A stretch of 64,000 nucleotides of DNA from Arenicellales bacterium (GTDB lineage Bacteria; Pseudomonadota; Gammaproteobacteria; Arenicellales; Poriferihabitantaceae), in the NCBI GenBank assembly GCA_963693025.1, contig OY843749.1, forward strand, positions 2,957,617 to 3,021,616, given 5' to 3'. The number at the start of each line of letters is the position of its first letter. Positions within the stretch are counted from its first letter, which is position 1. Both the position numbers and the translations under genes were made by a program. Below the pieces are notes generated by a model. The model did no database searches. It was given only the letters and a program-made list of their open reading frames with translations, and was not told where the DNA came from. This document shows positions 1 through 64,000 of the stretch, in pieces.

Positions 1-1372
1 CATCGGGAGCGATGCGTGGTATCAGCCTGTGCCCGGAACGCCGCATGCGGTTTTCTGGTCTCCTTACGTCCTGTTCCACGCGCTCAACGCCGAAGTCGGC
101 GCTTGCTTTCTGCTGATGGTCGCCGCGTTTTTATTTTTCCAATCGCTGTTTGCGCCGGCAAAGCGCGACAAAGTCATCCTGTTATGCGCGTCCGCCTTCA
201 TCGTCGGTTTTGTCAGCAGCGTCGCCTCCTATTTCTTTCTGGCCGCGACCCTGATTAGTTTGGCAACGATTGCGTTCTTTGAATTTCACCGGATTAAAAA
301 CAAAACGCATCGACTGCTGGCGTGGCTCATCCCCGCCGCGTTGTTCACCGGCTGGATTTTTCTGCGCCCCGATTCCCCCGGCGGCTTGGCATACTACGCA
401 ATCGGCGTGCTGCCCATCGCCTATCTGTTGCTCTCCTTCGCCGTCAAAAACTTCTATCCGGCGATGCTGGCGGGCGCTTCTTTCGTTGCCGGCATACTCC
501 CCCAACTGCTTCCGACCCTGAAAGCCATCCTCGCCAACGACGCCTTCCTTGCATACCGCGAAACCTCATCGCAAGGCAACCTCAACGTCCCGTTCGTTGA
601 CGGGGTCATCGCCGCCGCGCCGTTTCTGATTCTCATCGCGGTTATCGTATGCCACACGCTGGCAACCAACACCCCGAATAAAAACCTGAAGCGCTCGCTG
701 GCGCTCGGTTGTTTGTATGGATTTTTTATGTTGAGTTGGAACAACGTCTGGGGATTTCAGCAGGAACCTTACCGGTTATGGCTCAACACGATCACCCTCT
801 CGGCGCTCATTCTCTCCCCGCTTTTTGCCGAAGCGCTGGTCGGCGCGTTCAAGGCGCTTCGCCGGGTTAACCTCCACCGCTTCCACCGTTTTGGCACGGC
901 GTCCCTGCTGGCGTTATTCATGGCGTTGTATGTCAATGCGCTTCCCGGATTCACCGTATTTGCGAATTCAGTGCAATTCATCAACGTTGACACGCCCGAC
1001 CTGCGCAGACAACTGTCGCTTATCAATTCAACCGATTACGCCGGCAGCGGCGCTTTGCTTTTGCTCGACCCCGGATGCCGCAGGATTTCTCCGTTGATAT
1101 TGAAAACCGCCGCGGAAGTCAATGTCGCGTATTACCGGCTTGGCATGGCATGGCCCGACAACAAAGCATTGCTCGACAAACTAAAACATCAGTTGGAGAC
1201 CGGCGCCGAACTGCAAGCCGGTGACTTAACCGCCGCCAACATTTTCGGCGTGCTGACACATTCCCAATGCCCGCCGCCGACCTTTCAGGCGGACGCGGCT
1301 GAAATAGTGCGCGAACCGGATAGCGGCGTTGGTGCGGACGATTACTATGCGTTGTATCGGGTAGTGGAATGA
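1..1372 (+). CDS. polytopic membrane protein, possible GT-C-type glycosyltransferase (probably 5'-truncated by window edge)
   Basis: ORF 29..1372 (GTG) stays open in the same frame back to nt 2, so the true start is probably left of the window. The translation is mostly hydrophobic helices followed by a soluble C-terminal domain. It lies in a glycosylation-type neighbourhood. No catalytic motif recognised. Confidence 0.45.
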   Translation, partial: IGSDAWYQPVPGTPHAVFWSPYVLFHALNAEVGACFLLMVAAFLFFQSLFAPAKRDKVILLCASAFIVGFVSSVASYFFLAATLISLATIAFFEFHRIKNKTHRLLAWLIPAALFTGWIFLRPDSPGGLAYYAIGVLPIAYLLLSFAVKNFYPAMLAGASFVAGILPQLLPTLKAILANDAFLAYRETSSQGNLNVPFVDGVIAAAPFLILIAVIVCHTLATNTPNKNLKRSLALGCLYGFFMLSWNNVWGFQQEPYRLWLNTITLSALILSPLFAEALVGAFKALRRVNLHRFHRFGTASLLALFMALYVNALPGFTVFANSVQFINVDTPDLRRQLSLINSTDYAGSGALLLLDPGCRRISPLILKTAAEVNVAYYRLGMAWPDNKALLDKLKHQLETGAELQAGDLTAANIFGVLTHSQCPPPTFQADAAEIVREPDSGVGADDYYALYRVVE

Positions 1373-1401
1373 CGTTGCCTGAAAAACAAGCATCCCAACT
1401 T

Positions 1402-1708
1402 CGTCATTCGAACGGTAGAAAAATAACCAACACCCCGTCATTCTCGAATGATAGAAAAATAGGGAGCGCCAGCGACCATATTTTTCATCACCTTCGGGAA
1501 TCTCCCTAAGGCTAGCGTGGACTTTACCGAAGCCCCTGCCAACCTTAGGGAGATTCCCGAGGACGCAAGTGTCCGGTAAGCCGCCGCTTAAAAGAAAAAG
1601 CGCGGCGGCAACGGACACTAACGCTCGAGAATGACGGGTATTTGGGAATGACGGGTACTTGGGAATGACGAGTACTTGGGAATGACGCGTACTTGGGAAT
1701 GACGGGGG
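1402..1708. repeat. MITE-like modular palindromic repeat, copy 1 (T-end to S-end orientation) with flanking end-module and tandem tail
   Basis: The core 1436..1636 (201 bp) has two ends. The T end is CGTCATTCTCGAATGATAGAAAAATAGGGAGC and the S end is ...GTGTCCGGTAAGCCGCCGC-loop-GCGGCGGCAACGGACACTAACGCTCGAGAATGACG. An internal 16-bp inverted repeat GGGAATCTCCCTAAGG/CCTTAGGGAGATTCCC is present. The same element is seen at 6 other sites in the window. Confidence 0.9.
1627..1708. repeat. 17-bp tandem repeat (4 full units plus 1 partial) of the repeat terminus GGGAATGACGNGTACTT
   Basis: Units at 1627-1643, 1644-1660, 1661-1677 and 1678-1694, plus a partial unit at 1695-1708. They differ only at 1-3 positions. 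Confidence 0.9.
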
Positions 1709-1720
1709 CGCCGAAGGCTG

Positions 1721-1749
1721 TTGCGGCGGCGGTGTGTCTTGTTTATACT
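1721..1749 (+). promoter_or_regulatory. sigma70-like promoter candidate (TTGCGG-17 bp-TATACT)
   Basis: -35 TTGCGG at 1721-1726 and -10 TATACT at 1744-1749, with exactly 17 bp spacing. It points toward the gene starting at 1959. The same TATACTCC -10 context precedes rpsF. Confidence 0.45.
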
Positions 1750-1839
1750 CCGCACGCGCCCGTCTCTTATCGCCTCTGACAATGCCGCCCACATCCTCTC
1801 GTTCACGCCGTAAGAAGGCGCGCAACCAAGCCACGCTTA

Positions 1840-1857
1840 CCCCCCCCCCCCCCCCCC
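1840..1857. repeat. homopolymeric C18 tract (G18 on minus strand)
   Basis: Direct count gives C at 1840 through 1857. The tract lies between the candidate promoter (1721-1749) and the ATG at 1959. Confidence 0.95.
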
Positions 1858-1958
1858 GAATTCTGACGCACGCCGTCACGACTTAGTTTGCCCGGCTAAA
1901 CCCGCCACGCGCCGCCGGTGGGCGGGGGTGGCTTTGCCTGATTTAAGCGCGTTGCGTT

Positions 1959-2516
1959 ATGCGTAAGTGCGTGCTGTTGTTGGGCGTGTCGGCCGCCGGA
2001 GTGGGGTTTTACTTGCTGGCTTATAGCGTCAAGCGGCGCTGGTTTGCGTCCGATATTGCGCTGACCGAGGGCGGGCATGTCCTGCTGGCGGTGATGCCGG
2101 TGGTGGTCGTTGCGTTGTGGGTTTTGTGGCGCAAGCGGTTGCTCGCGGTTGACGCTTGCGTGGCGGCGGGCGTGATTATTTTTCTCAGCGGACTGGTGTT
2201 CAATCTCATCGTGCCGTCGGTGTTCGACCGCTCGGTGAGTTTGTATTTGCTCAACACGGTTTATCACGCGCCCGACGGTCTGAGCGAAGCCGACATCCGC
2301 AACGAGTTCAACACGGTTTACTTCGGCGCCAACTACGGCATTAAAAAACGCCTGCGCGAGCAAACGCGCATGGGCAATATCGCGTTTGACGCCGGCGGTG
2401 ACGAGCGCTACCGCATCACAAAAAGCGGGCGGCGGATGATGAACATCGTGCGCTTTGCGCATCGGTTATACGCGCTCGACCCGCAAATCGTGCAGCCCAA
2501 AAACAGCCTGCGTTGA
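1959..2516 (+). CDS. hypothetical membrane protein
   Basis: ATG ORF of 185 aa with several N-terminal hydrophobic helices and a basic C-terminal region. Codon composition is typical of the core genome. No family recognised. Confidence 0.5.
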   Translation: MRKCVLLLGVSAAGVGFYLLAYSVKRRWFASDIALTEGGHVLLAVMPVVVVALWVLWRKRLLAVDACVAAGVIIFLSGLVFNLIVPSVFDRSVSLYLLNTVYHAPDGLSEADIRNEFNTVYFGANYGIKKRLREQTRMGNIAFDAGGDERYRITKSGRRMMNIVRFAHRLYALDPQIVQPKNSLR

Positions 2517-2532
2517 GCAACGGATAAGCGGC

Positions 2533-3873
2533 ATGGCAAAACGCAGAAGGGAGCGAAAATCCGGCGAGCGGAAACGCGCCGGGCGGGTAACCAAAGCGCG
2601 TCCGGCGCCCGTGCCTTACCGCCCGTTGGCGGGCGCGCAGGACGCTGAAGCGCGGCGCGCGGCGTTGTTGTGGATTGGCGGGGTGTGGCTGGCATCGCGG
2701 GTGGTGTTGACCGCGGTCGGTCTGTTTGCCAGGGCGACATTGGGTCTGGCGACGGAGGGGTGCGGCATTGATTCCGGGCATGCATGGCTCAATATTTGGG
2801 GCGCGTGGGATTCGGCTTGGTATTACGGCATCGCCGAGGACGGCTATGACAGCGAACCGCGGGCGGACGGCTACGCCAACTACAACTTCTTTCCGTTGTA
2901 TCCGTGGCTGGCGCGGCTCATCGGCTGGCCGCTCGGCGAGGGCGGGAGTTATGTCGGCGGCTTGCTGCTTTCCAACTTCGCGTTGCTGGCCGGCGCGTGG
3001 ATGTTATATCGCTGGCTGGAACTTGAAAAAGACCGTGACACCGCCAAAAAAGCCGTGCTGTTTATGTTCTTGTTCCCGACCGCCTATGTCTTCTCCGCGC
3101 TGATGACCGAGGCGCTGTTCATCGCGCTCAGCATCGGCGCATACTATTTCGCGCGTCGTGGCAACTGGATGCTGGCCGGCGCGCTCGGCGGCTTGAGCGC
3201 GATGACGCGCTCGCTGGGGCTGTTCATCGCGCCGTTGCTGGCGTGGGAATACTTGCGCCAACAATACTGGCGCACCACATCCGCTCCCCCGAGTTTTTCG
3301 CTTCAAGCCGCGCGGCGTTTGCTCATGGCGCTTGACTTCCGCATCCTGTGGCTGGGGCTGGTGCCGGCGGGCTTGGGCGTGTTCATCGTGGTTTGCTGGC
3401 AAGTGACCGGCGACCCGCTGGCGTTCGTCACCATCCAAAAAGATGCGTGGACGCATGGCGGGGAGCAGGGCGTCAACCCGCTGGCGGTGCTGGCGCGCTC
3501 GTTTGATTATTTGTCCACCGTGGCGACGAATGTGGACGAGCGGGTTGCGCTGTTCGGGCTGGACCGCCGCATTATCGGGATAATTTACGGCGCGCTGCTT
3601 TCCATTGCGGTGTTCGCGCTGCTGCTCGCCGGGTGCAAGAAAATCGGCGCGCCGCTCACGCTGTGGTCGATGGCGATGGTGCTGCTGCCGTTGTCGTCGG
3701 CTTACCGCTCGACCTATTCGATGCCGCGCTATCTGGCGGTCATCTTCCCGTTGTTCGTCATCTTCGCGGCGCTGAAGTGGCGCGGTTTTTTATGGGCGGT
3801 CGCCATCGCGCTCGCACTACTGCAGTTGCTCACTTGGTCGCTGTGGACGGTGTGCATTGGCGTCGCTATCTGA
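2533..3873 (+). CDS. GT-C fold membrane glycosyltransferase, PIG-V / Mannosyl_trans2-like
   Basis: The ATG at 2533 (MAKRRRERK...) lies just after the previous stop. Many TM helices are present. The motif WDSAWYYGIAEDGY followed by NFFPLYPW resembles the conserved periplasmic loop I remember for PIG-V-like/DUF2029-like bacterial mannosyltransferases. Confidence 0.55.
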   Translation: MAKRRRERKSGERKRAGRVTKARPAPVPYRPLAGAQDAEARRAALLWIGGVWLASRVVLTAVGLFARATLGLATEGCGIDSGHAWLNIWGAWDSAWYYGIAEDGYDSEPRADGYANYNFFPLYPWLARLIGWPLGEGGSYVGGLLLSNFALLAGAWMLYRWLELEKDRDTAKKAVLFMFLFPTAYVFSALMTEALFIALSIGAYYFARRGNWMLAGALGGLSAMTRSLGLFIAPLLAWEYLRQQYWRTTSAPPSFSLQAARRLLMALDFRILWLGLVPAGLGVFIVVCWQVTGDPLAFVTIQKDAWTHGGEQGVNPLAVLARSFDYLSTVATNVDERVALFGLDRRIIGIIYGALLSIAVFALLLAGCKKIGAPLTLWSMAMVLLPLSSAYRSTYSMPRYLAVIFPLFVIFAALKWRGFLWAVAIALALLQLLTWSLWTVCIGVAI

Positions 3874-3877
3874 GGCA

Positions 3878-5380
3878 ATGAGCCCGCATGACGAACAACG
3901 CGCGGCGGGCGCGGCTGAAGCGGACACCGCGCCGCTGGTCTGCGATGTGGACGGCACGCTGTTGCGCGGCGATTTGCTAATCGAAGGCGTGCTGCGCTTG
4001 CTGGCGGAGGAGCCGCAAATGCTGCTGCGGTTGCCGGGCTGGTTGGCGCGCGGGCGCGCGCACTTGAAGCGCAAGGTGGCGGAGGCGGTGGAGTTGCCGC
4101 CCGACACGCTGGTGTTCGCGCCGCCGGTGCTGGCTGAGCTCAAAGCCGCCGGCGCCGCCGGGCGCGAGGTCTGGCTGGCATCGGCGGCCGATGCGCGCGC
4201 GGTGGCGCCGCTCGCCCGGCGCGTTGCGGCGCGCGGTTATGTGGCGTCGGACGGCGCGGTTAATCTGGCCGGGCGCGCCAAAGCCGAGGCGCTGGTGGCG
4301 CGCTTCGGCGAGCGCGGCTTTGACTACATCGGCGATGCGCGCCGCGACCTCGCGGTGTGGCGGCATGCGCGCCGCGCCATCGGCATCAACTTGCCGCGCC
4401 GCCTGCAACGCCGCGTGCGCGCGCTCGACCGTGAGGCGCGTTTTCTGGCAACCGACGACGGCGGCGTGCGCGCTTATCTGAACGCGCTGCGCCCGTATCA
4501 GTGGCTGAAGAACGCCCTGGTGTTTGCGCCGTTGCTCGCCGACCACAGCGTTGCGCCCGCGCCGTATCTGGCGGCGGCGGTGTTGTTCGTGGCGCTCTCG
4601 GCGTGCGCGTCGGGGGCGTATATTTTCAACGACCTGCGCGACCTCGCGCACGACCGCCGCCACCCGCGCAAACGCCACCGCGCGCTGGCATCCGGCGCGT
4701 TGCGGTTGTTGCCCGCCATCGCCCTCAGCGCGCTGTTGATGAGCGCCGGCGTCGCGCTGGCGTTCGCGCTGTCCGCCACCGCCGGGCGCTGGGCGCTGGG
4801 CTACCTGCTGATTACGCTCGCCTATTCGCTGTGGCTCAAAACCAAACTGTATGCCGATGTGGTGACGCTCGGGCTGCTGTATACATTGCGCGTGCTGGCA
4901 GGTGGCGCGGTGGCGTCGGTCACGCCGTCGCACTGGCTGCTGGCGTTTTCCATCTTCTTGTTCCTCGCGCTGGCAATCACCAAGCGCCAAGCCGAGTTGC
5001 ACCGCATGTTCGAATCCGCCCCATCGCGCGACTCCGGGCGTGGAGCAGGACGTGGCTCCGGGCGCGATTTCGGGCGCGACTATTTCGCCGCCGACCGGCT
5101 CGCGCTGGCGGCGCTCAATGCCGCCAGCGGCATCGCTGCGGTGGTGGTGATGCTGTTGTATTTCCATAGCCCCGAACTGTCCGCGCGCTATGTGCGCTCG
5201 GAGTTGTTGTGGCTGCTCTGCCCGCTCATTCTCTACTGGCTCGGGCGCATCACACTGCTGGCGGGGCGCGGCGCGATGCACGACGACCCGCTGGTCTTCA
5301 CGTTGCGCGACAAAGCCAGTTGGCTATGCGGCGCGGGCGCGCTGGCGGTGCTGGTCGCCGCCAGCGGGGGCGCCGGATGA
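3878..5380 (+). CDS. HAD-phosphatase domain fused to UbiA-family polyprenyl-phosphate phosphoribosyltransferase (DPPR-synthase-like)
   Basis: The N-terminus has the HAD motif I, VCDVDGTLL. The C-terminal half is polytopic and carries the UbiA signature NDLRDLAHDRRHPRKRHRALASG. Start could be ATG 3878, or alternatively TTG 3857. The stop overlaps the next start (ATGA at 5377-5380). Confidence 0.7.
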   Translation: MSPHDEQRAAGAAEADTAPLVCDVDGTLLRGDLLIEGVLRLLAEEPQMLLRLPGWLARGRAHLKRKVAEAVELPPDTLVFAPPVLAELKAAGAAGREVWLASAADARAVAPLARRVAARGYVASDGAVNLAGRAKAEALVARFGERGFDYIGDARRDLAVWRHARRAIGINLPRRLQRRVRALDREARFLATDDGGVRAYLNALRPYQWLKNALVFAPLLADHSVAPAPYLAAAVLFVALSACASGAYIFNDLRDLAHDRRHPRKRHRALASGALRLLPAIALSALLMSAGVALAFALSATAGRWALGYLLITLAYSLWLKTKLYADVVTLGLLYTLRVLAGGAVASVTPSHWLLAFSIFLFLALAITKRQAELHRMFESAPSRDSGRGAGRGSGRDFGRDYFAADRLALAALNAASGIAAVVVMLLYFHSPELSARYVRSELLWLLCPLILYWLGRITLLAGRGAMHDDPLVFTLRDKASWLCGAGALAVLVAASGGAG

Positions 5381-5727
5381 CGGTGGCGCTCATCCTGCTG
5401 TCGGTGGGGCTCAACGCGCTGGCGCAAATCTTCCTGCGCGCCGCCATGCGCGAGGCGGAAATCGTCTGGTCGCTCGGCTTCTTTCTTGGCAAAGCGCTCT
5501 CGCCGGCGATGCTCGGCGGGCTGGCGTGCTACGCCCTCAGCATCTTTTTGTGGCTGGCGGTGCTGGCGCGCGTGCAGGTCTCCGTCGCCTATCCGTTTCA
5601 AGCGCTCGGCTATGTATTCGCCGCCGTGGTCGCGTGGCGCTTTCTGGGCGAAGGCGTGAGCGCGCTCAACTTGCTCGGCTTAGGCTTAATTTGCGCCGGC
5701 GTGGTGGTGCTGGCGCGCGCCGCCTGA
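5377..5727 (+). CDS. small 4-TM EamA/SMR-like protein (ArnE/ArnF-like polyprenyl-P-sugar flippase subunit candidate)
   Basis: The internal ATG at 5377 of ORF 5209..5727 gives 116 aa, MTVALILLSVGLNALAQIFLR..., with four hydrophobic helices. It is translationally coupled on both sides (ATGA at 5377-5380 and TGATG at 5725-5729). Confidence 0.6.
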   Translation: MTVALILLSVGLNALAQIFLRAAMREAEIVWSLGFFLGKALSPAMLGGLACYALSIFLWLAVLARVQVSVAYPFQALGYVFAAVVAWRFLGEGVSALNLLGLGLICAGVVVLARAA

Positions 5728-6716
5728 TGCCCGGCGATTGCGTCATCGTCGGCGGCTGCGGTTTCCTCGGCACTGCGCTGACGCGGCGGCTGGCGGCGCC
5801 GGGGAAGGGCGGCGGCGCGCGCGTGGTGGTCATCGACCGCCAAGCGCCGGCGGCGCCTTGTGCCGGGGTGGACTATCACACCGCCGACATCCGCGACGCC
5901 GCCGCGTTGCTGCGCTTGGCGCGGGCGTGTCCGCCGGGCGCGTGGGTCGTCAATCTGGCGGCGCGCCAGTATCAAGCCGCCATCCCCCGCCGCGGGCGCG
6001 CGCAGTGGTTCGCCGGCGTCAATGTAGACGGCGCGTTGCATGTCGGCCGCCTCGCGGCTGAAATCCGCGCCGCCGGCTGGGTGCAGTTCTCCACCGACAT
6101 GGTCTATGGCTTGCCGCGCGCGGTGCCGGTCGGCGAAGACCACCCGCACAACCCGGTTGGCGAATACGGCGCGTCCAAAGCGCAAATGGAGCGGCGCGTG
6201 CGCGCGTTCGCCAATGCTCACCGCATCCCGCTGACCCTCTTCCGCCCGCGCCTGATTTCGGGACCCGGACGCCTCGGCGTATTCACCCGGCTGTTTGCGC
6301 TCATCCACCGCCACCGCCCGCTGCCCCTCATCGGCAACGGCCGCAACTTCTATCAAATGGTCGCGGTGGAAGATTGCGCGCGCGCGGTGCTGTGCGCCAT
6401 TGAGCGCGGTTGCCCGAACACGGTTTACAACCTCGGCTCGACCCCAACGCTGTGTGTTCGTGACTTGCTCACCGCGTTGCGCGACCGCGTCCAATCCCGC
6501 TCCCCCCTCGTCCCCCTCCCCGCGGCCCCGGTGCGCGCCGCGCTGCGCACGCTCGCGCTGTTCGGCGTTGAGCCGCTCTATCCCGAACAATACCAACTCG
6601 CCGACCGCCACTTCATCGTCACCACCCAAAAAGCCCAGAGCGAACTCAACTGGCAGCCGTCTCGCGATGACCTGGAAATGCTCGTCGACGCCTACCGCTA
6701 CTGGGAGCGCCTGTGA
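5727..6716 (+). CDS. NAD-dependent epimerase/dehydratase (extended SDR)
   Basis: ATG 5727 gives [22 protein letters not shown] (a GxxGxxG Rossmann motif) and a YGASK catalytic motif (EYGASKAQ). The ORF-track entry 5190..6716 is the same frame with a spurious N-terminal extension. Confidence 0.8.
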
Positions 6717-6741
6717 AACCTCGCGGTTGATTTTAGTTGGG

Positions 6742-6770
6742 TTGCCCTGCGCGCGCGACTCGGGTATACT
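6742..6770 (+). promoter_or_regulatory. sigma70-like promoter candidate for rpsF operon (TTGCCC-17 bp-TATACT)
   Basis: -35 at 6742-6747 and -10 at 6765-6770, with 17 bp spacing, about 90 nt upstream of the rpsF ATG. Confidence 0.5.
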
Positions 6771-6861
6771 CCGCCGCACAACTTTCAATCAACTCCTTTC
6801 TTCACCGCCGCCTTCATCAACACGCGCGGGAAGATATAACCCGTGGGGAGAAGCAAAATCC

Positions 6862-7545
6862 ATGAGACATTACGAAATCGTGTTGCTGGTCCATCCCGAC
6901 CAGAGCGAGCAGGCGCCGGCGATGCTGGAGAAGTACAAGGAGATGGTGACCGCCGAAAAGGGGGTGGTTCATCGCGCTGAGGATTGGGGCAGGCGGCGCT
7001 TGGCGTATATGATTAACGAGATTTACAAAGCGCATTACATTATGCTCAATGTGGAGTGCGGCTTGGAGACGCTGCGCGAACTTGAGAAGAATTTCAAGTT
7101 CAACGATTCCATCGTGCGCAGTTTGGTGATTCGGCGCACGCGCGCGATTAGCGAGCAATCCGCGCTCGCCAGGGCGAAAGTGGAAGAGGACAGGATGGAG
7201 GCGGAGAAGGAAGCGGCGCAGCGCAAGGAGGCGGCGAAACGCCAGAGCGCCGAGGCGGCGAAACCGCCGCCTTCGGAGCCGGAAGCCGAACCGAAAGCCG
7301 AACCGAAAGCCGAACCGGAAGCCGCCGAGCCGGTTGAGGCGAAGGACGATAACGCGGATGAAAGCGCCGGCGAAGAGTCCGGCAAAAAAACCGGCGAAGC
7401 CGCCGGCGACGAGGTCGGCGAAGCGGTTGTCGAAGCGCCTGATAAAAAAACCGACGCGAAGGCGGACGACAAACCGGATGAAGTCAAATCCGAATCCGAA
7501 CCCGAACCCGAATCCGAACCCGAAGCACAACCGGAGAAAGTCTGA
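6862..7545 (+). CDS. rpsF: 30S ribosomal protein S6 with long acidic C-terminal extension
   Basis: Starts [17 protein letters not shown]..., a canonical S6 N-terminus. It is 227 aa, roughly 90 aa longer than E. coli S6, because of an E/A/K/P/D-rich tail. The stop overlaps the rpsR start. Confidence 0.93.
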
Positions 7546-7775
7546 TGGCAAGATTTCAACGCCGACCGCGCTTTTGTAAATTCACCGCCGAGGGGATTGA
7601 GTCCATCGACTACAAGGACTTGGACATTCTCAAAGCCAATATCAGCGAAACCGGCAAGATTTTGCCGCGGCGCAGCACCGGCACCAAGGCGCATTTCCAG
7701 AGGCAACTGGCGAGGGCAATCAAGCGCGCGCGCTATCTGGCGATGATTCCTTACACCGACCAACACGACAACTAG
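7545..7775 (+). CDS. rpsR: 30S ribosomal protein S18
   Basis: [30 protein letters not shown]...[20 protein letters not shown] is a canonical S18 sequence. Confidence 0.95.
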
Positions 7776-7797
7776 GCTCAGGCAATCAGAGGACAGG

Positions 7798-8418
7798 ATG
7801 GAAATCATCTTACTGGAGAAAATCCGCAATCTCGGCGACCTCGGCGAAACCGTCAAGGTGGCAAACGGCTACGCCCGCAATTTCTTGATTCCGCGCAAAA
7901 AAGCGATGCGCGCGACCGAGGAAGCCAAAGCCGAGGTGGAAGAGCGCCGGCGCCAACTGGCGATGGAGGAAAGCCAGCGGCAGGAAGTCGCCCAGGCGCG
8001 CGCCGACCTGGCGATTCGGGAAATCACCGTCACCCGTCTGGCGGGCGAAGGCGGTGGTCTGTACGGCTCGGTCTCGCCGGCGGACATCGCCGAAGCGCTG
8101 GCGGAAGCGGGCACGCAGATTGAAAAAGCCGAGATATTTCAGCCCGACGGACCGATAAAACAAATCGGCGAGTTTGAGGCGGAGGTGATTCTGCATCCGG
8201 AAGTTCGGTTCGGTTTGAAAATCACCGTGCAAGAAGGGCAGAGCAATGCGGCGTCGGCGGTTGAGGCGGCGGGGGATGATGCCGGGGCTGAGAGCGAAGC
8301 CGAGCCCGACCTTCCCGATGCCGACGCCAAAGCCGAAACCGCCACCGCCACCGCCACCGACACTCCCGACGCCGACGCCGAGACCGACCTCCCCAAAGCG
8401 CCGCAGGGCGGGGAATAA
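7798..8418 (+). CDS. rplI: 50S ribosomal protein L9 with acidic C-terminal extension
   Basis: MEIILLEKIRNLGDLGETVKVANGYARNFLIPRKKA is a canonical L9 N-terminus. It is 206 aa, about 55 aa longer than E. coli L9, with a D/E/A/T-rich tail. Confidence 0.93.
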   Translation: MEIILLEKIRNLGDLGETVKVANGYARNFLIPRKKAMRATEEAKAEVEERRRQLAMEESQRQEVAQARADLAIREITVTRLAGEGGGLYGSVSPADIAEALAEAGTQIEKAEIFQPDGPIKQIGEFEAEVILHPEVRFGLKITVQEGQSNAASAVEAAGDDAGAESEAEPDLPDADAKAETATATATDTPDADAETDLPKAPQGGE

Positions 8419-8513
8419 TCCGGTTGTTGTGCCTGCCATGCGCGTCAAAAAAAGCGCATCGCGGTTTATGTTCGAGCGCCGCACACGCGTGAATCGGCGG
8501 TGAGTTGAGCGCC

Positions 8514-9884
8514 ATGGCAGAGCCTTCCGCTTCCGCCACCCTTCCGCCGCAGGCGCTGGAAGCGGAGCAATCGTTGCTCGGCGGGTTGTTGCTGGACAAC
8601 CGCAAATGGGATGAAGTCATCAGCGATGTCGGGCTGGGGGCGGACGATTTCTACAACCACAATCACCGCCTAATCTTCGAAGCCATCGGCGCGCTGCAGG
8701 AAGCCAGCGACCCGGCGGACATCGTCACCGTCACCGAATGGCTGACCAAGAAAGACAGCCTGGAAAAGAGCGGCGGAATCGCCTACATCAGCACGCTGGC
8801 GAACAACACCCCTAGCACCGCCAACATCCTCACCTACGCCAGAATCGTGCACGAGCGCGCGATTTTGCGCCAGTTGATTGCCGCCGCCAACGACATAGCC
8901 GACAGCGCCTACAACACCGGCGGGCGCGCCCCGCGCGAGGTGCTGGACCACGCGGAAAAACTGGTCTTCGACATCGCCGAGCGCGACGGGCGCAATCGCG
9001 CGGGTTTTATCTCGTTGCAGAATTTGCTGACCGCATCCATCAATCGAATCGAAGAGTTGTATGAGTCGAAGGAAGCGATTACCGGCGTGCCGACCGGGTT
9101 TGCCGACATTGACGAAAAGACCTCGGGACTGCAGCGCGGCGACTTGGTCATCGTCGCCGGCAGGCCCTCCATGGGCAAGACGTCGTTCGCCATGAACATC
9201 GCCGAATACGCGGCGGTGGACAAGAAACTGCCGGTGGCGGTGTTCAGCATGGAGATGTCCGGCGAGCAATTGTGTATGCGCTTGCTGTCCTCCATGGGGC
9301 GCATCAATTCCGAGAAAATTCGCGCCGGCAGGCTGGCGGAACTGGATTGGTCACGGCTGACTTCAACCGCCGGAATGCTCGGCAAGGCGCCAATCTTTGT
9401 GGACGATTCGGTCGGCTTGACCGCGCTGGAACTGCGCTCAAGGTCGCGGCAGTTATTGCGTAAAAACAGAGAGATAGGGTTGATTATTGTGGATTATCTT
9501 CAACTGATGATGTCCACCGAAGAAAACGAAAACCGCGCCACGCAAATCTCCGGCATCACGCGCTCGCTCAAAATGCTGGCGAAGGAACTCAACGTGCCGG
9601 TGATTGCGTTGTCGCAACTCAATCGTGCGCTCGAACAGCGCCCCAACAAGCGACCGGTGATGTCCGACCTGCGCGAATCCGGCGCCATCGAGCAGGATGC
9701 CGATGTGATTTTCTTCATCTACCGGGATGAAATCTACAACGAAGAATCCGACCAAAAAGGCGTCGCCGAAGTGATTATCGGCAAGCAACGCAATGGCCCC
9801 ATCGGCACCGTCAAACTGGCTTTCCTCGATGAATTCACGCGCTTTGAAAACCTGGCACGAACCGATTTTGAACCACACGCATAG
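8514..9884 (+). CDS. dnaB: replicative DNA helicase DnaB
   Basis: Contains PPQALEAEQSLLGGLL, Walker A GRPSMGKTSFAMN, and IIVDYLQLM...LSQLNR...SDLRESGAIEQDAD. The ATG at 8514 is preferred over the TTG at 8505. Confidence 0.95.
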   Translation: MAEPSASATLPPQALEAEQSLLGGLLLDNRKWDEVISDVGLGADDFYNHNHRLIFEAIGALQEASDPADIVTVTEWLTKKDSLEKSGGIAYISTLANNTPSTANILTYARIVHERAILRQLIAAANDIADSAYNTGGRAPREVLDHAEKLVFDIAERDGRNRAGFISLQNLLTASINRIEELYESKEAITGVPTGFADIDEKTSGLQRGDLVIVAGRPSMGKTSFAMNIAEYAAVDKKLPVAVFSMEMSGEQLCMRLLSSMGRINSEKIRAGRLAELDWSRLTSTAGMLGKAPIFVDDSVGLTALELRSRSRQLLRKNREIGLIIVDYLQLMMSTEENENRATQISGITRSLKMLAKELNVPVIALSQLNRALEQRPNKRPVMSDLRESGAIEQDADVIFFIYRDEIYNEESDQKGVAEVIIGKQRNGPIGTVKLAFLDEFTRFENLARTDFEPHA

Positions 9885-9954
9885 CGCGCCACAGGGATAC
9901 GATTTGCCCGAGACGGATTGGGAAAACTTAAACGGAACAAAGGAGGGATTTGCA

Positions 9955-10455
9955 ATGGACAGTTTGAGCGTGCAGTTGGCGCCGCTAATCGTGGCGGTGA
10001 TGGCGTTGTGTTTTAGTGTGTACAATTTCGCGCAATCGCGCCACAGAAGGCGGCGAAAGTTGCTCAACGCGATTTATCATCACGCCACCAGGGCGATGGA
10101 AAGTCTCAGCGAACAGCAAAAAGCCAACCGGGGAATTCGCAAAACCATTGAGAGCGATGAATCATACACGCCCTATGTGGTGGCGGTTTCGCCCGCCAAT
10201 GAACTCGTCTATGATCAGGTGATCGAGGCGATGGAATGGTTGAATCCGGCGGACGAAAAAACCATGCTGCGCTATTTTCATAGCCAGTCGAACCTTCACG
10301 CGCTGGGGCAGAGTTTCAACTCCGATTTTGTCAGGAGTTGGAACCGGGAGAGGAAACTAGCAATGTGGAGTATTCTGGAAAAGGAACTGGATGGGACGCT
10401 ACAACACGCCCGCGCGGTGAAATCCCTTTTGCACGCCAAAAGGTCTGCGTGGTGA
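9955..10455 (+). CDS. hypothetical membrane-anchored protein (orphan between dnaB and alr)
   Basis: The ATG at 9955 is preceded by AGGAGGG (9941-9947). The protein is 166 aa with one N-terminal TM helix. The gene looks less GC-rich than its neighbours. No family recognised. Confidence 0.5.
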   Translation: MDSLSVQLAPLIVAVMALCFSVYNFAQSRHRRRRKLLNAIYHHATRAMESLSEQQKANRGIRKTIESDESYTPYVVAVSPANELVYDQVIEAMEWLNPADEKTMLRYFHSQSNLHALGQSFNSDFVRSWNRERKLAMWSILEKELDGTLQHARAVKSLLHAKRSAW

Positions 10456-10603
10456 GTGTGTCAGAGGATGGGGGGAATGCCGGGACCGAACCCGAAAATC
10501 GGGGGAATACCGGGTCCAAAACGCGTATTCACAAAACGCATAGTCATCATCTTGTCTCGTAATAAAGTGAAATCAGACCCAACTATGGACGCATCCGGCA
10601 AAA

Positions 10604-11704
10604 ATGTCAAGTATGAACACCGAGCACTGGCGCGCCAGGGCGCTGATTGACGCGCGCGCGTTGCGCCATAATCTCGCGCTGGTTCGCCAACTGGCGCCCG
10701 GCTGCCGCGTGATGGCGGTCATCAAGTCGAACGCATACGGGCACGGCATGGCGGCGGTCAGCCGGGAAATCGCGGGGCGGGTGGATGCGTTTGCGGTGGC
10801 GACGCTGCAGGAAGGCATCGATTGCCGCAACGCCAATCCGGCGACGCCGGTGACGGTGTTGTCCGGCTTGCAGCAGCCGGCGGCGCTGGACTTGTGCCGG
10901 CGGTATCGGTTGGACCCGGTCTTGCATGCCGACGAACACCTGCGCTGGGTCGAGCAATATCGCGGTGCGCCGCTGGCGCCGTGGCTCAAAATCGATACCG
11001 GTATGAACCGGCTGGGCATTGCGCCGGGGCGGGTCGCCGAGGCGGTCGCCCGCTTGCGTCGCAACAAACGGGTCGGGAGCATCCGCCTGATGTCGCACTT
11101 GGCAAACGCCGACGACACCGAAGACGCGCATTCGGCGGCGCAGTTAAAGCGCTTCAAGCAGGCGAGCGATGCGTATGAAATGGAGCGCAGTCTTGCCAAT
11201 TCCGCCGGGGTGATGCGCTGGCAGAAAACGCATTTTGAGTGGGTCAGACCGGGCATTATGCTGTATGGCGGCTCGCCGTTGCGCGGGTATTTGGGTCCCC
11301 AACTGGGCTTGCAACCGGTCATGCAACTGGAGGCGCGATTGCTGGCAATCAAAACCGTGGCGAAGGGTCAGCCGGTCGGCTACGGCGGCGTTTTTGTCGC
11401 GCCCAAATCATTGCGGCTTGGCGTGGTCGGCTTCGGTTACGGGGACGGCTATCCGCGACTCCTCAGGCCGACTGCCGAGGTGTTGATTGACGGCGAGCGC
11501 GCGCCGGTGGTTGGCAGGGTTGCGATGGACATGACCACGGTGGATTTGTCGCGCTGCGCGGATGCCGCCATCGGCGACAAGGTGGTGCTGTGGGGCAACG
11601 GGCTGAGCGTCGATGAAGTGGCGAATTGGGCTGGCACCATTTCCTATGAATTGCTGTGCAAGGTCAGCGAGCGCGTGCCGCGAGCCACCCTGCAGGCGGA
11701 GTAG
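10604..11704 (+). CDS. alr: alanine racemase
   Basis: The PLP-lysine motif region VIKSNAYGHG is present. Length is 366 aa, and the gene sits downstream of dnaB as in many gammaproteobacteria. Confidence 0.9.
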   Translation: MSSMNTEHWRARALIDARALRHNLALVRQLAPGCRVMAVIKSNAYGHGMAAVSREIAGRVDAFAVATLQEGIDCRNANPATPVTVLSGLQQPAALDLCRRYRLDPVLHADEHLRWVEQYRGAPLAPWLKIDTGMNRLGIAPGRVAEAVARLRRNKRVGSIRLMSHLANADDTEDAHSAAQLKRFKQASDAYEMERSLANSAGVMRWQKTHFEWVRPGIMLYGGSPLRGYLGPQLGLQPVMQLEARLLAIKTVAKGQPVGYGGVFVAPKSLRLGVVGFGYGDGYPRLLRPTAEVLIDGERAPVVGRVAMDMTTVDLSRCADAAIGDKVVLWGNGLSVDEVANWAGTISYELLCKVSERVPRATLQAE

Positions 11705-11705
11705 A

Positions 11706-13067
11706 ATGGCGAAACCTAAAAAAACCTATCACTGCGCCGAGTGCGGCGCCGACAGCCCGAAGTGGGCGGGGCAGTGCGGCGAGTGCGGCGCGTGGAATAC
11801 GCTGGTCGAGCGCGCCGCGGCGCCGGACGTTTCGTCGCCCAGCCGCTTCGCCGGCTTCGCGCCGGCTTCCGTGGCGCAGGCGCTCGACCAAATAGACATC
11901 TCCGAAGTCAACCGGTTGTCCAGCGGCAGCGCCGAATTCGACCGCGTGCTCGGCGGCGGCTTGGTGTGCGGCTCCACCGTGCTGATTGGCGGCGACCCCG
12001 GCATCGGCAAATCGACCCTGTTGCTGCAACACCTGTCCATCATCAGCCGCGACTTGCCGGTGCTGTATGTCAGCGGCGAGGAATCCACCGAGCAACTCGC
12101 GTTGCGCGCCAAGCGGTTGGAACTGAGCAGCGGTCGCCTCAAAGTGATGGCAGAGACGCGCTTGGAAACGCTGCTCGAAACCGCGCACAAGGAAGCGCCG
12201 GCGGTGCTGGTGGCGGACTCGATTCAGACCCTGTATAGCGAGGCGGCCACGCAGGCGCCGGGCAGCGTGTCGCAGGTGCGCGAGTGCGCGGCGCGGCTGG
12301 TGCGCTACGCCAAGCAAAGCGGCTGCACCGTGCTGCTGGTCGGCCACGTGACCAAAGAGGGCGCGCTCGCCGGACCGCGCATTCTGGAGCACATGGTGGA
12401 CAGCGTGCTGTATTTTGAGGGCGACAGCGCGAGTTCGTTTCGCCTCATCCGCGCCTTCAAGAACCGCTTCGGCGCGGTCAACGAAATCGGCGTGTTTGCG
12501 ATGACCGAGCAGGGCTTGAAGGACGTCGCCAACCCCTCGGCGATGTTCGTCAGCCGGCAGGGCGCGTCGCGCCCCGGCAGCGTGGTGCTGGCGACGCAGG
12601 AAGGAACCCGCCCGCTGCTGGTCGAGGTGCAGGCGCTGGTCGCCGACAGCGCGCTCGCCAATCCGCGCCGCCTGTGCGTCGGCCTGGAACACAACCGGCT
12701 CGCCATGCTACTGGCGGTGGCGCACCGCCACGCCGGCATTTCCCTCAACAGTTACGATGTCTTCGCCAACGTGGTCGGCGGCGTGCGTGTGACCGAAACC
12801 GGCGCCGACCTGGCGCTGCTCATCGCGATTTTGTCAAGCGTCAAAAACCGCCCCGCCGGCGCCGACTTGGTGGTCTTCGGCGAAGTCGGATTGTCGGGCG
12901 AACTCCGCCCCGTGCAACGCGGACTGGAGCGCATCCGCGAAGCGCAGAAACTCGGCTTCGAACGCGCGCTGATTCCGAGAGCCAATAAACCAAAAGACCC
13001 GCCCAAAGGCATCGAGTTAATCGCGGCGCGCAAGGTTGAAGATGCGCTCGTCATTCTCGAACAGTAG
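11706..13067 (+). CDS. radA: DNA repair protein RadA/Sms
   Basis: From ATG 11706: a zinc ribbon YHCAECGADSPKWAGQCGECGAWNT, Walker A GGDPGIGKST, the KNRFG motif, and a Lon-like C-terminal domain. The last 6 codons and the stop lie in a repeat end-module. Confidence 0.93.
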   Translation: MAKPKKTYHCAECGADSPKWAGQCGECGAWNTLVERAAAPDVSSPSRFAGFAPASVAQALDQIDISEVNRLSSGSAEFDRVLGGGLVCGSTVLIGGDPGIGKSTLLLQHLSIISRDLPVLYVSGEESTEQLALRAKRLELSSGRLKVMAETRLETLLETAHKEAPAVLVADSIQTLYSEAATQAPGSVSQVRECAARLVRYAKQSGCTVLLVGHVTKEGALAGPRILEHMVDSVLYFEGDSASSFRLIRAFKNRFGAVNEIGVFAMTEQGLKDVANPSAMFVSRQGASRPGSVVLATQEGTRPLLVEVQALVADSALANPRRLCVGLEHNRLAMLLAVAHRHAGISLNSYDVFANVVGGVRVTETGADLALLIAILSSVKNRPAGADLVVFGEVGLSGELRPVQRGLERIREAQKLGFERALIPRANKPKDPPKGIELIAARKVEDALVILEQ

Positions 13068-13284
13068 AAAAATACCAACTACCCGTCATTCTCGAGCGTT
13101 AGTGTCCGTTTGCCGCCGCGCTTTTTCTTTTTAAGCGGCGGCTTACGGACACTTGCGTCCTCGGGAATCTCCCTAAGGTTGGCACGGGCTTTGTTGAAAT
13201 TCACGGTAGCCTTAGGGAGATTCCCGAATCGAAGAAAATATGGTCGCCTATCGGCTCCCTATTTTCTACCGTTCGAGAATGACG
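13049..13284. repeat. MITE-like repeat, copy 2 (end-module at 13049-13075 plus core 13084-13284, S-end to T-end)
   Basis: The core is 201 bp with terminal inverted repeats CGTCATTCTCGAGCG / CGTTCGAGAATGACG. It has the GCCGCCGC/GCGGCGGC hairpin and a perfect 16-bp GGGAATCTCCCTAAGG/CCTTAGGGAGATTCCC hairpin. Confidence 0.9.
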
Positions 13285-13359
13285 AGGTGGTTGTTTTTTG
13301 TTTGTCAACTTTGCCTTGATAGTCCCCGGTATTTTTGATGCACGACTAAGCGAACGCCG

Positions 13360-13560
13360 CTATTGCCTAATAGCAAGAACCCCGGCAACGGTAAGCAACA
13401 TCATCCCCAACACGGTAACGGCATCCGGTGTCTCGGCAAAAAACAGCATCCCCCAGATGACGGCGAATGCCAGATACGCGAAGTCAAACGTCGCCACCAC
13501 CGGCAGGGGTCCGAGTTGGTAGGCGATCGCCGTTCCCGCGCTGGCGGTCGGGCGCTCGTT
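13360..13560 (-). pseudogene. 3' remnant of an EamA/DMT-family transporter gene
   Basis: The minus-strand frame reads NERPTASAGTAIAYQLGPLPVVATFDFAYLAFAVIWGMLFFAETPDAVTVLGMMLLTVAGVLAIRQ*. It is bounded upstream by an in-frame TGA (13561-13563) and has no start codon. This looks like the last two TM helices of a DMT transporter. Confidence 0.5.
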
Positions 13561-13600
13561 TCACGCGCGGTCAAACAGCGGCGGCGCGGGTGAGCGCCGC

Positions 13601-14446
13601 TCAGACATCGGGCGCTCCCGGCTTGTGCGTGTTGCGCAACAACTCGTTGATGCCGACTTTGGCGCGCGTTTTTTCGTCCACGGTCTTGACGATGACCGCG
13701 CAATACAGGCTGTGCGAGCCGTCCGACGCCGGCATCGAGCCGGACACCACCACCGCGCCGGGCGGGATTTCGCCGTAACTGACTTCGCCGCTGGCGCGGT
13801 CGAGGATGCGCGTGCTCTGCCCGATGAACACGCCCATCGAAATGACCGCGCCCTTGCCGACGCGCACGCCTTCCACGACCTCCGAGCGCGCGCCGATGAA
13901 GCAGTCGTCTTCGATGATGGTGGGGGCGGCCTGCAGCGGCTCCAGCACGCCGCCGATGCCGACGCCGCCGGAGAGGTGCACGTTGCTGCCGATTTGCGCG
14001 CACGAGCCGACCGTCGCCCAGGTGTCCACCATCGTCCCCGCCCCGACATACGCGCCGATGTTGACATAACTCGGCATCAGAATCACATCGGGCGAGATAT
14101 GCGCGCCCTTGCGGACATGCGCCGGCGGCACCACGCGAAAATCGCCGCGCGCAAAATCTTCGCTGGTGTAGTCGGCGAACTTGAGGTCGATTTTGTCGTA
14201 GTAACTGGAAAAGCCGCCGCGAATGATGCGGTTCTCCTCAATCAAAAACGACAGCAGCACCGCCATCTTGAGCCACTGATTGACCTTCCAACCGTCGCCA
14301 CTCGGCTCAGCGACCCGCGCCTTGCCCGAGTCCAACAACTCCAACGCATCGTTAATCGCCTCGCGCACCTCGGCGGTGACGGTATGCGGCTTAATCTCGC
14401 CCCGACGCTCCCAGGCGTCGAGAATCATCTGCTCGGTTTCTTTCAT
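13601..14446 (-). CDS. dapD: 2,3,4,5-tetrahydropyridine-2,6-dicarboxylate N-succinyltransferase
   Basis: From ATG 14446: [15 protein letters not shown]..., then the hexapeptide-repeat region [30 protein letters not shown]. Length is 281 aa. The ORF-track extension to 14755 is spurious. Confidence 0.92.
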
Positions 14447-14538
14447 GGTGTTTGCGTGAATGAATGTCGGCGTATTATGCCATTGCAGTTCCCCAATATA
14501 ATAGTAGCGGCTTAAACAACCGGCACAATCAACTTGGC

Positions 14539-15480
14539 ATGAACACCCCCCCCGTTCTTTTCCTGATGGGACCGACCGCTTCCGGCAAGACCGAGTTGGC
14601 GGCGGCGTTGTTTGATGCGTTTGATGTTGAACTGGTGAGCGTGGATGCCGCGCAGGTTTACCGCGGGATGGACATCGGCACCGCCAAGCCGGCGCGCGAA
14701 TTTCTGCGTCGCTATCCGCATCATTTGATCGACATTCGCGCGCCACAGGAGACATATAGCGCGGCGGAATTCTGCGCCGATGCGCGTGCGTTAATCAGTC
14801 AAATTCACTCGCGCGGCAAACTGCCGGTATTGGTCGGCGGGACGATGTTTTATTTTAACGCGCTGGAAAACGGGTTGTCGGATTTGCCCCCCGCCGACCC
14901 CGCGGCGCGCGCGCAAATCACGCGTGAAATTGAAACGCACGGGTTGGCGGCGATGCACGCGCGGTTGTCGCGTTTGGATGCCAAACTGGCGGCGGCGATT
15001 GCGCCTTCGGACGCGCAGCGCATTCAGCGCGCGATGGAGATTCACCGCGCAACCGGCAGCGCGCCGAGCGAGGTGATGGCGCAATCCGCCGCCACGCCAT
15101 TGCCTTTTCCGCTGATTAAACTCGGCCTGTTCACCGCCGACCGGCGGTTGTTACACGCGCGAATTGAGACGCGCTTCCGGCGGATGTTAGAGCAGGGGTT
15201 GGTGGATGAAGTGAAAACGCTCGCCGCCGGTTTGTCCGATACCGACGCGGACCAACAAACCGCCATGCGCACCGTCGGCTACCGCCAGGCGCTCGGCTTC
15301 TTGCGCGGCGCGTTTGGTTACGACGAGATGATTGACCAAGCCATCGCCGCCACACGCCAACTCGCCAAACGCCAACTCACCTGGATGCGCAACCAGCGCA
15401 ACTTGGTGTGGATTGACAATACCGAGGGTGTTGCTGTGGATGGGGTTTGTTTGTATTTGGGGGCTAGTGCGCAAAGTTGA
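14539..15480 (+). CDS. miaA: tRNA dimethylallyltransferase
   Basis: From ATG 14539: [21 protein letters not shown] (P-loop), then [19 protein letters not shown]. Length is 313 aa. Confidence 0.93.
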
Positions 15481-15497
15481 CAAACAAAAACAACTCT

Positions 15498-15871
15498 TCG
15501 TCATTCAAAAACCAATACCTCGTCATTCTCGAACGGTAGAAAATAGGGAGCCGACAGGCGACCATATTTTGTTTGTATCATCCCTGATACAAACCCTTCG
15601 GGCTACGCGAAAATCCGCTCCCGGCGGATTTTTCTTCGATTCGGGAATCTCGTCCCGTTTGACGTGGTCTTGAACGAAGCGACACTAAGACACTGTATGG
15701 ATTCCCGCTCAAAAGACTGCCGGAATGGCGGCTTACTCGCCGCCTGCTTCGCTCGCTCCGTTTGAACTCAGCGCCAGTCTGAGGGAGATTCCCGAGGTCG
15801 TAAGTGTCCGTAAGCCGCCGCTTAAAAGAAAAAGCGCGGCGGCAAACGGACACTAACGCTCGAGAATGACG
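15498..15871. repeat. MITE-like repeat, copy 3 (enlarged variant carrying a nested insert)
   Basis: The core is 15521..15871 (351 bp). T end CGTCATTCTCGAACGGTAGAAAATAGGGAGCC; S end ...GCGGCGGCAAACGGACACTAACGCTCGAGAATGACG. The central hairpin loop is replaced by a longer segment shared with copy 7. Confidence 0.85.
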
Positions 15872-15895
15872 AAGTGGGCGGATTAGCCGGGCGGA

Positions 15896-16258
15896 CTAAT
15901 TCACCAATTTGCCGATAATGTCTGAAATCGTGCGGGCGAATTCGCTTTCCAGTGGGAAGGACAGCATGCCCATGACCGAGTAGCCGAGCAGCCACGGCAT
16001 CAGGTAGAAGCGGATGATGTAGAAGAACCAGGCGATGAACAGCGGCACCAGCGGGCGCACGAGGAAGCGCGGTGTGATGGGGTCGAAGAGTTTAATCAGC
16101 GGGTCGGTGGCGCGCACGAAGAAGCGCATGAAAAAAAACGAACTGTCTTCGGGCAGGAAAATGCCCATGGCGAAGCGACCGAAGAGCGTCCACATGACCA
16201 CGCCGAGGACGTAGTCGAGCGCGAGCACCCACAGCGGGAAGGCTTCAAGCACGCGCAA
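15896..16258 (-). CDS. YggT-like small integral membrane protein
   Basis: 120 aa from TTG 16258. A GTG at 16252 with GGAGA 6 nt upstream is a better start. The protein has hydrophobic helices flanking TDPLIKLFDPITPRFL, which resembles the YGGT repeat loop. Confidence 0.5.
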   Translation of the reverse strand: MRVLEAFPLWVLALDYVLGVVMWTLFGRFAMGIFLPEDSSFFFMRFFVRATDPLIKLFDPITPRFLVRPLVPLFIAWFFYIIRFYLMPWLLGYSVMGMLSFPLESEFARTISDIIGKLVN

Positions 16259-16291
16259 TCTCCGGCATGTCCGGCACGGCGACCCGGTGAC

Positions 16292-16321
16292 AAAAAGCCG
16301 GGGCGCGACACCCCGGCTTTT
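16292..16321 (-). terminator. bidirectional rho-independent terminator candidate
   Basis: AAAAA-GCCGGGG-cgcgaca-CCCCGGC-TTTT sits immediately downstream of the symporter stop (16343) on the minus strand. Confidence 0.7.
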
Positions 16322-16342
16322 CGTTGGCTTGCATGTCAGCCG

Positions 16343-18160
16343 TTAGTGCGTGGAATCCAGCACGGTTTTGCCGCGCGGTATGCGGATTTCATCCACCATC
16401 GCCTGGGTTTCGGCGTCCGGTTCGGCGGTCATCAGTGAAGCGGCGACCATCGCCACCAGGCTGACCGGCATGCCGATGATGCCGAAGCGCAGGTGGTCGA
16501 TGCCGAACCACGGGTCGTTGCCGAGGAATTGCGGCGCCACCCAATACAGGTAGGCGGTGCCGGCGATGAAGCCGCACACCATGCCGGCAACCGCCCCGGC
16601 GCGGTTGGCGCGCTTCCACCAGATGCCCAGCACAATCGGAAAGAACAGCCCGGAGCAGGCGAAGTCAAACGCCCAAATCACCGCGCCCAGGATGCCGGTT
16701 AGTTTGAGGCTGGCGACGAAAGCGCCGGCGGCGCCGATGCCGAGAAGCAGAACGCGCGCCACCAGCAAGCGGTGTTTGGTGTCGGCTTTCGGGTCGATGA
16801 TTTTGTAATACAAATCATGCGACAACGCATTGGCGATTGCCAGCAACAAGCCGTCGGCGGTCGACATCGCCGCCGCCATGCCACCGGCGGCGACCAGCCC
16901 GGAGATGACATACGGCAACCCTGCAATCTCCGGCGTCGCCAGCACCACGATGTCCGGGCGCATGAAAAACTCGTTGATTTGCAAGATGCCGTCGCCGTTG
17001 CCGTCGGTAATCGCCAGCATGCCGACATTGCTCCATTTCTGCACCCATTCCAGCGCGTTCACATCGGCAATCGCCTGCCCAATCACGCTGGTGGCGAGGC
17101 TGGGGTCGAGCAACTGCAGTTTGGTGAAAGTCGCCAGCGCCGGTGCGGTGAAATACAGCAGGAAGATGAAGAACAGCGACCACGCCACCGACTGACGCGC
17201 GGCTTTCACCGACGGCGTGGTGAAGTAGCGCATCAGAATATGCGGCAGCGAAGCGGTGCCCGCCATCATGCACAGCACCAGCGTGACGAATTTCCAACTA
17301 TACATCGCGCTGTCTTGCGGGGCGTTATGGAGCGTGGTCAGCACCCTCAGCCCGGCAACGCTTTCCACCGCCGGCGTGCCGACTCCCAGGGTCTGCTCCA
17401 ACTCGCTGATTCGCACCACCGCTTCGCCGTAAGCGAACTGCGGAATGACGCCGAAATCTTGCACGTTGGACATCCAGAACACCGGCACCAGATACGCGAT
17501 GATGAGCACGATGTATTGCGCGACTTGCGTCCACGTGACCGCGCGCATGCCGCCGAGCATCGAGCACAACAAAATGCCGGCAAGCCCAATCCACACGCCG
17601 ACCTCAAAAGGAATCGTCAAGGCGCGCGCGGCGATGGTTCCGGTGGCGTTGATTTGCGCGGTCACATAAGTGAACGACGCGACCGCCAGCACCACCACGG
17701 CGCAGAGGCGCGGCAGGTTGCCGCCGTAGCGCGTGCCGACAAAATCGGGCACGGTGTAGCAGCCGAACTTGCGCAAGTAAGGCGCCATCAGCGCGGACAC
17801 CAGCACATAGCCGCCGGTCCAGCCGACCACCAATGCGAGGTAGCCGTGGCCGCCGAAGTAGATGCCGCCGGCGAGCGCCACGAATGACGCGCCGGACATC
17901 CAGTCGGCGGCGGTCGCCATGCCGTTGAACACCGCCGGCACCTGGCGCCCGGCTACGTAGTAGGCGTCCACCTGCATGGTGCGCGACAGCACGCCGATGG
18001 TGGCGTAAATCGCGATGGTGAAGGCGACGAACAAAATACCGATGGTGTCAGACGCCACGCCGAGTTGCTCAAGCACCGCCATCAGCACGACGAAGAGGAG
18101 AAAGCCGCCGGTGTAGAGCCCGTATATTTTGGGCAGGTTGTCGATGAAGTTACCTTTCAT
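16343..18160 (-). CDS. sodium:solute symporter family transporter, large subunit (ActP/VC_2705-like)
   Basis: 605 aa from ATG 18160, with GGAGGAGG upstream. It is polytopic, with SSS-type segments such as GGMRAVTWTQVAQY. It pairs with the small subunit gene 4 nt upstream. Confidence 0.85.
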   Translation of the reverse strand: MKGNFIDNLPKIYGLYTGGFLLFVVLMAVLEQLGVASDTIGILFVAFTIAIYATIGVLSRTMQVDAYYVAGRQVPAVFNGMATAADWMSGASFVALAGGIYFGGHGYLALVVGWTGGYVLVSALMAPYLRKFGCYTVPDFVGTRYGGNLPRLCAVVVLAVASFTYVTAQINATGTIAARALTIPFEVGVWIGLAGILLCSMLGGMRAVTWTQVAQYIVLIIAYLVPVFWMSNVQDFGVIPQFAYGEAVVRISELEQTLGVGTPAVESVAGLRVLTTLHNAPQDSAMYSWKFVTLVLCMMAGTASLPHILMRYFTTPSVKAARQSVAWSLFFIFLLYFTAPALATFTKLQLLDPSLATSVIGQAIADVNALEWVQKWSNVGMLAITDGNGDGILQINEFFMRPDIVVLATPEIAGLPYVISGLVAAGGMAAAMSTADGLLLAIANALSHDLYYKIIDPKADTKHRLLVARVLLLGIGAAGAFVASLKLTGILGAVIWAFDFACSGLFFPIVLGIWWKRANRAGAVAGMVCGFIAGTAYLYWVAPQFLGNDPWFGIDHLRFGIIGMPVSLVAMVAASLMTAEPDAETQAMVDEIRIPRGKTVLDSTH

Positions 18161-18164
18161 GGCG

Positions 18165-18428
18165 CTAGTCCTCCTCCGCAAAACCGGTCTCCCGGTCGAT
18201 GTTATGCTGCGTCCTGGCGAACCAGAAAATGAGAATCACAAAGATGATCTCAGAACCTTGCGCCGCCATGTAATAACCCAGCGGAAAGCCGATAAAGTTA
18301 AACGCATTGAGCGCGTTTGCAAACCAATGGACTGCAAACGAAAAGATAAACCAAAGCGCCAGGGTGATAAACATCAGCCGTTTTGTTCTCTGCCAATGAA
18401 CGACCCGTTGTTGGGATGTGTCTGTCAT
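18165..18428 (-). CDS. solute:sodium symporter small subunit (DUF4212-like)
   Basis: 87 aa from ATG 18428. Two TM helices, with HWFANALNAFNFIGFPLGYYMAAQGS as I remember for DUF4212. It lies directly upstream of the SSS large subunit. Confidence 0.7.
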   Translation of the reverse strand: MTDTSQQRVVHWQRTKRLMFITLALWFIFSFAVHWFANALNAFNFIGFPLGYYMAAQGSEIIFVILIFWFARTQHNIDRETGFAEED

Positions 18429-18618
18429 GGTCTGTCCTCTTGTTGGGAAAGTAAGGAGAAAGGAAATTAACACGGAGTGCCTGAAGCACGATGGGCGGAT
18501 ACTATCCGATTTGGGGCGTCAGGGCAATACGGCGGAAACGGTTTGTGTTATGTTGTGTCTTGTTTTGTAAATCAAATAGTTATACTGTTTTTATCCGGCG
18601 ATGGTTTTAGATAGGGGG

Positions 18619-19257
18619 CTAACTGGTCATATTTTGCATGAACTCGACAAGTTCATGGGCTTTGGTTGATGGATTGTCGGTGTGATTGTTGGCAGCGGCT
18701 TTCATCGACTTTTTTGCATGAGTTTTTGCGGTTTCCAACTTGTCGCGCACAATGTCGTATATGTTTTCTTTGCCTTTCCGGTATCCGCGGATATGTTTTT
18801 TCAATTCAGATAATACTTGCTTGCTGGTGTAGGGTGAGGTGGTGTATTTGTAGTGCAGTAGCAAAAAGTACTCAAAAGCCGGCACAGACATGATTGCGTG
18901 AAAAACGTGGCGCGGTTTCATGGCCGTGATTTGTGTCAACGCTTGTTGGTAATCCGTATGGCTATTTTTGTCGAACACACAGAAAACTTGGTCGAAAGGG
19001 AAGCCTGCTTTTTTCTCTTTCTCATAGCGTTCCCTGGCAAAGGCGACGACACTCGTGGGGGAGGGATTACTCTCCCCGGTAATTTCCGCGCCGCTGAGTC
19101 TGAGTTCGTTCTTGAGACCACCAAAATAGTTGGGTTCGGTTTTCTTGCCTTCGCAAACGATTAGAATCTTGGGATAAGTCTTCCGCTTGGCTCTTCGGCG
19201 CGAAAGCCCCCGGGCGCCTCTTGCCTTGCGCTTATGGAACAGGTTGTCCGTCCCCAT
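18619..19257 (-). CDS. RloB-like (Toprim-like) protein, AbiLii-like
   Basis: The sequence KILIVCEGKKTEPNYFGGL...QVFCVFDKNSHTDY is the RloB signature as I recall it. The region is AT-rich. It starts 8 nt after the upstream ATPase gene. Confidence 0.75.
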   Translation of the reverse strand: MGTDNLFHKRKARGARGLSRRRAKRKTYPKILIVCEGKKTEPNYFGGLKNELRLSGAEITGESNPSPTSVVAFARERYEKEKKAGFPFDQVFCVFDKNSHTDYQQALTQITAMKPRHVFHAIMSVPAFEYFLLLHYKYTTSPYTSKQVLSELKKHIRGYRKGKENIYDIVRDKLETAKTHAKKSMKAAANNHTDNPSTKAHELVEFMQNMTS

Positions 19258-19265
19258 TTCTGCGC

Positions 19266-20525
19266 TTACGCTTCTTGGATATAGGGCAGGGCGCCATAAG
19301 CGCCGGAGAGATAGCCCAGCTCCAGGTTTTCCCGCCCCTTGCGCGGGCTAAAATCAGTCAACGGATAAACCGCCGTCTCGCCCTGTTTGTTTTTTTCGCA
19401 GAACCAAATTTGGTCGCGGCGCATAATTTTCTGGTTCAGCATGGCGGTCTCGTGCGTGGTGAATACCAGTTGTGCGTTATGCGGGTTTGTTTTGTCGTTG
19501 TGAAACAGTTCCACCAGGAACTTGACCAGTTTCAAGTGAAGGTGTTCGTGCAATTCATCAACAAAAATCACGCGACCTTTCTTCAAGGCGTCAATCCAAT
19601 AACCGGCGAAAGCAAACATTTTCCGGGTGCCCATTGACTCGTCACCAAAATCAAACGTCACCGGTTTCCCATCGGTGTCCGTATAAACCGTGGCAATTTC
19701 ATAAACGGCTTCACCCTGCATTTCCCTGACAAAAAATTGTTGCACGTGCTCCGGCAAGTCTTGGGGCAACTCATCCCGGCTGAGCGCTTTCTTTTTGACA
19801 TATAAGTCGTCAATATCCAAGTCAGCCGCTTTCAGAAAATTCAGCACTTTTTCCTTTCCATACGGGGATGAACCGGGGTTGTAATTCAATGCCGAACTAC
19901 CGGGGGAAGGTGTATTATTCGTGAACCAATCGTAAAGCGGTTGCAATTGTTGGCTGTTTAACTGAACCGCGGTTGACAGAAACAACGCATTATCGCGGGT
20001 GGATTTTTTCCAGAGGCTCTTCTCACCGCTCAGGAACGCACCGAATTCCCATTCATATTCCCGCTTGTCCGATGACCATGTCCGCTCAAACCACCGTTGC
20101 GCGCGATTGCGCGGGTAAGCGATCAACCACTCTTCCCTGACTTGCTCTTGCGTAATCGAAAAACCATATTGATAGCGCACACCGTCAGCGATAAAGTGCA
20201 TTTCAAATTCACTGGGCGCATTCCGTGTCTTGGAATCCAGCATAAACGGCCGCGCCGGAAGCGGGCCGCCTCGAAGTTGCTCCAAACCCGATTTCACCAC
20301 CACCGACCGCATGGTCTTAAACGCCAGCAAGAGATTGGTCTTGCCCGCGGCATTGGCGCCGTAAATCGCCGCCGAACGCAGCAATCTGATATTGTTCTTG
20401 CCCGTGGCAATCGGGGCGTCAAAGGTGTGCGTGTCGGCCATATCCGTGCTTTTGGAAGCGACCAGACTGAAAGTCTGCCGCTCCTTAATGGACATGAAAT
20501 TGCCCACGCTGAATTCAATCAACAT
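19266..20525 (-). CDS. AAA_15/AAA_21-type (ABC-like) ATPase, AbiLi/OLD-ATPase-like
   Basis: N-terminus MLIEFSVGNFMSIKE; Walker A GANAAGKTNLL; Walker B/D-loop VIFVDELHEHLH; then VFTTHE. A hand count of line 19801-19860 gives 23/60 G+C. Confidence 0.8.
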   Translation of the reverse strand: MLIEFSVGNFMSIKERQTFSLVASKSTDMADTHTFDAPIATGKNNIRLLRSAAIYGANAAGKTNLLLAFKTMRSVVVKSGLEQLRGGPLPARPFMLDSKTRNAPSEFEMHFIADGVRYQYGFSITQEQVREEWLIAYPRNRAQRWFERTWSSDKREYEWEFGAFLSGEKSLWKKSTRDNALFLSTAVQLNSQQLQPLYDWFTNNTPSPGSSALNYNPGSSPYGKEKVLNFLKAADLDIDDLYVKKKALSRDELPQDLPEHVQQFFVREMQGEAVYEIATVYTDTDGKPVTFDFGDESMGTRKMFAFAGYWIDALKKGRVIFVDELHEHLHLKLVKFLVELFHNDKTNPHNAQLVFTTHETAMLNQKIMRRDQIWFCEKNKQGETAVYPLTDFSPRKGRENLELGYLSGAYGALPYIQEA

Positions 20526-20621
20526 TGATGTCTCCTCGTGTTTAGCAGCGAATTATGACAAATTTTGCCGAAATAAACCATAAAAAACTGCTTTTGTCCA
20601 TTTTATTTGGCGCGATACGGC

Positions 20622-21314
20622 ATGAATAATATACGAAAAGCAGTAAAAACATCCCTCAGCGCGCTGTTTTCAGTCCATTTTTGGCGGGTGGTGGGTGGGT
20701 ATTTGGGCATCGGCAAGCGCGCCGGTGAGGGGGAGTTGAATCGGGCGGATTTGTTTGGGGAATTTTTGGATAGTCGAGCGAGTCATGTGGCGCAGACGGC
20801 GTTGTATGGGTATATGAAGACGCGGGCGGGGACGGGGTTTCCGGCGTTGTTTGAGGACTCGGCGATGCTGGCGTCCATCAATATCGCCAAGTGGCAGATT
20901 TGGTTGGCGTGTTTGTCGGATTTGGCGGTGTATGGCGGCGTGCTGATGCGCCTTCGCACGGGCGCGCCGGCGGGGGTGATTCGGGGGATGTTGGAGGGCG
21001 TGGTGGCGCGGGTGTTGGAGGCGGGCGGGGCGCGCGCGGCGGATGAAGCGGGCGAGGATTTTGCCGCCGGTGTGCGCCAAGTCAGGGAGCGCATCGCCGC
21101 TTGCGACTTCGATGCGTTGCGCGATGACGAGTCGGCATTCACCGAGAGCCCGCGGGCAGTGGTGTATTGGTCGCCGGTCGCCGATGAACTGAAAAACCGG
21201 GATGTGGACATCGTGCGCAACTCGGTGCGCTTTCGCTGGCAAGAAGTGCGCCGCGACCTGCGCCGGCGGTTGCGGGCGGAGGCGTTGGTTTCGGGTGTGG
21301 ATGCGGACGGGTAA
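20622..21314 (+). CDS. hypothetical protein (core-like GC)
   Basis: 230 aa from ATG 20622 (the ORF track uses TTG 20607). Hand counts of two lines give 37/60 and 46/60 G+C, i.e. backbone-like. No family recognised. Confidence 0.5.
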   Translation: MNNIRKAVKTSLSALFSVHFWRVVGGYLGIGKRAGEGELNRADLFGEFLDSRASHVAQTALYGYMKTRAGTGFPALFEDSAMLASINIAKWQIWLACLSDLAVYGGVLMRLRTGAPAGVIRGMLEGVVARVLEAGGARAADEAGEDFAAGVRQVRERIAACDFDALRDDESAFTESPRAVVYWSPVADELKNRDVDIVRNSVRFRWQEVRRDLRRRLRAEALVSGVDADG

Positions 21315-21491
21315 GTTCGCCGACCGGCGGCTTGTCAAATGCGGGCGTAGCCGCAAACCACGCCGGCGAAGGGACGCGGTGTGCGGGTCGGGCATGGGTT
21401 GAATTCGAGCGATGATATTGCCGGCGATAGAATGTTTGCAGTATCTTTGGAGTATGGCAAAAGGTGTTAATGTCCTTGCGGCAAACTATTA

Positions 21492-23891
21492 ATGACATTG
21501 CAACGACACGGGTGTTTATTTGTGACAACCGACAATCCGGCGGACGCAAGCCGAGAAATTGAGCTGCTCAATCAACGGCTTTATGCGTTGGAAGTGGAAA
21601 AGTCACGACTGCTTTCCCACAAAGTCCGCTTGGAGTCTGCGGCTTCAAACTCGATGGCCGACTCGTCCACGCTGTCATCAAAAGACAAAGTGGCGCTGTT
21701 CCAAAAATTCTTTGCCGGCAGAAAAGATAGTTACGCTTTTCGGTGGGAAAATAAAACGGGCAGAAGCGGGTATGCGGTCGCTTGTCATAATGAATGGCAG
21801 CCCTGCTTATGCAATAAACCCAAAGTCAAATGCGGCGAATGTGCCAATAAAGCCTATAAAAAATTGGAGCCAAAGGTCATATACGAGCACTTGTCGGGTG
21901 TTCAAACTGTCGGGCTATACCCGCTGATGCGTGATGATACTTGCCGGTTGCTGGCGGTGGATTTTGATAAATCAGATTGGCAACAGGCGGTAAAAGCGTT
22001 TGCGCAAATTTGTGACGGTCAAGACATCCCCTTTGCGATTGAGCGTTCGCGGTCGGGGAATGGTGCGCATGTTTGGATTTTCTTTGAGAGCAAGGCGCCG
22101 GCAAAGGATGCGCGCCGTCTGGGATTTGGGCTGCTGGACCGAACGATGGAAAATTATCCCCACTTGTCGTTTGACTCCTATGACCGTTTATTTCCGAATC
22201 AAGATTCAATGCCAAGCGGTGGTTTTGGAAACTTGATTGCGCTGCCTTTGCAGTATCAACCGCGTCAATACGGCAACTCCGTATTTGTTGACCGCGAATT
22301 GGTTGCTTACGCTGACCAATGGCGGTTTCTTGGCGGACTTAAACGACTTGCCCCCGACAGGCTGCATAAACTCCTGCACCGGTTCGAAGAAGAAACGCCG
22401 GAGCCGTCCGCCAAGCCCTGGGAGCAGGGTATTCCCATTGCCCGCACAAAAATCGAGAATTGCCCCGCCAAACTGAAAATCGTGCTGGCAAATCAAGTTT
22501 TTATCCCCACCGCCACGCTGCCGTCTAACTTGTTGGCTCGCCTGAAGCGTCTTGCCAGTTTTGCCAATCCCGTGTTTTTCAAAACACAAGCGATGCGTTT
22601 CAGCACTCGCGGCATCCCGCGCTATATCAGCCTGGCGCACATTGAACAGGAATACCTTGTTGTTCCCCGCGGATGTCTGGATGATGTTCGGCAATTACTC
22701 ACCGGGCAGAATATCTCGCTTGAGTTCGATGATAAGCGGGAACAGGGAAAGCGCCTGAAAAGCATTCGGTTTTTGGGCGAGTTGCGCGGCGACCAGAAAG
22801 ATGCGGTTGACAAGTTAGTCACGCACGATGCGGGTATTCTTCACGCGCCAACGGCATTTGGAAAAACAGTGACTGCGATTGGGGTGCTCGCCCAACGCAA
22901 AACAAACACGCTGATACTGACGCATACCCGGCAGTTGCTCGACCAGTGGAAGGAGCGCTTAACCGCTTTTCTTGCAGGCGCGGACATTGGTGTTATCGGC
23001 GGGGGCAAACGCACGCCGACCGGCTGTGTTGATATTGCCACCTACCAAAGCCTTTTGAATCGAAAAGACAATAGTATTGCCCCGTTAGTGTTGGACTATG
23101 GTCAAGTCATTATCGACGAATGCCATCATCTGTCGGCACCAAATTATGACCGCTTGCTGTCGGATGTCCGGGCGCGCTATGTTCTCGGGCTAACGGCCAC
23201 ACCCGAACGGCAAGATGGTCATCATCCAATTATCTTTATGCAGGCGGGTCCCATCCGCCACCGGGTTAAAATCGACAAGCAGACCCATTTTGAACAGCAA
23301 GTCATCATAAGGCTCGTTGCGGACAAGCCGCCGGAACCGCTGGCTTCGGAAGAAAGGCCGCATATTGCGGATGTTTACCGATGGCTGATGGAATCAAGCA
23401 AGCGGGACGAGTTAATCGTGCAAGACATCGCGGCACAAATCGAGATGGGCGGCAACCCGCTGGTGTTGACGGAGCGCAGAGAACATGCCGGTTTGTTGAG
23501 TCAAGCGCTGTCTGAGCGGGGGTATGAAACCATTGTTTTGCGAGGCGCCATGCGCGCCAAAGAGCGCACACAAGCCATGGAGAAAGTCCAAACCGCGCAA
23601 GCGTTGATTGCCACGGGAAAGTATATTGGCGAAGGCTTCGACCTCCCCAGGCTGGATACGTTATTCCTGGCGCTGCCTATTTCATGGAAGGGCTCGCTTG
23701 TGCACTATGCGGGGCGTATTCACCGCGTCGCCGAGCGCAAAAAGAAAGTGACTATTTACGACTATGTGGACAGCGCGCTACCCATGTTGCAGCGCATGTT
23801 TCAACGCCGCCGCAAAGGCTATGAGGCGATGGGGTATCGTCTGGTTAGCGGTGATGATGCGCCGGTGATTCAATCCCGGCTGGAGGTTTGA
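21492..23891 (+). CDS. archaeo-eukaryotic primase (AEP/PrimPol)-like domain fused to SF2 DEAH-box helicase
   Basis: N-terminal coiled coil, then a Cys-rich cluster CHNEWQPCLCNKPKVKCGEC. AEP motifs LLAVDFDK (DxD) and SGNGAHVWIFF (sGxGxH). Helicase Walker A APTAFGKT, IIDECHH, LGLTATP and YAGRIHR. Line 22201-22260 has 27/60 G+C. Confidence 0.75.
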   Translation: MTLQRHGCLFVTTDNPADASREIELLNQRLYALEVEKSRLLSHKVRLESAASNSMADSSTLSSKDKVALFQKFFAGRKDSYAFRWENKTGRSGYAVACHNEWQPCLCNKPKVKCGECANKAYKKLEPKVIYEHLSGVQTVGLYPLMRDDTCRLLAVDFDKSDWQQAVKAFAQICDGQDIPFAIERSRSGNGAHVWIFFESKAPAKDARRLGFGLLDRTMENYPHLSFDSYDRLFPNQDSMPSGGFGNLIALPLQYQPRQYGNSVFVDRELVAYADQWRFLGGLKRLAPDRLHKLLHRFEEETPEPSAKPWEQGIPIARTKIENCPAKLKIVLANQVFIPTATLPSNLLARLKRLASFANPVFFKTQAMRFSTRGIPRYISLAHIEQEYLVVPRGCLDDVRQLLTGQNISLEFDDKREQGKRLKSIRFLGELRGDQKDAVDKLVTHDAGILHAPTAFGKTVTAIGVLAQRKTNTLILTHTRQLLDQWKERLTAFLAGADIGVIGGGKRTPTGCVDIATYQSLLNRKDNSIAPLVLDYGQVIIDECHHLSAPNYDRLLSDVRARYVLGLTATPERQDGHHPIIFMQAGPIRHRVKIDKQTHFEQQVIIRLVADKPPEPLASEERPHIADVYRWLMESSKRDELIVQDIAAQIEMGGNPLVLTERREHAGLLSQALSERGYETIVLRGAMRAKERTQAMEKVQTAQALIATGKYIGEGFDLPRLDTLFLALPISWKGSLVHYAGRIHRVAERKKKVTIYDYVDSALPMLQRMFQRRRKGYEAMGYRLVSGDDAPVIQSRLEV

Positions 23892-23892
23892 T

Positions 23893-25092
23893 TTGATTCA
23901 AGGCAACGCAGGCTTTAACTTCACCCCCCAAGAACACGCCGCCCGCCTCGCCAAAACCCGCCGGGCGATGGTGGCGCGTGGGGTGGAGGTTTTGTTGGTT
24001 AGCGACCCGTCCAATATGGCGTGGCTGACCGGTTATGACGGCTGGTCGTTTTATGTTCACCAGTGCGTGGTCGTGCCGCCGGACGGGGCGCCGTTGTGGT
24101 ATGGGCGCGGGATGGATGCCGCCGGGGCGAGGAGGACCGTGGATGCGCGGGTGATGCCGCACGACCACATCATCGGTTATGCCGACGAGTATGTGCAGAA
24201 TCCGGCGCAGCATCCGATGGAGCCGCTGAGCGCCTTGTTGCGCGAGCGCGGCTGGGCGGGGGCGGTGATTGGCGTGGAGATGGATAACTATTATTTCAGC
24301 GCGGCGGCTTATCGCGCGTTGACCGAGCAGTTGCCGGACGCCGAGTGGGTTGACGCCACTTCGTTGGTGAACTGGCAACGCGCGGTCAAGTCCGCCGCCG
24401 AAATTGACTATATGAAGCGCGCCGCCGCCATCGTCGAGCGGATGCACCGGCGCGCGTTTGAGTTGATTGAGCCGGGTCTGCGGAAAAACGAGTTGGTGGC
24501 GGAGATTTACCGCTGCGCGATCGAGGGCGCGGGCGGGCATGGCGGCGACTATCCTGCCATCGTCCCGCTGGTGCCGACCGGACGCGACGCCGGCGCGCCG
24601 CATCTGACCTGGGACGACCGCCCCATCCCCGCCAACTCGGGCACATTTTTTGAAATCGCCGGCGTGTATAAGCGCTATCACTGCCCGCTGTCCAGAACGA
24701 TTTATCTCGGCGCGCCGCCGGATGAATTCTTGCGCGCCGAGGCCGCCCTGCAGGAAGGCATCGCCGCCGGGCTGGCGGTCGCCAAGCCGGGCAACCGGTG
24801 CCGCGACATTGCGCTGGCGTTGTTCGACGCGCTCGCGCGGCACGGGTTTGAGAAGGACAACCGTTGCGGCTACGCGATTGGCTTGAGTTACCCGCCCGAC
24901 TGGGGCGAGCGCACCATGAGTTTCCGCGCCGAAGACGAGACCGTCCTCGCGCCCGGCATGACCTTTCATTTCATGCCGGGGCTATGGCTGGACGACTGGG
25001 GCATTGAGATTACTGAAAGCCTGCTGATTACCGAGTCGGGCTGCGAGACGCTGGCGGATTATCCGCGCGAACTGCTGGTCAAGCGCGGTTGA
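23893..25092 (+). CDS. doeA: M24-family hydrolase, ectoine hydrolase DoeA-like
   Basis: 399 aa from TTG 23893, with GGAGG 5 nt upstream. VSDPSNMAWLTGYDGWSFYVHQ matches my memory of DoeA/creatinase-like N-domains. It is followed by a DoeB-like gene. Confidence 0.6.
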   Translation: MIQGNAGFNFTPQEHAARLAKTRRAMVARGVEVLLVSDPSNMAWLTGYDGWSFYVHQCVVVPPDGAPLWYGRGMDAAGARRTVDARVMPHDHIIGYADEYVQNPAQHPMEPLSALLRERGWAGAVIGVEMDNYYFSAAAYRALTEQLPDAEWVDATSLVNWQRAVKSAAEIDYMKRAAAIVERMHRRAFELIEPGLRKNELVAEIYRCAIEGAGGHGGDYPAIVPLVPTGRDAGAPHLTWDDRPIPANSGTFFEIAGVYKRYHCPLSRTIYLGAPPDEFLRAEAALQEGIAAGLAVAKPGNRCRDIALALFDALARHGFEKDNRCGYAIGLSYPPDWGERTMSFRAEDETVLAPGMTFHFMPGLWLDDWGIEITESLLITESGCETLADYPRELLVKRG

Positions 25093-25100
25093 ATTGCGCC

Positions 25101-26126
25101 ATGCCGACCAGCCCGCATAGCCCGAGTCCGCCGAGCCCGCCAAGCCCGGTCACGGCGACGGTCGATTTCGCCGCCGACGGCATTCAACACGGCTACCTCA
25201 AACTGCCGCATTCGGACGACCAGTCCGCCTGGGGCGCGATTATGACGCCGTTGTCGGTCATCAAAAACGGCGAGGGTCCGACCGCGCTGCTGACCGGCGG
25301 CAACCACGGCGACGAATACGAGGGAGCAACCGCGTTGCTTGACTTGGTTAACCGGGTCGATTTGGGCGAAATCAAGGGCCGCATCATCGTCGTGCCGATG
25401 ATGAACTACCCGGCATTCTGCGCCGGCACGCGCACCTCGCCGCTCGACCGGGGCAATATGAACCGCGTGTTTCCCGGTAAGCCGGACGGCGGCGCGACCG
25501 AGAAAATGGCGGACTATTTCCAGCGCGTGCTGCTGCCGGCGGCGGACTATGTGCTCGACATTCACTCGGGCGGCAAGACGCTGCACTTCATCCCATTCGC
25601 CGCCGCCCACGCGCTCGACGATGCCGCGCAGCAGGCTCGATGCGAAGCCGCCATGCTCGCATTCGCGGCGCCGTACAGCGTCCTGCTGAGGGAATTGGAC
25701 GCCACCGGGATGTATGACAGCGCGGCGGAAGCCCTGGGCAAGGTGTTCGTGTCCACCGAGCTCGGCGGCGGCGGCACGAACACCCCGCACACCAATGAAA
25801 TCGCGCGAACCGGCGTTGCCAACTTCCTGATTCACGCCGGCATCCTCGACCGGGCGCCGGTTTCGCGCCGCGGCGTGCGCCTGCACATGCCCGGCGACGA
25901 GTGCTTCGTGACCGCCGAACACGCCGGTTTGCTGGAAATGCTTGCCGACCCCGGCGAGCGCATTGAGGCGGGCGGGGAAATCGCCCGAATCTACGCCATC
26001 GACCGCACCGGCGCGCCGCCGGTGAAGGTTGCCGCCGGTTTGAGCGGCATCCTGCTGGGCCGCCACCATCCGGGGCTCATCCGCCGCGGCGACATGATTG
26101 CCGCGATTGCGCCGGAATCGCCGTGA
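25101..26126 (+). CDS. doeB: succinylglutamate desuccinylase/aspartoacylase-family deacetylase, DoeB-like
   Basis: 341 aa from ATG 25101. GGNHGDEYEG is a zinc-site motif of the AstE/AspA family, and DIHSGG is also present. It lies immediately after the doeA-like gene. Confidence 0.6.
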   Translation: MPTSPHSPSPPSPPSPVTATVDFAADGIQHGYLKLPHSDDQSAWGAIMTPLSVIKNGEGPTALLTGGNHGDEYEGATALLDLVNRVDLGEIKGRIIVVPMMNYPAFCAGTRTSPLDRGNMNRVFPGKPDGGATEKMADYFQRVLLPAADYVLDIHSGGKTLHFIPFAAAHALDDAAQQARCEAAMLAFAAPYSVLLRELDATGMYDSAAEALGKVFVSTELGGGGTNTPHTNEIARTGVANFLIHAGILDRAPVSRRGVRLHMPGDECFVTAEHAGLLEMLADPGERIEAGGEIARIYAIDRTGAPPVKVAAGLSGILLGRHHPGLIRRGDMIAAIAPESP

Positions 26127-26252
26127 ACTTTTTGCTGGCATTGTCCTCAAACTTCTGATATAAGCGGAGCAACACCGACGAACCGCGACAATCGGCGGAC
26201 TCATAAAATGCTGTATAAACGACGAACCACAGACTATAAGAGGGTGATAAAA

Positions 26253-26579
26253 ATGGCTCAACAAAGAGGCACCGCGTTACAAGACCCGTTCCTCAACATC
26301 CTGCGCCGCGAAAAAATCCCAGTGTCGATTTTTCTGGTGAACGGGATAAAACTGCAAGGGCAGATCGAATCATTCGACCAATTCGTTGTGCTGCTGCGCA
26401 ACAGCGTCAACCAGATGATTTACAAACACGCGATTTCGACCATCGTCCCGGCGCGCTCCATCCGCATTCCACACGATGGCGGCAGCGGCGGTGGTAGCAG
26501 CAGTGGCGGCAGTGGCGGCGGCGGCGGTTGGGACTACGGCAACAGTCCACAGAATGCCGACCATCAGCCGTCCTACTGA
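26253..26579 (+). CDS. hfq: RNA chaperone Hfq with Gly/Ser-rich C-terminal tail
   Basis: [58 protein letters not shown] is canonical. The tail reads [21 protein letters not shown]. Confidence 0.95.
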
Positions 26580-26700
26580 CCGGCATCAACGAGCGGACGT
26601 TTGACCGGCGACCGAGCCAGGTTGCCGGCGGAGGACGGCGTTTCTGTCTGACTCCGCCGCCCGCTCAGGCGCCGCCGTAAAAACCGCGCACGGTTCCTCC

Positions 26701-28005
26701 GTGCGTGGCGAGCATGGCCATATTGAGCGGGCTATTCTGGTGGCGCAGATTGACCGCCCGCTTAACGTTACCGCCGACGCCGCCGCCGCCGGGCAACCGT
26801 TGCGCGAACTCGATGAATTGACGCGCTCCGCCGGCGCCGCGGTCTGCGAGCGGGTTGTGCTGACGCGCGGCAAGCCGGTGGCGGCGACCTTCATCGGCAA
26901 GGGCAGGGCGGAGGAACTCGGGCAGTTGGTGAAGCAACATTGCGCCACGCTGGTCATATTCGACCACCCGGTGTCGCCGATTCAGGAGCGCAACCTTGAG
27001 AAAATTCTGGAATGCCGAGTGCTCGACCGCACCGCGCTCATCCTCGACATTTTCGCCCAGCGCGCGACCACCAGCGAAGGCAAACTGCAGGTTGAACTGG
27101 CGCAACTCAAACACCTGTCCACGCGCTTGGTGCGCGGCTGGTCGCACCTTGAGCGCCAAAAAGGCGGCGTCGGCTTGCGCGGACCGGGCGAAACCCAACT
27201 GGAAACCGACCGCCGCCTAATCGGCGCGCGCATCAAATCCTTGACGCGCGCATTGCAACGGGTGGAGTCACAGCGCGCGTTGCGCCGCCGGGCGAGGCGC
27301 CGCGCCGCGCTGCCGACGGTGTCGCTGGTCGGCTACACCAACGCGGGCAAATCTTCGCTGTTCAACCGCTTGACCGGCGCGCGCGCGCACACCGCCGACC
27401 AATTATTCGCCACGCTCGACCCGACCATGCGGCGGCTGGAAATCCCCGGTTTCGGCGCGGCGGTGCTGTCGGACACGGTCGGCTTCATCCGCGAATTGCC
27501 GCATACGCTGGTCGCCGCCTTCCACTCCACGCTGGAGGAGATGGCGAGCGCGTCCTGCCTGCTGCTGGTGAGCGACTACGCCGACCCGGAATTCGCCGAG
27601 TACCGGCGCGCGGTCGAGCAAGTGCTGGACGAAATCGGCGCCGGCGAGGTGCCGGTCATCCACGTCAACAACAAGGTGGATTTGACCGCCGACCACGCGC
27701 GCGTGCAACGCGGCAAGGACGGCTTGACTGGCACCGTGTGGCTGTCGGCGCACAGCGGCGAGGGAATCGACCTGCTGCAGCGGGCGCTCGGCGAGTTGCT
27801 TGGCCGCCGCCGCCGCGCGACGGTGCTCAGCCTGAAACCGCAAGCCGGGGCATTACGCGCCAAGTTATACCAGCGCTGCGAGGTGCTCGATGAGCAGACC
27901 GACGAGACGGGCTTAATCCGGCTGAAGTTGAAGATGGAAAGCGCCGACCGCGGCTGGCTGAAGGCGCAGAAACAGTTCGCCGGCAGTTGGTCGGAGCGGA
28001 AGTGA
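26701..28005 (+). CDS. hflX: GTPase HflX
   Basis: GKLQVELAQLKHL, the G1 motif GYTNAGKSSLFN, DTVGF and NKVD are present. The GTG start at 26701 is uncertain. Confidence 0.9.
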   Translation: MRGEHGHIERAILVAQIDRPLNVTADAAAAGQPLRELDELTRSAGAAVCERVVLTRGKPVAATFIGKGRAEELGQLVKQHCATLVIFDHPVSPIQERNLEKILECRVLDRTALILDIFAQRATTSEGKLQVELAQLKHLSTRLVRGWSHLERQKGGVGLRGPGETQLETDRRLIGARIKSLTRALQRVESQRALRRRARRRAALPTVSLVGYTNAGKSSLFNRLTGARAHTADQLFATLDPTMRRLEIPGFGAAVLSDTVGFIRELPHTLVAAFHSTLEEMASASCLLLVSDYADPEFAEYRRAVEQVLDEIGAGEVPVIHVNNKVDLTADHARVQRGKDGLTGTVWLSAHSGEGIDLLQRALGELLGRRRRATVLSLKPQAGALRAKLYQRCEVLDEQTDETGLIRLKLKMESADRGWLKAQKQFAGSWSERK

Positions 28006-28167
28006 GCGGTGGGCGGGCGACGGCGGCGCCCGGCGGGCGCCGACTAGCGAGCGCCCCCGATTAGCCCAAATTGCCCCGTCCGGTGTCGCAAATAGAAAGG
28101 TGCGAGAAGTGATATTGCGCCCGATTTCGGTATAATGACCCCCGCACCAACAACAGAGGACTAGAAT

Positions 28168-29829
28168 ATGTCAACCAAAAACCAACTTGAGTGCGCCCGT
28201 AGCGGGATTTGGAGCGGCCTCCACCCCGGCATGAGCATCGCCTCCAAAGGCATGGTGATTGCTTTCGTGGTATTCACCGTGCTGAATGTGGATTTCGCCG
28301 GCGGCATCTACAAAACCATCCGCACCTGGATCGAATCGACGCTGAACTGGTATTACGTCACCGTCGTGTGCGTGATGTTGTTCGCGTGTTTGTATTTGAT
28401 GTTCAGCCGCTTCGGTAGCGTCAGACTCGGCGACGACGATTCCAAACCCGAGTTCAGTTACTTCTCGTGGTTTTCGATGTTGTTCAGCGCCGGCGTCGGC
28501 ATCGGCTTGCTGTTCTGGTCAATCGCCGAGCCGATTTACCACTTCCAAGGCAACCCGTTCATCGACCAAGCCGGCGTCATGCCGCAGTCGGAAGCGGCGG
28601 CGGTGGTGGCGATGCGCGTCACCTATTTCCACTGGGGCTTCCACGGCTGGGCGGTCTACGTGTTGGTCGCGCTGTGCCTCGCCTACTTCGGCTTCCGCAA
28701 AAAACTGCCGCTCACCCTGCGCTCGGCGCTGCACCCGATTATCGGCGACAAAATCTACGGACCCCTCGGCCACGCGGTCGATTTGCTCGCCGTGTTCGGC
28801 ACGGTGTTCGGCGTCGCCACCTCGCTCGGGCTCGGCGTCAGCCAGATGGGCGCCGGACTCAATTACCTGTTCGGCTTGGACAACACCGTGATTACGCAGG
28901 TCGTGCTGATTGCAATCATATCGTTGCTCGCCACCGTGTCGGCGGTGTCCGGGGTCGGCAAGGGCATCCGCATCATCAGCGAGTGGAACATCTGGCTGAG
29001 CGTGATTTTAATCCTCGCCTTCCTGTTTTACGGACCCACCAAATACCTCATCAGTTTCTACCTGACCACCTTCGGCGACTACCTGTGGAACGCGATTCCG
29101 ATGGGCTTCTGGACCGCCGGCGGCGGGCAATACGCCGGCTGGCAGGGCGGCTGGACGATCTTCTACTGGGGCTGGTGGATTTCGTGGGCGCCGTTTGTCG
29201 GCATGTTCATCGCGCGCATCTCGCGCGGGCGCACCATCCGCGAATTCATGTTCGGCGCGATGTTCGTGCCGACCTCCATCGCCTTTCTGTGGCTCGCGAT
29301 TTTCGGCGGCTCGGCGTTGCATCTGGAACTGTTCGGCCTGCAAGGCTCGGTGCTCGGTGGCGACACCTCCTCACCGCTGGCGGCGCTGATTCAACCCGAA
29401 CAAGGCGTCATCGCCGCAGTCAACGAGGACATTTCGCAGGCGCTGTATCGCACCATCGAGTTGATGGGCTTCGGCTGGCTGGAATGGATCGTGGCGGCGC
29501 TGGCAACCTTCCTCATCGCCACCTGGTTCATCACCTCATCCGACTCCGGCACGCTGGTCATCACCACGATGCTCAGCATGGGCGACGAAAACCCGCCGCA
29601 ACGCTTCCGCATCGTATGGGGAGTCGGCGAAGGCGTGGTCGCCGCGGTGCTGCTACTCGCCGGCGGCCTCGGCGCCCTACAAACCGCCGCCATCGCCGCC
29701 GCGCTACCGGTCAGCGTCATCATGCTGCTAATGACCTGGGGCGTAATAAAATCCCTGTCCCAAGACTCCTCCGCCGTCCCCGCCCACTCCGTCCCACCCG
29801 GCGCGGCGCCTGAGACCGAAACCAACTGA
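28168..29829 (+). CDS. BCCT-family (betaine/carnitine/choline/ectoine-type) transporter
   Basis: FSWFSMLFSAGVGIGLLFWSIAEP and WTIFYWGWWISWAPFVGMFIARISRGRTIREF are hallmark BCCT segments. Confidence 0.9.
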   Translation: MSTKNQLECARSGIWSGLHPGMSIASKGMVIAFVVFTVLNVDFAGGIYKTIRTWIESTLNWYYVTVVCVMLFACLYLMFSRFGSVRLGDDDSKPEFSYFSWFSMLFSAGVGIGLLFWSIAEPIYHFQGNPFIDQAGVMPQSEAAAVVAMRVTYFHWGFHGWAVYVLVALCLAYFGFRKKLPLTLRSALHPIIGDKIYGPLGHAVDLLAVFGTVFGVATSLGLGVSQMGAGLNYLFGLDNTVITQVVLIAIISLLATVSAVSGVGKGIRIISEWNIWLSVILILAFLFYGPTKYLISFYLTTFGDYLWNAIPMGFWTAGGGQYAGWQGGWTIFYWGWWISWAPFVGMFIARISRGRTIREFMFGAMFVPTSIAFLWLAIFGGSALHLELFGLQGSVLGGDTSSPLAALIQPEQGVIAAVNEDISQALYRTIELMGFGWLEWIVAALATFLIATWFITSSDSGTLVITTMLSMGDENPPQRFRIVWGVGEGVVAAVLLLAGGLGALQTAAIAAALPVSVIMLLMTWGVIKSLSQDSSAVPAHSVPPGAAPETETN

Positions 29830-29864
29830 CGCAACCCAAAACTCAAAGCGTCACTTAAACCCCC

Positions 29865-29896
29865 GGCGGCTGCCTAACCTCAGCCGCCGTTTTTTT
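29865..29896 (+). terminator. rho-independent terminator
   Basis: GGCGGCTG-cctaacct-CAGCCGCC followed by GTTTTTTT, 36 nt after the BCCT stop. Confidence 0.8.
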
Positions 29897-29904
29897 ATGC
29901 AACT

Positions 29905-30143
29905 CGTCATTCTCGAGCGTTAGTGTCCGTTGCCGCCGCGCTTTTTCTTTTAAGCGGCGGCTTACGGACACTTACGTCCTCGGGAATCTCCCTAAGGTTG
30001 GCACGGGCTTCGGTAAAGTCCACGGTAGCCTTAGGGAGATTCCCGAAGGCGATGAAAAATATGGTCGCCTAACGGCTCCCTATTTTTCTATCGTTCGAGA
30101 ATGACGAGTTGTGGGGGGCTCCCTGTTTTCTGCCGTTCGAGAC
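29905..30143. repeat. MITE-like repeat, copy 4 (core 29905-30106, S to T, plus extra partial T module)
   Basis: The 202-bp core is nearly identical to copy 2. It is followed by GGCTCCCTGTTTTCTGCCGTTCGAGACGA. Confidence 0.9.
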
Positions 30144-30176
30144 GAAATCTGGTAGTTGTTTTTTAAGCGAATCCCA

Positions 30177-33023
<2,847 letters not shown>

Positions 33024-33158
33024 GGATGATTCACGACGGCAAATTGTTCACGACGGGCAACCTGATACTATACGCGCCTTTGCTTTCGCGGAACAAATAA
33101 ATTGCAGGATTGTCGCTTCTCGTCGTCATCGTCGCCGTCATCGCCGTCGCCGCCGCCA

Positions 33159-34361
33159 ATGAGCGCGCCGGAAAAAAAGGCGGTGTCGGCGCTCGCCGGC
33201 ATCTTCGCGTTGCGGATGTTCGGCTTGTTTCTGCTGCTGCCGGTGCTGGCAATCTACGCCGCCCGGCTGCCCGCGAGCACGCCGCTGCTGGTCGGCCTGG
33301 CGCTCGGCGTCTATGGGCTCACCCAGGGGCTGTTCCAAATCGCCTTCGGAATCGCCTCCGACCGCTTTGGCCGCAAGCCGGTGATTACCGCCGGATTGCT
33401 GGTGTTCGCCGCCGGCAGCCTCATTGCGGCGCTGGCGGACAACATCGGCGCGCTCATCATCGGCAGGGCGATTCAAGGCGCCGGGGCGGTCTCGGCGGCG
33501 GCGCTGGCGCTGACCGCCGACCTCACCTCGGAAGCGCAGCGCACCAAAGCGATGGCGGTGATTGGCGTCAGCATCGGCGCCGTCTTCCTGCTCTCGCTGA
33601 TGCTCGCCCCGCCGCTACAAGGCATCATCGGCGTGGCGGGCATTTTCTGGCTGGGCGCGGCGCTGGCGCTGGCGGCGGTCGGGGTGTTGTGGCGCTGGGT
33701 GCCTGAGCCGGACGCCTCGCCGCGGCGCGAACACGCACCGGTGGCGTGGCACTTACGCCGCATCCTCGCCGACGCCCACCTGATGCGCCTCAACGCCGGC
33801 GTATTCTGCCTGCACGCATCGCTGACCGCCGTGTTCGTGGTGCTGCCGGCGCTACTACAAACCCAAAGCGGCATCCCGCTGGCGGGACACTGGCAACTCT
33901 ATGTGCCGGTGCTGCTGCTGTCGGTGGTCGGCATGGTGCCGCTGGTGCTACTCGGCTCGCGCGACACCGGCATCGCCGCGGCATTCGGCGGCGCGGTCGG
34001 GTTGCTACTGCTGGCAAGCGGCGCGCTGGCATGGAGCGCCGGCGGCGGACTAGTGGCATTGCTCGCCGCACTGTGGCTGTTTTTCGTGGCATTCAACGCA
34101 CTCGAAGCGCTGCTACCCTCACTGGTCTCCCGCACCGCCCCCCCCGCCGACAAAGGCGCCGCCATCGGCGTATATACCAGTTTTCAATTCCTCGGCATGT
34201 TCGCCGGCGGCCTAATAGCCGGCTACCTAACCACCCCCTTCGGCGCCACCGGCGTCTTCTACTTCTGCACCGTCGCCGCTGGGTTGTGGTTGGTGAGTAT
34301 TCTGGTCGCGCCGAAAACAAACAAGCCGCCAACTTCGTCATTCCCGAACGGTAGAAAATAG
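33159..34361 (+). CDS. MFS transporter (YajR-like)
   Basis: 400 aa from ATG 33159. It has 12-TM-like hydrophobicity and the MFS motif [11 protein letters not shown]. Its position between uvrA and ssb is as in Pseudomonas. The last 9 codons and the stop come from a repeat end-module. Confidence 0.8.
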
Positions 34362-34362
34362 G
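34336..34362. repeat. solo T-end module of the MITE-like repeat
   Basis: CGTCATTCCCGAACGGTAGAAAATAGG matches the end-modules at 35685 and 15521. Confidence 0.75.
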
Positions 34363-34488
34363 TAGGGGGAATCCCGAAGTAGTAGAATTCCCCCCGGATT
34401 ATTTGCTAAACTAACCCGGCTTATCCAAGCAAAGGAGCGCAGGAAGCCTGTGCTTGACAATCAATCTGAAATCAAAGGAGTTACGACC

Positions 34489-34950
34489 ATGGCACGAGGT
34501 ATCAACAAAGTTATCCTGATTGGAAATCTGGGGCAGGACCCCGAAGTTCGCTATACGCAGGGCGGGTCGGCGGTTGCTAATGTATCGATTGCGACCAGCG
34601 AATCGTGGAAAGACAAGCAGACCGGGGAGCAGCAGGAGCGCACCGAATGGCACCGGGTGGTGTTCTTCGACCGCCGCGCCGAAGTCGTCGGCGAATACCT
34701 GAAAAAAGGCTCGAAGGTTTATATCGAGGGGCGTTTGCAGACGCGCAAGTGGCAGGACAAAGAGGGACACGACCGCTACTCCACCGAAGTGGTCGCCAAC
34801 GATATGCAAATGCTGGACAGCCGCGGCGGCGGCGGCTCGTCCGGAGACTTCAATCAATCCGCACCGCCCTCAGCGCCCGCATCAAAAGGGCAGGGCGGCG
34901 CGCCTGCCAGCCAGCCGGCGGATGATTTTGACGATGACATTCCGTTTTAG
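34489..34950 (+). CDS. ssb: single-stranded DNA-binding protein
   Basis: [23 protein letters not shown]...TEWHRVVFF... and the C-terminal DDFDDDIPF tip. Confidence 0.96.
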
Positions 34951-34995
34951 GGCGGGTTTTCATCGGCGCGGTCGCGCGCTCGTTGTTTGCGCTGA

Positions 34996-35643
34996 GTGAG
35001 TCCGCCTTCGATCCCGCGCGAGCAGTATGCCGCCCGGCTTGCCCGCGCGGACGTGGACGGCGACCCGCTGGTTCAATTCCGCCGCTGGCTTGACGACGCG
35101 CGCGCCGCCGGCATCGCGGAGCCCAATGCGATGTCGCTCGCCACGGTGTCCGCGCCGCCGGACAACGCGCCCTCGCAGCGCAACGTGTTGATGAAGGGGG
35201 TCGATGAAAACGGCTTCGTCTTCTTCACCAATCACGGCAGCCGCAAAGCCGGGCAGATGCGCCACAACAGCGCCGTGTCCGCGCTGTTTCCGTGGTATGC
35301 GCTGCACCGCCAGGTAATCATCGAGGGCAACGTCCGGCGGGTCGGCGAGGACGAGTCGCGAGCATATTTTCACTCACGCCCGCGCGACGCCCAGTTGGGC
35401 GCATGGGCTTCCCGGCAAAGCGAGTCGCTGGCGTCCCGGCGCACGCTGGAGGAGCGCATGGCGCGCATCACCGAGCGCTTCGGCGACGGCGAAGTGCCAC
35501 TACCCGAATTCTGGGGCGGCTACCGCATCATCCCCCACCGCATCGAATTCTGGCAGGGGCAAACTCACCGCTTGCATGACCGCATACTCTATACACGCCG
35601 TGACCAAGTTGCTGGTTGGGAGATTAGTCGGTTGTATCCCTGA
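34996..35643 (+). CDS. pdxH: pyridoxamine 5'-phosphate oxidase
   Basis: FHSRPRDAQLGAWASRQS, PLPEFWGGYRIIPHRIEFWQGQTHRLHDR and a C-terminal RLYP closely parallel E. coli PdxH. Confidence 0.93.
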   Translation: MSPPSIPREQYAARLARADVDGDPLVQFRRWLDDARAAGIAEPNAMSLATVSAPPDNAPSQRNVLMKGVDENGFVFFTNHGSRKAGQMRHNSAVSALFPWYALHRQVIIEGNVRRVGEDESRAYFHSRPRDAQLGAWASRQSESLASRRTLEERMARITERFGDGEVPLPEFWGGYRIIPHRIEFWQGQTHRLHDRILYTRRDQVAGWEISRLYP

Positions 35644-35684
35644 GTGGGCGTGTGGTGAAGGGTCGAAAGCGGCGGTTTAGTACT

Positions 35685-35926
35685 CGTCATTCCCGAACAG
35701 TAGAAAATAGGGAGCCCCCAACCCCGTCATTCTCGAACGATAGAAAAATAGGGAGCCGTTAGGCGACCATATTTTTCATCGCCTTCGGGAATCTCCCTAA
35801 GGCTGCCGTGAATTCCAACAAAGCCCGTGCCAACCTGATGGAGATTCCCGAGGACGCAAGTGTCCGTAAGCCGCCGCTTAAAAGAAAAAGCGCGGCGGCA
35901 ACGGACACTAACGCTCGAGAATGACG
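35685..35926. repeat. MITE-like repeat, copy 5 (extra T module 35685-35718 plus core 35725-35926, T to S)
   Basis: The termini and GCCGCCGC hairpin match the other copies. The right arm of the central hairpin is degenerate (TGATGGAGATTCCC). Confidence 0.9.
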
Positions 35927-36003
35927 GGTAGGGGGGATTTCCTCATCGTATTGCCCACCAACTTGATATACTCCCCTCCACCGGCGAGGACCCCCGGTCA
36001 ACC

Positions 36004-36094
36004 GGAGAGATGTCTGAGTGGTTGAAAGAGCACGCCTGGAAAGTGTGTATACGTTAATAGCGTATCGAGGGTTCGAATCCCTCTCTCTCCGCCA
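36004..36094 (+). tRNA. tRNA-Ser(GGA)
   Basis: GGAGAGATGTCTGAGTGGTTGAAAGAGCACGCCTGGAAAGTGTGTATACGTTAATAGCGTATCGAGGGTTCGAATCCCTCTCTCTCCGCCA. Acceptor stem GGAGAGA/TCTCTCC, anticodon loop CT-GGA-AA, long variable arm, T-loop GGTTCGAATCC, and an encoded CCA. It is near-identical in layout to E. coli tRNA-Ser(GGA). Confidence 0.95.
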
Positions 36095-36296
36095 GTTTAC
36101 AACATCCAATTTTACGCCCGCCAAGCCATAGCGCGTAGCAGAATGAGGGATTGACCAGCGGCTCGCGTGGGTGGAATGACGAGTTGTGGCAGATTTTCCC
36201 CGCCAAATTGCTATACTCCCCCCGGCGCACGATGGTTGCTATAAACCGCAGTCCGCCGATTTATCAACACTAAATTTCCACGCTACGGGGGTTTCC

Positions 36297-37466
36297 ATGA
36301 GTATAAAAAGCAAATTGTATCAATGCCTTGTTTCGGCTTGGGTGGCGGTTGTGGGCTTTGCCGCCGGGGCGGTGTCGGCTGATATGGTGACCGATATTGG
36401 CGCCGGTGAGGGGGTGGTCGATATTGTTGCTTGGCCCGGCTACATTGAGCGCGGCGAGACCGATAAGGCGTTTGACTGGGTGAGCGGGTTTGAGGCGGCC
36501 ACTGGGTGCCGTGTGCGCGTGAAGACCGCCGGCACTTCGGATGAGATGGTCGCGCTGATGAACGAGGGCGGTTTTGATTTGGTGACCGCTTCGGGCGACG
36601 CCAGTTTGCGGTTGATTGCGGGCAAGCGGGTGCAGCCGGTCAATATCGGCTTGATTCCATCCTGGAAAGACATCGACCCGCGCTTGCAGAATGCGCCTTG
36701 GCACACCGTGGACGGCACGCATTACGGCACGCCCTACCAGTGGGGGACGAATGTGCTGATGTATAACTCCGACACCTTCAAGCAGGCGCCGGACAGTTGG
36801 CGCGTGGTGTTTGAGGAAACCACGCTGCCCGACGGCCAGTCCAACAAGGGGCGCATTCAGGCGTTTGACGGGCCGATTTATATCGCCGACGCCGCCTTGT
36901 ATTTGATGGCGACCCAGCCGGGCCTCGGCATCGCGGATCCTTATGAGTTGACCGAGGAACAATATCAGGCTTCGCTCAACCTGCTGCGCCAGCAACGCGC
37001 GATCATCAACCGCTACTGGCACGACCCGTTCATGCAGATGGACGACTTCACCAACGAGGGCGTGGTGGCGTCTTCGTCCTGGCCCTTTCAGGTCAATATC
37101 TTGAAATCGCAGGACGCGCCCATCGCCAGCGTGGTGCCGAAAGAGGGCGCCACCGGCTGGGCCGACACCACCATGATGCACGTCGATGCGCCGCATCCCA
37201 ACTGCGCCTATCGCTGGCTTGAGCATTCGCTCAACCCCAAGTTGCAGGGCGATTTGGCCGCGTGGTTTGGCTCCGTGCCGGTCAACCTGAATGCGTGCAC
37301 GGGCAACCCGTTGCTGGGAGACGGCGGCTGCCAGACCAACGGCCTCGGCAACTTCGACAAGGTGCATTTCTGGCGCACCCCGGTGTCCGCCTGCGCGACC
37401 CAGAGCGCCTGCGTGCCGTACTATCGCTGGGTCACCGACTACATCGCCGTATTGGGCGGCCGCTAA
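36297..37466 (+). CDS. ABC transporter periplasmic substrate-binding protein (PotD/PotF polyamine-type)
   Basis: 389 aa from ATG 36297, with a signal-peptide-like N-terminus. It is followed by PotA/B/C-like genes. Confidence 0.75.
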   Translation: MSIKSKLYQCLVSAWVAVVGFAAGAVSADMVTDIGAGEGVVDIVAWPGYIERGETDKAFDWVSGFEAATGCRVRVKTAGTSDEMVALMNEGGFDLVTASGDASLRLIAGKRVQPVNIGLIPSWKDIDPRLQNAPWHTVDGTHYGTPYQWGTNVLMYNSDTFKQAPDSWRVVFEETTLPDGQSNKGRIQAFDGPIYIADAALYLMATQPGLGIADPYELTEEQYQASLNLLRQQRAIINRYWHDPFMQMDDFTNEGVVASSSWPFQVNILKSQDAPIASVVPKEGATGWADTTMMHVDAPHPNCAYRWLEHSLNPKLQGDLAAWFGSVPVNLNACTGNPLLGDGGCQTNGLGNFDKVHFWRTPVSACATQSACVPYYRWVTDYIAVLGGR

Positions 37467-37544
37467 TACGCCCAACCGAATGGGCCCGCGCGCCCCGCCG
37501 CGCGCGGCTCCGGCATCCCGCCTATCCGCTGCCCGCTGCCTGAT

Positions 37545-38612
37545 GTGAACGCGGTGACCTCAAGGAGTCATGCGGTCGAGTTTGAGCGCGTGACATTGCG
37601 CTTCGGTGACATCGTCGCGGTCGATGAGGTGTCGCTCGCCATTGAACACGGCGAGTTTTTCTCGTTGCTGGGACCTTCCGGCTCGGGCAAGACTTCCTGC
37701 CTGCGCATGATTGCCGGGTTTGAGCGTCCGAGCGCCGGGCGCATCTTTCTGGATGGCGCCGCCACCGAGATGCTGCCGCCTTTCCGCCGGGATGTGAACA
37801 CCGTGTTCCAGGATTACGCGCTGTTCCCCCACATGACGGTGCGGGAAAACGTCGCTTACAGCCTGATGATTCAGCGGGTCGCCAAAGCGGAGCGCAACCG
37901 GCGCGCCGAGCGCATGCTCGAAAAAGTGCGTCTGGACGGCATGGCACAGCGCAAGCCGGCGGAGTTGTCGGGGGGCCAGCGTCAGCGCGTGTCGCTGGCG
38001 CGTGCGTTGATCAACCGGCCGCGCGTGCTGTTGCTGGACGAGCCCCTGGGTGCGCTCGACCTCAAGTTGCGCGAGCAGATGCAGGAAGAGTTGAAGGCGT
38101 TGCAACGCGACCTCGGCATCACCTTCATCCACGTGACCCACGACCAGCAGGAAGCGCTCGCCATGAGCGACCGCGTGGCGGTTTTCAACCACGGTCGTGT
38201 CCGTCAGGTCAGCACGCCCAGAGACATCTACACCTACCCCGCCAACCCCTTCGTCGCCAACTTCGTCGGCGTCTCCAACCTGCTGAGCGCCACCGAAGCG
38301 AAGGCGTTGTTTGGAATAGATTCCGCGCTGGCAATTCGCCCGGAGTGCATCGTGTTGCGGCGAGACGCCGATAGCGATGACGCGGGCGATGGCGATCCCG
38401 ACGCCAAGCGGTTGCGGCTGTCCGCCGTCGTCAAGGATGTGGTGTTTCAGGGGCATAGCCACAAACTCGCGCTCGACTGCGGGCGCGGCGTGACGCTGAC
38501 CGGCGTGCTCGAACACCAACGAGAGAAATCCCTCGGCTTGCCGCGCGTCGGCGAGCGGTTGCGGTTGGACATCGACCGCAACGACATTCAGTTGCTCGGC
38601 GAGGACGCATGA
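37545..38612 (+). CDS. ABC transporter ATP-binding protein (PotA-like)
   Basis: Walker [10 protein letters not shown], the signature [15 protein letters not shown], and Walker [15 protein letters not shown] start. Confidence 0.9.
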
Positions 38613-39523
38613 TGCGGTCGGCGGCGCGCTTCGCGGTCTGGAGTTACCGCCATCCGAAAGGACTGCTGTTGTTGTTCCTGTTGCCGCCACTGTTGTGGCT
38701 CGGCGTGGTTTATCTCGGTGCGCTGTTTGCGTTGCTGGCGCAGAGTTTTTTCTCCATCGACGAATTCTCCGGCGCCATCGTGCGCGAGTTGACATTCAAG
38801 ACCTACGGCGAATTGCTGAGCGCCGCCAATCTGGATGTCATCGCGCGCACCGTGTTGATGGCTGCCGCGGTCACCATCGCCGCCGCCGTCATCGCCTTCC
38901 CCATCGCCTACTTCGCCGCCCGTTACGCGCGCGGCTACCTGCGCGCGGTGTTCTACATCGGCATCATGCTGCCGTTGTGGTCGAGTTATCTCGTGCGGGT
39001 GTATGCGTGGAAATTGATTCTGGCGAAGGAGGGCATCCTCAACTGGGTGCTCGTCAAGTTGCATCTGACCTGGCTGCTGGAGGCGTTGCTGTCGCTGCCG
39101 ACGCTGGGCGGCTCATCGCTGTCGGTCAGTTACTTCGGCACCTTTCTGGTGTTCGTGTATATCTGGTTGCCGTTCATGATTCTGCCGCTCCAGTCCGCAT
39201 TGGAGCGGGTGCCGCGCTCGGTCACCGAAGCCTCCGCCGACCTCGGCGCGCGCCCGTGGGCGACGCTTCGCCACGTCGTCCTGCCACTGGCGTTGCCCGG
39301 CGCGATTGCCGGCTCCATCTTCACCTTTTCCCTGACGCTCGGCGACTACATCATCCCCGGCATCATCGGCTCATCGCGCCCCTTCATCGGCCAGGTGGTC
39401 TTCCTGCACCAGGGAACCGCCGGCAACATCCCGATGGCGGCGGCGTTTTCCGTGGTGCCGATTGTGGTGATGTTCGTCTACCTCACGCTCGCGCGGCGCG
39501 CCGGGGCGTTCGATGCGCTTTAG
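38609..39523 (+). CDS. ABC transporter permease (PotB-like)
   Basis: ATGA overlap with the ATPase gene. Six TM segments and an EAA-like loop ([18 protein letters not shown]). Confidence 0.85.
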
Positions 39524-40322
39524 GCGCGATCAACGCGTGTCGTTGCCGCTTGCGCTCGCGGCGGGCGCGGGCTTGCTGTTCCTGCTCGCGCCGCTGTGCC
39601 TGATTTTGTTGTATGCGCTGACCACCGAAGACAAGACCTTTCAGTTCCCGCCGCCGGGCTTGACCCTGAAATGGTTCGGCATCGCCTGGGAGCGTCAGGA
39701 CATTCGTGATGCGCTGTTTCTGTCGTTCAAGGTGGCGCTGATTTCCACCGCCATCGCGCTGGTGCTCGGCACGCTGGCGGCGGCGGCGATGTACCGCCAC
39801 CGTTTCTTTGGCCGCGAAAGCATCACCCTGCTCATCATCCTGCCAATCGCCTTGCCCGGCATCGTCACCGGCATCGCGTTGCGCTCGGCGTTCAGCCTGA
39901 TGGAGATTCCGTTCAGCATCTGGACGATTATCCTGGGCCACGCCACCTTCTGCATCGTGGTGGTCTATAACAACGTCATCGCGCGCTTTCGCCGGACGTC
40001 GTATTCGCTCATCGAGGCGTCGATGGATCTCGGCGCCGGCGGCTGGCGGACTTTCTGGCATGTGGTGCTGCCCAACACCGCCACCGCGTTGCTGGTCGGC
40101 GGGTTGCTCGCGTTTGCGCTCAGTTTTGACGAGGTCATCGTCACCACCTTCACCGCGGGTCAACAGACCACGCTGCCGATTTGGATGTTGAGCGAGTTGG
40201 TGCGGCCACGGCAACGGCCCGTGACCAATGTTGTGGCGGTGTTCGTGATTGCGGTAACCTTTGTGCCGATTCTGCTGGCGTATTTTTTGACGCGCGATGC
40301 AGGCGGTGGCGCGGGGAAGTGA
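39513..40322 (+). CDS. ABC transporter permease (PotC-like)
   Basis: Overlaps the previous gene by 11 nt. It is polytopic with the EAA-like loop [17 protein letters not shown]. Confidence 0.85.
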
Positions 40323-40380
40323 GTGGCGCGCATCGAATGGCGTGCGCGCCGCATTGTTGAAACCAACCGGGTGATAAGTG

Positions 40381-41382
40381 ATGACTGAAAGCAAAAAGCA
40401 AAAAGACCACGCGACTATGCTGGACGGGTTGTATTGGTGGGGTATTCCGACTTTGTTTCGGTGTCCGCATAATCCCGACCTCGCGCAGTGCGATATTGGC
40501 TTGGTCGGCGTGCCGCACAGCACCGGTAACGGCACTACCGAGCGCGACCAGCATCTTGGTCCGCGTGCGGTTCGGAATGTTAGTGCGATGGGGCGGCGGG
40601 TGCATATGGAATTTAATATTGACCCGTGGCGGCGTTGTCGTATCAGCGATTTGGGGGATGTGCCGTTGCCGCATGCCAACGACAACGAAAAGTGCATCGA
40701 ACATATCACGCAGTTCTACCGCGACATCGACGCCGCCGGAGTCAAGCCGGTGTCCGTCGGCGGCGACCACTCGGTCACCGGCGGTATCTTGCAAGCGATT
40801 GCCGGCAAGCAAGCGCGGTTGAGCGGCGGCGAAAAAGCGGTGCTGTTGCATTTTGACGCGCACACCGACGCCTATCACAACCTCGACCACTTCCTCGGGG
40901 CGGTCAAGTCGGCGGCGCACTGGGCGAGTTATTTGGTCAGGGACGGACACGTGGACGCGGCGCACAGCGTGCAAGTCGGCATTCGCGGCAACCCGCGCAC
41001 GCTCGACTGGCTGGAGCCGAGCCGCGACCTCGGCTACGAAGTCATTCGCAAGGACGACTTCGACGAGTTGGGCGTTGAGAAGTGCATCGAAATCATTCAC
41101 CAACGCATCGGCGACCGCCCGCTGTATATCACCTTTGATTTGGACTGCCTCGACCCCACCGTGGCGCCGGGGGTTGCCAACATCGAGGCCGGTTGCGAAG
41201 GGTTGCGAATGGCCGATGTGACGCGCATTCTGCAGGCGATGCGCGGGCGCAACATCATCGGCGGCGATGTGGTGTGCCTGATGCCGAGCAAAGATTCGCC
41301 CAATCAAATCACCGCGCTGGTGGCGATGTCGGTGATGTTTGAAATCGTCAGTTTGATTGCCGACGGTGTTGCGGTGGAGTGA
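40381..41382 (+). CDS. arginase-family ureohydrolase (agmatinase / guanidino-acid hydrolase-like)
   Basis: The Mn-site motifs HFDAHTD, GGDHSVT and TFDLDCLDP are present. Confidence 0.8.
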   Translation: MTESKKQKDHATMLDGLYWWGIPTLFRCPHNPDLAQCDIGLVGVPHSTGNGTTERDQHLGPRAVRNVSAMGRRVHMEFNIDPWRRCRISDLGDVPLPHANDNEKCIEHITQFYRDIDAAGVKPVSVGGDHSVTGGILQAIAGKQARLSGGEKAVLLHFDAHTDAYHNLDHFLGAVKSAAHWASYLVRDGHVDAAHSVQVGIRGNPRTLDWLEPSRDLGYEVIRKDDFDELGVEKCIEIIHQRIGDRPLYITFDLDCLDPTVAPGVANIEAGCEGLRMADVTRILQAMRGRNIIGGDVVCLMPSKDSPNQITALVAMSVMFEIVSLIADGVAVE

Positions 41383-41395
41383 CTGCGGCGGCGGT

Positions 41396-42226
41396 TTATT
41401 TTTCCTCGCCGGGTGTTTCGTTTTCGTTTTCGCTTTCGTTAAGGTCGCCGTCATCCGCGCCTTCTTCATACCATTCGGGGTCGAGTAGCGCGTCTTCCTC
41501 GTCCATGTAATACGGCTCCAATTCGTCATCGGTATTGTCATCGTCATACGGTGGCGGGCTCTCCGCCGGCGCCGCCACCGGCAAGCGCCACTGGTCGCCA
41601 ATCACCGGGTCTTCCGAATCGTCATCCTCCCAGTCGTATTTCTCGGCGGGCGGTTGCGGGTCGTGCGCGCGCAGAACAAACGCGCAAGCCGCGCCCGCCA
41701 GCGCGCCGAAGAGGTGATATTCAAACGAGATGCCGGAATCTTCCGGCAGCAATCCAATCAGCATCCCGCTGTAAAGAAACAACACCGCCGTGGAAAACCC
41801 AACCGAGCCGCGGTCTTTACGCAGCATCCCGACCACCAACAGAAAAAACATCATCCCGTACACCAAACCGCTGGCGCCAAGATGATAAGCATCACGCGCA
41901 AACAACCACACACCGACACCCGGCGCAAGATGCAGAAACGGCAACGCAAACTGAGACGCGCGCGGATAGAGAAACAACATCCCCGTTCCCAGCAACAACA
42001 ACGGCAGCGTGTTGGAAATCAAATGCTCAAACGAGCCATGCACCAACGGCGCCAACGGAATTCCAACAAGCCCCGCTATGGTGCGCGGGTAAACTCCGGG
42101 TTTGATTGCGGTTGGCAGGAGCAATGCATCGACGAAGTGGATTAACCACAGTAGCAACGCGAAAGCCGCGGTTAAGAGCGCGGCGTTGCGTAGGGAGATG
42201 GTTTTTGGCGGCGGGTGTGTTGGCAA
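41396..42226 (-). CDS. rhomboid-family intramembrane serine protease with acidic C-terminal tail
   Basis: HGSFEHLISNTLPLLLLG and the catalytic GASGLVYG motif. The TTG start is uncertain. The C-terminal ~90 aa are D/E-rich. Confidence 0.75.
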   Translation of the reverse strand: MPTHPPPKTISLRNAALLTAAFALLLWLIHFVDALLLPTAIKPGVYPRTIAGLVGIPLAPLVHGSFEHLISNTLPLLLLGTGMLFLYPRASQFALPFLHLAPGVGVWLFARDAYHLGASGLVYGMMFFLLVVGMLRKDRGSVGFSTAVLFLYSGMLIGLLPEDSGISFEYHLFGALAGAACAFVLRAHDPQPPAEKYDWEDDDSEDPVIGDQWRLPVAAPAESPPPYDDDNTDDELEPYYMDEEDALLDPEWYEEGADDGDLNESENENETPGEEK

Positions 42227-42296
42227 GGGTTGATGGTTTGTGTGGGAGTTGTGTTGTATTTTGCCATGGTTGGCGTTTACTTAAAAACCACCACTT

Positions 42297-42536
42297 CGTC
42301 ATCGAGAGCGGTAGAAAACAGGGAGCCCCAAACCCCGTCATTCTCGAACGATAGAAAAATAGGGAGCGTCAGCGACCATATTTTTCATCGCCTTCGGGAA
42401 TCTTCCTAAGTCTACCGTGAATTCCAACAAAGCCCGTGCCAGTATTAGGAAGATTCCCGAGGACGCAAGTGTCCGTAAGCCGCCGCTTAAAAGAAGAAGC
42501 GCGGCGACTAACGGACACTAACGCTCGAGAATGACG
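42297..42536. repeat. MITE-like repeat, copy 6 (extra T module plus core 42336-42536, T to S)
   Basis: The architecture matches the other copies. The central hairpin arms read GGGAATCTTCCTAA (42396-42409) and TTAGGAAGATTCCC (42445-42458), a paired C>T/G>A change relative to other copies. Confidence 0.9.
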
Positions 42537-42765
42537 AGTAGTAGGCGCGCGGCGGTGGTAGGATGTGGCGTGTTGGGGTTGGGGGTGGCGCGGCGGTGGT
42601 TGTGGTGGCGCGAAGAAAGAAATACCGCATAGCCGCCAAGCGCCCACAGGTATATAATCCCTCATCAAACCACCGCCGCAACCCGCTTGCTTTTTCGGTG
42701 AACGGACAGCGAACGCCGCGTGTTGTCATACCGGTAATTAAATTTTGTTGAACGCGAACAGCACT

Positions 42766-44379
42766 ATGAAAAAACTAAACATTGCCGACTGGAATAAACT
42801 CGAAGAACGACAACCAACCCACGCATTGGTCTCCAACGTCGACCTGGTCATCATCCGCTACGGCGAATCGGTCTCCGTGTTGTATGGGCGTTGTGCTCAT
42901 CGGGGGGCGTTGATGGCGGATGGTTATATCACCGGCGACAACATCATCTGCGGTTTGCATGGGTGGGATTACCGCTTTGACACGGGTGTCAGCGAATACA
43001 ACAACAGCGAAACCCTGCCCAAGTTCACCGCGTGGATTGAGCAAGGCAAGGTGTGCGTGGATGAGGATGAAATTCTCGACTGGGAGCGCGCGCATCCGCA
43101 GCCTTATCGCCGCGCGTCTTATCAGGGCGCGTATCAAGACCCGGTCGGCACGCCCGATGAGCCGCATGTTAAATTGATTCGCCAACTCGCCGGTTCCGGG
43201 CTGAGCAAGACCGGGCACCACGGGCCGATGGGCGCGATGGGCGTGAGTCGGGAGCAACTGCCGCAGTGGGATGAATTGCAATTCGTCGTCGGGCAACTGG
43301 CGACTATGCCGCGGCTGGACGACGATGCGGTCGGCACCGACCTGGTCATCGGCGCCGCGGCGGCGAAGCCGTTGAAACTCGCCATCCCGTTGTTCGTGTC
43401 GGACATGAGTTTTGGCGCGTTGTCGGAGGAGGCGAAAATCGCGTTGTCCAAAGGCGCGGAACTCGCCGGCACCGGCATTTGCTCCGGCGAGGGCGGCGTG
43501 CTTCCCGAAGAGCAAGCCGCCAACAGCCGCTATTTTTATCAACTGGCGTCGGCGCGCTTCGGGTTTGGCTGGGACAAGGTGAAAAAATGCCAGGCGTTTC
43601 ATTTCAAGGGCGGGCAGGGCGCGAAAACGGGCACCGGCGGGCATCTGCCCGGTGTCAAGGTGCAGGGCAAAATTGCGGAGGTGCGGGGCTTGCAAGCGGG
43701 GCAGCCGGCGATTTCCCCGGCGCGCTTTCCGGACTGGGACAGCGTGGCGCAGATTGCCGATTACGCCGCCGAAGTGCGCGAACAAACCGGCGGAATTCCG
43801 GTCGGCTACAAGTTGTCGGCGCAGCACATTGAGCGGGACATCGACGCCGCGCTGGAGGTCGGCGTGGATTACATCATCTTGGACGGACGCGGCGGCGGCA
43901 CCGGCGCGGCGCCGTTGATATTCAGGGAGAACATCTCAGTGCCGACGATTGCGGCGGTCGCGCGCGCGCGCCGTCATCTCGACCGGTGCGAGCAGAAACA
44001 AGTCGCCTTGATCGCCACCGGCGGGCTCAGAACGCCGGCTGATTTCGCCAAGGCGATGGCGCTCGGCGCCGATGGCGTGGCGCTCTCCAACGCCGCGTTG
44101 CAAGCCATCGGCTGCCTCGGCATGCGCGCCTGCCACACCAACAACTGCCCGGTCGGCATCGCCACGCAGAAAAAAGATTTGCGCGCGCGCCTGATTGTGG
44201 ACGACGCCGCCAAGCGCCTCGACCGCTTCTTTCGCGCCTCGGTCGAGCTCATGCAAATCCTCGCGCGCGCATGCGGACACACGCACTTGAATCAGTTTAC
44301 GCTTTCCGACCTCACCACTTTCAACCGCGACATGGCGTATTTGACCGGTGTCGCTTATGGCGGCGTGGTTTCGTTGTAA
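42766..44379 (+). CDS. Rieske [2Fe-2S] domain fused to glutamate-synthase-related FMN (GltB domain 2-like) protein
   Basis: The N-terminus has CAHRG...x16...CGLHGW (CxH/CxxH). The C-terminal part has FVSDMSFGALS and GEGG...KGGQGAKTGTGGHLPG, typical of the GltS FMN domain. Confidence 0.75.
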   Translation: MKKLNIADWNKLEERQPTHALVSNVDLVIIRYGESVSVLYGRCAHRGALMADGYITGDNIICGLHGWDYRFDTGVSEYNNSETLPKFTAWIEQGKVCVDEDEILDWERAHPQPYRRASYQGAYQDPVGTPDEPHVKLIRQLAGSGLSKTGHHGPMGAMGVSREQLPQWDELQFVVGQLATMPRLDDDAVGTDLVIGAAAAKPLKLAIPLFVSDMSFGALSEEAKIALSKGAELAGTGICSGEGGVLPEEQAANSRYFYQLASARFGFGWDKVKKCQAFHFKGGQGAKTGTGGHLPGVKVQGKIAEVRGLQAGQPAISPARFPDWDSVAQIADYAAEVREQTGGIPVGYKLSAQHIERDIDAALEVGVDYIILDGRGGGTGAAPLIFRENISVPTIAAVARARRHLDRCEQKQVALIATGGLRTPADFAKAMALGADGVALSNAALQAIGCLGMRACHTNNCPVGIATQKKDLRARLIVDDAAKRLDRFFRASVELMQILARACGHTHLNQFTLSDLTTFNRDMAYLTGVAYGGVVSL

Positions 44380-44403
44380 CCGCCCGCCGCGCGACAACCA
44401 ACA

Positions 44404-46413
44404 ATGCCCATGACCCAAACGCACACGCCCGAATTACAATGGCACAAAATCGCCGACCTCGACGAGTTGCCCGAGGGCCGCGTCAAGACCGTAACCGCCG
44501 GCGCCAAGTCGATGGCGTTGACGCATGTCAACGGCGAATACACCGCGATGGACAACCACTGCCCGCATCAGGGCGGACCGCTCGGCGAGGGCTCCATTGA
44601 AGTCGGCAACGATGGCAAATGCTGGTTGCGTTGTCCGTGGCACGGCTGGGATTTTGACCCGCAGACCGGCAAGCCGCCCGGCGGACACGCGGACTCGGGG
44701 CAGACACTCTACGCGCTGGAAACCCGCGAAGACGGCATCTATCTCGGGCTGGAAGTTGAGCCGGAAAAAATCCCGACCATTTCCGATGTGATGGTGGAAA
44801 CCATGGTGAACTGGGGCGTGAAATCCGTGTTCGGCATGGTCGGGCATTCCAACCTGGGGCTCGCCGATGCGTTGCGCGTGCAAGAGGCGAAGGGCAAGGT
44901 CAACTACTACGGCATCCGGCACGAGGGCAGCGCCGCGTTTGCCTGCTCCGGCTACGCCAAAGCATCGGGCAAACCGGCGGCGTGCCTGACCATCGCCGGT
45001 CCCGGCGCAACCAATCTGCTGACCGGGTTGTGGGACGCCAAGGTGGACCGCGCGCCGGTGTTGGCGCTCACCGGTCAGGTCAATGTGCAGGTGTTCGGTC
45101 CCGGCGCGTTTCAGGAAATCGACCTCGCATCGGCGTTTGAATCGGTGGCGGAGTTTAGCCAAACCGTCTTGCACACCAGCAAGCACGGCGAGTTGATGAG
45201 CCTGGCGTGCAAGAACGCCATCGTCAACCGCCTGCCGGCGCATCTGATTTTTCCGGACGACGTGCAGACCATTGAAGCGGGCGCGAATGCCAAGGCGCAG
45301 GCGGGACATCCGCAGGGGCGTCTGGGCAATCCCGCTATCACGCCTTCCGAGGAGTCGGTGGCGCAGGCGGTCGCGCTGCTGGCGCAACATCGCAGACCCA
45401 TCATCATCGCCGGCTATGGCGCCAAGCACGCTATGCGCGAGGTCATTGCGCTGGCGGAAAAACTGGGCGCGCCAATACTCACCACCTTCAAGGGCAAGGG
45501 GCAAATTGCGGACGACCATCCGCTGGCGGCGGGCGTGCTCGGGCGGTCGGGAACGCCGATTGCGAGTTGGTTTATGAATGAATGCGATTTGATTCTGGCG
45601 TTTGGCTCGTCGTTTTCTAATCACACCGGCATCACCGAAAAACGCCCGATTATTCAGGTTGATTTTGAGCAGATGGCGCTCGGTAAATTTCATCCGGTGA
45701 CGCTGCCGGTGTGGGGCGAAATCGCCACCACCGCGCGCTTGCTCGGCGAGCGCATCCGAGTCGCCGGCAAAGTTGAAACCGTCGACCAACGCGATGAAGT
45801 CGCCGAGCGTTGGAAAATTTGGCGCAGCGAAAAACAAAACCGCCGCAGCGACGAGCGCGGCAAAGGCATCAACTCCGCCGTCATCTTCGATGCGTTGACG
45901 CGCTTGCTGCCCGGCGATGCAATCATTGCGGTCGATGTCGGCAACAACACCTATTCATTCGGCCGCTATTTTGAATGCGCGCAGCAGTCGGTGTTGATGT
46001 CGGGCTATCTCGGCTCCATCGGGTTTTCATTCCCCGCCGCGATGGGCGCGTGGGCGGCGACGCGGGATTGCGAAGAATTGCGCGGTCGTCCGGTGGTCTC
46101 AATCAGCGGCGACGGCGGCTTTGGGCAATACCTCGCGGACTTCACCACCGCCGTCAAATACAAAATGAACATCACGCACATCTTGCTGAACAACCACCAG
46201 TTGGGAAAAATTACCAAAGAGCAGCGCGCGGCGGAGTGGCAAGTGTGGCAGACCGCGTTGCATAATCCGAACTTCGCCGCGTATGCAAAGTTATGCGGCG
46301 CGTTTGGCGAGCGCGTGACGCAGCCCGGCAAGTTGGATGAAGCGGTAACGCGCGCGCTCGCCCACGACGGTCCGGCGCTGGTTGAAATTATTTCCGACCC
46401 GGATGCAATATAA
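44404..46413 (+). CDS. Rieske-like [2Fe-2S] domain fused to thiamine-diphosphate-dependent enzyme (acetolactate synthase/pyruvate oxidase-like)
   Basis: The N-terminus has CPHQGGPL...CPWHGW. The remainder has a ThDP-enzyme layout, including GDGGFGQY...NN (a ThDP-binding GDG-x-NN motif). Confidence 0.7.
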   Translation: MPMTQTHTPELQWHKIADLDELPEGRVKTVTAGAKSMALTHVNGEYTAMDNHCPHQGGPLGEGSIEVGNDGKCWLRCPWHGWDFDPQTGKPPGGHADSGQTLYALETREDGIYLGLEVEPEKIPTISDVMVETMVNWGVKSVFGMVGHSNLGLADALRVQEAKGKVNYYGIRHEGSAAFACSGYAKASGKPAACLTIAGPGATNLLTGLWDAKVDRAPVLALTGQVNVQVFGPGAFQEIDLASAFESVAEFSQTVLHTSKHGELMSLACKNAIVNRLPAHLIFPDDVQTIEAGANAKAQAGHPQGRLGNPAITPSEESVAQAVALLAQHRRPIIIAGYGAKHAMREVIALAEKLGAPILTTFKGKGQIADDHPLAAGVLGRSGTPIASWFMNECDLILAFGSSFSNHTGITEKRPIIQVDFEQMALGKFHPVTLPVWGEIATTARLLGERIRVAGKVETVDQRDEVAERWKIWRSEKQNRRSDERGKGINSAVIFDALTRLLPGDAIIAVDVGNNTYSFGRYFECAQQSVLMSGYLGSIGFSFPAAMGAWAATRDCEELRGRPVVSISGDGGFGQYLADFTTAVKYKMNITHILLNNHQLGKITKEQRAAEWQVWQTALHNPNFAAYAKLCGAFGERVTQPGKLDEAVTRALAHDGPALVEIISDPDAI

Positions 46414-46457
46414 ATTGCGGGAACACCCCAAGCGCTAAACGCGCCGCACTTCGAGCG

Positions 46458-47081
46458 ATGAACTACGAAACGATCACCGCCCTGACGGTCTTTGCGCTGG
46501 TCGCCGCCATGACACCGGGTCCCAATACCTTGATGCTGCTGACATCCGGCGCCAACTTCGGATTCAGGCGAAGCCTCCCGCACATGTCGGGCATCCTCGC
46601 CGGGTTTGCCCTCATGGTGGTGTTGGTGGGCATCGGCTTGATGCAGTTATTCAACGCCTTCCCGGTCAGTTATCTCGTGCTAAAGTTTGCCAGCATCGCC
46701 TACCTGTTGTTCCTCGCGTGGAAAATTGCGACCGCCTCCAAACCCGATGACGGCGGCGGTGGCGAGGGCGGCGAAATCGTGCAAGGCAAACCATTCACTT
46801 TCTTACAAGCCGCGCTCTTTCAATGGGTCAATCCCAAAGCCTGGGCGGCTGTGCTCGCCGCCCTCAGCGCCTACACGCCGCCGTCGCGCCCGCTATCCGG
46901 CGTCTTTCTGGTCGCGCTAATTTTCACGCTGGTGAACGTGCTGTCCGCTTGCACCTGGACGGTGGCGGGCGTGCAGGCAAGACGCTTGTTATCCGAGCCG
47001 TTGAAACTGCGCGTCTTCAACGTGACGATGGCGTTGTTGTTGGTCGCCACGCTGTATCCCATTTTGTTTAACCGCATTTGA
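46458..47081 (+). CDS. LysE/RhtB-family amino-acid exporter
   Basis: 207 aa with six hydrophobic helices, an N-terminal TPGPNTLMLLTSG motif and a WVNPKAW motif. Confidence 0.8.
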   Translation: MNYETITALTVFALVAAMTPGPNTLMLLTSGANFGFRRSLPHMSGILAGFALMVVLVGIGLMQLFNAFPVSYLVLKFASIAYLLFLAWKIATASKPDDGGGGEGGEIVQGKPFTFLQAALFQWVNPKAWAAVLAALSAYTPPSRPLSGVFLVALIFTLVNVLSACTWTVAGVQARRLLSEPLKLRVFNVTMALLLVATLYPILFNRI

Positions 47082-47088
47082 GCGCACG

Positions 47089-47408
47089 ATGACCGTCATC
47101 AACTTCATCCTCGCCGACGGCAGCCGCCACGCCGTTGAAGCCACCGACGGCGAAGTGGTCATGCGCGTCGCCGTGCGCAGCGGCTTCTCCGGCATTCTCG
47201 CGGAATGCGGCGGCGCGTGCAGTTGCGCCACCTGCCATGTGCATATCGACCCGTCGTGGGTCGACAAACTGCCGCCCAAAGACGAACTGGAAACCGAGAT
47301 GTTGGACTTTGCCGAAGGCGTGGACGCGACCAGCCGCCTCAGTTGCCAAATCAAAATCACCCCGGCGTTGGATGGTTTAATCGTCCACGTGCCGGAGTCG
47401 CAGTATTG

Positions 47409-47409
<1 letters not shown>
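47089..47409 (+). CDS. [2Fe-2S] ferredoxin, adrenodoxin/putidaredoxin type
   Basis: 106 aa with the cluster ligands in CGGACSCATCHV...SRLSCQI. Confidence 0.85.
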
Positions 47410-49391
<1,982 letters not shown>

Positions 49392-49484
49392 TAGTGCTAA
49401 AATTGCCGTTTGGCGATGCCAATTTTAGTGGTTTATCGAGCCGCCAAAAGCGTTATAGTGCTATCTCTAATATCGGATGACATA

Positions 49485-52319
49485 ATGAACACCATTCACA
49501 GTTTGTTAAGGAATAAGGTCGAGACATGGGTAAGACTGGAGAAAGAAAATAACCAATCTCTTGTCAAAAATATGCTTCAACACATTGACAAAGTCGGAAA
49601 GCTTCGCCCACCGCAGAAAGAAGCCATAGAAACCCACCTTTGGATTAAATTCGTGGGCAATAATAAAAAACTCTCTGATGTGGTAAGGAACGGGCTTTTA
49701 TATGACGATAGCGTTGCCATGACGTATGGAAATTATCTCACTTTCAAAAAAGGCGATTATGTTGCCCAATTCTTGAATCAATTCTTTCAAGATAACAGGT
49801 TAAAGAACCTGCACAAGGAACTCTTAAATGATCCAAATGGAAAAGAAATCAGTTGGAATTCCACGCTTGATGACTTGCTCCACAATTTCGAGTACCCAAA
49901 TTACCTCTACAGTCTTCCAATGGGGGCAGGCAAAACATTTTTAATGGCTTGTTTCATTTACCTTGATCTTTATTTTGCTACTTTATTCAAAGAAGATAAA
50001 AGATTTGCTCACAACTTCGTTGTTTTCGCGCCACACTCTGCAAAAACCGCAATCCTTCCATCCCTCCGAACAATCAAGGATTTCAACCCTGAATGGATAC
50101 TGCCAAAGAATGATGCCGATAAACTGAAACAAGTTATTTCTATTGAGATACTTGATAGTTTAAGTTCCAAAAGAAAAGACAAGTTGCATGGAAATAACCC
50201 AAACCTTGAAAAAGTAAATCGAATGAAACAGACAAAAGATTTTGGGCTTGTCTTTATAACCAACGCTGAGAAAGTAGTACTTGAAAAGTATGATGATAGG
50301 GATAAAGCGCTGGTAGATAGCCTTGAGAGAGGACAAGCAGATGCGCTTGATGCGCGCTCGATCGATGAAATAAAGAAATCGAATCAACTCAGAGAAGCAT
50401 TATCGCAGATACCAAATCTAACGGTAATACTTGATGAAGTGCACCATTCTTACGGAAGCACGGGAAACGGAGAGAAAAAACTGAGGCAGGCGGTCAATAT
50501 ACTAAACCAGCATAAACACATTAATACCGTTATCGGATTATCCGGTACACCCTACGTTAAAAGTGAAATTAAAGTTGCCGACAACAGTATACGATTAAGT
50601 CAGATACAAGACATAGTTTATAACTACCCCTTAAATATTGGCATTGGCAAGTTTCTAAAGAAACCTGTCATTAAAAAAGCAAGCGTAAGAGAAAAAGCAT
50701 TTATCCAACAGGCTCTTTCAGACTTTTTTAAGGATTATGACAAAAAGTATAAGGATGGAACAAAAAGCAAAATAGCTTTTTACTGTCCTTCGATTAAAAA
50801 ATTGAATGATGATATTCTTCCTGTCGTTCAGGAATGGTACCGCAAAAATCGCTCTAAAAAAGAAGAAGAAATATTTAGATATTATTCGAAAGTAAAAAAG
50901 GATAATAAGCAGTATGCGTTACCAAGAGATAGCCTTGCTATTTTCAACAATCTCGACAGACCATACTCAAAAAAACGGGTAATTTTATTGGTTGCAGTCG
51001 GCACGGAAGGTTGGGATTGCAGAAGTCTGACAGCGGTTGTATTGCCAAGACAAGACACGCCTAAGAATTTTGTATTGCAGACAGCTTGCAGATGTTTGAG
51101 AGAGGTTGATGATTCGGCGCACGAAAGTGCGCTTATTTATTTATCAGAAGAAAACCATGAAACTCTCGACAAAGAATTGAAGGAAAATTATCAGCTTTCA
51201 ATATCCGATTTCTCTGAAAGGAAAGAACAAACGATACAAGTTCAAGTTCGCAAACCAAAACTGGGAAAACTCAAATACAAGCAAATTGACACTCGTTACA
51301 AGATTGTCAAAAAAATGGCGCCCGACATAAAGAAAGAATTGACAAAGTTAAGATTTTCAAAATTGAAAAGCAAGTATAAGTATGACAAGAGCATCGTCTC
51401 CGGCACGATCGGTAAAACGGGGATAACAGGTGAGGTAGCAGCAGATCACATCAAGGAAAAAAGCAACGGCATGTTTTCTTTTGCAGAATTTATTTACAGT
51501 CTGTCTGCCAATACATATGCAAAGTTTAGCGAACACGAACTGGAGAGTAAGTATAAAGATGACCTTTCACAAATACATAAACAAATTTCTAGAAATTTGG
51601 AATGGATAAATTTAAATCCTTATATCGGATTAACTGATATTGTAAAGTTTATCGCGGCCAGTTTTATGGACAAGGTGGAATACACCAAAGATATTATAAA
51701 AAACGAAACTGAGATTGAACTTCTGGAGTGGGCAGGCACTGACAATGAGATGAGTTTCTTTTCTCCAACCGGATCAACTTATAAGTTTATGCCGAAAATT
51801 AGTATGGCGAATTATGGGGGAAATAGAGGCTACGGGAAACACCTAGAATATATGGAAGACGACTTTTTTGGAGAGAGCGGTATCGACCCACAGGACATCA
51901 GTTTTAATTACATTCCTTACAAAATGGACAGCGAATTTGAGCAAAATACTCTTGCGGAAATGTTGAAATTGGCTGAACTCAAGGGGCTTGAAATTTATTT
52001 TAACGGGTATAAAGATGAAAAACTGCAGTCATTTTGGATACAAACACCGCGAGGAAAATATACTCCGGATTTTTTGATATTGAAAAGAAAGGGGGGTAAA
52101 TACAGGAAAAACAGAAAGGCGATTATTGACAAGGTGTTTATTGTCGAGACAAAGGGGAAACCTTATTACAACGATGAATTTAAAGCGAAAGAGAAGTTTG
52201 TTAATGACGAGTTTTTGAGGCATAATGAGCACTTCGAATATCGTTGTTTCCTCGATGACGGAAAAAACGATTTCACAAAGCATCTTGGTAGATTTAAGAA
52301 ACTTTTGGAAAATTTCTAA
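49485..52319 (+). CDS. Type III restriction enzyme Res-like SF2 helicase-nuclease (island 2)
   Basis: Walker A SLPMGAGKTF, DEVH box (VILDEVHHSYG) and LSGTPY. The C-terminal PD-(D/E)xK-like motif is YTPDFLILKRK...VFIVETKGK. Line 50581-50640 has 18/60 G+C. ATG 49485 is preferred over TTG 49410. Confidence 0.8.
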   Translation: MNTIHSLLRNKVETWVRLEKENNQSLVKNMLQHIDKVGKLRPPQKEAIETHLWIKFVGNNKKLSDVVRNGLLYDDSVAMTYGNYLTFKKGDYVAQFLNQFFQDNRLKNLHKELLNDPNGKEISWNSTLDDLLHNFEYPNYLYSLPMGAGKTFLMACFIYLDLYFATLFKEDKRFAHNFVVFAPHSAKTAILPSLRTIKDFNPEWILPKNDADKLKQVISIEILDSLSSKRKDKLHGNNPNLEKVNRMKQTKDFGLVFITNAEKVVLEKYDDRDKALVDSLERGQADALDARSIDEIKKSNQLREALSQIPNLTVILDEVHHSYGSTGNGEKKLRQAVNILNQHKHINTVIGLSGTPYVKSEIKVADNSIRLSQIQDIVYNYPLNIGIGKFLKKPVIKKASVREKAFIQQALSDFFKDYDKKYKDGTKSKIAFYCPSIKKLNDDILPVVQEWYRKNRSKKEEEIFRYYSKVKKDNKQYALPRDSLAIFNNLDRPYSKKRVILLVAVGTEGWDCRSLTAVVLPRQDTPKNFVLQTACRCLREVDDSAHESALIYLSEENHETLDKELKENYQLSISDFSERKEQTIQVQVRKPKLGKLKYKQIDTRYKIVKKMAPDIKKELTKLRFSKLKSKYKYDKSIVSGTIGKTGITGEVAADHIKEKSNGMFSFAEFIYSLSANTYAKFSEHELESKYKDDLSQIHKQISRNLEWINLNPYIGLTDIVKFIAASFMDKVEYTKDIIKNETEIELLEWAGTDNEMSFFSPTGSTYKFMPKISMANYGGNRGYGKHLEYMEDDFFGESGIDPQDISFNYIPYKMDSEFEQNTLAEMLKLAELKGLEIYFNGYKDEKLQSFWIQTPRGKYTPDFLILKRKGGKYRKNRKAIIDKVFIVETKGKPYYNDEFKAKEKFVNDEFLRHNEHFEYRCFLDDGKNDFTKHLGRFKKLLENF

Positions 52320-52321
52320 CG

Positions 52322-54142
52322 ATGAAAAAATCGAAACCATACAACCTATCGCCGGCAAGAGGGCAAGCGCTTCTTAACTTTGAGGGTAGAAGGTTCCCTG
52401 ACAAACTAGATGTGTTTGAAACTGAAGTCATTGAAACAGTCCGAAAGAAACAGTCGAAAGCGCAGTCCTTGTTAAGCGAGGAAAGTGATTTAAATGCTGA
52501 TTTCAGGAATTTACTCATTCAAGGTGATTGTTTATCTGCTTGCGCCTATTTGAAGTCAAGGAGCATTAAGGTCGATTTAGTTTATATTGATCCACCGTTT
52601 GCAAGCGGAGCAAATTATGCCAAGAAGATTTACCTGCGTAATGGGGGCAAATCTCAGATCGAAGCGGACGACAATACTATTGGTGAAGAGGTGATGTATG
52701 GAGACATCTGGCAAAAAGAAGATTACCTTAATTGGTTGTATGAAAGATTGCTCGTAATTAAAGATGTTATGAATGAAACAGCAAGCATTTATGTGCATTT
52801 GGACTGGCATATTGGGCATTATGTAAAGATATTGATGGATGAAATATTTGGGGAGGAGAATTTTAGGAACGAGATTATTTGGCATTATCCGGATAACTTC
52901 CAAGGCAATGTAAACCGGTATCCTATTAACCATAATGTAATTTTTTATTATGTGAAAACAGCAGACAATTTTGTTTATAAAAGATTGCAAGAGAAATTGG
53001 ATAAAAAAGTAAAACGACCAACAAGAATATGGGATAAAACTACACAAAAACTAGAAATTGACCGCGATCATAACGGTGCTCCGGTATACAAAGAGTATAG
53101 TGAGAAATTTATTGATGATGTTTGGCGGATTGCACAAAGACCGGTTGTAGTGCCGGGTAATAAAGAACATACTGGCTATACAACTCAAAAACCTGAAGCT
53201 CTTTTAGAGCGTATCATCAAAGCATCGTCAGACGAAGGGATGATAGTTGCTGATTTCTTTTCCGGTTCTGGAACAACAACCAAAGTAACCAGCGATCTAA
53301 ACCGTAAATTCGTAGCTTGCGATATAGGCATCAATGCCCTGCAAACTACAAGAGATCGCCTTGTCAAGGCTGGGGCAAATTTTGATATATTGAAAATTAA
53401 TGATGGTTTACGCCTTTTCAGAAACCCAGCACAAACAACCGCAAAAATATTCAGCATCATTGATGGTTTCAGGTCCAGAACAGATTTGGATTTAAATGAC
53501 TTCTGGGATGGTGGTATCGCTCAGGCAAAAGGCTCCTACACCCCTGTAAAATTTTCAGGCATTCACGACAAACTCACCAAAGAACTCTTGGATGTATATC
53601 TGGAAGAAATCTATAAACTCGAAGACACCGACAGCGCCAGTGAAGTGGTTATTATTTATGCCCATAAAGATGTGGATATTGACCAAGCATCGTTGGATAA
53701 ACGACTCAAGAGAATTGCTAAAACAGAGATACAGGTAAAACTTGTTTCTTTGGATAGCCTGCTAGGTGAGAAAAAAGACGCTCTTTTCACGCCTGACAAC
53801 GCAGATATTAAAATAACCAAGAAAGGAAATAAATACAAAGTAGAAATCAAGAAATTTTACAGCCCTTACCTGAAAAATAAAATTGACGAGTACAACGCAA
53901 AGAAAGTGAAAAGTGGCACGATAGTAAAAATCGGCAATGCTGGATTAGAAATGATTGAAGCGGTGCAATTTGATACTACTTGTCGGAAAGTTTGGAAAAG
54001 CAACAGTGATTTAGAAGATAAAGCAGGCGTTAAAGACAGAGTCAAAGCCGTTTATACACTCGCCACGAGCAACTTTAGAATGAAAATTAGAAACATAGCA
54101 GGTGATGAAATAATAATTGATAGCAAGGAAATAAGCGGCTAG
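52322..54142 (+). CDS. beta-class amino (N6-adenine/N4-cytosine) DNA methyltransferase, Type III Mod-like (island 2)
   Basis: Motif IV VYIDPPFASGANY precedes motif [24 protein letters not shown] is present. It starts 2 nt after the res stop. Confidence 0.85.
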   Translation: MKKSKPYNLSPARGQALLNFEGRRFPDKLDVFETEVIETVRKKQSKAQSLLSEESDLNADFRNLLIQGDCLSACAYLKSRSIKVDLVYIDPPFASGANYAKKIYLRNGGKSQIEADDNTIGEEVMYGDIWQKEDYLNWLYERLLVIKDVMNETASIYVHLDWHIGHYVKILMDEIFGEENFRNEIIWHYPDNFQGNVNRYPINHNVIFYYVKTADNFVYKRLQEKLDKKVKRPTRIWDKTTQKLEIDRDHNGAPVYKEYSEKFIDDVWRIAQRPVVVPGNKEHTGYTTQKPEALLERIIKASSDEGMIVADFFSGSGTTTKVTSDLNRKFVACDIGINALQTTRDRLVKAGANFDILKINDGLRLFRNPAQTTAKIFSIIDGFRSRTDLDLNDFWDGGIAQAKGSYTPVKFSGIHDKLTKELLDVYLEEIYKLEDTDSASEVVIIYAHKDVDIDQASLDKRLKRIAKTEIQVKLVSLDSLLGEKKDALFTPDNADIKITKKGNKYKVEIKKFYSPYLKNKIDEYNAKKVKSGTIVKIGNAGLEMIEAVQFDTTCRKVWKSNSDLEDKAGVKDRVKAVYTLATSNFRMKIRNIAGDEIIIDSKEISG

Positions 54143-54196
54143 AAAACCATTTCCGCGGTTGAGAAGAGCAGTAGGTCACCTTAAGTCGAGCGACAC

Positions 54197-55342
54197 ATGA
54201 CAAAAAATTTTTTCAACGAAAGCACGAAACAGTCACGGGTCAAGTCTGCCATCGTTGCCAAATATTTTACAGCTTGGGCAAGGATAATTATTGGGGCCCA
54301 AAACAAGAATCCAGCGCAAGAGGATAAAAGAATTGCTTACATAGATTTGTTTGCCGGGCCGGGTCGATATTCAGATGGCACAACTTCAACGCCTTTGCGG
54401 ATTTTGGGAGTGGCCATTAAGAACGAAGATATTCGTCAAAGACTCGTAACATTTTTCAATGATAAAGATCAAGAGCAAATGAATTCGTTAGAGAAATCTA
54501 TCGGTCAATTATCGGATGTAGATTCACTCAAACATCCTCCAGAAATTTCAAATCAGGAAGTTGATGAAACTATCGCTAATACGTTTGAAAATAAAAAACT
54601 CGTTCCCACACTCTTTTTCTTCGACCCATGGGGTTATAAAGGGGTTACTTTGCGCTTGCTTAAGTCTGTACTGAAAGATTGGGGTTGTGATTGCATTTTT
54701 TTCTTTAACTATAATCGTATCAATATGGGGCTGAATAATCCTATGGTCAAAGAACATATGAATATGCTTTTTGGTGCGGAGCGTGCAGACAAATTAAGGA
54801 GGAAATTAAGTAGACTTTCCACGACTAAACGGGAATCGACTATCCTCGATGAATTGTGCGGTGCGCTACACGAATCTGGACCAGAATATGTATTACCGTT
54901 TTGCTTCAAGAATGACCGGGGGACAAGAGTGAGTCATTACCTAATATTTGTGAGTAAGAATTTCAAAGGTTATGAAGTTATGAAGGAAATTATGGCCAAA
55001 GAATCTTCGACAATTGTACAGGGTGTTGCCAGCTTCGAGTATAATCCAGCGGCGACACAAGTGCGGCAGGTGCTATTCTTTCCGTCACGCCCCCATGAAG
55101 CGTTGCGTCCTCTTGATGATTTGGGTGATATGCTTCTCAAAGAATTTTCTGGAGAAACAATCACGATGCGACAAATCTACAAACGACACAGCGTTAATCG
55201 CCCTTACATCAGTGCAAACTATAAGGAAGTACTCCAACAATTGGATCAACAACAAAAAATTACAGCACCTAAACACAAAAAAGGTACATTCGGAGATGAT
55301 GTTCCCGTAACATTTCCTCGATTAAAAGGAAATGAGCAATGA
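54197..55342 (+). CDS. tcmP: three-Cys-motif partner protein TcmP-like
   Basis: The N-terminus [23 protein letters not shown]...[11 protein letters not shown] and the later [10 protein letters not shown] match my memory of the TcmP family. It is followed, with an ATGA overlap, by a Gp37/Gp68-type gene, the defining context of that family. Confidence 0.65.
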
Positions 55343-56058
55343 GCGGAACATCGTCAATCGAATGGACCGAGACTACTTGGAATCCAGTCACAGGCTGTAC
55401 CAAAATCAGCGCCGGATGCAAGCATTGCTATGCTCATCGTATGGCTTTTCGGCTTCAGGCTATGGGTAATAAACGCTACCAGAATGGGTTCAAAATTACC
55501 CTCCACGACGACCTGATTGATGCGCCGAGAAGGTGGCGTTCATCACGTATAATTTTTGTCAACTCCATGAGCGATTTGTTTCATAAGGACGTGCCAACCG
55601 AATTCATTCAGCGCGTATTCCAAACGATGAACGATTGCCCGCAGCATACCTTTCAAGTATTAACCAAACGCGGCGGTCGCTTGAAAACTCTGGCGAACAA
55701 GCTCAACTGGACACCGAATATCTGGATGGGTGTCAGTGTAGAGGACGAACGTGTTTATCACCGCATCCATGACTTGCTTGAAGTGCCCGCTCATGTCCGT
55801 TTTCTTTCCTGCGAACCGCTAATTGGGCCAACGGAAAATCTGCCGCTTGATGGCATCCACTGGGTGATTGTTGGCGGTGAATCGGGACCTAAAGCAAGAC
55901 CGATGGAAAAAACTTGGGTTTGGTCAATCAGAAAACAATGTCGTGCTGTTGATGCCGCTTTCTTTTTCAAGCAATGGGGTGGTGTTCAAAAGCATCGGCA
56001 CGGGCGTCTGCTTAACAATCGGACATACGATGAAATGCCGGAAACTCAACCGGCATAG
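55339..56058 (+). CDS. phage Gp37/Gp68-family protein (DUF5131), three-Cys motif
   Basis: [26 protein letters not shown] (C-x6-C-x2-C) and the later [10 protein letters not shown]...FFFKQWGG are as I remember for PF07505 proteins. Confidence 0.7.
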
Positions 56059-56062
56059 CTGA

Positions 56063-56086
56063 GCGCGTTTTACGCGCGTTTGTTTT
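56063..56086 (+). terminator. rho-independent terminator candidate ending island-2 operon
   Basis: GCGCG-tttta-CGCGC followed by GTTTGTTTT, 5 nt after the stop of the DUF5131 gene. Confidence 0.5.
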
Positions 56087-56217
56087 AATCGGATTTCGAT
56101 TTTCTCCGTTGCCATCGTCAGTCAGAGGTTTTGAACACTAATGCCATCTGTGTCAAAAAGTTATGGAACTATCAAGCAAAGTTGATAAGAACAACAACTC
56201 CAACAAAAACAAAACCT

Positions 56218-56555
56218 CGTCATTCACAACAACCTCGTCATTCTCGAGCGTTAGTGTCCGTTGCCGCCGCGCTTTTTCTTTTAAGCGGCGGCTTACCGGA
56301 CACTTGCGTCCTCGGGAATCTCCCTAAGACTGACGCGGACTTGAACAAAGCGAGCGAAGCAGGCGGCGGGTAAGCCGCCATTCCCGCAGTCTTTTGAGCG
56401 GGAATGACGTTGTTTGGGCTCAGCGCTAGTCTTAGGGAGATTCCCGAGGACGTAAGCGCCCGTAAGTCGCTGCGCGACAACGGGCGCTAACGCTCGAGAA
56501 TGACGAGGTTATTGTGAATGACGGAGTAGGGGGACACTAACGCTCGGGAATGACG
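56218..56555. repeat. MITE-like repeat, copy 7 (composite: S end, nested insert, second S-like end, extra end modules)
   Basis: The core is 56236..56505. It has a 19-bp central hairpin, GGGAATCTCCCTAAGACTG/CAGTCTTAGGGAGATTCCC, enclosing an insert shared with copy 3. The extra modules reach 56555 and overlap the stop of the PglB-like gene. Confidence 0.85.
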
Positions 56556-58846
56556 CCTACTTCCCACAACGACACCGTCGGGCTCTGCACAAAAGCGTGA
56601 CGGAAGTAAGCGGGGTTCATTGTGTGGCGGATGAATAGGCGGTTGATTAGTGACTCGGCTACTTCGTGGGTCATTAGCATTCCGAATGCGGCGCTGGGTA
56701 TCCATTCGAAGTGCAGGCCGCCGGGGTGTCCGTAGTCGGTTTCTTCTAGCGCGTGTCCGGTGTGGGTGATGAATTTGTTGAGGGGTTGGCGGATGGTTTC
56801 GTCGTTGACCGAGAACACGGTGTTTTTTCCCTCGCGCACGTCGAAGGAGAAGTCGCCGCCGGTCATCAGCCTGTCGCCTTGCAGGCGCACGTTGTGGAAG
56901 AGCAGATGCGCCGGCGGCAAGCCCTTCCCGCGCGCCGCGTCCCAGGTGCCATACCAGAACCATTTGCTGGTTAGTTGCTCGTGATAGATGGACAGGAAAA
57001 TCGGCTCGGTGTTGTTGGGAAACAGGAAAGCGCGGCACGCTTCCACGGTGGCGAACTCATCGCCGTCGTTAGCGGTGCTTGATGCCGGCGCATCGGCAGC
57101 GAGTTGGTGCAGGCTTTGCGCGGCTGCATCGGCGGGCTTGCCAAACCATTCCCGCATCCAGCGCAAGCCCGTGTCGGTCGAGCCGGCGAGTTGGTTGATT
57201 TTCCGCAAGCCGCTCAGACCGCGTTGCGCGTAAAAACGAATGAAGTGGCGCGCGAACGCCGGGTCGTTGCTCGCCAGCGGCATATTCGCATAGACCTGCC
57301 GCTCGCCGCTCATAAACTCGCCATCCGCAATCACGCGCCGCCCGGTGTAATACATAATCGGATAGCCGAGCGACCACGGCGCCCACAGGAGCGCGTCGGG
57401 CGGGGTGTGCGCGCGAATGGCTTGGATGACCGGCAGCGCCAGCGTGATGCGCGGCGACAGCACCGATGAATCCAACTCGCGCGCCGCCGCCGGCACGATG
57501 GCGAGCGCCGCGCCCGCCGCGAAGAGGGGAGCGGCGAGCCAGTGCGCGGGCATTTCCAACCCAAACCGCAACCCCAATCGCCGCGCATGGCGGGCGGCGA
57601 GGGCGAGGATGAAGCCGGTGCCGATGCCGAGCGGCGGTCCCCAGAACAGCAGCCCGCGCTGGCCGAAGTAGAACGCGCTGAGGGCGAGCAGCACCGGCAC
57701 GGCGAGCGCGGTGAATGCCGCTTTGGGTTGCGCGCACGCCAGCCACGCGAGACCGGCGATGCCGAGTAGCAGGCTCGCGAGGAGACCCGTGGTGTTGTTA
57801 ATCAGCGATTGCAGACCGAAGCCGCCGAGTTCGGCGATGTCGGTCGCCACGTTGGGAAAGCCGCCGCCACCGCCACCGCTTTTGATGCCGTAGAACAAGA
57901 TTTCCCGGATGTTGCGCACGAGCGCGACCAGTTGTTCGCCCCACACGCCCGCCACGACGATGAGCAGAACCAACCCGAGCGCGGCGGCGGCGAGCGCTTC
58001 ACCGCGCGGCGGGCGGTAATACCACGCGGCGCTGATGAGCAACGGCGTGAGGCAAATCACCGCGACCACTTCCGGCGCCAGGTCCCACCACAGCGCGAAG
58101 AGTGCGGCGTTGAGCGCGGCGCCGAGCAGATAGAAATACCGCCGGCGGTCGCGGCATAAGCCGAAGCCCAGCGCCGCCGCCTGCGCGCCCAGGGTGAAGG
58201 CGACGATGAGGCAGTCGGTGTCGAATGCGCCGAGGCGCGTGCGCGTGACGAACCACTGGGTGTTGAGCGCAACCAGCGTGGCGACCAGCGCGGCGAAGGG
58301 CGGGATGCGCAACTGCCGGCAGAGCATCAGCACCGGAATGGACAGCAACAGGGCGAGGGCAATCGGCAGCAGCACGGCGGTCCACGCCAGCGACAGGGGA
58401 GTGGCGGCGCTGACCGTGGCGGTCATCCACGAGAGCAGCGGCACCGGCGCAGGGCGCGGCGGATGCTCCGGCGTGGTTCGCAATTCGTCGGTGGGCGCAT
58501 AGCGGTCGTCGCGATAGTCGCGCGCCAAGCGCAGGTAGTGGTAGCCGTCGGCGTTCAGCAACACCGGCTGGTCGTCAAAGAAATACCGCTCGCGATGGTC
58601 TTGCCACGCGCCGTAATCGGCAACGCGCAATGCGGCGCTGATGCCCAGCACCAGTAATAGGAGCAGCCACCATGTCGTGCGTGCGAGGCGGGTGGTGCTG
58701 AGCTCAGCGGTGGCGGTGGCGGTTGGCGACGACGGTTCCGGCGGCAACGGCGGCAACGTCGGCTTAGCGTCAGCCACCGCCGCCGTGTCGGTTACCGCCG
58801 ACTTGCGACCCGGCTTTCTTTTCCGGTGGGAGCGATTGGATGCCAA
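56537..58846 (-). CDS. STT3/PglB-family oligosaccharyltransferase homologue with non-canonical WWDYG region
   Basis: Four segments parallel Campylobacter PglB. [24 protein letters not shown] parallels [34 protein letters not shown] parallels [19 protein letters not shown] parallels [32 protein letters not shown] aligns with [22 protein letters not shown]. The protein has about 13 TM helices plus a periplasmic domain. Confidence 0.75.
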   Translation of the reverse strand: [769 protein letters not shown]

Positions 58847-58881
58847 GAGGTCTGCGGCGCGGGTTTATGTTTCGTGCGAGG

Positions 58882-60288
58882 TCACGCCTTCCACAATCCT
58901 TCGCGGGTCAGGTCGTCCATCACTTCAACGATGGACTCGCGCAACACCGACACCAGCGTATCGATTTGCTCGCGTGTCAATATCAGCGGCGGGGACAGCA
59001 CATTCAAGTGACCGATGGGGCGCACCAGCACGCCGCGTTTTTCCGCCGCATCGGCGATGCGATTGCCGACTTCAACCTCGTCCGCCAGCAGCGCTTTGCT
59101 GTGCTTGTCGGCGACGTTCTCCACGCACATCATAAAATGACTGCCGCGAATGTCGCCGACTATGTCGAGGTCGGCGAGGGTCGCAAGTTGCGCTTCCAGA
59201 TAGGGTCCGACTTCGCGCACATGTCCGCAAATATCTTCGCGCTCCATAATCTCAATATTTTTGAGCCCGGCGGCGCAGCACACCGGATGCCCCGAGTAGG
59301 TGAAGCCGTGGGTGAGCAATGCGCCTTTGGAGCGGGGGGCGCTGATGACGTCGTAGAACTCGTCGGACATGATGGTGGCGGACAGCGGGGCGTAGGCGGA
59401 AGACAACCCTTTGGCGCTGGTGATTAAGTCGGGCACGATGCCGAACACGTCTTGCGATGCGAAGAAGTGCCCGAGGCGCCCGAAGGCGGTGACGACTTCG
59501 TCGGCGATATACAGCACGCCGTGGCGGCGGCACACTTCCAGCATGCGGCGGTGGTAGTCGGGCGGGGCGACGATGACGCCGCCGGCGCCCATAATCGGCT
59601 CGGCGATAAAAGCGGCGACGTTGTCGGCGCCGAGCGCGGCGATTTTGTTTTCAAACTCATCGACCAGTTCATCGCAGAACTGCGCCGGCGACAAGCCGTC
59701 GGGGCGGCGGTAAGTGTTGGGCGATGACACGCGCTCAATCAAGCCGTCGTCGATGATGTCAAAACCTTGATGGTCGAACGCCACGCCGGTCAGCGACATC
59801 GCCAAATAAGTGCTGCCGTGATAGCCGTCGTGGCGCGTGATGATTTTCTTTTTGGATTGTTTGCCGAGCCGGTTGAAGTAGAAATGAACCATGCGAATGG
59901 CGGTGTCGTTAGCCATCGACCCGCCGGTGCCGAACTGAATGTGGTTGAGCCCGGCGGGGGCGAGCGAAGCCAGTTTATGCGCCAACTCGGCGGCGGGGAT
60001 GGAGGTGTGCGCGCCGAACGAGGAGTAATAAACCATCTTCCCCGCCTGCGCCGCCATCGCCTCGGCAATCTCGGTGCGCCCATAACCCACATTAACACAC
60101 CACAACCCGCCAATCCCATCGAGATATTTATTCCCAACCGAATCACAAACATAAGCCCCCTCAGCATCAGTCAAAACCAACGACCCCTTCTCCTCAAGCC
60201 CGGCAAAATCAGTCCACGGATGAAGATGATGCGCGCGGTCTTTACGCTGGATTTCCTGAGTGTCGTAGGGTGGGGTGGGTGTTTTCAT
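58882..60288 (-). CDS. class-III (omega) aminotransferase, SpuC-like polyamine/beta-alanine:pyruvate transaminase
   Basis: DRAHHLHPWTDF, GLWCVNVGYGR, AAFIAEPIMGAGGVIV and IADEVVTAFGRLG closely parallel P. aeruginosa SpuC as I recall it. Confidence 0.8.
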   Translation of the reverse strand: MKTPTPPYDTQEIQRKDRAHHLHPWTDFAGLEEKGSLVLTDAEGAYVCDSVGNKYLDGIGGLWCVNVGYGRTEIAEAMAAQAGKMVYYSSFGAHTSIPAAELAHKLASLAPAGLNHIQFGTGGSMANDTAIRMVHFYFNRLGKQSKKKIITRHDGYHGSTYLAMSLTGVAFDHQGFDIIDDGLIERVSSPNTYRRPDGLSPAQFCDELVDEFENKIAALGADNVAAFIAEPIMGAGGVIVAPPDYHRRMLEVCRRHGVLYIADEVVTAFGRLGHFFASQDVFGIVPDLITSAKGLSSAYAPLSATIMSDEFYDVISAPRSKGALLTHGFTYSGHPVCCAAGLKNIEIMEREDICGHVREVGPYLEAQLATLADLDIVGDIRGSHFMMCVENVADKHSKALLADEVEVGNRIADAAEKRGVLVRPIGHLNVLSPPLILTREQIDTLVSVLRESIVEVMDDLTREGLWKA

Positions 60289-60304
60289 GGGGTTATGTTA
60301 AAAA

Positions 60305-62101
60305 TTATTTGGTGATAATCGTTTCTTCTCCCAGCATATCTACAATCTTTACTGCGATTTTAGCTTTGGCGCTGGGAAGGGACAACGTATACCGGCCTTT
60401 GATGAAGTCGCTTTTCTTTTGCGGGATGTCACTTTCCACGATGTTGAAGTGCTTGTTATTGTAGTTGGTGTCAATCAGTACGCAGTCGATTTGCGCGCGG
60501 AAGTCATCGATATGCTCATCAAAAAGCGTTCGGTCAATATTTAATCTAGCAAGGATGGTCGGGCTGATGTACTGCTCAATAGTTACGGTTGCCCGTTTCC
60601 CTCTTTTTGTGATTTTCACTTCTGATTCTGCGGGTTGATTGGTTATCATACCGTCCTGTTGAATATCGTGGACGGTGATTTTATTGATGGGACTCTTCTC
60701 CTCGGAAAGTTCGTTGATTATTTCCAATTCGGAACCGTTGCAGAACACTGCAATATCTCGAATATCGTCCGCCCGGTTGTTGGCAATTTCATCTTTGATG
60801 ATTTGTATATCCAATCGAGTCAACGGTCTGTTCAGGTCAATAACTTTTGCCAGCAAACCACCGACCGTTCCATCAAAGAACATATCCTGACGATCTATTT
60901 GAATGCCGTATTTGGAGATAATTATTTTCTTGAGATCGTTCTGTTTGGCACAGTCGTAATTGTTCACCCGATAGTGGATAAGTCCATGCCCATTTTTTTC
61001 CGTCAGTTTGTCGTTTTTTTCTTTGATTATGCTTTGTAATCTGTTGATGGTGGTTTGGATTGCGCCTTTGTTCAAATCAGCCATAATCCAGCGACGGCCT
61101 AATTTTTCCGTGACTGCGGCGGTTGTACCGGAGCCACAGAAGCAGTCAAGGATGATAGAATTTTCGTTGCTAGATGCTTTGATTATGCGCTCTAAAAGGG
61201 CTTCTGGTTTTTGGGTTGGGTAAGGTGTTCTTTCGAGGGCCACAGGATTTATCATTGAAATCTCCCAAAAATCACTAGTTCCTTCTTCAAATTTCCATAC
61301 ATCTGGCATAGGAACGCCTTTCGTCGGTTCTTTAGTTTGAATTGACACTCTTTGCCCATATTCATTAACGACACTTTTCCACGCAACTCCTTGAGCACTG
61401 GATTGTTCGCTTTTTGGAATAAACATTTGATTGAAAATATGAGACCCTTTTGTTTTGGCATACCAAAACACATTGTCGTAATTACTTGCAAATGATTTGG
61501 CTTCAATATTCCAGCGTCTGTAATACCATGCGATATTATTGCAAAAATTCTCCTCCCCAAAAACTTCATCTAATAAAAATCGCAAGTGATGATTTTTGCG
61601 CCAATCGCAATGCAAATAAATACTGCCTTGATCGCTCAACAACTCCCGTAGCAAAATCAATCGCTCATACATGAACTGTAAATAATTATCATTTGCCCAA
61701 ATGTCCTCATACTGCGCTTGTTCTACTCTTGAGTAACCTTCACTCGCAATTTCGTTACTATTTCCGTTACCATTTCCATTGCCTACACCGCGCAACTTGA
61801 CCTTGCGCACATAATCCGCGCCACTGTCAAATGGTGGATCAATATAAATTAAATCAATCTTTCCCCTAAACCCCGAAATCAAAAGGGAAGACAGAATTTC
61901 TTTGTTATCGCCGTGAAGCAGTAGATTGTAATTATTTTCGGCAAATTGCTTGTAAGAGGGCTCCGCGGGTGGATTGCTTATGCCAACTCCTTCACACAAT
62001 TGTGCGGGAAAATGCTTGACAACATCAAGCGGCTTTTTGCCTACCCAATGCAATAATGGACGACCTTTGACGGAACTAATTTTAAGCGACTTCTTTTTCA
62101 T
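60305..62101 (-). CDS. beta-class amino DNA methyltransferase, Type III Mod-like (island 3, paralogue of 52322..54142)
   Basis: Motif [15 protein letters not shown], then [17 protein letters not shown] and motif [10 protein letters not shown]. The region is AT-rich. The start overlaps the res stop (ATGA). Confidence 0.85.
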
Positions 62102-64000
62102 TTCCTCACCCAGTCCATAACTGGCTTGATGTCTTCGATACCGATAGCGTTTGTCGAAGTATAGACGATGTTGTACTTGAACCTGTCCGGTTGTATTTTT
62201 TGCAACCTCTCGACCGCCTTTCTCTTGGCTTCCACGATAGCGTCCTTGCGTCTACTTTCGTCTTTAACCTCAACGATGTAAAATTCCCCAGTCTTTTTTA
62301 CAATCACGAAATCGGGAAAATAGCGGTGATACCGCTTGTCCTCACCCAGATATTCAAAGTGAAAATCGGTTTTTCTCGAATCGGTCATTCCACCGGTGAA
62401 TAAGAACGCTTCCACATCATCGGGGTCAGTATTCAGCACGGATAAAACCTGTTGAAATAATGAACGCTCTGGCTGGCTGTCAAAGTTGTAAGGATCATAG
62501 TGAAAACTCAGATTATGCTTGTCCGAATACTGGCCGCTTTCAGCAAACAGGTCATTTTGCTTCATTTCATCGTATGTTTTTTCCAGCAAGCGCAAATTAT
62601 GAACATAAACATCATTTGCATCTTTCTCAAAAACATCCTCCCCGTTCTCATCCTGCATTCGAATTAACGCCATCACTTCTGTTACCGTATCTTTAACTGT
62701 TTTGTAGTTCGCTTGCTGTTGTTCGACCTGACGAAAAAGTCCGTATAGATGATTATCCGGTATTTCCCCTTTCGGGTAAAAGTTGTTCAGTTTTTCCAAT
62801 ATCCACATCACAGGCAAATGATATCGCGATGCGATTTTCCAAGCGGCGGTGTGGCAATCTGTTCCTCGCTTTTCCGCAGGCAACTCCATGGTTTCGCCTG
62901 TCGGCAACAATATTTCCCTCGGTCCGCTGAAATCCGGTGTTAATATGCTACGCAGAATTCCGGGCATTTGTTGCGCTTTTGGTTTTGTTAAAGCGACCTT
63001 CCCGCATTTTGCGTCATCCCTTTCCGCTCTTTTCACCGTACGGGTGATTTCCAGTTTCGGTAGTTCGGTTTTGAGGATGCGCAGAGTGACGGTTTTTTTG
63101 TTGCGTTCCCTAAATCTAAGATCATCCAAATTGGAACGAAAATTTTCCTGCAACTGTTTGTTTAGCGTGTTGGAATTTCCGGAGTCGAGAAAGATTTTTG
63201 CCGAATGTGTGTTGCCCGGAACCTGCCGCAAACATCGAGTTGCCGCTTGTAAGACGTAGTTGTTGCTTGATGTTTGTTCTTTAATTAACGCACAAGCAAA
63301 CAAACTTGGGCAATTCCAGCCTTCCACCCCTTTGCTGATAAGTAAAATCACCCGCTTTTGATTGCCGGGATTATTAAGCCGTTTGAATTCGTCTATCTGG
63401 GCGGCGGCGGATGTTTGCGTATTTACCAGTATCTGTGCAGCATTTTCCCCGACTTTGGCCATCGCCAATTCAATCAGCGGTCGGGAGTTGTCCAAGTGCG
63501 CTTGCGTTTTGAAATAGAAAGCAATTTTTGCTTTCGCTCCGTTGGGAAGTGAAACATCGCCGTAATTATTGAAAAATTCCTCTATGATGTCGGCAAATAC
63601 GATTTTTTCTGAGCGTTTTTTCAAGTTGTATTGATGAATGCCATTATTCAGGTCTTTCAAAATGTTGTCTTTGATGCCTTCCCCAAGTCCATACCAGACA
63701 ATCACCTCTTTCAAGGGTTGCTTTTTATAGTATGGCGTTCCGGTTGTGTTGATTACTGCAATTATCTGTGTTTGTTGATGTATGTAATCAATTGTTTCCC
63801 GCACTCGTTTTATTTTGTCAAAAGTATTTCCATAGGTATGGTGGGCTTCATCGGAAAACACGCCGAGATTCGGCAGACTTGCAATTTTTTGCAATCTTAA
63901 ATTTGCTTGCGCTTCTTTGTGCTCAAAAGCTAGCGCGCTCTGATTGCTTCTTTGCTTGGCGCGCAGGCTGATTTTTTCGGTGTTGGTTACAATCAAGTTA
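62098..64000 (-). CDS. Type III Res-like SF2 helicase-nuclease, 5'-truncated by window edge (island 3)
   Basis: DEAH box ([12 protein letters not shown]), TTGTPYY, and the C-terminal PD-(D/E)xK-like [22 protein letters not shown]. Walker A is not seen, so the N-terminus must lie beyond 64000. Confidence 0.8.

Follow-up and report, generated by a model that had tools for sequence, protein, structure and literature searches.

What kind of repeat follows the radA gene (11613-13067) in the stretch of 64,000 nucleotides analysed here (the window), and by which process it could have multiplied, are the questions raised by this locus. The source genome is sponge-symbiont-like. An earlier note, made from the letters of the window, described a family of hairpin-rich, MITE-like elements of about 200 bp, and genome-wide counts bear out a genuine, very abundant, intergenic and hairpin-rich repeat family, which comprises 508 merged loci and 121,405 bp, that is 3.9% of the 3.15-Mb genome. 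Each of these elements is probably an inverted doublet of two enlarged hairpin units of the NTS/SRM type, with a resident Ssn-type nuclease as putative partner. Being doublets of Ssn-type hairpins, they would represent a variant of the repeat system described in 2025 and not relics of classical transposons.

Architecture of the units and of the doublet

All units share one frame, composed of CGTC, an ATTCYCGA stem, a structured insert of 45-55 nt in the loop position, TCGGGAAT and an invariant C. Unit A reads CGTC-ATTCTCGAG-hairpin H1 insert (49 nt)-CTCGGGAAT-C on one strand, and unit B reads CGTC-ATTCTCGAA-hairpin H3 insert-TTCGGGAAT-C on the opposite one. The 3' arms of units A and B, lengthened by CTCCCTAAGG, form the central palindrome H2, and the 5' arms of the two inverted units are the apparent 'terminal inverted repeats'. 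The three features regarded in the earlier note as common to the copies (inverted ends, a GTGTCCGT..GCCGCCGC hairpin and a central 16-bp palindrome) are all present. In the reference doublet, copy 2 (13084..13284, plus strand, A end left and B end right), unit A occupies 13084..13169 on the plus strand (CGTC, ATTCTCGAG, the H1 insert at 13102-13152 with GTGTCCGT..GCCGCCGC..ACGGACAC, CTCGGGAAT and C) and unit B occupies 13219..13284 on the minus strand (CGTC, ATTCTCGAA, the H3 insert at about 13234-13266, TTCGGGAAT and C). The palindrome H2, to which no strand is assigned, extends over 13163..13225, with GGGAATCTCCCTAAGG at 13163-13178, a 31-nt loop and CCTTAGGGAGATTCCC at 13210-13225. As single-stranded DNA, copy 2 is predicted to fold into a cloverleaf made of the outer stem plus H1, H2 and H3.

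The unit class can be written as CGTCATTCYCGAR...YTCGGGAATC, with 30-130 nt between both parts. Complete units genome-wide amount to 496 A and 326 B. CGTC stands at the 5' start of every unit within the 8-mer CGTCATTC, the shared core of the family, which has 1,781 sites genome-wide, compared with about 58 when the 8-mer is permuted; each of the 1,781 motifs is preceded by a G-poor leader, ...AC[CT][TC]. Of 824 complete units, 822 have a C directly behind the palindrome. The stems ATTCTCGAG/CTCGGGAAT and ATTCTCGAA/TTCGGGAAT pair in 496 and 326 units, respectively, with one G.T pair each; the fifth position of the NTS-type stem is this G.T (ATTCTCGAG/CTCGGGAAT), and the outer, end-to-end stem is perfect. 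When unit B was folded alone, the minimum free energy structure did not pick the NTS-type stem. An inverted partner lies within 200 nt of 80% of the A units and 92% of the B units, and the doublet is the dominant form of the family.

The Neisseria NTS is CGTC-ATTCCCGCG-loop-CGCGGGAAT-C, and for both cleavage and binding SsnA depends critically on its 5' CGTC and on the C that follows the palindrome (Chenal et al. 2025, PMC11893778). The three bases upstream of the palindrome govern cleavage in Nm and the C after it is the most critical base for binding, whereas the identity of the loop is dispensable, its extension is tolerated, and SsnA cuts upstream of the NTS at a distance of a few nt (PMC11893778). 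The units described here are identical to the NTS/dRS3/SRM group in the 5' CGTC, the ATTC[CT]C...GGGAAT stem and the invariant C after the palindrome; both sets of repeats form clusters between genes and abound in a symbiont, and the present genome has small single-domain GIY-YIG proteins, candidate counterparts of SsnA, with the motifs on their flanks. They differ from that group in having a structured insert of 45-55 nt (H1/H3) instead of a 4-8-nt loop, in being arranged as inverted doublets of about 200 bp and in the fifth stem base, a T that gives the G.T pair. SRM are hairpins of 20-50 nt, whereas the units of this genome measure 66-86 nt, and the NTS frame seems to tolerate here a structured insert of 50 nt in its loop. 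The published SRM pattern, HGTCWYN(0-2)YYVSBRHN(0-5)WNVSBRGN(0-2)RNCYNB, gave 33 matches versus 34-41 in shuffled genomes; as it is not enriched, by the published operational definition this is not an SRM-rich genome. Canonical sites are also rare (five dRS3, and four NTS at up to one mismatch). Since the published pattern fails entirely to detect this family, counts of SRM-type repeats in surveys of genomes are probably too low.

Copies in the window and across the genome

The seven cores listed in the earlier note were recovered at the same positions, as were the extra end modules of 30-40 bp at 1402, 13049, 34336, 35685 and 42294. In copy 1 (1436..1636), a standard doublet, unit A lies on the minus strand, so that the B end is on the left and the A end on the right. 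This copy adjoins a solo B end module, made of the 5' half of unit B plus the joint (1402..1435, plus strand), an extra GAATGACG (1367-1374) shares bases with the stop of the gene upstream, which ends at 1372, and four tandem 17-bp mini-units (GGGAATGACG + NGTACTT; 1637..1708, minus strand) lie outside the A end. Next to copy 2, another solo B end module, CGTCATTCTCGAACAGTAGAAAAATACC... (13049..13083, plus strand), encodes the last codons of radA (VILEQ) and its stop, and a G/T-rich tail, AGGTGGTTGTTTTTTGTTTGTCAAC (13285..13312, plus strand), is found past the B end, similar to tails at unrelated loci. Copy 3 (15521..15871, minus strand) is a 351-bp doublet adjoined by a mini-unit (15499..15520, plus strand) and enlarged by two inserts, a 63-nt module of three hairpins in H3 (15571-15633) and a module in the H2 loop with a dRS3-like hairpin (15701-15726).

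Copy 4 (29905..30106, plus strand) is a standard doublet between convergent genes, after which there is a degenerate remnant of a solo B module (...GGCTCCCTGTTTTCT). A solitary B end module (34336..34367, plus strand) overlaps the 3' end of the ORF at 33102-34361. Copies 5 (35725..35926) and 6 (42336..42536), both standard doublets on the minus strand, are adjoined by solo B end modules on the plus strand, at 35685..35724 and, in degenerate form, at 42294..42335; copy 5 lies 78 nt upstream of a tRNA gene (36004-36091), and copy 6 carries a double change in H2, GGGAATCTTCC/GGAAGATTCCC. Copy 7 (56236..56505, plus strand) is no standard copy but a 270-bp A-A' doublet in which two left-type units are joined; the right one is a compensated H1 variant, GCGCCCGT/ACGGGCGC, and a module in the H2 loop, at the centre, contains the dRS3-like hairpin ATTCCCGCAGTCTTTTGAGCGGGAAT (56380-56405). 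A mini-unit lies outside this copy at 56218..56235 (plus strand), and a mini-unit plus a truncated A end at 56506..56555 (minus strand) overlap the 3' end of a gene on the minus strand (56537-58846).

Genome-wide there are 406 bounded elements of 150-420 bp, 244 of which measure 195-206 bp, and 258 full-length BLAST matches. In the window, the 16-mer GGGAATCTCCCTAAGG has 12 matches at up to two mismatches, versus 0.02 expected, and the 15-mer end has 22 at up to three mismatches, versus 3.2 expected; in public genomes, the 16-mer gave only single chance matches, in unrelated genomes. According to crude gene calls of our own, 98.9% of the doublet bases lie outside genes, and arrays occupy 32% of the convergent intergenic regions. 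The preference for gene 3' ends that had been proposed is only partial; by the same calls arrays are also found in 20% of the divergent and 14% of the tandem regions.

Covariation had been put forward as an argument for the maintenance of the hairpin, on account of the compensatory double change of copy 6 and the altered but still complementary stem of copy 7. The change in copy 6 is real, but the pair concerned shows genome-wide one double change versus 23 one-sided ones. The general argument is weak as well, since one-sided breaks of the stems dominate (715 cells, versus 87 cells with compensated doubles, 61 of these 87 in one subfamily-marker pair). The excess over controls is modest, as pairs with double changes number 13, versus 5.8 after shuffling and 6-9 when the partners are slid. 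About five compensated stem pairs separate subfamilies, including GTGTCC/GCGCCC in H1 and 147-188, 152-186 and 160-175 in H3. A subfamily of 48 copies with an uncompensated H1 mismatch, GTGACCGT, has also spread. That the hairpins matter as a DNA structure or as a recognition site, as the earlier note had suggested, is upheld as the most likely reading.

Stems could also be kept for folding at the RNA level, if the elements served as transcription terminators, as small RNAs or to stabilise mRNA. The predicted folds of the elements are indeed very stable, some stem pairs are compensated and the arrays are enriched in convergent regions (32% versus 14-20%). Such a role seems nevertheless very unlikely, because the elements are neutral with respect to orientation (gene 3' ends are faced 223 times by A ends and 214 times by B ends, with no bias relative to flanking genes) and occupy one fifth of the divergent, promoter-bearing regions as well. 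A search of Rfam 15 recovered the tRNA alone in the window, and nothing at E<=1 at the locus with doublets and an insertion sequence (IS), and neither intrinsic terminators nor terminator-like stems followed by a T-run were found at the elements above chance. No replication-strand bias of the elements was found.

Element ends, flanks and modular arrays

The size, inverted ends, intergenic placement and high copy number of the family correspond to the usual picture of a MITE, that is, a deletion derivative of an IS of the DDE type, whose full-length relative, lost or confined to other strains, would move it in trans via the 15-bp terminal inverted repeats (TIRs). Related to this, the Correia elements of Neisseria and the Nezha elements of cyanobacteria also have 100-300 bp, inverted ends, hundreds of intergenic copies and occasional overlaps with gene ends. 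Correia elements duplicate TA, whereas 389 of the 406 elements analysed here have no target-site duplication, a distribution equal to that of the shuffled and mismatched-flank controls. Flank symmetry specific to the element was not detected either; the apparent symmetry arises because a family-wide G-poor leader consensus precedes every CGTC. As the earlier note had indicated, the window lacks a transposase for the family. It had also advised looking for a RAYT-like or IS transposase elsewhere in the genome: Y1/RAYT (PF01797) was not matched at E<=0.01 anywhere in the complete contig of 3.15 Mb, with positive controls in six genomes, and the ends of the element, CGTCATTCTCGAGCG, are not shared by any of the four multi-copy DDE-type IS families with defined ends (two IS1182-like, one IS1595-like and one rve-type), none of which thus qualifies as a parent IS.

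Besides, the presumed TIR opens both the solo half-units and the 17-bp mini-units, and in related species it forms the 5' arm of hairpin units that occur singly, which is not the behaviour of Correia or Nezha ends. The mechanism implied by the term 'MITE-like' is not supported; a classical MITE appears highly improbable, and the label would be wrong in an annotation of these ~200-bp elements. Nested insertion into a palindrome was also considered and rejected, since the left and right flanks of one element show no greater complementarity than flanks from mismatched elements (7.9 versus 9.0). Empty sites simulated and compared with the same genome matched only other repeat arrays. Look-ups with exact proteins gave no contigs of the same species, and the RadA relatives in one metagenome scan reached at most 65% identity.

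The arrays follow a modular grammar in which units, half-units and mini-units of 17-18 bp always meet at one junction, immediately 5' of CGTC, and they are made of one doublet plus its own half-units. This grammar, together with the head-to-tail arrangement of tandem copies in 39 of 39 cases and the absence of target-site duplications, could be the product of a passive mosaic similar to NIMEs, in which arrays expand, contract and are reshuffled by homologous or microhomology recombination and replication slippage between CGTCATTC motifs, no dedicated enzyme takes part and the ssn-type genes are mere neighbours. NIMEs likewise consist of mosaic arrays of modules near gene ends, joined at a short motif that contains GGGAATGACG and is the attachment site of an IS110/Piv-family recombinase; in Neisseria this is the case of the Nf prophage (Kawai et al. 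2005, as cited in PMC11893778), for which dRS3 reportedly serves as attachment site. However, NIMEs are built of many RS modules (50-150 bp, bounded by a 20-bp dRS3), whereas the family described here has one uniform palindromic doublet of 200 bp (244 copies of nearly identical length), only five canonical dRS3 in the genome, and a half-unit 'stutter' at both ends that is not described for NIMEs.

A purely passive origin is rather unlikely for three further reasons. Thirty-five doublets are isolated at unique loci, with no further exact motif nearby, where array dynamics alone would not have placed them. Tandem neighbours are barely more alike than pairs in general (94.5% versus 92.1% for all pairs), and local tandem duplication as the source of the arrays is weakly supported at best by these values. 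Finally, the invariant CGTC and 3' C, and the fact that repeats and ssn-type gene occur together in genomes of the genus, suggest that a protein partner exists.

Candidate nucleases, a possible mobility system and an IS110-family element

Ssn corresponds to cd10448, a single-domain GIY-YIG protein of about 94 aa (PMC11893778). Two single-domain GIY-YIG ORFs of 97 aa are present in the genome, at C1:3106585-3106875 and about C1:456280-456570 (PF01541, E 4e-14 and 2e-13), and both carry Y9/Y20/E67, with the spacing of the residues Y6/Y17/E64 that were mutated in Nm SsnA (PMC11893778). On the flanks of one of them stands GGATTCCCGCCTGCGCGGGAATGACG, a hairpin identical to the NTS consensus, and units of the doublet family flank the other. 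By these marks, both proteins seem to be of the SsnA type. No SsnA structure was found in the PDB, where matches to WD40 proteins were spurious and owed to a repetitive protein, and NCBIfam has no Ssn model.

Within the genus, an SsnA-type gene occurs in six genomes (G000, G002, G004, G007, G008 and G010), and repeats only in the first five, all of them gene-bearing; in G010, which is 86% complete and in 370 contigs, the gene is present and repeats were not detected. Same-genus genomes have single units, CGTCATTCCCGAG..CTCGGGAATCCAG and CGTCATTCCCGAA..TCGGGAATCCAG, with the canonical NTS 3' flank GGGAATCCAG and a stem, ATTCCCGAG, that pairs perfectly, and G004 contains doublets with CCAG..CTGG at the centre. 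The competence genes ComEC and DprA are present in the genome and are too common to discriminate between roles. On the reading as doublets of Ssn-type units, these proteins would be expected to bind and cleave the units. Against this reading stand the published SRM pattern, which is not enriched, the G.T pair in the NTS-type stems, the fold of unit B alone, the spread of the subfamily with the uncompensated H1 mismatch, and G010 with its gene but no detected repeats.

Chenal et al. (2025, Nat Commun, PMC11893778) showed the substrates of the Ssn nuclease, leaving open the multiplication of the thousands of NTS-like sites and any role outside Neisseria. Related to this, the present genome offers two nuclease paralogues, two candidate motif classes and a predicted cut site. 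It can be tentatively proposed, although with less than even confidence, that the doublet is the replicating unit of an undescribed mobility system in which a GIY-YIG nuclease of the Ssn type plays the part of RAYT, nicking each strand just 5' of CGTC, with copying by repair or replication seeding doublets and half-unit 'stutters'. As part of the reading favoured above, single-stranded DNA from replication, repair or DNA uptake would offer, on each strand, one unit to the resident Ssn nuclease, which would bind the hairpin and nick a few bases 5' of CGTC, so that the cut would fall in the G-poor ...AC[CT][TC] leader. The family would then spread as a doublet, through copying or recombination that is stimulated by the nick and does not duplicate the target; head-to-tail copies and truncated 5' half-units would arise beside existing ones in the same way. 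Neither the joining of DNA nor strand transfer is a known activity of GIY-YIG nucleases, and the copying step is for this reason a conjecture.

The closest parallel in mode of spread would be that of REPINs, which reportedly depend on RAYT transposases (Bertels & Rainey 2011; Nunvar 2010 and Ton-Hoang 2012, as cited in PMC11893778). Both families are most abundant as inverted doublets of hairpin units with a known or putative protein partner, each doublet folding into a single long hairpin, the copies are intergenic and without target-site duplication, and a few candidate trans-acting genes are flanked by the repeats. Unlike REPINs, the doublets have no Y1/RAYT gene, the candidate partner being a GIY-YIG nuclease, and with about 200 bp and three internal hairpins they are far larger. 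The amplified unit would thus be an inverted doublet, as in REPINs, amplified without target duplication. If the proposal is true, the Ssn/NTS system is a selfish or domesticated mobile element, and a genome with 4% doublets would be its clearest case.

An IS110-family element of 1,210 bp, with a DEDD transposase and a 243-nt upstream non-coding region, is present in 11 copies, every one of which interrupts an A end at CGTCAT(T)^TCTCGAGCG, always in the same orientation. Its upstream region contains GTCATT and, 18 nt further on, CGTTCGAGA, which match both sides of the insertion site, and from these matches of 6 and 9 nt a guide RNA may be postulated. IS621 and other IS110-family elements are reported to insert into REP via a bridge RNA (Durrant et al. 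2024; Hiraizumi et al. 2024); the element described here likewise has a fixed position and orientation in a genomic repeat and an upstream region that matches both sides of the site, and it differs in that the target is the end of an NTS-like unit, not REP, and that no Rfam model matches. On these grounds it might be supposed that the IS110-family recombinase creates or moves the doublets, its guide RNA reading their ends, which the enzyme could recombine with each other, or the doublets being non-autonomous passengers. This origin is extremely improbable, because the doublets do not contain IS-end sequence and the repeats predate the spread of the IS, as indicated by the likeness among copies (about 98% identity in the IS, 92% in the doublets); simple site-specific insertion explains the landing of the IS in the repeats, not the repeats themselves. 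The IS110-family element appears instead to be programmed to land in the repeat.

Doublet anatomy, abundance and gene context

The repeats of this genome are hairpin motifs of NTS/SRM class in doublet form, with enlarged units, unit A being followed by an inverted unit B. At 13049-13284 the sequence reads as the earlier note had it: a 35-nt end module and a 201-bp core (CGTCATTCTCGAGCG...CGTTCGAGAATGACG), with the hairpin GTGTCCGT..GCCGCCGC and the central palindrome GGGAATCTCCCTAAGG/CCTTAGGGAGATTCCC both present. The palindrome arm has 12 matches in the window at ≤2 mismatches (0.02 expected) and the end 15-mer has 22 at ≤3 mismatches (3.2 expected). All seven copies and their end modules were found again by a repeat finder, together with a 17-bp tandem array at 1624-1708. 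In an Rfam search of the window tRNA was the sole match; this tRNA gene (36004-36091) lies 78 nt downstream of the end of copy 5 at 35926.

The window is part of a single 3.15-Mb contig (G000:C1; 60% G+C), in which BLAST with the seven copies as queries gave 508 merged loci (121,405 bp, 3.9% of the genome) and 258 full-length matches. Counted on both strands, the 8-mer CGTCATTC has 1,781 occurrences, against a mean of 58 and a maximum of 437 for permuted 8-mers (n=60), and the spacings between these motifs fall into sharp classes. Facing motifs are 192-195 bp apart in the 200-bp elements and 255-259 bp apart in those that carry ~63 nt more inside; motifs pointing the same way are spaced at 17-18 bp (mini-units) or 40-42 bp (end modules), and back-to-back motifs at array junctions at 17-21 bp. 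In all, 406 elements of 150-420 bp are bounded by motif pairs, 244 of them measuring 195-206 bp; from the motif-bounded set a 201-nt consensus was derived. Identity averages 92% between copies and 94.6% between copy and consensus.

The intergenic location proposed earlier holds genome-wide, 98.9% of doublet bases lying outside crude in-house gene calls (2,103 genes, 82% coding). By the same calls, the share of intergenic regions occupied by arrays is 32% where the flanking genes converge, 20% where they diverge and 14% where they run in tandem. No orientation bias was found with respect to flanking genes or to the weak GC-skew replichores, and no terminator-like signal above chance around copies 2 and 3. 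At 13049-13067 a solo B end module, made of the 5' half of unit B plus a joint, supplies the last codons and stop of radA (…ALVILEQ*); the tail nonetheless keeps its length and the I-L-E residues as in the tails of relatives (…AIQILEV*, …VLAVFEV*), and its origin could be either a constrained replacement or microhomology joining. RadA shares 74-76% identity with its counterparts in 'Candidatus Poriferihabitaceae' and Arenicellales MAGs, which places the host among the gammaproteobacteria of a sponge-symbiont clade.

The MITE-like reading of the earlier note does not fit these elements, which carry no transposon hallmarks. Direct repeats are absent from the edges of 389 of the 406 elements, and likewise when flanks are taken from different elements, and hundreds of 17-bp mini-units and truncated half-units also begin with the supposed terminal inverted repeat. 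The multi-copy IS families of the genome are an IS110-family element, two IS1182-like, one IS1595-like and one rve-type; in the four that have terminal inverted repeats, the ends bear no relation to CGTCATTCTCGAGCG. A search for a RAYT-like transposase had also been proposed, and no Y1/RAYT domain was found in the genome. Insertion into specific palindromes was considered and rejected, since the two flanks that belong to the same element are no more complementary than mismatched pairs.

NTS-type units and candidate nucleases

The sequence GGGAATGACG resembles the dRS3 arrays of Neisseria. On one strand, unit A reads CGTC-ATTCTCGAG-[H1]-CTCGGGAAT-C and, on the other, unit B reads CGTC-ATTCTCGAA-[H3]-TTCGGGAAT-C, where H1 and H3 are insert hairpins; the central palindrome (H2) consists of the 3' arms of both units plus CTCCCTAAGG. 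According to Chenal et al. (PMC11893778), the NTS of Neisseria reads CGTCATTCCCGCGMAVGCGGGAATCYRG; binding by SsnA, a GIY-YIG single-strand DNA nuclease, depends most on the C that follows the palindrome, and cleavage on the three bases that precede the palindrome; the loop is dispensable and extensible, and the cut, made in single-stranded DNA, falls a few bases 5' of the motif. The host genome contains 496 complete A and 326 complete B units, with C directly after the palindrome in 822 of 824 cases, and 80% of A and 92% of B units have an inverted partner no more than 200 nt away. In same-genus genomes the two halves stand apart as single hairpins, each with the canonical flank (CGTCATTCCCGAG-[H1]-CTCGGGAATCCAG and CGTCATTCCCGAA-[H3]-TCGGGAATCCAG), and G004, one of these genomes, has doublets with a CCAG...CTGG centre; in the host the two units stand facing each other.

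As single-stranded DNA the consensus is predicted to fold into an outer stem and three hairpins (-64 to -65 kcal/mol, DNA parameters). Unit A alone gives the NTS-type hairpin in the predicted fold, and the MFE fold of unit B alone does not pick the NTS-type stem. The family differs from the published one: the genome has few canonical sites (5 of dRS3 and, at ≤1 mismatch, 4 of NTS), the published SRM pattern shows no enrichment, with 33 matches versus 34-41 in shuffles, and the fifth stem base of the element is T, which makes a G.T pair.

PF01541 matches comprise two small GIY-YIG ORFs, UvrC and two weaker ones. Both small ORFs have 97 aa with Y9, Y20 and E67, which, judging from their spacing, would correspond to Y6, Y17 and E64, the residues mutated in Nm SsnA (PMC11893778). 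The first is flanked upstream by GGATTCCCGCCTGCGCGGGAATGACG, the exact NTS consensus on the other strand, and downstream by a similar hairpin. The second (G000:C1 about 456280-456570) lies between two IS110 copies; one of its flanks carries mini-units, the other truncated and complete A units. It is only 60% identical to the first and is flanked by family units, versus the canonical NTS hairpins of the first; the genome may thus hold two nuclease-motif pairs. When 11 further genomes from the genus were searched, the SsnA-type gene was found in G002, G004, G007, G008 and G010, and the repeats in the first four (CGTCATTCYCGAR counts: host 1,102, G004 301, G008 285, elsewhere 0-2; G010 is fragmentary), a co-occurrence that is weaker than the counts suggest because of kinship among the genomes. 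The doublet most likely acts as the single-strand DNA site of these resident nucleases and resembles a REPIN in its behaviour; they would cut it, and its copying may start from such nicks.

Stem conservation and array organisation

Stem cells are paired in 95.9% of cases across the 244 standard copies, which contain 715 one-sided breaks, 361 G.T changes and 87 compensated doubles (61 of them in one pair). Double changes affect 13 pairs; column shuffles give 5.8 +/- 1.5 such pairs, and slid partners 6-9. This excess over controls is modest and confounded by subfamily structure. Subfamilies keep their stems because both arms change together: for H1, 414 units have GTGTCCGT/ACGGACAC and 62 have GCGCCCGT/ACGGGCGC, and H3 shows joint changes at 147-188 (CG to TA), 152-186 (AT to GC) and 160-175 (GC to AT). 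One subfamily of 48 copies has an uncompensated H1 mismatch. The double change described in copy 6 is present, but it is a single event at a pair with 23 one-sided changes otherwise, and the supposed stem extension of copy 7 belongs to a different subfamily; this copy carries an inserted dRS3-like module.

The basic array sentence is A-doublet-B. Mini-units of 17-18 bp lie mostly beyond A ends and B half-units of 40-42 bp beyond B ends; A half-units occur too, and each half-unit is the 5' portion of a unit, stopping near the hairpin apex. In all unit types the ~9 bases 5' of every CGTC are G-poor and end in AC[CT][TC]; this leader is where the Nm enzyme would cut. Tandem neighbours are head-to-tail in 39 of 39 pairs and only 94.5% identical, so the arrays are not recent local duplications.

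Several modules accompany the arrays. A 63-nt small-hairpin module (GTTTGTATCATCCCTGATACAAAC ... AAAATCCGCTCCCGGCGGATTTT; ~63 copies genome-wide) sits cleanly inside H3 of copy 3 (15571-15633). The dRS3-like module (ATTCCCGCAGTCTTTTGAGCGGGAAT then GACG; ~63 copies genome-wide), found at 56380-56409 and 15701-15726, occupies the central loop of ~263-bp variants, with G, not C, after the palindrome. The G/T-rich tail TTGTTTTTTGTTTGTCAAC (62 matches at ≤2 mismatches) recurs directly past B ends at unrelated loci, for example at 13294-13312 in the window and at 284793-284822, 1734954-1734983 and 2330536-2330565 of G000:C1; its complement holds a perfect TTGACA.

Insertion sequences within the repeats

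The genome has 13 DEDD-transposase genes. All 11 copies of a 1,210-bp IS110-family element (G000:C1 35813-37022, 37869-39078, 42800-44009, 46088-47297, 454956-456165, 457083-458292, 599294-600503, 811601-812810, 901487-902696, 934534-935743 and 2036775-2037984, outside the window) lie at CGTCAT(T)^TCTCGAGCG of the A end in a single orientation, and none of the 11 at a B end. The 243-nt region upstream of its transposase contains GTCATT and, 18 nt on, CGTTCGAGA, which match the two sides of the insertion site on opposite strands. From these short matches we infer a layout resembling a bridge-RNA target loop; no Rfam model matched at a locus with doublets and this element. Yet it is the B end that the guide-like CGTTCGAGA complements perfectly; pairing with the A end requires a G.U.

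The repeats are also targets of two IS1182-like families with ends CAGCCCGTGCAAAAACTC: family B (G000:C1 258689-260286, 2864756-2866353, 2429842-2431439 and 2727685-2729282) and family C (44181-45789 and relatives). Of the five copies of family B, three are at one same point of the H3 loop, and of the five of family C, four are in or beside dRS3-like (N-type) hairpin modules. Apart from these repeats, the contig has very large internally repeated regions (314-420 kb, 1.986-1.997 Mb and 2.48-2.55 Mb), up to 32 kb in size and >80% identical to each other, which are probably giant repetitive surface-protein genes.

Follow-up and report, generated by a model that had tools for sequence, protein, structure and literature searches.

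Two adjacent genes in a relatively GC-poor block, wedged between a transporter operon and a conserved gene, raise the questions of which system they encode and how they came to lie there. The genes occupy the minus strand of the window (the whole 64,000-nt stretch of contig OY843749.1 that was analysed), ATPase first and RloB second, adjacent and co-directional as in AbiL (Table 1). A preliminary description, made from the sequence alone, had read them as an ABC/AAA_21-type ATPase and an RloB protein 8 nt apart, and both open reading frames and their spacing were recovered as described. It had also proposed PADLOC and Pfam searches as a check, and these placed both proteins in the expected families far past chance. 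The ATPase matched Pfam AAA_21 (9.6e-40, residues 52-363) and the PADLOC AbiLi model (PDLC02335; 2.4e-100, 333.8 bits, residues 1-418). The RloB product matched Pfam RloB (1.8e-39, residues 31-206), well over the 31.5-bit cut-off, and PADLOC AbiLii (PDLC02337; 9.6e-26). NCBIfam held no model for either protein.

Table 1. Features of the ATPase-RloB locus, in coordinates of the window.
Feature	Position	Strand	Remarks
Leader 5' of the ATPase gene	20526..20606	-	81 nt, AT-rich, 33% GC
TGTCATAAT, extended -10-like box in the ATPase leader	20552-20560	-	From the sequence
GAGGAG in the ATPase leader	20532-20537	-	6 nt before the ATG; from the sequence
AbiLi / RloA-like ABC-type (AAA_21) ATPase, 419 aa	19266..20525	-	Pfam and PADLOC; proposed sensor and restrainer of RloB
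Walker A / P-loop, G56-A-N-A-A-G-K-T63	20337..20360	-	G56, N58, A59, G61, K62 invariant in 33 homologues
ABC signature-like motif, E296-S-M-G-T300	19626..19640	-	E296, S297, G299, T300 invariant
Walker B, V319-I-F-V-D-E324, then D-loop LHEHLH	19554..19571	-	Codons verified in the sequence
H-loop, F355-T-T-H-E359	19449..19463	-	F355, T356, H358 invariant
Intergenic spacer	19258..19265	-	8 nt, ATPase stop (TAA) to RloB ATG; operon-like tight junction in the sequence
AbiLii / RloB-family protein, 212 aa	18619..19257	-	Pfam and PADLOC; proposed Toprim-like nuclease effector
RloB basic N-terminal tail, residues 1-28	19174..19257	-	11 K/R; modelled with low confidence
C35-E-G-K-K-T-E41, end of strand beta1	19135..19155	-	Position of the Toprim glutamate; from conservation
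D96-K-N98, end of strand beta3	18964..18972	-	Toprim DxD position, DxN in this protein; D96 invariant
S124-V-P-A-F-E129, after strand beta4	18871..18888	-	Second conserved acidic residue; from conservation
Remnant, RloB stop to DUF4212 start	18474..18618	-	145 nt; left edge of the insertion

More than 7328 homologues of the ATPase were found, and residue conservation was assessed in 33 of them. The motif set of Rad50/SMC-like ABC ATPases (Walker A, Q-loop region with Q119, signature, Walker B, D-loop and H-loop) is present and invariant or nearly so, with the patterns GxNAxGK(T/S) at residues 56-63, ESxGT at 296-300 and hhhhDE at 319-324; across Walker B and the D-loop, D323, L329 and H330 are invariant and E324 is kept in at least 90% of homologues. 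The motifs quoted in the preliminary description were located at residues 56-66 (GANAAGKTNLL), 319-330 (VIFVDELHEHLH) and 355-359 (FTTHE). We conclude that the protein is a Rad50/SMC-like AAA_21 ABC ATPase whose nucleotide-binding and hydrolysis motifs are all intact. Sequence and profile searches of the PDB gave nothing meaningful for the ATPase. Its AF2 model, of modest quality (pLDDT 65), matched Rad50 heads and PtuA hexamers in Foldseek (E 1e-9 to 1e-7). The PtuA-type matches (8sux, 8ee4, 8eea and the retron Ec78 and Eco7 complexes) are its best structural matches among defence systems, and suggest that the ATPase may form an oligomeric scaffold. The PADLOC PtuA model matched the protein marginally (2.9e-5), and in Septu and the retron-associated PtuA/PtuB systems the effector PtuB is an HNH nuclease, whereas it is RloB here.

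The domain composition that the preliminary description had given for lactococcal AbiLi/AbiLii is correct (PMC13064643). Its likening of the pair to a split form of OLD, Gabija and PARIS agrees with the literature, in which AbiL is grouped with these systems as ABC ATPase plus Toprim (PMC11464382, PMC13064643, PMC12409363). AbiL, a member of this group, blocks lactococcal phages (PMC13064643, PMC11464382). In Lactococcus lactis it likewise comprises, in this order, an ABC ATPase (~410-420 aa) and an RloB protein (~190-215 aa), and the PADLOC models and conserved residues are common to both; its equivalents are the RloA/RloB pairs, named first from type I restriction-modification (R-M) loci of Campylobacter. 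Identity between the window and lactococcal proteins is only ~25-29%, and the basic N-terminal tail of RloB is longer in the window clade. Lactococcal AbiL is found on a plasmid or prophage, whereas the pair described here lies on the chromosome of a high-GC gammaproteobacterium with a MAG-type genome. Homology was observed directly with two genes at one end of a Lactococcus prophage, whose products bear the annotation of abortive phage resistance proteins. The ATPase aligned over its full length with ORF55 of proPhi7 (BLASTP, 29% identity, E 8e-46) and the RloB profile matched ORF56 (hhalign probability 97.7%), these being proPhi7 ORFs and not necessarily identical to AbiLi/AbiLii of pND861.

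PARIS, which joins the ABC ATPase AriA to AriB, a DUF4435 Toprim tRNase, is also split into an ATPase and a Toprim-like effector. Published trees put AbiL beside it (PMC11464382), and the PADLOC AriA model matched the ATPase here (PDLC02980; 6.6e-39). The effector, however, belongs to the RloB family, and neither PADLOC nor Pfam found a match to AriB or DUF4435 in the 212-residue protein. The pair was therefore rejected as PARIS in spite of its AriA-like ATPase. AbiLii and AriB have no significant sequence similarity and superpose poorly in structure (PMC13064643). In P2 Old, the class 1 OLD nucleases and Gabija GajA the same two functional modules are fused, as against two proteins here.

The preliminary description had called RloB Toprim-like. 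Its RloB family membership stands, while the Toprim link proved weak. In the AF2 model of RloB (pLDDT 86.6), a beta-alpha core of four repeats (strands at 31-35, 57-60, 90-96 and 119-125) is followed by a helical C-terminal part, and E36, D96 and E129 lie at the C-terminal ends of strands 1, 3 and 4. As modelled, this four-stranded core, with its three acidic residues so placed, would fit a metal-dependent nuclease of the Toprim type. An hhalign comparison with an OLD-Toprim alignment built from 19 loci gave a match that was still weak with 121 sequences on the RloB side (14-31% probability, P 1e-4 to 2e-3). Both motifs were nevertheless in register in this weak match, CEGxxTE of RloB falling on vEGxtE and FDKx on tDxD of the OLD-type Toprim. 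A Foldseek search of the PDB with the RloB model returned nothing at E <1e-3, and its top 50 contained no Toprim, OLD or AriB chain; sequence and profile searches of the PDB with RloB found nothing. Weak topoisomerase matches were obtained in BFVD (Foldseek, E 0.016-0.06). Pfam OLD-like_TOPRIM had no match anywhere in this genome.

RloB homologues numbered 1115, and conservation within the clade was assessed in 38. The preliminary description had quoted the motif ILIVCEGKKTEPNYF, which corresponds to residues 31-45. C35, E36, G37, K39, T40 and E41 are invariant in the 38 homologues; E36, G37, T40 and E41 remain so once members from Lactococcus and plasmids are included. S124, P126, F128 and E129 are likewise invariant in the clade, S124 and E129 also across distant members. 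Comparison with the Lactococcus and enterobacterial plasmid members leaves E36, T40, E41, D96, S124, E129, H135 and K161 invariant. An extra set of invariant residues comprises C35, C93, H100, H135, K161, H201 and a DNP-T motif at 194-198. The first 26 residues have a pLDDT <50; within the basic tail M1 and R20 are invariant, and at least 90% of the clade share G2, R10 and L18. The absence of a solved-structure match for RloB, these extra invariant residues and the conserved basic tail raise the possibility, which we regard as doubtful, that RloB effectors are not conventional OLD-type Toprim nucleases, and that the target and chemistry of AbiL are distinct from the tRNA anticodon-loop or -arm cleavage of PARIS and Old. 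Were this so, the well-conserved gammaproteobacterial clade would offer a good entry to an uncharacterised effector mechanism.

At position 98 of RloB the window has asparagine. Of the 115 nearest relatives with an identifiable motif, 95 have aspartate there. The module might on this ground be an inactive relic in which RloB catalysis was lost by a change from DxD to DxN, and decay of such modules does happen, as shown by truncated RloB remnants behind intact ATPase genes in two other genomes (G002 and G019). We nonetheless consider a relic very unlikely. Both ORFs are full length and all of the truly invariant RloB residues are present. Asparagine recurs in the remaining 20 of the 115 relatives, and distant, functional-looking members have D, E or N, so that the RloB family has no invariant catalytic residue at position 98.

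The base composition of the pair departs from that of most of its surroundings. The ATPase gene has 51.0% GC (GC3 0.62) and the RloB gene 48.2% (GC3 0.58), as compared with 62.5% (0.84) for the SSS transporter gene, 62.3% (0.74) for the conserved 235-aa gene (orf235) and 64.5% (0.81) for the M24 gene; GC3 is thus 0.58-0.62 in the pair against 0.74-0.84 in these flanking core genes. A recount confirmed 23 G+C in the 60 nt of 19801-19860. The description of the block as AT-rich holds only in relative terms, at ~50% GC against a background of roughly 58-65%, and the adjacent core DUF4212 gene is just as GC-poor (47.9%).

Same-genus genomes bore out the claim that the pair is an insertion. At their empty sites, as in G004 and G011, DUF4212/SSS lies directly beside the 235-aa gene, and the DUF4212-proximal part of the 145-nt remnant aligns with the intergenic regions of the empty sites. 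This confirms that the pair was inserted in the intergenic region that separates the DUF4212-SSS transporter operon from the divergently oriented, conserved 235-aa gene. The exact boundaries did not emerge from alignment with four empty sites, because divergence of the intergenic DNA is too great (mean column identity 52%); nor did the insertion show a target-site duplication or a flanking repeat. The preliminary description was also right that no mobility gene accompanies the pair: there is no integrase, transposase or tRNA nearby, the sole tRNA in the window lying at 36004. A diverged AbiL pair occupies this site in two further relatives, G008, where it lies behind RadC, a UvrD-nuclease and type III R-M genes, and L143, and this marks the site as a defence hotspot. 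The pair is probably a horizontal acquisition into a recurrent defence-gene site of a sponge-symbiont-like gammaproteobacterium; within this group of sponge-associated-type gammaproteobacteria, defence genes have entered the DUF4212/SSS-orf235-M24 neighbourhood repeatedly.

An AEP-primase/helicase gene (21492-23891) lies ~1 kb from the pair, and both have lower GC than core genes; the two could be imagined as one multi-component system spanning the core-GC gene between them. That gene is orf235, however, a conserved core gene that seven same-genus genomes have at the empty site, so the pair and the AEP-helicase are two insertions at two different junctions. The relatives with a pair at this site (L143 and G008) have it without the AEP-helicase, and no AEP-TOTE family was present among the 25 commonest upstream and downstream families of 78 paired loci in other genomes. 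A single system is extremely improbable, and was rejected on account of the intervening core gene and of the relatives' pairs that lack the AEP-helicase.

In other genomes the ATPase gene stood directly upstream of RloB, on the same strand, in 78 of 80 RloB loci, with a gap of -86 to +36 nt, mostly -4 to +12. The ATPase and RloB are a strictly conserved unit, and the neighbours around them are otherwise heterogeneous. R-M genes are the commonest recognisable neighbour families; in G008 type III Mod and Res immediately precede the pair in the same orientation, and the pair of L142 adjoins type I HsdS and HsdM. Such positions would be expected if the pair were an R-M accessory ('R-linked ORF', cf. 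Campylobacter rloA/rloB) working only with R-M genes, in which case the solitary copy in the window would be a functionless orphan. Yet most of the 127 nearest neighbours are not R-M genes, and none lies beside the pair in L143, in small plasmids and in two phages. Both window ORFs are intact with all invariant residues present, and a dependence on R-M genes appears highly improbable.

The pair is also carried by small mobilizable enterobacterial plasmids, and forms a large share of the cargo of ColE1-like plasmids of 3.7-5.3 kb, where addiction modules are expected. Toxins of the Toprim_OLD type were shown to be neutralised by AAA-ATPase antitoxins in the NetFlax study, which also connected this ATPase node to an RloB node (PMC10440598). 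These findings are consistent with a mainly type II toxin-antitoxin or addiction module, in which RloB would be the toxin and the ATPase the antitoxin, stabilising the carrier DNA, with phage defence secondary or absent. The lactococcal prototype, by contrast, was isolated through a phage-resistance phenotype (PMC13064643). The pair moreover occupies accessory-gene positions of phages and prophages, including an accessory locus of a P2-like Klebsiella phage with the replication genes on one side and the portal gene on the other, a point of likeness to P2 Old, and it stands beside R-M systems in defence islands. A mainly addictive role seems unlikely, and it is compatible with abortive infection in any case, since PARIS is both (PMC13064643).

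Taken as a whole, the locus is probably an intact, ordinary and self-contained two-gene AbiL-type (RloA/RloB-type) anti-phage module, horizontally acquired, whose mechanism is proposed by analogy. No mechanism, trigger, target or solved structure of AbiL was found in the literature and the PDB copy searched, and a review regards it as still to be determined whether AbiL works as PARIS does (PMC13064643). The mechanism outlined here follows PARIS (AriA/AriB) and P2 Old, and its trigger, target and stoichiometry come from that analogy. In an uninfected cell RloB would be bound and held inactive by an ATPase oligomer. A phage-derived trigger would alter the state of the ATPase, and RloB, released or activated, might then cut an essential nucleic acid. 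The leading candidate target would be tRNA, because AriB and Old (PMC11464382, PMC12409363, PMC12445682), and the Toprim domain of retron-Eco2, are tRNases. Such a cut would stop translation and abort the infection.

For this genome the result is one AbiL-type defence system to annotate. AbiL/RloAB is very widespread (>1000 RloB and >7000 ATPase cluster representatives), and a tractable member could settle whether all split ATPase-Toprim systems act like PARIS; the copy in the window has no feature favouring it over the enterobacterial plasmid or phage copies. A scan for promoters and terminators did not exceed shuffle expectation and gave no site belonging to the ATPase-RloB operon, and the minus strand of the 145-nt remnant lacked a terminator-like site. 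Although the consensus scan did not list a promoter there, the extended -10-like box in the leader of the ATPase gene makes this leader a candidate promoter.

ORF calling in the window placed two tightly spaced ORFs on the minus strand of 18474-20606. All the peptides quoted for them in the preliminary description were present, and the 8-nt spacing between the two genes was as claimed. The upstream ORF encodes a full-length AAA_21 ABC-type ATPase (Pfam 9.6e-40) and the downstream ORF a full-length RloB (Pfam 1.8e-39). The top PADLOC model for the ATPase was AbiLi (2.4e-100), followed by AriA (6.6e-39), and RloB matched AbiLii (9.6e-26). The AbiL-like call made earlier was thus borne out by both PADLOC and Pfam and at the level of sequence the locus has every defining feature of AbiL. 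Identity with PARIS was rejected because DUF4435/AriB is absent. OLD and Gabija are fused proteins, whereas the locus encodes two separate ones. The pair belongs to a known and very common kind.

Features of the ATPase/RloB locus and its surroundings in the window
Feature	Position	Strand	Remarks
ATPase gene	20525 to 19266	-	419 aa; ATG start with GAGGAG ahead
RloB gene	19257 to 18619	-	212 aa; begins 8 nt past the ATPase TAA
RloB residues 1-28	19174-19257	-	11/28 K/R; low-confidence prediction
Imperfect direct repeat within the ATPase gene	20331-20365 and 20388-20422		35 nt; 77%
orf235	20607-21314	+	235 aa; core GC
AEP-primase/helicase gene	21492-23891	+	799 aa; GC3 0.58

The ATPase and RloB genes have 51.0% and 48.2% GC (GC3 0.62 and 0.58); the core genes around them have 62–65% GC (GC3 0.74–0.84). 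The 23/60 G+C given earlier for 19801-19860 was exact on recounting. In two same-genus genomes (G004 and G011), the DUF4212-SSS transporter operon and orf235 are divergent neighbours 135–200 bp apart, and the M24 peptidase gene directly follows orf235. These empty sites confirm that the block is an insertion between the SSS operon and a core-GC gene, as had been proposed, and sequence comparison places the insertion of the pair between DUF4212 and orf235 of the window genome (G000, a single contig of 3.15 Mb; window, G000:C1:2957617-3021616). orf235 is a conserved hypothetical gene parting two insertion junctions; it had no Pfam, NCBIfam or meaningful PADLOC match, yet seven same-genus genomes keep it beside DUF4212/SSS at 58–64% amino acid identity. 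Inserted at the other junction, between orf235 and the M24 (DoeA-like) gene, is a single gene whose product joins an AEP-TOTE primase-polymerase domain (Pfam 5.9e-95) to a ResIII/Helicase_C SF2 helicase; the gene is missing from this junction in G004, G011 and L143, a locus from a metagenomic relative. Since the G004 and G011 sites are empty and orf235 lies between the junctions, the two insertions in G000 are independent, and a single larger system comprising the pair and the AEP-helicase was rejected. No tRNA, integrase or transposase was found near the pair in a scan of the window, in agreement with the claim that no mobility gene accompanies it, and no direct or inverted repeats were found flanking the block. 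No minus-strand terminator-like site was found 3' of RloB (window 18165-18618). The DUF4212-SSS operon has the orientation of the pair and is 145 nt further downstream, so that transcription may run on from the pair into this operon.

In another relative, G008, a pair 64–65% identical to that of the window occupies the same position and orientation. The site (L035, G008:C1:574000-590500, 2909-13278) is a ~10-kb defence island with the order RadC-like JAB protein, UvrD helicase/PD-(D/E)xK nuclease fusion, type III Mod, type III Res, AbiLi and AbiLii. In L143 (RloB 69% identical) the pair stands alone at the same site. The most similar pair found outside near-identical genomes (L142 5722-7639; RloB 76%) lies at a different site, with type I HsdS and HsdM immediately upstream of it. 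The cassette thus changes sites, and the junction is a hotspot for defence genes. The L142 pair has an Aconitase_C (LeuD-like) gene on either side (209 and 212 aa), and its insertion may have duplicated or split a leuD-like gene. Module decay occurs elsewhere, as indicated by RloB remnants in G002 (L004, C3, 2774-2863) and G019 (L008, C2, 2676-2804), where all that is left of RloB behind an intact AbiLi-type ATPase gene is the last 30–40 residues, the effector gene having been deleted or decayed. No RloB was found by tblastn behind the ATPase in L007 (genome G024). No second RloB gene was found in the window genome, the window copy being the only one.

The ATPase gene was directly upstream of RloB, on the same strand, at 78 of 80 loci from species-representative genomes (mostly Gammaproteobacteria, also Nitrospirota, Desulfobacterota and Alphaproteobacteria). 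Other nearest neighbours of the paired loci were heterogeneous, with R-M families, a minority, as the sole recurrent theme (ResIII 9, SWI2_SNF2 6, N6_N4_Mtase 5, HSDR_N 4 and Methylase_S 2 among 127 neighbours). Mobilizable plasmids of 3.7–5.3 kb from Klebsiella and E. coli also pair an ATP-binding protein with RloB. In the P2-like (Peduoviridae) Klebsiella phage ST13-OXA48phi12.1, an ATPase/RloB pair (L154 2144-4130; RloB 44% identical) has the replication-endonuclease/DinI region on one side and the portal gene on the other, a position of the kind that bears old and other defence cargo in P2-like phages. In the Lactococcus prophage proPhi7 the pair lies past the lysin gene, and both proteins are annotated 'abortive phage resistance protein'. 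The window ATPase aligned end to end with that of proPhi7 (29% identity, E 8e-46), the RloB profile matched its partner at 97.7% hhalign probability, and both proPhi7 proteins matched the same PADLOC models, in keeping with the likeness to lactococcal AbiLi/AbiLii drawn in the preliminary description.

When the window ATPase was aligned with 32 homologues (55–77% identity), Walker A (G56-x-N-A-x-G-K-T/S), Q119, the ABC signature-like ESxGT (296-300), Walker B (VIFVDE, 319-324), the LHxxLH D-loop region and the FTTHE H-loop were invariant or nearly so. With its nucleotide-binding motifs present and conserved, the ATPase looks catalytically competent. Its AlphaFold model was mediocre (pLDDT 65) and retrieved Rad50 ATPase heads and PtuA hexamers (Septu and retron systems) at E 1e-9 to 1e-7. 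A degenerate version of the Walker A coding stretch (IYGANAAGKTNL), DAPIATGKNNI, occurs 19 codons upstream, in a segment that is variable and gapped among homologues; the repeat inside the gene probably reflects either a minor duplication confined to this lineage or chance.

The RloB model was good (pLDDT 86.6), with a disordered basic tail (1-26), a β-α-β-α-β-α-β core and a helical C-terminal half. Three motifs with invariant residues, C35-E36-G-x-K-T-E41 (end of strand 1), C93-x-F-D96 (end of strand 3) and S124-x-P-x-F-E129 (past strand 4), occupy the sites expected of a Toprim active site. H100, H135, K161, D194-N-P-x-T198 and H201 were also invariant. E36, G37, T40, E41, D96, S124, E129, H135 and K161 were still invariant when Lactococcus, Klebsiella-phage and enterobacterial-plasmid members were added. 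The DxD of most relatives is D96-K-N98 in the window RloB. Among the 115 nearest relatives for which the motif could be located, 20 have N at position 98, and distant members have D, E or N there, so the family has no fixed catalytic residue at this position.

No PDB chain was found for RloB by phmmer or with a 38-sequence profile, and the Foldseek PDB top 50 held only generic three-layer α/β folds, with no OLD or AriB chain. Among viral models, the sole strong match was another RloB-like protein (TM 0.73), and a few DNA topoisomerases were retrieved at E 0.016–0.06. Against an OLD-type Toprim alignment built from 19 loci located with PF20469, hhalign gave 14–31% probability (P 1e-4 to 2e-3), consistently setting EGxxTE on OLD EGxtE and FDKx on tDxD. 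The searches are weak but the motifs are always in register, and a relationship of RloB to Toprim is therefore rated probable; it is the weakest link of the analysis. Of the earlier claim of a split ATPase plus Toprim-like nuclease, the RloB family assignment stood firm and the Toprim part was weakly reproduced.

As judged by sequence comparison, the ABC ATPase and RloB, with its conserved acidic cluster, are intact, strictly paired, horizontally mobile and found in defence contexts. In PARIS, AriB is sequestered by an AriA hexamer, and Ocr triggers its release and cleavage of tRNA-Lys (PMC11464382, PMC12409363). P2 Old is a tRNase (PMC12445682), Toprim-type toxins are neutralised by AAA antitoxins (PMC10440598), and AbiL as originally described acts past the phage transcription stage (table in PMC13064643). 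These precedents suggest that an ATPase oligomer would hold RloB in check and sense infection, and that RloB, once released, would act as a metal-dependent nuclease and thereby abort infection. Any trigger and target named for AbiL would be guesses by analogy, and a review regards as undecided whether AbiL and RloAB operate as PARIS does (PMC13064643).

The conserved Lys/Arg-rich tail of RloB, MGTDNLFHKRKA...RRRAKRK, varies in length: the gammaproteobacterial and Klebsiella-phage clade has a long form, and plasmid and Lactococcus members have a shorter one that is basic too. It could serve in nucleic-acid binding or in docking onto the ATPase.

Follow-up and report, generated by a model that had tools for sequence, protein, structure and literature searches.

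The gene at positions 21492..23891 (+ strand) of the 64,000-nucleotide stretch of DNA analysed here (the window) raises the question of whether a solitary fusion of an archaeo-eukaryotic primase (AEP) and an SF2 helicase is a replication primase, a part of a conflict system, or a member of some other family. The open reading frame is intact, with an ATG start and a TGA stop, and it encodes 799 aa. The initial annotation, made from the sequence, proposed a conflict-system-type protein rather than a replicon primase, and all the motifs that it quoted (VDFD, SGNGAHVW, AFGKT, DECH, TATP and GRIHR) are present; of the "five elements" that it announced, four were listed. The profile searches that it suggested for AEP/PrimPol and for ResIII/Helicase_C all gave matches. 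In Pfam, PF22548 (AEP-TOTE) was matched at 5.9e-95 with 317.7 bits against a cut-off of 27 (residues 65-293, model positions 1-229 of 230), ResIII at 3e-24 (residues 430-573) and Helicase_C at 2.5e-9 (residues 649-746), and DEAD was also matched. The reading of the protein as an AEP joined to a Res/XPB-like SF2 domain is borne out by these matches and by XPB proteins being the best structural relatives. The database name put forward for similar N-termini was also right: PF22548 is the "TOTE conflict system, Archaeo-Eukaryotic Primase domain", and a 60%-identical homologue carries this name at NCBI.

The gene encodes an IEE-family (Z1568-like AEP and SF2 ATPase) protein. In BLASTP, the window protein aligned with the IS-excision enhancer (IEE) of E. 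coli O157:H7 EDL933 at 651 bits and 45% identity (query residues 30-793, subject residues 10-786); the subject was taken as IEE from its length of 786 aa, its strain, and its D142/D144/Y128/K451 numbering, which equals that of PMC9943667. The published functional residues of IEE (D142/D144/H178/D216/Y128/K451/R735; PMC9943667) correspond in the alignment to D157/D159/H193/D231/Y143/K458/R742 of the window protein. Among 100 family members, the AEP residues D157/D159, H193, D231 and Y143 are kept in 97-99, and the SF2 residues K458, D542, E543, H545 and R742 are present in every one. More than 8000 database clusters (90% identity) have the same ~790-aa architecture, and the family spans many phyla. 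The 799-residue protein is an intact, horizontally acquired member of this known and very widespread family. Because the family is known and its E. coli member has been studied, the protein counts neither as a replication primase of a plasmid or phage nor as a system of a new type. It is not an uncharacterised oddity, since the family includes E. coli IEE, with published genetics and biochemistry. Genes of this ~790-aa architecture that are annotated as "TOTE conflict system AEP domain-containing protein" or "DEAD/DEAH box helicase" are IEE homologues, and are not to be taken for replication primases, nor for parts of a TOTE operon unless TPR, OB and TBP partners are present.

The window protein (799 aa) and E. 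coli IEE (EcIEE; ECs1305, WP_000233452.1, 786 aa; Kusumoto 2011, Calvo 2023) are collinear over 96%, and they have in common the N-terminal helix, the Cys4 cluster, AEP motifs A, B and C, the steric-gate Tyr, the middle domain and the SF2 motifs. They fall into different subclades, that of the window protein consisting of marine gammaproteobacterial and Acinetobacter sequences (55-81% identity) and that of EcIEE of Pantoea and betaproteobacterial sequences (62-81% identity). When 99 members are ranked by identity to the window protein, EcIEE is 52nd. EcIEE is also a lone gene within a horizontally acquired island, but it sits in a large integrative element (SpLE1-like, with an integrase, AlpA and IS66), whereas the window copy was inserted as a single gene and nothing more.

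The protein begins with a long, leucine-zipper-like helix at residues 16-51 (21537..21644, +). The AF2 model has a helix over exactly these residues (H16-51) with Leu at the heptad d positions, which is consistent with the coiled coil proposed in the initial annotation, and E. coli IEE has a corresponding segment that can be aligned with it. This helix is probably an oligomerisation element. The Cys-rich cluster of the initial annotation is real and comprises C98, C105, C107, C114 and C117. Within it, the Cys4 cluster C98-X8-C107-X6-C114-X2-C117 (21783..21842, +), N-terminal to the AEP core, is invariant as CX8CX6CX2C in 22 homologues (alignment A1) and also conserved in E. coli IEE; of 100 family members, 97-98 have its residues. 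AF2 confidence is low at this position (pLDDT <50, residues 95-121), and the conserved cysteines probably form a Zn-binding knuckle. The AEP (primase-polymerase) catalytic domain spans residues 65-293 (21684..22370, +), on the evidence of the PF22548 match and Foldseek, with D157/D159 in motif A, H193 in motif B, D231 in motif C and the steric-gate Tyr, Y143, at the sugar-selectivity position; VDFD corresponds to residues 156-159 and SGNGAHVW to residues 188-195.

Between the AEP domain and the motor lies a middle domain, at approximately residues 310-425 (22419..22766, +), that forms a highly conserved block in alignment A1. Matches to phage helicases begin at query residues 311-328, UvsW (2OCA) is among the whole-chain Foldseek matches, and in a published HHpred comparison IEE matches T4 UvsW from residue 321 (bioRxiv 10.1101/2023.06.07.543989); the middle domain would thus be the counterpart of the N-terminal domain in UvsW/XPB-type helicases. 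The SF2 motor, with two RecA-like domains, spans residues 430-780 (22779..23831, +) on the evidence of ResIII, DEAD and Helicase_C. Its sites are K458 in Walker A (AFGKT, residues 455-459), DECH at 542-545, TATP at 568-571, and R742/R745 in motif VI (GRIHR, 741-745). The C-terminal half matches archaeal XPB II (6.6e-24), TFIIH XPB and UvsW by both sequence and fold, with archaeal XPB and TFIIH XPB as its best relatives among solved structures. Unlike the XPB/UvsW-type translocases, the module in the window is fused to an AEP polymerase, the gene has no Bax1-like nuclease or TFIIH partners, and the corresponding module of EcIEE hydrolyses ATP without unwinding.

The composition of the gene sets it apart from its surroundings. 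Its GC is 0.527 and its GC3 is 0.579, compared to a GC3 of 0.80-0.84 in the flanking host genes; the foreign composition that had been read from a G+C of 27/60 in 22201-22260, a count that is exact, is therefore real. In two related genomes (L168 and L169) the site is empty and orf235 is directly followed by doeA, and therefore the IEE gene is a ~2.5-kb single-gene insertion that lies in the first codons of doeA. This unit, one gene in size, was acquired horizontally. The left junction (21394..21406, +) is a relic of the original doeA start, ATGGGTTGAATTC, that aligns with the doeA ATG and first codons in L168 and L169, and the right junction (23911..23922, +) consists of the doeA codons for G-F-N-F, GGCTTTAACTTC, and is an imperfect direct repeat of the left relic (9/12). 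With two genomes for comparison, this repeat is suggestive of a target duplication; beyond it, no convincing flanking repeats, terminal inverted repeats or att sites were found around the insert. The inserted unit opens with an AT-rich leader (~40% GC; 21401..21491, +), as the 100-bp GC profile falls from 0.69 to 0.40 at 21400. The leader presumably contains the promoter and 5′ UTR, and a simple sigma-70 scan found no consensus promoter in it. Among close homologues, non-coding similarity stops ~10 nt past the stop codon and within ~50 nt before the start codon. The locus is a clean natural case of bare single-gene acquisition in which the empty site is kept in relatives.

The host gene doeA (ectoine hydrolase; 23893..25092, +; NCBIfam TIGR02993, 644 bits) now starts with TTG, 1 nt past the IEE stop codon. 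GGAGG (23881-23885) lies within the last IEE codons, and no terminator-like site was found between the two genes, which are likely to be translationally coupled. On the other side, orf235 (20607..21314, +) is a conserved host gene with 1190 homologues, a GC3 of 0.74 and no Pfam match, named as an "esterase" in some sources. It was considered as a hidden partner and rejected, as it is widespread in hosts, abuts doeA at the empty sites of L168 and L169, and in tblastn lies beside no IEE homologue other than that of a near-identical locus (L163). A minus-strand ORF at 20670-21395, which has no family match and is not the called gene in L163, was regarded as a shadow ORF. Further upstream is an AbiL-type defence pair (18619..20525, -), in which Pfam identifies AAA_21/AbiLi (19266-20525) and RloB/AbiLii (18619-19257) and PADLOC identifies AbiLi (2.4e-100) and AbiLii (9.6e-26). 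The pair has a GC3 of 0.58-0.62, occurs in L168 where the IEE gene is missing, and is an independent acquisition outside the IEE unit. In L169 this spot is occupied by RadC, UvrD-PDDEXK and a type III R-M system.

As the initial annotation had stated, there is no integrase, Rep or iteron array near the gene, and there is no tRNA. No transposase or integrase was found among the ORFs profiled at ~16-33 and 36-64 kb of the window, with 11.5-16 kb covered through the gene calls of near-identical L163. The 64-kb window has no interspaced repeat array of the CRISPR type, and no cas families are found among the neighbours. No Ku or ligase partner was found nearby.

The neighbourhoods of homologues were compared at 101 loci from many phyla (±10 kb), using heuristic ORF calls and clusters from all-against-all BLASTP. 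The recurring partners that the initial annotation suggested looking for did not appear, as no neighbour cluster occurs in more than 9 of the 101 loci. A SWIM-SNF2 helicase (6/101 loci) was rejected as a partner because it is too rare, as were TniQ, Fic and HigBA. The -1 and +1 neighbours are scattered TA, defence and integrase families among the Pfam matches listed. Neighbours of homologues include AbiEii, McrBC, type I R-M, Schlafen/AlbA_2, HipA, HigB, Fic and RhuM, and others are mobile-element cargo. The gene is solitary in the sense that it has no partner, but this is the norm of the family and not a peculiarity of the window locus. The distribution of the gene is patchy and it is horizontally mobile. 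The family is thus large and almost always solitary amid TA and defence cargo, and one member of it has been studied.

The claim that this is not a replicon primase also holds. The initial annotation named embedding of homologues in replication modules as the observation that would speak against it, and at the 101 loci the homologues are not embedded in one. A full-length copy is present in 0 of 50,697 isolated phage genomes. Full-length homologues do occur on 98 plasmid records and 19 IMG/VR contigs, and on the plasmids the gene belongs to accessory or transposon regions, with HigBA, TniQ or a resolvase next to it and repA elsewhere. The window protein resembles pRN1 ORF904 and the PrimPol-PV1 supergroup in having an AEP and an NTPase in one polypeptide on mobile DNA. 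In contrast to those proteins, which have SF3, D5, MCM or RepA-type helicases and PriCT/wHTH origin-binding modules and are found in replication modules, it has an SF2 motor and is without an origin-binding module or a replication context.

The studied member suggests what the enzyme may do. In E. coli, IEE helps to cut insertion sequences out of the genome, and EcIEE is a Mn2+-dependent polymerase capable of MMEJ and a DNA-dependent ATPase with no unwinding activity (PMC9943667; bioRxiv 10.1101/2023.06.07.543989). In vitro, it joins 3′ overhangs with at least 4 nt of homology, fills gaps and carries out strand displacement (PMC9943667). Excision, followed in a genetic assay (Kusumoto 2011), is transposase-dependent and acts on IS3/IS1/IS30-type elements (PMC9943667; bioRxiv 10.1101/2023.06.07.543989). 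What IEE does physiologically is a matter of debate, even in E. coli.

By analogy with this protein, the window gene probably encodes an enzyme that acts as IEE does. Its AEP domain would be a Mn2+-dependent, dNTP-preferring and error-prone DNA polymerase that realigns primer and template and joins 3′ overhangs through microhomologies of at least 4 nt, while the SF2 half would hydrolyse ATP in a DNA-dependent manner, holding or remodelling the DNA but not unwinding it. The substrates in vivo may be branched or nicked intermediates of copy-out-paste-in transposases (IS3, IS1 and IS30 families), or broken DNA. If the enzyme diverts such intermediates by strand switching or end joining, the IS would be deleted from the donor, and the net effect would be that of a stand-alone genome-policing enzyme directed against transposable elements and broken DNA. 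Both these activities and a role in IS excision are inferred for the present host by analogy, because the only protein for which they have been demonstrated is that of E. coli, with 45% identity and a place in a different subclade. That distance from the sole characterised member argues against the assignment, as does the finding of no transposase or integrase among the window ORFs profiled. IEE-family genes are often found among defence and TA genes, and here the gene is beside AbiL; an immune role therefore fits this setting as well as IS policing does. The locus is suited to asking what IEE-type enzymes do outside E. coli, be it the policing of IS elements, the repair of breaks or the restriction of invaders.

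An anti-phage or conflict role is possible given the defence-island context, and its fullest form would be a stand-alone immune effector against phages and plasmids, kin to the TOTE AEP effectors and the CRISPR-associated Prim-Pols. The SF2 module would then recognise foreign replication or recombination intermediates, which the AEP domain would mis-extend or poison; IS excision in E. coli would be a side effect of this activity. The name AEP-TOTE in Pfam and NCBI, the hot spot with AbiL adjoining and its L169 counterpart, the defence and TA families beside homologues, and the patchy, mobile distribution of the gene all speak for this reading, which we nevertheless consider unlikely.

TOTE conflict systems were reportedly described by Aravind, Iyer and Burroughs in 2022. 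By a second-hand definition, such a system consists of TPR, OB, TBP and Effector (bioRxiv 10.1101/2025.09.15.676423). The likeness of the window protein lies in its AEP domain, which matches PF22548, a family named after the TOTE AEP effector domain, over its full length (318 bits). No TPR family was found in the neighbours within ~10 kb in the window or in L163, and TPR domains occur in 2 of 85 downstream neighbours of homologues, the one identified (L004) being 332 bp downstream on the same strand. No OB-fold (CSD/S1) component was found by Pfam among the window neighbours, and CspA in phmmer gave 1 match among the 1601 ORFs flanking the 101 homologues. No TBP family appears in the Pfam matches of the window neighbours, nor among the homologue-neighbour matches listed. 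Membership of a TOTE system, which the database name had implied, is not supported, as TPR and OB partners are absent from the window and, as a rule, from beside the 101 homologues. Their absence also speaks against the immune effector.

The closest solved AEP structure to the window protein is that of CAPP, the CRISPR-associated Prim-Pol of Marinitoga sp. 1137 (7NQD/7NQE/7P9J; phmmer 1e-10), and comparison of the AEP folds with 7NQD/7NQE gave a Foldseek TM of 0.72-0.75 with an rmsd of about 4 Å; CAPP, unlike the window protein, has no SF2 fusion. The PADLOC profile "PrimPol, CAS-associated" matches the window protein at 8.9e-93, in favour of the immune effector. Against this, the CAPP equivalog NF040561 (NCBIfam) gave 87.7 bits, below the cut-off of 200, and a Cas_GSU0053 neighbour was seen in 1 of 85 homologues, with neither cas genes nor a CRISPR array in the window. 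Furthermore, a literature search found no published anti-phage phenotype for the AEP-SF2 architecture, and the E. coli member has a positive, different phenotype.

Less likely again is a host-beneficial enzyme of repair or damage tolerance that would join ends through microhomology, fill gaps or reprime stalled forks without any dependence on transposons. The overhang joining, gap filling and strand displacement of EcIEE in vitro would suit such a function, as would the resemblance of the SF2 half to the repair helicases XPB, RadD and UvsW and the probable co-transcription or translational coupling of the gene with a housekeeping gene. The patchy, transfer-driven distribution, the foreign codon usage, the close relatives that lack the gene (L168 and L169) and the lack of a Ku or ligase partner nearby argue otherwise, and the IEE phenotype in vivo needs an active transposase. 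We likewise give little credence to a broader proposal, in which IEE-family proteins would be self-contained, single-gene immune effectors acting on foreign DNA intermediates (replication and recombination forks of phages and plasmids together with transposition intermediates) and IS excision would be one read-out of that activity. That the protein is a replicative primase-helicase orphaned from a plasmid, prophage or integrative element is scarcely credible: mobile elements typically have such AEP-helicase fusions among their replication proteins (PMC5862659) and homologues do occur on plasmid records and IMG/VR contigs, but the helicase is an SF2 of the XPB/UvsW type and not SF3, SF4 or MCM, EcIEE has no unwinding activity, isolated phages have no full-length copy, the plasmid copies are separate from repA, and in the window the gene stands alone as a 2.5-kb insertion without Rep, ori or integrase.

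A more speculative extension of the broader proposal on single-gene immune effectors is that the end-joining chemistry of these proteins may help their own bare gene to insert at microhomologies. This would explain single-gene insertions that have no integrase, such as the one here with its ~12-nt imperfect duplication of the doeA start.

The open reading frame at positions 21492-23891 of the plus strand runs from ATG to TGA through 799 codons without interruption, and every motif quoted in the initial annotation was found in it: VDFD (residues 156-159), SGNGAHVW (188-195), AFGKT (455-459), DECH (542-545), TATP (568-571), and GRIHR (741-745). Profile searches agreed with the reading of the protein as an AEP domain joined to an SF2 helicase. 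Pfam PF22548, "TOTE conflict system, Archaeo-Eukaryotic Primase domain", matched residues 65-293 over the full model (5.9e-95, 318 bits), with ResIII at residues 430-573 (3e-24) and a Helicase_C profile match at residues 649-746. An AlphaFold2 model made with 22 homologues as input (mean pLDDT 72) contained a long N-terminal helix (residues 16-51) with leucines at heptad d positions. The top solved-structure relative of the AEP domain was the CRISPR-associated Prim-Pol of Marinitoga (TM 0.72-0.75), while those of the C-terminal half were archaeal XPB II, TFIIH XPB, and T4 UvsW. The cysteine cluster at residues 98-117 holds a Cys4 motif, CX8CX6CX2C (C98/C107/C114/C117), a predicted Zn knuckle that is as conserved as the catalytic residues, including in EcIEE, the IS-excision enhancer of E. 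coli O157:H7. The published account of IEE biochemistry (PMC9943667), searched by word, contains no occurrence of 'cys', and zinc appears there only for other PrimPols.

A search of 5.8 billion proteins returned at least 8000 matches to the window protein, the best 120 of which all share its architecture at about 790 aa, with a highest identity of 81%. The TOTE-type database name given in the initial annotation proved right, and the NCBI name of one homologue agrees with it. EcIEE is a 786-aa fusion protein with a "Z1568-like" AEP domain at its N-terminus and an SF2 helicase-like domain at its C-terminus (PMC9943667). Its EDL933 copy, WP_000233452.1, was found via tblastn of plasmid records under the sole annotation "DEAD/DEAH box helicase family protein", and was recognized as IEE because D142, D144, Y128, and K451 in its numbering match residues named in PMC9943667. 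Residues 30-793 of the window protein align with it at 45% identity (651 bits), which is typical of the family; EcIEE falls in a separate subclade, and that of the window protein consists of marine gammaproteobacterial and Acinetobacter sequences (55-81% identity). All published IEE functional residues are kept in the window protein (D157/D159, H193, D231, Y143, K458, and R742), and 97-100 of 100 members of the family, drawn from many phyla, have them as well. The window gene therefore joins an already known family, with a Pfam model, an NCBI name, and one member with published genetics and biochemistry; the Z1568-like name goes back to the 2005 AEP classification, as cited in PMC9943667 and PMC5862659. 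One architecture has carried two unconnected labels, "TOTE" and "IEE".

The gene order at the locus is a Na/solute symporter, DUF4212, RloB/AbiLii (18619-19257, minus strand), AAA_21/AbiLi (19266-20525, minus strand; PADLOC 2.4e-100), orf235 (20607-21314, plus strand), the IEE homologue, doeA (ectoine hydrolase), doeB, hfq, hflX, BCCT, and uvrA. The G+C count offered earlier as a mark of foreign origin was exact (27/60 in 22201-22260), and GC3 is 0.58 in the IEE gene versus 0.80-0.84 in nearby housekeeping genes (the symporter, doeA, doeB, hflX, BCCT, and uvrA). The AbiL pair, a two-gene AbiL-type defence system spanning 18619-20525, has a GC3 of 0.58-0.62. The conserved host gene orf235 has no Pfam, NCBIfam, or PADLOC family; its 1190 homologues, some labelled 'esterase', are widespread in gamma- and betaproteobacteria, and in three genomes doeA and doeB, the genes for ectoine degradation, come right after it. 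A long shadow ORF opposite orf235 (20670-21395) is probably not a gene. Searches in the window bore out the absence of an integrase, Rep, or iterons at the IEE site, and a tRNA and a CRISPR array were also looked for there and not found.

Two related genomes (L168 and L169) have doeA immediately downstream of their orf235 homologue; the two genes are 26 nt apart in one genome and overlap by 11 nt in the other. It follows that the IEE gene was inserted between them. G+C content, profiled in 100-bp steps, drops at ~21400 and recovers at ~23900. When compared with the empty sites, the left edge (21394-21406, ATGGGTTGAATTC) matches the original start of doeA and is a relic of the old ATG and the codons that followed it. 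These doeA codons recur at the right edge (23911-23922, GGCTTTAACTTC), which suggests an imperfect target duplication of ~12 nt (9/12 identical). The doeA gene has lost its ATG and now starts from a TTG that lies 1 nt past the IEE stop; a GGAGG lies within the final IEE codons (region 23881-23895), and no terminator-like site was found between the two genes. It is predicted that doeA shares a transcript with the inserted gene and is translationally coupled to it. This pair of filled and empty sites is a clean case of a bare single-gene insertion that captured the doeA translation start. The sequence TGATTTGATTCA around the IEE stop is also present in the 81%-identical homologue of L164. In the 98%-identical relative L163, the homologue (10001-11746) is called as 581 aa, and the upstream DNA still codes for the N-terminal part; a frameshift, either an assembly error or recent pseudogenisation, could have cut off the N-terminal ~218 residues.

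The AbiL pair occupies the corresponding place in L168, which has no IEE gene, while L169 carries RadC, UvrD-PDDEXK, and a type III R-M system upstream of orf235 instead. The AbiL pair and the IEE gene were thus acquired independently at a variable spot, and the stretch upstream of orf235 is a defence hot spot.

The neighbourhoods of homologues were sampled at 101 of >590 matching loci, comprising 80 genomic loci (Gamma-, Alpha-, and Betaproteobacteria, Desulfobacterota, Bacillota, Chloroflexota, Bacteroidota, Acidobacteriota, Planctomycetota, and other taxa), 19 full-length loci from IMG/VR, and some additional contexts. ORFs were called within ±10 kb (heuristic, greedy longest ORF), the 1601 neighbour proteins were clustered at BLASTP sensitivity, and the 25 most frequent families in Pfam alignment scans were listed. 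No recurrent partner gene emerged, as no neighbour cluster within ±10 kb occurred in more than 9 of the 101 loci. Upstream, the matches listed included Fic (5), HTH_3 (5), AbiEii (4), RhuM (3), and DUF3307 (3), with McrBC, HipA, AbiEi, HigB, ParE, the EcoEI R subunit, and Schlafen/AlbA_2 as singletons; those listed downstream included tyrosine integrases (4), SNF2 (3), HTH regulators, TPR (2/85), and Cas_GSU0053 (1). The commonest clusters were integrases, Fic, HigB-HTH, RhuM, AbiEii, relaxase, HsdM, HipA, and a SWIM-SNF2 helicase, and at one locus the homologue overlaps the end of a type I/IIG R-M plus McrBC operon. Family members are almost always solitary among toxin-antitoxin and defence cargo. 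A SWIM-zinc-finger SNF2 helicase (612-1115 aa) is an occasional companion, present at six of the 101 loci (L011, L043, L044, L048, L051, and L081) and directly downstream at three of these. A 964-966-aa variant has a ~170-aa C-terminal extension (L086-L096, from IMG/VR; target genes at about 9.8-12.9 kb), and upstream of it there is always a DUF3307 protein together with a ~230-aa protein that weakly matches sigma70_r4. The elements that hold this variant also encode several tyrosine integrases, DUF3408, and a MobA/VirD2 relaxase, a gene content that suggests carriage by mobilisable integrative elements and not by phages.

According to PMC9943667 and bioRxiv 10.1101/2023.06.07.543989, IS excision requires both EcIEE and an active transposase. 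In the latter study, EcIEE acts on the IS3, IS1, and IS30 families, which use copy-out-paste-in transposition, and leaves IS5, IS26, and IS621 unaffected. The AEP domain of EcIEE is an error-prone DNA polymerase that depends on Mn2+, prefers dNTPs, and tolerates primer/template dislocation; full-length EcIEE joins 3' overhangs that share at least 4 nt of homology; and the SF2 domain is a DNA-dependent ATPase without unwinding activity, on which processive synthesis, strand displacement, and the synapsis of ends depend (PMC9943667). Given that catalytic residues and architecture are both conserved, we infer by analogy that the window protein has EcIEE-like chemistry. Docking on duplex or branched DNA would be the part of the SF2/UvsW-like module, and the AEP domain would extend a 3' end and re-align it across a microhomology. 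More speculatively, the N-terminal helix may hold two protomers together so that ends can be synapsed. The IS would be lost from the donor, or a break would be repaired. An EcIEE-like role is weakened by the identity to EcIEE of only 45%, and by the finding of no transposase among the profiled window ORFs (those at about 11-33 and 36-64 kb).

It is also weakened because the defence-island neighbourhood fits an immune role equally well, and the main alternative, for which both genomic context and family naming speak, is a stand-alone anti-phage or anti-plasmid effector, which we consider unlikely. The conflict-system-type reading in the initial annotation holds for the effector-type domain (PF22548) and finds no support for a TOTE system, on a definition of that acronym (TPR, OB, TBP, Effector) taken second-hand from bioRxiv 10.1101/2025.09.15.676423; a CspA-seeded search for OB/CSD proteins gave one match in all 1601 flanking ORFs. 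A transposon-independent repair role, ranked next, is improbable. An orphaned replicative primase-helicase is essentially excluded: no full-length copy was found in 50,697 isolated phage genomes, where the helicase half alone matches at ~24% identity, and the 98 full-length copies in 72,556 plasmid records adjoin HigBA, TniQ, or a resolvase with a Tn3 remnant, outside the rep module. With no replication contexts in the phages or plasmids surveyed, the homologues are not embedded in plasmid or prophage replication modules, and the earlier view that this is not a replicon primase stands.

Other features were observed in the window. A low-GC island at 49410-56058 (plus strand, 37-39% GC) encodes a type III-like R-M pair, a 969-aa ResIII + RE_endonuc protein and a 606-aa N6_N4 methyltransferase, both on the plus strand; next come a 381-aa GMT-wHTH protein and a 239-aa DUF5131 protein. 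A second island at 60305-63996 (minus strand, 41-46% GC), which reaches the window end, contains a 598-aa N6_N4 DNA methyltransferase and an upstream 632-aa ORF without a Pfam match, and may be a second type III-like R-M system truncated by the window edge. Far from the IEE gene, a tandem array at 1624-1708 (17-nt unit GAATGACGGGTACTTGG, 4.6 copies, 93% matches) overlaps a candidate ORF of the six-frame list (1226-1879, minus strand).

Follow-up and report, generated by a model that had tools for sequence, protein, structure and literature searches.

Res-mod genes and a TcmP/DUF5131 pair in an AT-rich, strain-variable island of an Arenicellales bacterium: probably two independent cassettes

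Genes and borders of the island

In the 64-kb window, as we call the whole stretch of DNA analysed here, the interval from 49.4 to 56.2 kb is occupied by four co-directional genes, all on the + strand, that encode a Res-like ATPase-nuclease, a Mod-like methyltransferase, a TcmP protein and a DUF5131 (Gp37/Gp68) protein (Table 1). The preliminary description of this DNA had seen an AT-rich four-gene block here, and the base composition bears this out: The G+C content of the island is 39.5%, as compared to 60.4% in the left and 63.6% in the right flank (about 60-64% in the flanks overall), and the hand counts given for single lines (18 of 60 G+C at 50581-50640, 49 of 60 at 5761-5820) were exact. 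GC3 is 0.39 for Res, 0.37 for both Mod and TcmP, and 0.50 for DUF5131; the genes flanking the island have values of 0.75-0.82. The block is foreign and has been acquired horizontally. Its genes are compactly arranged, with the spacing reported before: two nucleotides (CG) separate res and mod, 54 nt lie between mod and tcmP, and tcmP and the DUF5131 gene overlap by 4 nt (ATGA).

Table 1. Features of the island and its borders, with positions in the window.
Feature	Position	Strand	Description
Left junction of the island	49384..49484	.	Homology to L169 (99.86%) stops at 49383
Res1	49485..52319	+	944 aa; SF2 ATPase and C-terminal PD-(D/E)xK nuclease, by motifs
Mod1	52322..54142	+	606 aa; beta-class amino-methyltransferase, DPPF before FSGSG
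Mod-TcmP spacer	54143..54196	.	54 nt between the two modules
TcmP	54197..55342	+	381 aa; TIGR04474; class I SAM-methyltransferase fold and winged helix
DUF5131 (Gp37/Gp68)	55339..56058	+	239 aa; PF07505
Terminator-like hairpin and T-run	56060-56092	+	3' of DUF5131
Multicopy inverted-repeat (MITE-like) element	56212-56523	.	Right edge of the island

Since the four open reading frames fill the island, an integrase or transposase gene would not fit into it, and none is present, as had been noted. The insertion site is marked neither by a tRNA, the nearest of which lies at 36004, nor by an Rfam element. DNA uptake sequences of the Neisseriaceae or Pasteurellaceae were looked for and are absent. 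On the right, synteny with a sister strain (L169, see below) stops at an inverted-repeat element that has at least seven copies within the window. On the left, the homology to this strain ends 8 nt before the stop codon of the acetoacetyl-CoA synthetase gene. The hairpin described earlier at this junction (49397-49428) was recovered (9+4 bp, -14.2 kcal/mol, z = -2.3); it probably now serves to terminate the gene upstream. Of the terminator proposed downstream of the last gene, the hairpin and the T-run are indeed present, but they are not statistically unusual (z = -0.45), and terminator-like sites number seven versus 8.6 expected. Promoter-like and terminator-like sites are no more frequent in the island than in shuffled sequence and are therefore uninformative on operon structure. 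In the spacer between mod and tcmP, neither a terminator-like hairpin nor any notable structure (z = +0.4) is seen, and co-transcription of the two genes across this gap is possible.

The two modules occur independently of each other

The four gene identities proposed earlier stood up to motif analysis and profile searches, in the case of Res barely so. The res reading frame is open from 49410; its true start is the ATG at 49485, which yields a protein of 944 aa, and the homologues have 941-945 aa. The motifs of Res, i.e. the Walker A motif PMGAGKT (aa 145), DEVHH (aa 317), SGTP, QTACRCLR and PDF...VETKG (TPDF at aa 860, VETKG at aa 887), are invariant across 24 homologues. The protein just passes the Pfam cut-offs for ResIII (23.3 bits, cut-off 22.5) and RE_endonuc (23.6 bits, cut-off 23.4), and matches the NCBIfam model BPTD_3080 in part (46 bits vs a cut-off of 800). 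It matches none of the PADLOC REase_III models, and a profile search with Res detects no chain in the PDB at E <= 1, not even EcoP15I Res. Distant homologues of Res on plasmids carry the annotation TnsA-like or DEAD helicase. In Mod, DPPF (aa 90) precedes FSGSGTT (aa 313); the protein matches N6_N4_Mtase (PF01555, 1.2e-44) as well as the PADLOC model MTase_III (2.5e-56), and its best sequence match in the PDB is EcoP15I Mod (3.5e-18).

The likeness to Type III restriction-modification (R-M) systems such as EcoP15I lies both in Mod, which is an N6_N4 amino-methyltransferase of the beta class and, with about 600 aa, similar in size to EcoP15I Mod (644 aa), and in the architecture of Res (about 940 aa), which combines a DEAH-type SF2 ATPase in its N-terminal part with a PD-ExK nuclease at the C-terminus (ResIII and RE_endonuc); EcoP15I Res has about 970 aa. 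In contrast, Res has no similarity to EcoP15I Res that is detectable by profile (E > 1), and the classical order with mod upstream of res is reversed. This reversal, already pointed out in the preliminary description, extends to related loci: Our survey of Res homologues covered 84 loci, 71 of them with room after Res, and in 70 of these 71 informative loci a co-diverging Mod homologue lies directly 3' of Res, with a median gap of 26 nt. At least 2 kb of sequence was available beyond Mod in 35 and upstream of Res in 44 of the loci. A second res-then-mod copy is present in the window at 60305-64000. Thus, Res-Mod is a conserved stand-alone unit with the fixed order res then mod, and the family is a widespread Type III-like R-M family. 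Since Res escapes the PADLOC REase_III models, such res-then-mod systems may be under-counted.

The proposed homology of 54197..56058 to TcmP and DUF5131 was confirmed by profile for both proteins. TcmP matches TIGR04474 (1.5e-60; 205.4 bits vs a cut-off of 53) and the PADLOC model PDC-M30A (1.1e-28), and its motifs DLFAGPG, FNDKD and DPWGY are invariant in 26 sequences. Pfam methyltransferase models do not match the protein, and its alignment profile found nothing in the PDB. The AlphaFold2 model (pTM 0.81) has Trm1 and RlmJ as its best Foldseek matches in the PDB (E = 4.5e-5, probability 1.0), and SAM methyltransferases make up most of the 50 matches listed. The Rossmann-like fold, the Gly-rich motif I, the acidic motif II and the motif IV loop of class I methyltransferases are all found in TcmP, and a GMT-like winged helix forms its C-terminal part (aa 285-357). 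Based on the model, TcmP is predicted to be a SAM-binding methyltransferase-fold protein with a nucleic-acid-binding winged helix.

DUF5131 matches PF07505 (1.3e-99; 333 bits vs a cut-off of 28.9) and the PADLOC models PDC-M41B (9.4e-122) and PDC-M30B (7e-116). It has six invariant cysteines (C20, C27, C30, C100, C158 and C201) and a GGESG motif at aa 179. With the radical SAM group of SplB, PA0069 and Rv2578c it shares an N-terminal Cys triad in a GC...GC..CYA context, a GGE-type motif and a beta/alpha barrel-like model; it differs from this group in the spacing of the triad (C20, C27, C30), which is CX6CX2C rather than CX3CX2C, in having no match to PF04055 at E <= 0.01, and in the three further invariant cysteines. 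DUF5131 also matches TIGR04471, the radical SAM protein of the "radical SAM mobile pair" (TIGR04470/TIGR04471), at 1e-21. At one locus (L025), the gene after tcmP encodes a canonical radical SAM protein (PF04055, PA0069/Rv2578c type) in place of DUF5131, and an hhalign comparison of this protein with DUF5131 gives E = 8.7e-5 and a probability of 60% over the Cys motif only. Moreover, DUF5131 is one of the radical SAM subgroups in SFLD (PMC9477430). The sequence has chance-level matches only in the PDB. In the structural model, the cluster loop is poorly modelled; the best Foldseek match is a generic TIM-barrel (E = 0.009), and lipoyl synthase is found among the weak matches (E = 0.06-0.14). 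As the fold matches are to generic TIM-barrels at E >= 0.009, we do not claim radical SAM membership as structurally proven, but with its Cys triad, its GGE motif and the substitution in L025, DUF5131 looks radical-SAM-like. In the RadicalSAM.org table, DUF5131 and spore photoproduct lyase are found in one megacluster.

The distribution of TcmP was analysed at 84 loci, i.e. 80 genome loci, three metagenome contexts and L001, a copy that is 100% identical to the window and not independent of it. DUF5131 is present in 82 of the 84 and adjacent to TcmP in all but one, with the genes in tandem (in either order) or convergent. TcmP/DUF5131 is a self-contained cassette of bacteria, phages and prophages. 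TcmP and DUF5131 correspond to the A and B models of PDC-M30 and PDC-M41, under which PADLOC-DB v2 already catalogues the pair as unvalidated, stand-alone two-gene candidates based on "guilt by embedding" (PMC10855318). Like these, the genes studied here are adjacent, with the 4-nt overlap, and nothing structural differs; what sets the present copy apart is its position next to an R-M operon and its recombinant DUF5131. No experimental role for TcmP or DUF5131 was found by full-text literature searches, in agreement with what had been stated before.

TcmP or DUF5131 is found in none of the 84 Res loci by HMM and tblastn searches, and a Res1 homologue is absent from all 82 independent TcmP loci, the sole other instance of the two modules together being the window copy L001; thus, there is no recurrent co-occurrence in independent genomes across these two sets of loci. 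The idea that TcmP/DUF5131 is an extension or accessory of the R-M operon is therefore not supported. An enrichment of the pair next to R-M genes does exist. Among 253 neighbours of the pair (250 aa or longer, at distances of up to 3.5 kb), the Pfam census gave at least four N6_Mtase, two N6_N4_Mtase, one C5 methylase and six ResIII proteins, and at least about seven AAA_15/AAA_21 ATPases; these counts come from the 25 most frequent families in each of three batches and are lower bounds. Many neighbours are housekeeping genes. Using phmmer, R-M-like genes of four different kinds were found within 10 kb of the pair in 12 of 82 loci. About 10-15% of the TcmP loci have an R-M gene nearby, and 85-90% do not; as roughly 1% would be expected near a random gene by a rough estimate, the frequency is about tenfold above this rough expectation. 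The enrichment is modest and of the defence-island type; the R-M genes are of heterogeneous types, and there is no specific linkage.

Hotspot replacement and a chimeric DUF5131 gene

The left flank (window 44401-49383) is 99.86% identical to L169, and at the same site this sister strain carries different cargo: a 380-aa protein, a HerA-like DUF87 protein and a 367-aa MTase, followed on the 3' side by a DUF5131 gene without TcmP. The identity between the two DUF5131 genes per 100 nt from 55339 is 70, 72, 83, 95, 96, 97, 99, 98 and 93%. The gene in the window is chimeric with respect to L169, its 5' part of about 300 nt being 70-83% and the sequence from about 55630 on 95-99% identical, and these identities place a recombination breakpoint inside DUF5131, near 55,600-55,630. 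The hairpin at 56060-56092 is within the segment shared with the sister strain at 93-99% identity and is therefore part of the resident DUF5131 copy. In a related case, L170 corresponds to L171 plus a 6.5-kb R-M-like insertion; the insertion lies 214 nt 5' of a DUF5131 gene that has no TcmP partner. L169, L170 and L171 all come from one metagenome and are not independent. A degraded tcmP upstream of DUF5131 was looked for in the three loci, and none was found. Two candidates for cryptic TcmP homologues, the 266-aa protein upstream of the L170 DUF5131 gene and gp38 of phiE125, were rejected (hhalign probability <1%).

We suggest that the block is probably a small mosaic island in a strain-variable hotspot directly 3' of the acetoacetyl-CoA synthetase gene, in which two independent two-gene cassettes have been joined by recombination. 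An incoming AT-rich fragment, consisting of Res-Mod-TcmP and the 5' end of DUF5131, would have replaced the previous cargo, with the right-hand crossover inside the resident DUF5131 gene. Since Res, Mod and TcmP have similar GC3 values (0.37-0.39) and lie on one strand with a 54-nt gap that lacks a terminator, they probably arrived as one fragment, and they may be co-transcribed. The comparison with the sister strain provides a case of defence cargo swapped via homologous recombination, one of the crossovers falling within an accessory gene that is highly conserved.

The pair is also at home in phages: DUF5131 is present in 181 cultured-phage records, and on viral contigs TcmP is adjacent at 44 of 80 DUF5131 loci, amid tail, terminase and lysis genes. 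TcmP/DUF5131 might thus be primarily phage cargo that modifies DNA or RNA for a mobile element, for instance in restriction evasion or tRNA protection, and be stranded here as a remnant with no defence role, the resident DUF5131 gene serving mainly as a conserved homology arm for cargo exchange. The chimeric gene in the window would fit, as would the DUF5131 genes without TcmP that border variable cargo in L169 and L170 and are also present in the uninserted L171, and the unusual conservation of DUF5131 (70-91% amino-acid identity among the closest relatives found). We consider this unlikely, however: both open reading frames are intact with all family-invariant residues kept, PADLOC flags the pair through its embedding in defence islands, and in Gordonia phage ThankyouJordi, the TcmP homologue is located directly 3' of the immunity repressor and near the integrase, and the pair lies within the prophage-expressed immunity region, which is a typical place of lysogen-protecting genes.

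It is improbable that the four genes form a true composite, with TcmP/DUF5131 providing Res-Mod with an additional DNA modification, another effector or a step of self-protection. The compact co-directional arrangement across a gap without terminator, the matching GC3 of Res, Mod and TcmP and the roughly tenfold excess of R-M genes near the pair would agree with such a system. In addition, five of the six contexts examined among the closest relatives have a cassette with an MTase upstream (the window, L002, L004, L169 and L170, the exception being L171), and in Gordonia phage Bakery the gene of a C5 methylase overlaps that of DUF5131. Against this stand the mutual absence of the modules from each other's loci, the unrelated types of the R-M neighbours and the large majority of pairs without any, the occurrence of the pair amid phage structural and lysogeny genes, and the junction within DUF5131, which is a recombination scar. 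As a new composite defence system does not hold up, cloning work in search of a synergy that lacks comparative support can be spared.

Possible functions of the two modules

In the Res-Mod cassette, Mod would methylate adenine at N6 in a host-specific site, and Res, with its SF2 ATPase and PD-ExK nuclease, would cut unmodified DNA after ATP-dependent communication. TcmP/DUF5131 is most likely a two-enzyme nucleic-acid modification module. DUF5131 would act as a radical-SAM-type Fe-S enzyme, and our best guess is that TcmP and DUF5131 would act in sequence on the same base. An analogy to this logic is the biosynthesis of wyosine: the class I methyltransferase Trm5 acts on guanine, and the radical SAM enzyme TYW1/Taw1, which has a second Cys-ligated cluster, then acts on the same base. 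The resemblance is one of logic only, with no homology shown beyond the shared folds, and unlike in the case of Trm5 and TYW1/Taw1, the winged helix of TcmP suggests DNA rather than tRNA as the substrate. The target is probably DNA, and the resulting modification would serve prophage- or island-borne defence, or self-marking.

It is tempting to speculate, though we give this little credence, that DUF5131 is a DNA-acting radical SAM enzyme whose substrate base has already been marked by a methyltransferase-fold protein encoded next to it; this partner would usually be TcmP and sometimes an ordinary DNA methylase, as in Bakery and perhaps in L169; the product would be an undescribed DNA hypermodification, coupled here to Res-Mod as a second self-marking layer. 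It is very improbable that the pair is itself an R-M-like defence in which TcmP marks self DNA and DUF5131 damages unmarked DNA by radical chemistry: the two-gene logic of a methyltransferase-fold protein and a potentially DNA-acting radical SAM enzyme, the megacluster shared with spore photoproduct lyase and the embedding in defence islands would be in line with this, but DUF5131 often occurs without TcmP, which would be toxic if it were a nuclease-like effector, and we know of no precedent for such a defence.

The combination of a SAM methyltransferase-fold protein that has a winged helix with a radical-SAM-type enzyme acting on nucleic acid is a concrete and testable hypothesis, provided by the evidence from folds and motifs, and it concerns a large family: A profile search retrieved 3,506 TcmP clusters at 50% identity, and for DUF5131 >8,000 clusters at 90% identity were found.

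Composition and gene content of the low-G+C block

The open reading frames and the base composition agree with the preliminary description of four co-directional genes in a low-G+C block (see table). The island has a G+C content of 39.5% as compared to 60-64% in both flanks, and the GC3 values are 0.39 for Res, 0.37 for Mod, 0.37 for TcmP and 0.50 for DUF5131, with 0.75-0.82 for the flanking genes. The hand counts of 18 and 49 G+C in 60 nucleotides were exact on recount, as were the gene spacings, i. e. 2 nt between Res and Mod, 54 nt between Mod and TcmP, and an ATGA overlap between TcmP and DUF5131. Since the Res homologues are 941-945 amino acids long, the start of Res was set at ATG 49485, which results in a protein of 944 amino acids. 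The hairpin reported at the left junction is present (-14.2 kcal/mol, z = -2.3). For the terminator proposed downstream of DUF5131, the hairpin and the T-run are indeed there, but as a structure it is unremarkable. Promoter-like and terminator-like sites occur as frequently as expected by chance, and no tRNA or Rfam element was found near the island.

Coordinates of the features in the window and in the related contigs L169 (sister strain) and L170
Feature	Sequence	Position	Strand	Remarks
Res (Res1)	window	TTG 49410 or ATG 49485 to 52319	+	ORF
Mod (Mod1)	window	52322-54142	+	ORF
TcmP	window	54197-55342	+	ORF
DUF5131	window	55339-56058	+	ORF
768-aa membrane protein	window	56537-58846	-	GC-rich; STT3/PglB-like oligosaccharyltransferase N-terminal domain, 2.2e-9
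Aminotransferase-like gene	window	58882-60288		after the 768-aa STT3/PglB-like gene
Mod2	window	60305-62101	-	597 aa; PF01555 1.3e-48; 29% identical to Mod1
Res2	window	62098-63996	-	DEAHH motif, PDF nuclease region; 30% identical to Res1
MITE-like inverted-repeat element	window	1436-1653, 13075-13286, 15519-15877, 29900-30109, 35725-35929, 42336-42547, 56212-56523
MITE-like inverted-repeat element	L169	10871-11272, 14254-14346
Cargo	L169	4984-10000		380-aa protein, 708-aa HerA-like DUF87 ATPase, 367-aa N6_N4 methylase; 48-50% G+C
Insertion	L170	850-7346 (L171: 9710-9787)		1475-aa Mrr_cat-helicase-N6_Mtase/Eco57I fusion and two unknown proteins

Profile matches and motifs bear out the identification of all four genes. 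Mod matches PF01555 (1.2e-44) and the PADLOC model MTase_III (2.5e-56), and its nearest solved relative is EcoP15I Mod. Res carries the motifs PMGAGKT, DEVHH, SGTP and QTACRCLR as well as the C-terminal nuclease motif PDF...VETKG, all of them invariant in 24 homologues; it scores barely above the cut-offs of Pfam ResIII and RE_endonuc, and a profile search of the PDB found no chain. TcmP reaches 205 bits on TIGR04474 (cut-off 53), with a GMT-like winged helix at residues 285-357, and DUF5131 reaches 333 bits on PF07505. Res-Mod belongs to a catalogued kind, the Type III-like restriction-modification (R-M) systems; of continuing interest is this res-then-mod family, the Res of which has no match among the PADLOC REase_III models.

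Linkage of Res-Mod with TcmP and DUF5131

The block had been read as a composite defence system with TcmP and DUF5131 appended to a Res-Mod operon. This reading is not supported from either side. The Res side comprised 84 loci from many phyla with Res homologues of 48-75% identity. Where the sequence continues past Res (71 loci), a co-diverging Mod homologue lies directly 3' of it in 70 cases, at a median gap of 26 nt. The sequence covered 2 kb or more past Mod at 35 loci and as much on the 5' side of Res at 44; tblastn and HMM searches found TcmP or DUF5131 at none of the 84. The TcmP side also comprised 84 loci (80 loci from species-representative genomes, three metagenome contexts and the contig L001). 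DUF5131 is present at 82 of them, with a single locus where it is not next to TcmP; the two genes lie in tandem, in either order, or converge. The only locus with a Res1 homologue is L001. This 5.2-kb contig is the sole second case of the four-gene order, but as its sequence is 100% identical to the window, it does not provide independent evidence.

In the closest Res-Mod relatives (L085-L087, 74% identity), a conserved gene encoding 376-401 amino acids lies in the region of about 1.2 kb 5' of res and ends 8 nt before it; each of these contigs stops within about 40 nt past mod. The gene has no Pfam match and is absent from the window; it may encode a third Res-Mod component in this sub-clade.

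The idea that the pair is enriched beside R-M genes held in part: There is some excess, with R-M-like genes within 10 kb of the pair at 12 of 82 loci (phmmer), but they are of mixed types (Type I-like, Type IIG-like, large fused N6_N4, and C5). This is roughly ten times the value expected for a random gene, for which about 1% is a rough estimate. A Pfam census of 253 neighbours of at least 250 amino acids within 3.5 kb of the pair, at about 70 non-redundant loci, gave hundreds of different families. The counts were taken from the top 25 families of each of three batches and are therefore lower bounds: at least four for N6_Mtase, two for N6_N4_Mtase, one for C5 methylase, six for ResIII and about seven for AAA_15/AAA_21. 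Many of the neighbours were housekeeping proteins, among them tRNA synthetases, ABC transporters and subunits of respiratory complexes. The excess of R-M neighbours fits embedding in defence islands rather than a dedicated partnership.

Likely function of the TcmP/DUF5131 pair

In PADLOC, TcmP and DUF5131 hit the models for the A and B proteins of PDC-M30 and PDC-M41. The pair belongs to a catalogued kind. These candidates were proposed via 'guilt by embedding' and are unvalidated (PMC10855318). Our literature search did not turn up any experiment on proteins of the two families. The uncharacterised pair remains of interest.

The AlphaFold2 model of TcmP (pTM 0.81) shows a Rossmann-type methyltransferase fold followed by the winged helix. 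In a Foldseek search against the PDB, Trm1 and RlmJ came out on top (E = 4.5e-5, probability 1.0), and SAM methyltransferases were the majority among the best 50 matches listed. The motifs DLFAGPG, FNDKD and DPWGY are invariant in 26 sequences of about 60% identity, and DP[FW]G may resemble motif IV of Trm1, a guanine-N2 methyltransferase.

In DUF5131, six cysteines are invariant (C20, C27, C30, C100, C158, C201); the protein also has a GGESG motif and a match to TIGR04471 (1e-21). Its predicted model is beta/alpha-barrel-like, but the structural match to radical SAM proteins is weak (best Foldseek E-value 0.009), and C20, C27 and C30 are spaced as CX6CX2C instead of CX3CX2C. In SFLD, DUF5131 is listed among the radical SAM subgroups and shares a megacluster with spore photoproduct lyase (PMC9477430). 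At the TcmP locus L025 (10001-11899), the gene after TcmP encodes, instead of DUF5131, a canonical radical SAM protein (PF04055) of the PA0069/Rv2578c type. Its Cys motif aligns with the one in DUF5131, and this locus is a natural partner swap.

TcmP is adjacent in 44 of 80 DUF5131 loci on viral contigs, where the other neighbours include baseplate, terminase, portal, RusA and lysozyme genes. In Gordonia phage ThankyouJordi, a TcmP homologue annotated as 'methyltransferase' lies directly 3' of the immunity repressor gene and three genes from the integrase; DUF5131 faces it in convergent orientation. In Gordonia phage Bakery (genes 63-64), DUF5131 and a C5 DNA methylase share a start/stop base, and in prophiGD11-3 (genes 31-32), DUF5131, by appearance mis-annotated as 'RNA methyltransferase', precedes a PAPS-reductase-like gene. 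The neighbours in the latter two cultured actinophages are anecdotal support for a DNA-modification context.

Taken together, the fold of TcmP, the radical-SAM-like features of DUF5131 and the phage contexts lead us to propose, with low confidence, a sequential modification: TcmP and then the radical-SAM-type DUF5131 would modify a base of a nucleic acid, probably DNA. Such a modification may act in defence, in self-marking or in anti-restriction.

Origin of the four-gene arrangement

The metagenome contig L169 stems from an organism very closely related to the host. Positions 44401-49383 of the window correspond to L169 1-4983 at 99.86% identity, and the match ends 8 nt before the stop codon of the acetoacetyl-CoA synthetase gene. 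Past that point the cargo is wholly different, and that of L169 may be another methylase-associated defence system. Homology restarts 17 nt inside DUF5131; L169 contains no tcmP and no remnant of it. The identity per 100 nt along DUF5131 and its 3' flank is 70, 72, 83, 95, 96, 97, 99, 98 and 93%. This rise places a crossover near 55,600-55,630, and the profile assigns the terminator-like hairpin 3' of DUF5131 to the resident segment.

A second case comes from the contigs L170 and L171, which correspond to each other except for an insertion of 6.5 kb in L170. It lies 214 nt 5' of a DUF5131 gene without TcmP. The backbone of the uninserted form L171 is plasmid-like or ICE-like (NikA, ParA-like, VirB11-like, Fic). 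Both cases indicate that R-M-like cargo has repeatedly been acquired immediately 5' of DUF5131 in this lineage. We conclude that the operon-like compactness in the window results from cassette replacement: An exchange upstream of a resident DUF5131, with the crossover inside this gene, would yield the four-gene order. The locus is of interest as a clear case of such cargo exchange.

Synteny with L169 stops at the copy of a multicopy inverted-repeat element at 56212-56523. This MITE-like element is about 210-310 bp long and present in at least seven copies in 64 kb; the commonest 12-mer, CGTCATTCTCGA, occurs 15 times. The 768-aa STT3/PglB-like gene sits between the four-gene block and a second low-GC block (60305-64000, minus strand) that harbours a paralogous res-then-mod module. 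Here, Res2, incomplete as the gene passes the window end, precedes Mod2 with a 4-nt overlap. The window thus carries two divergent copies of a single Type III-like family in convergent orientation, with about 6 kb between the mod genes.
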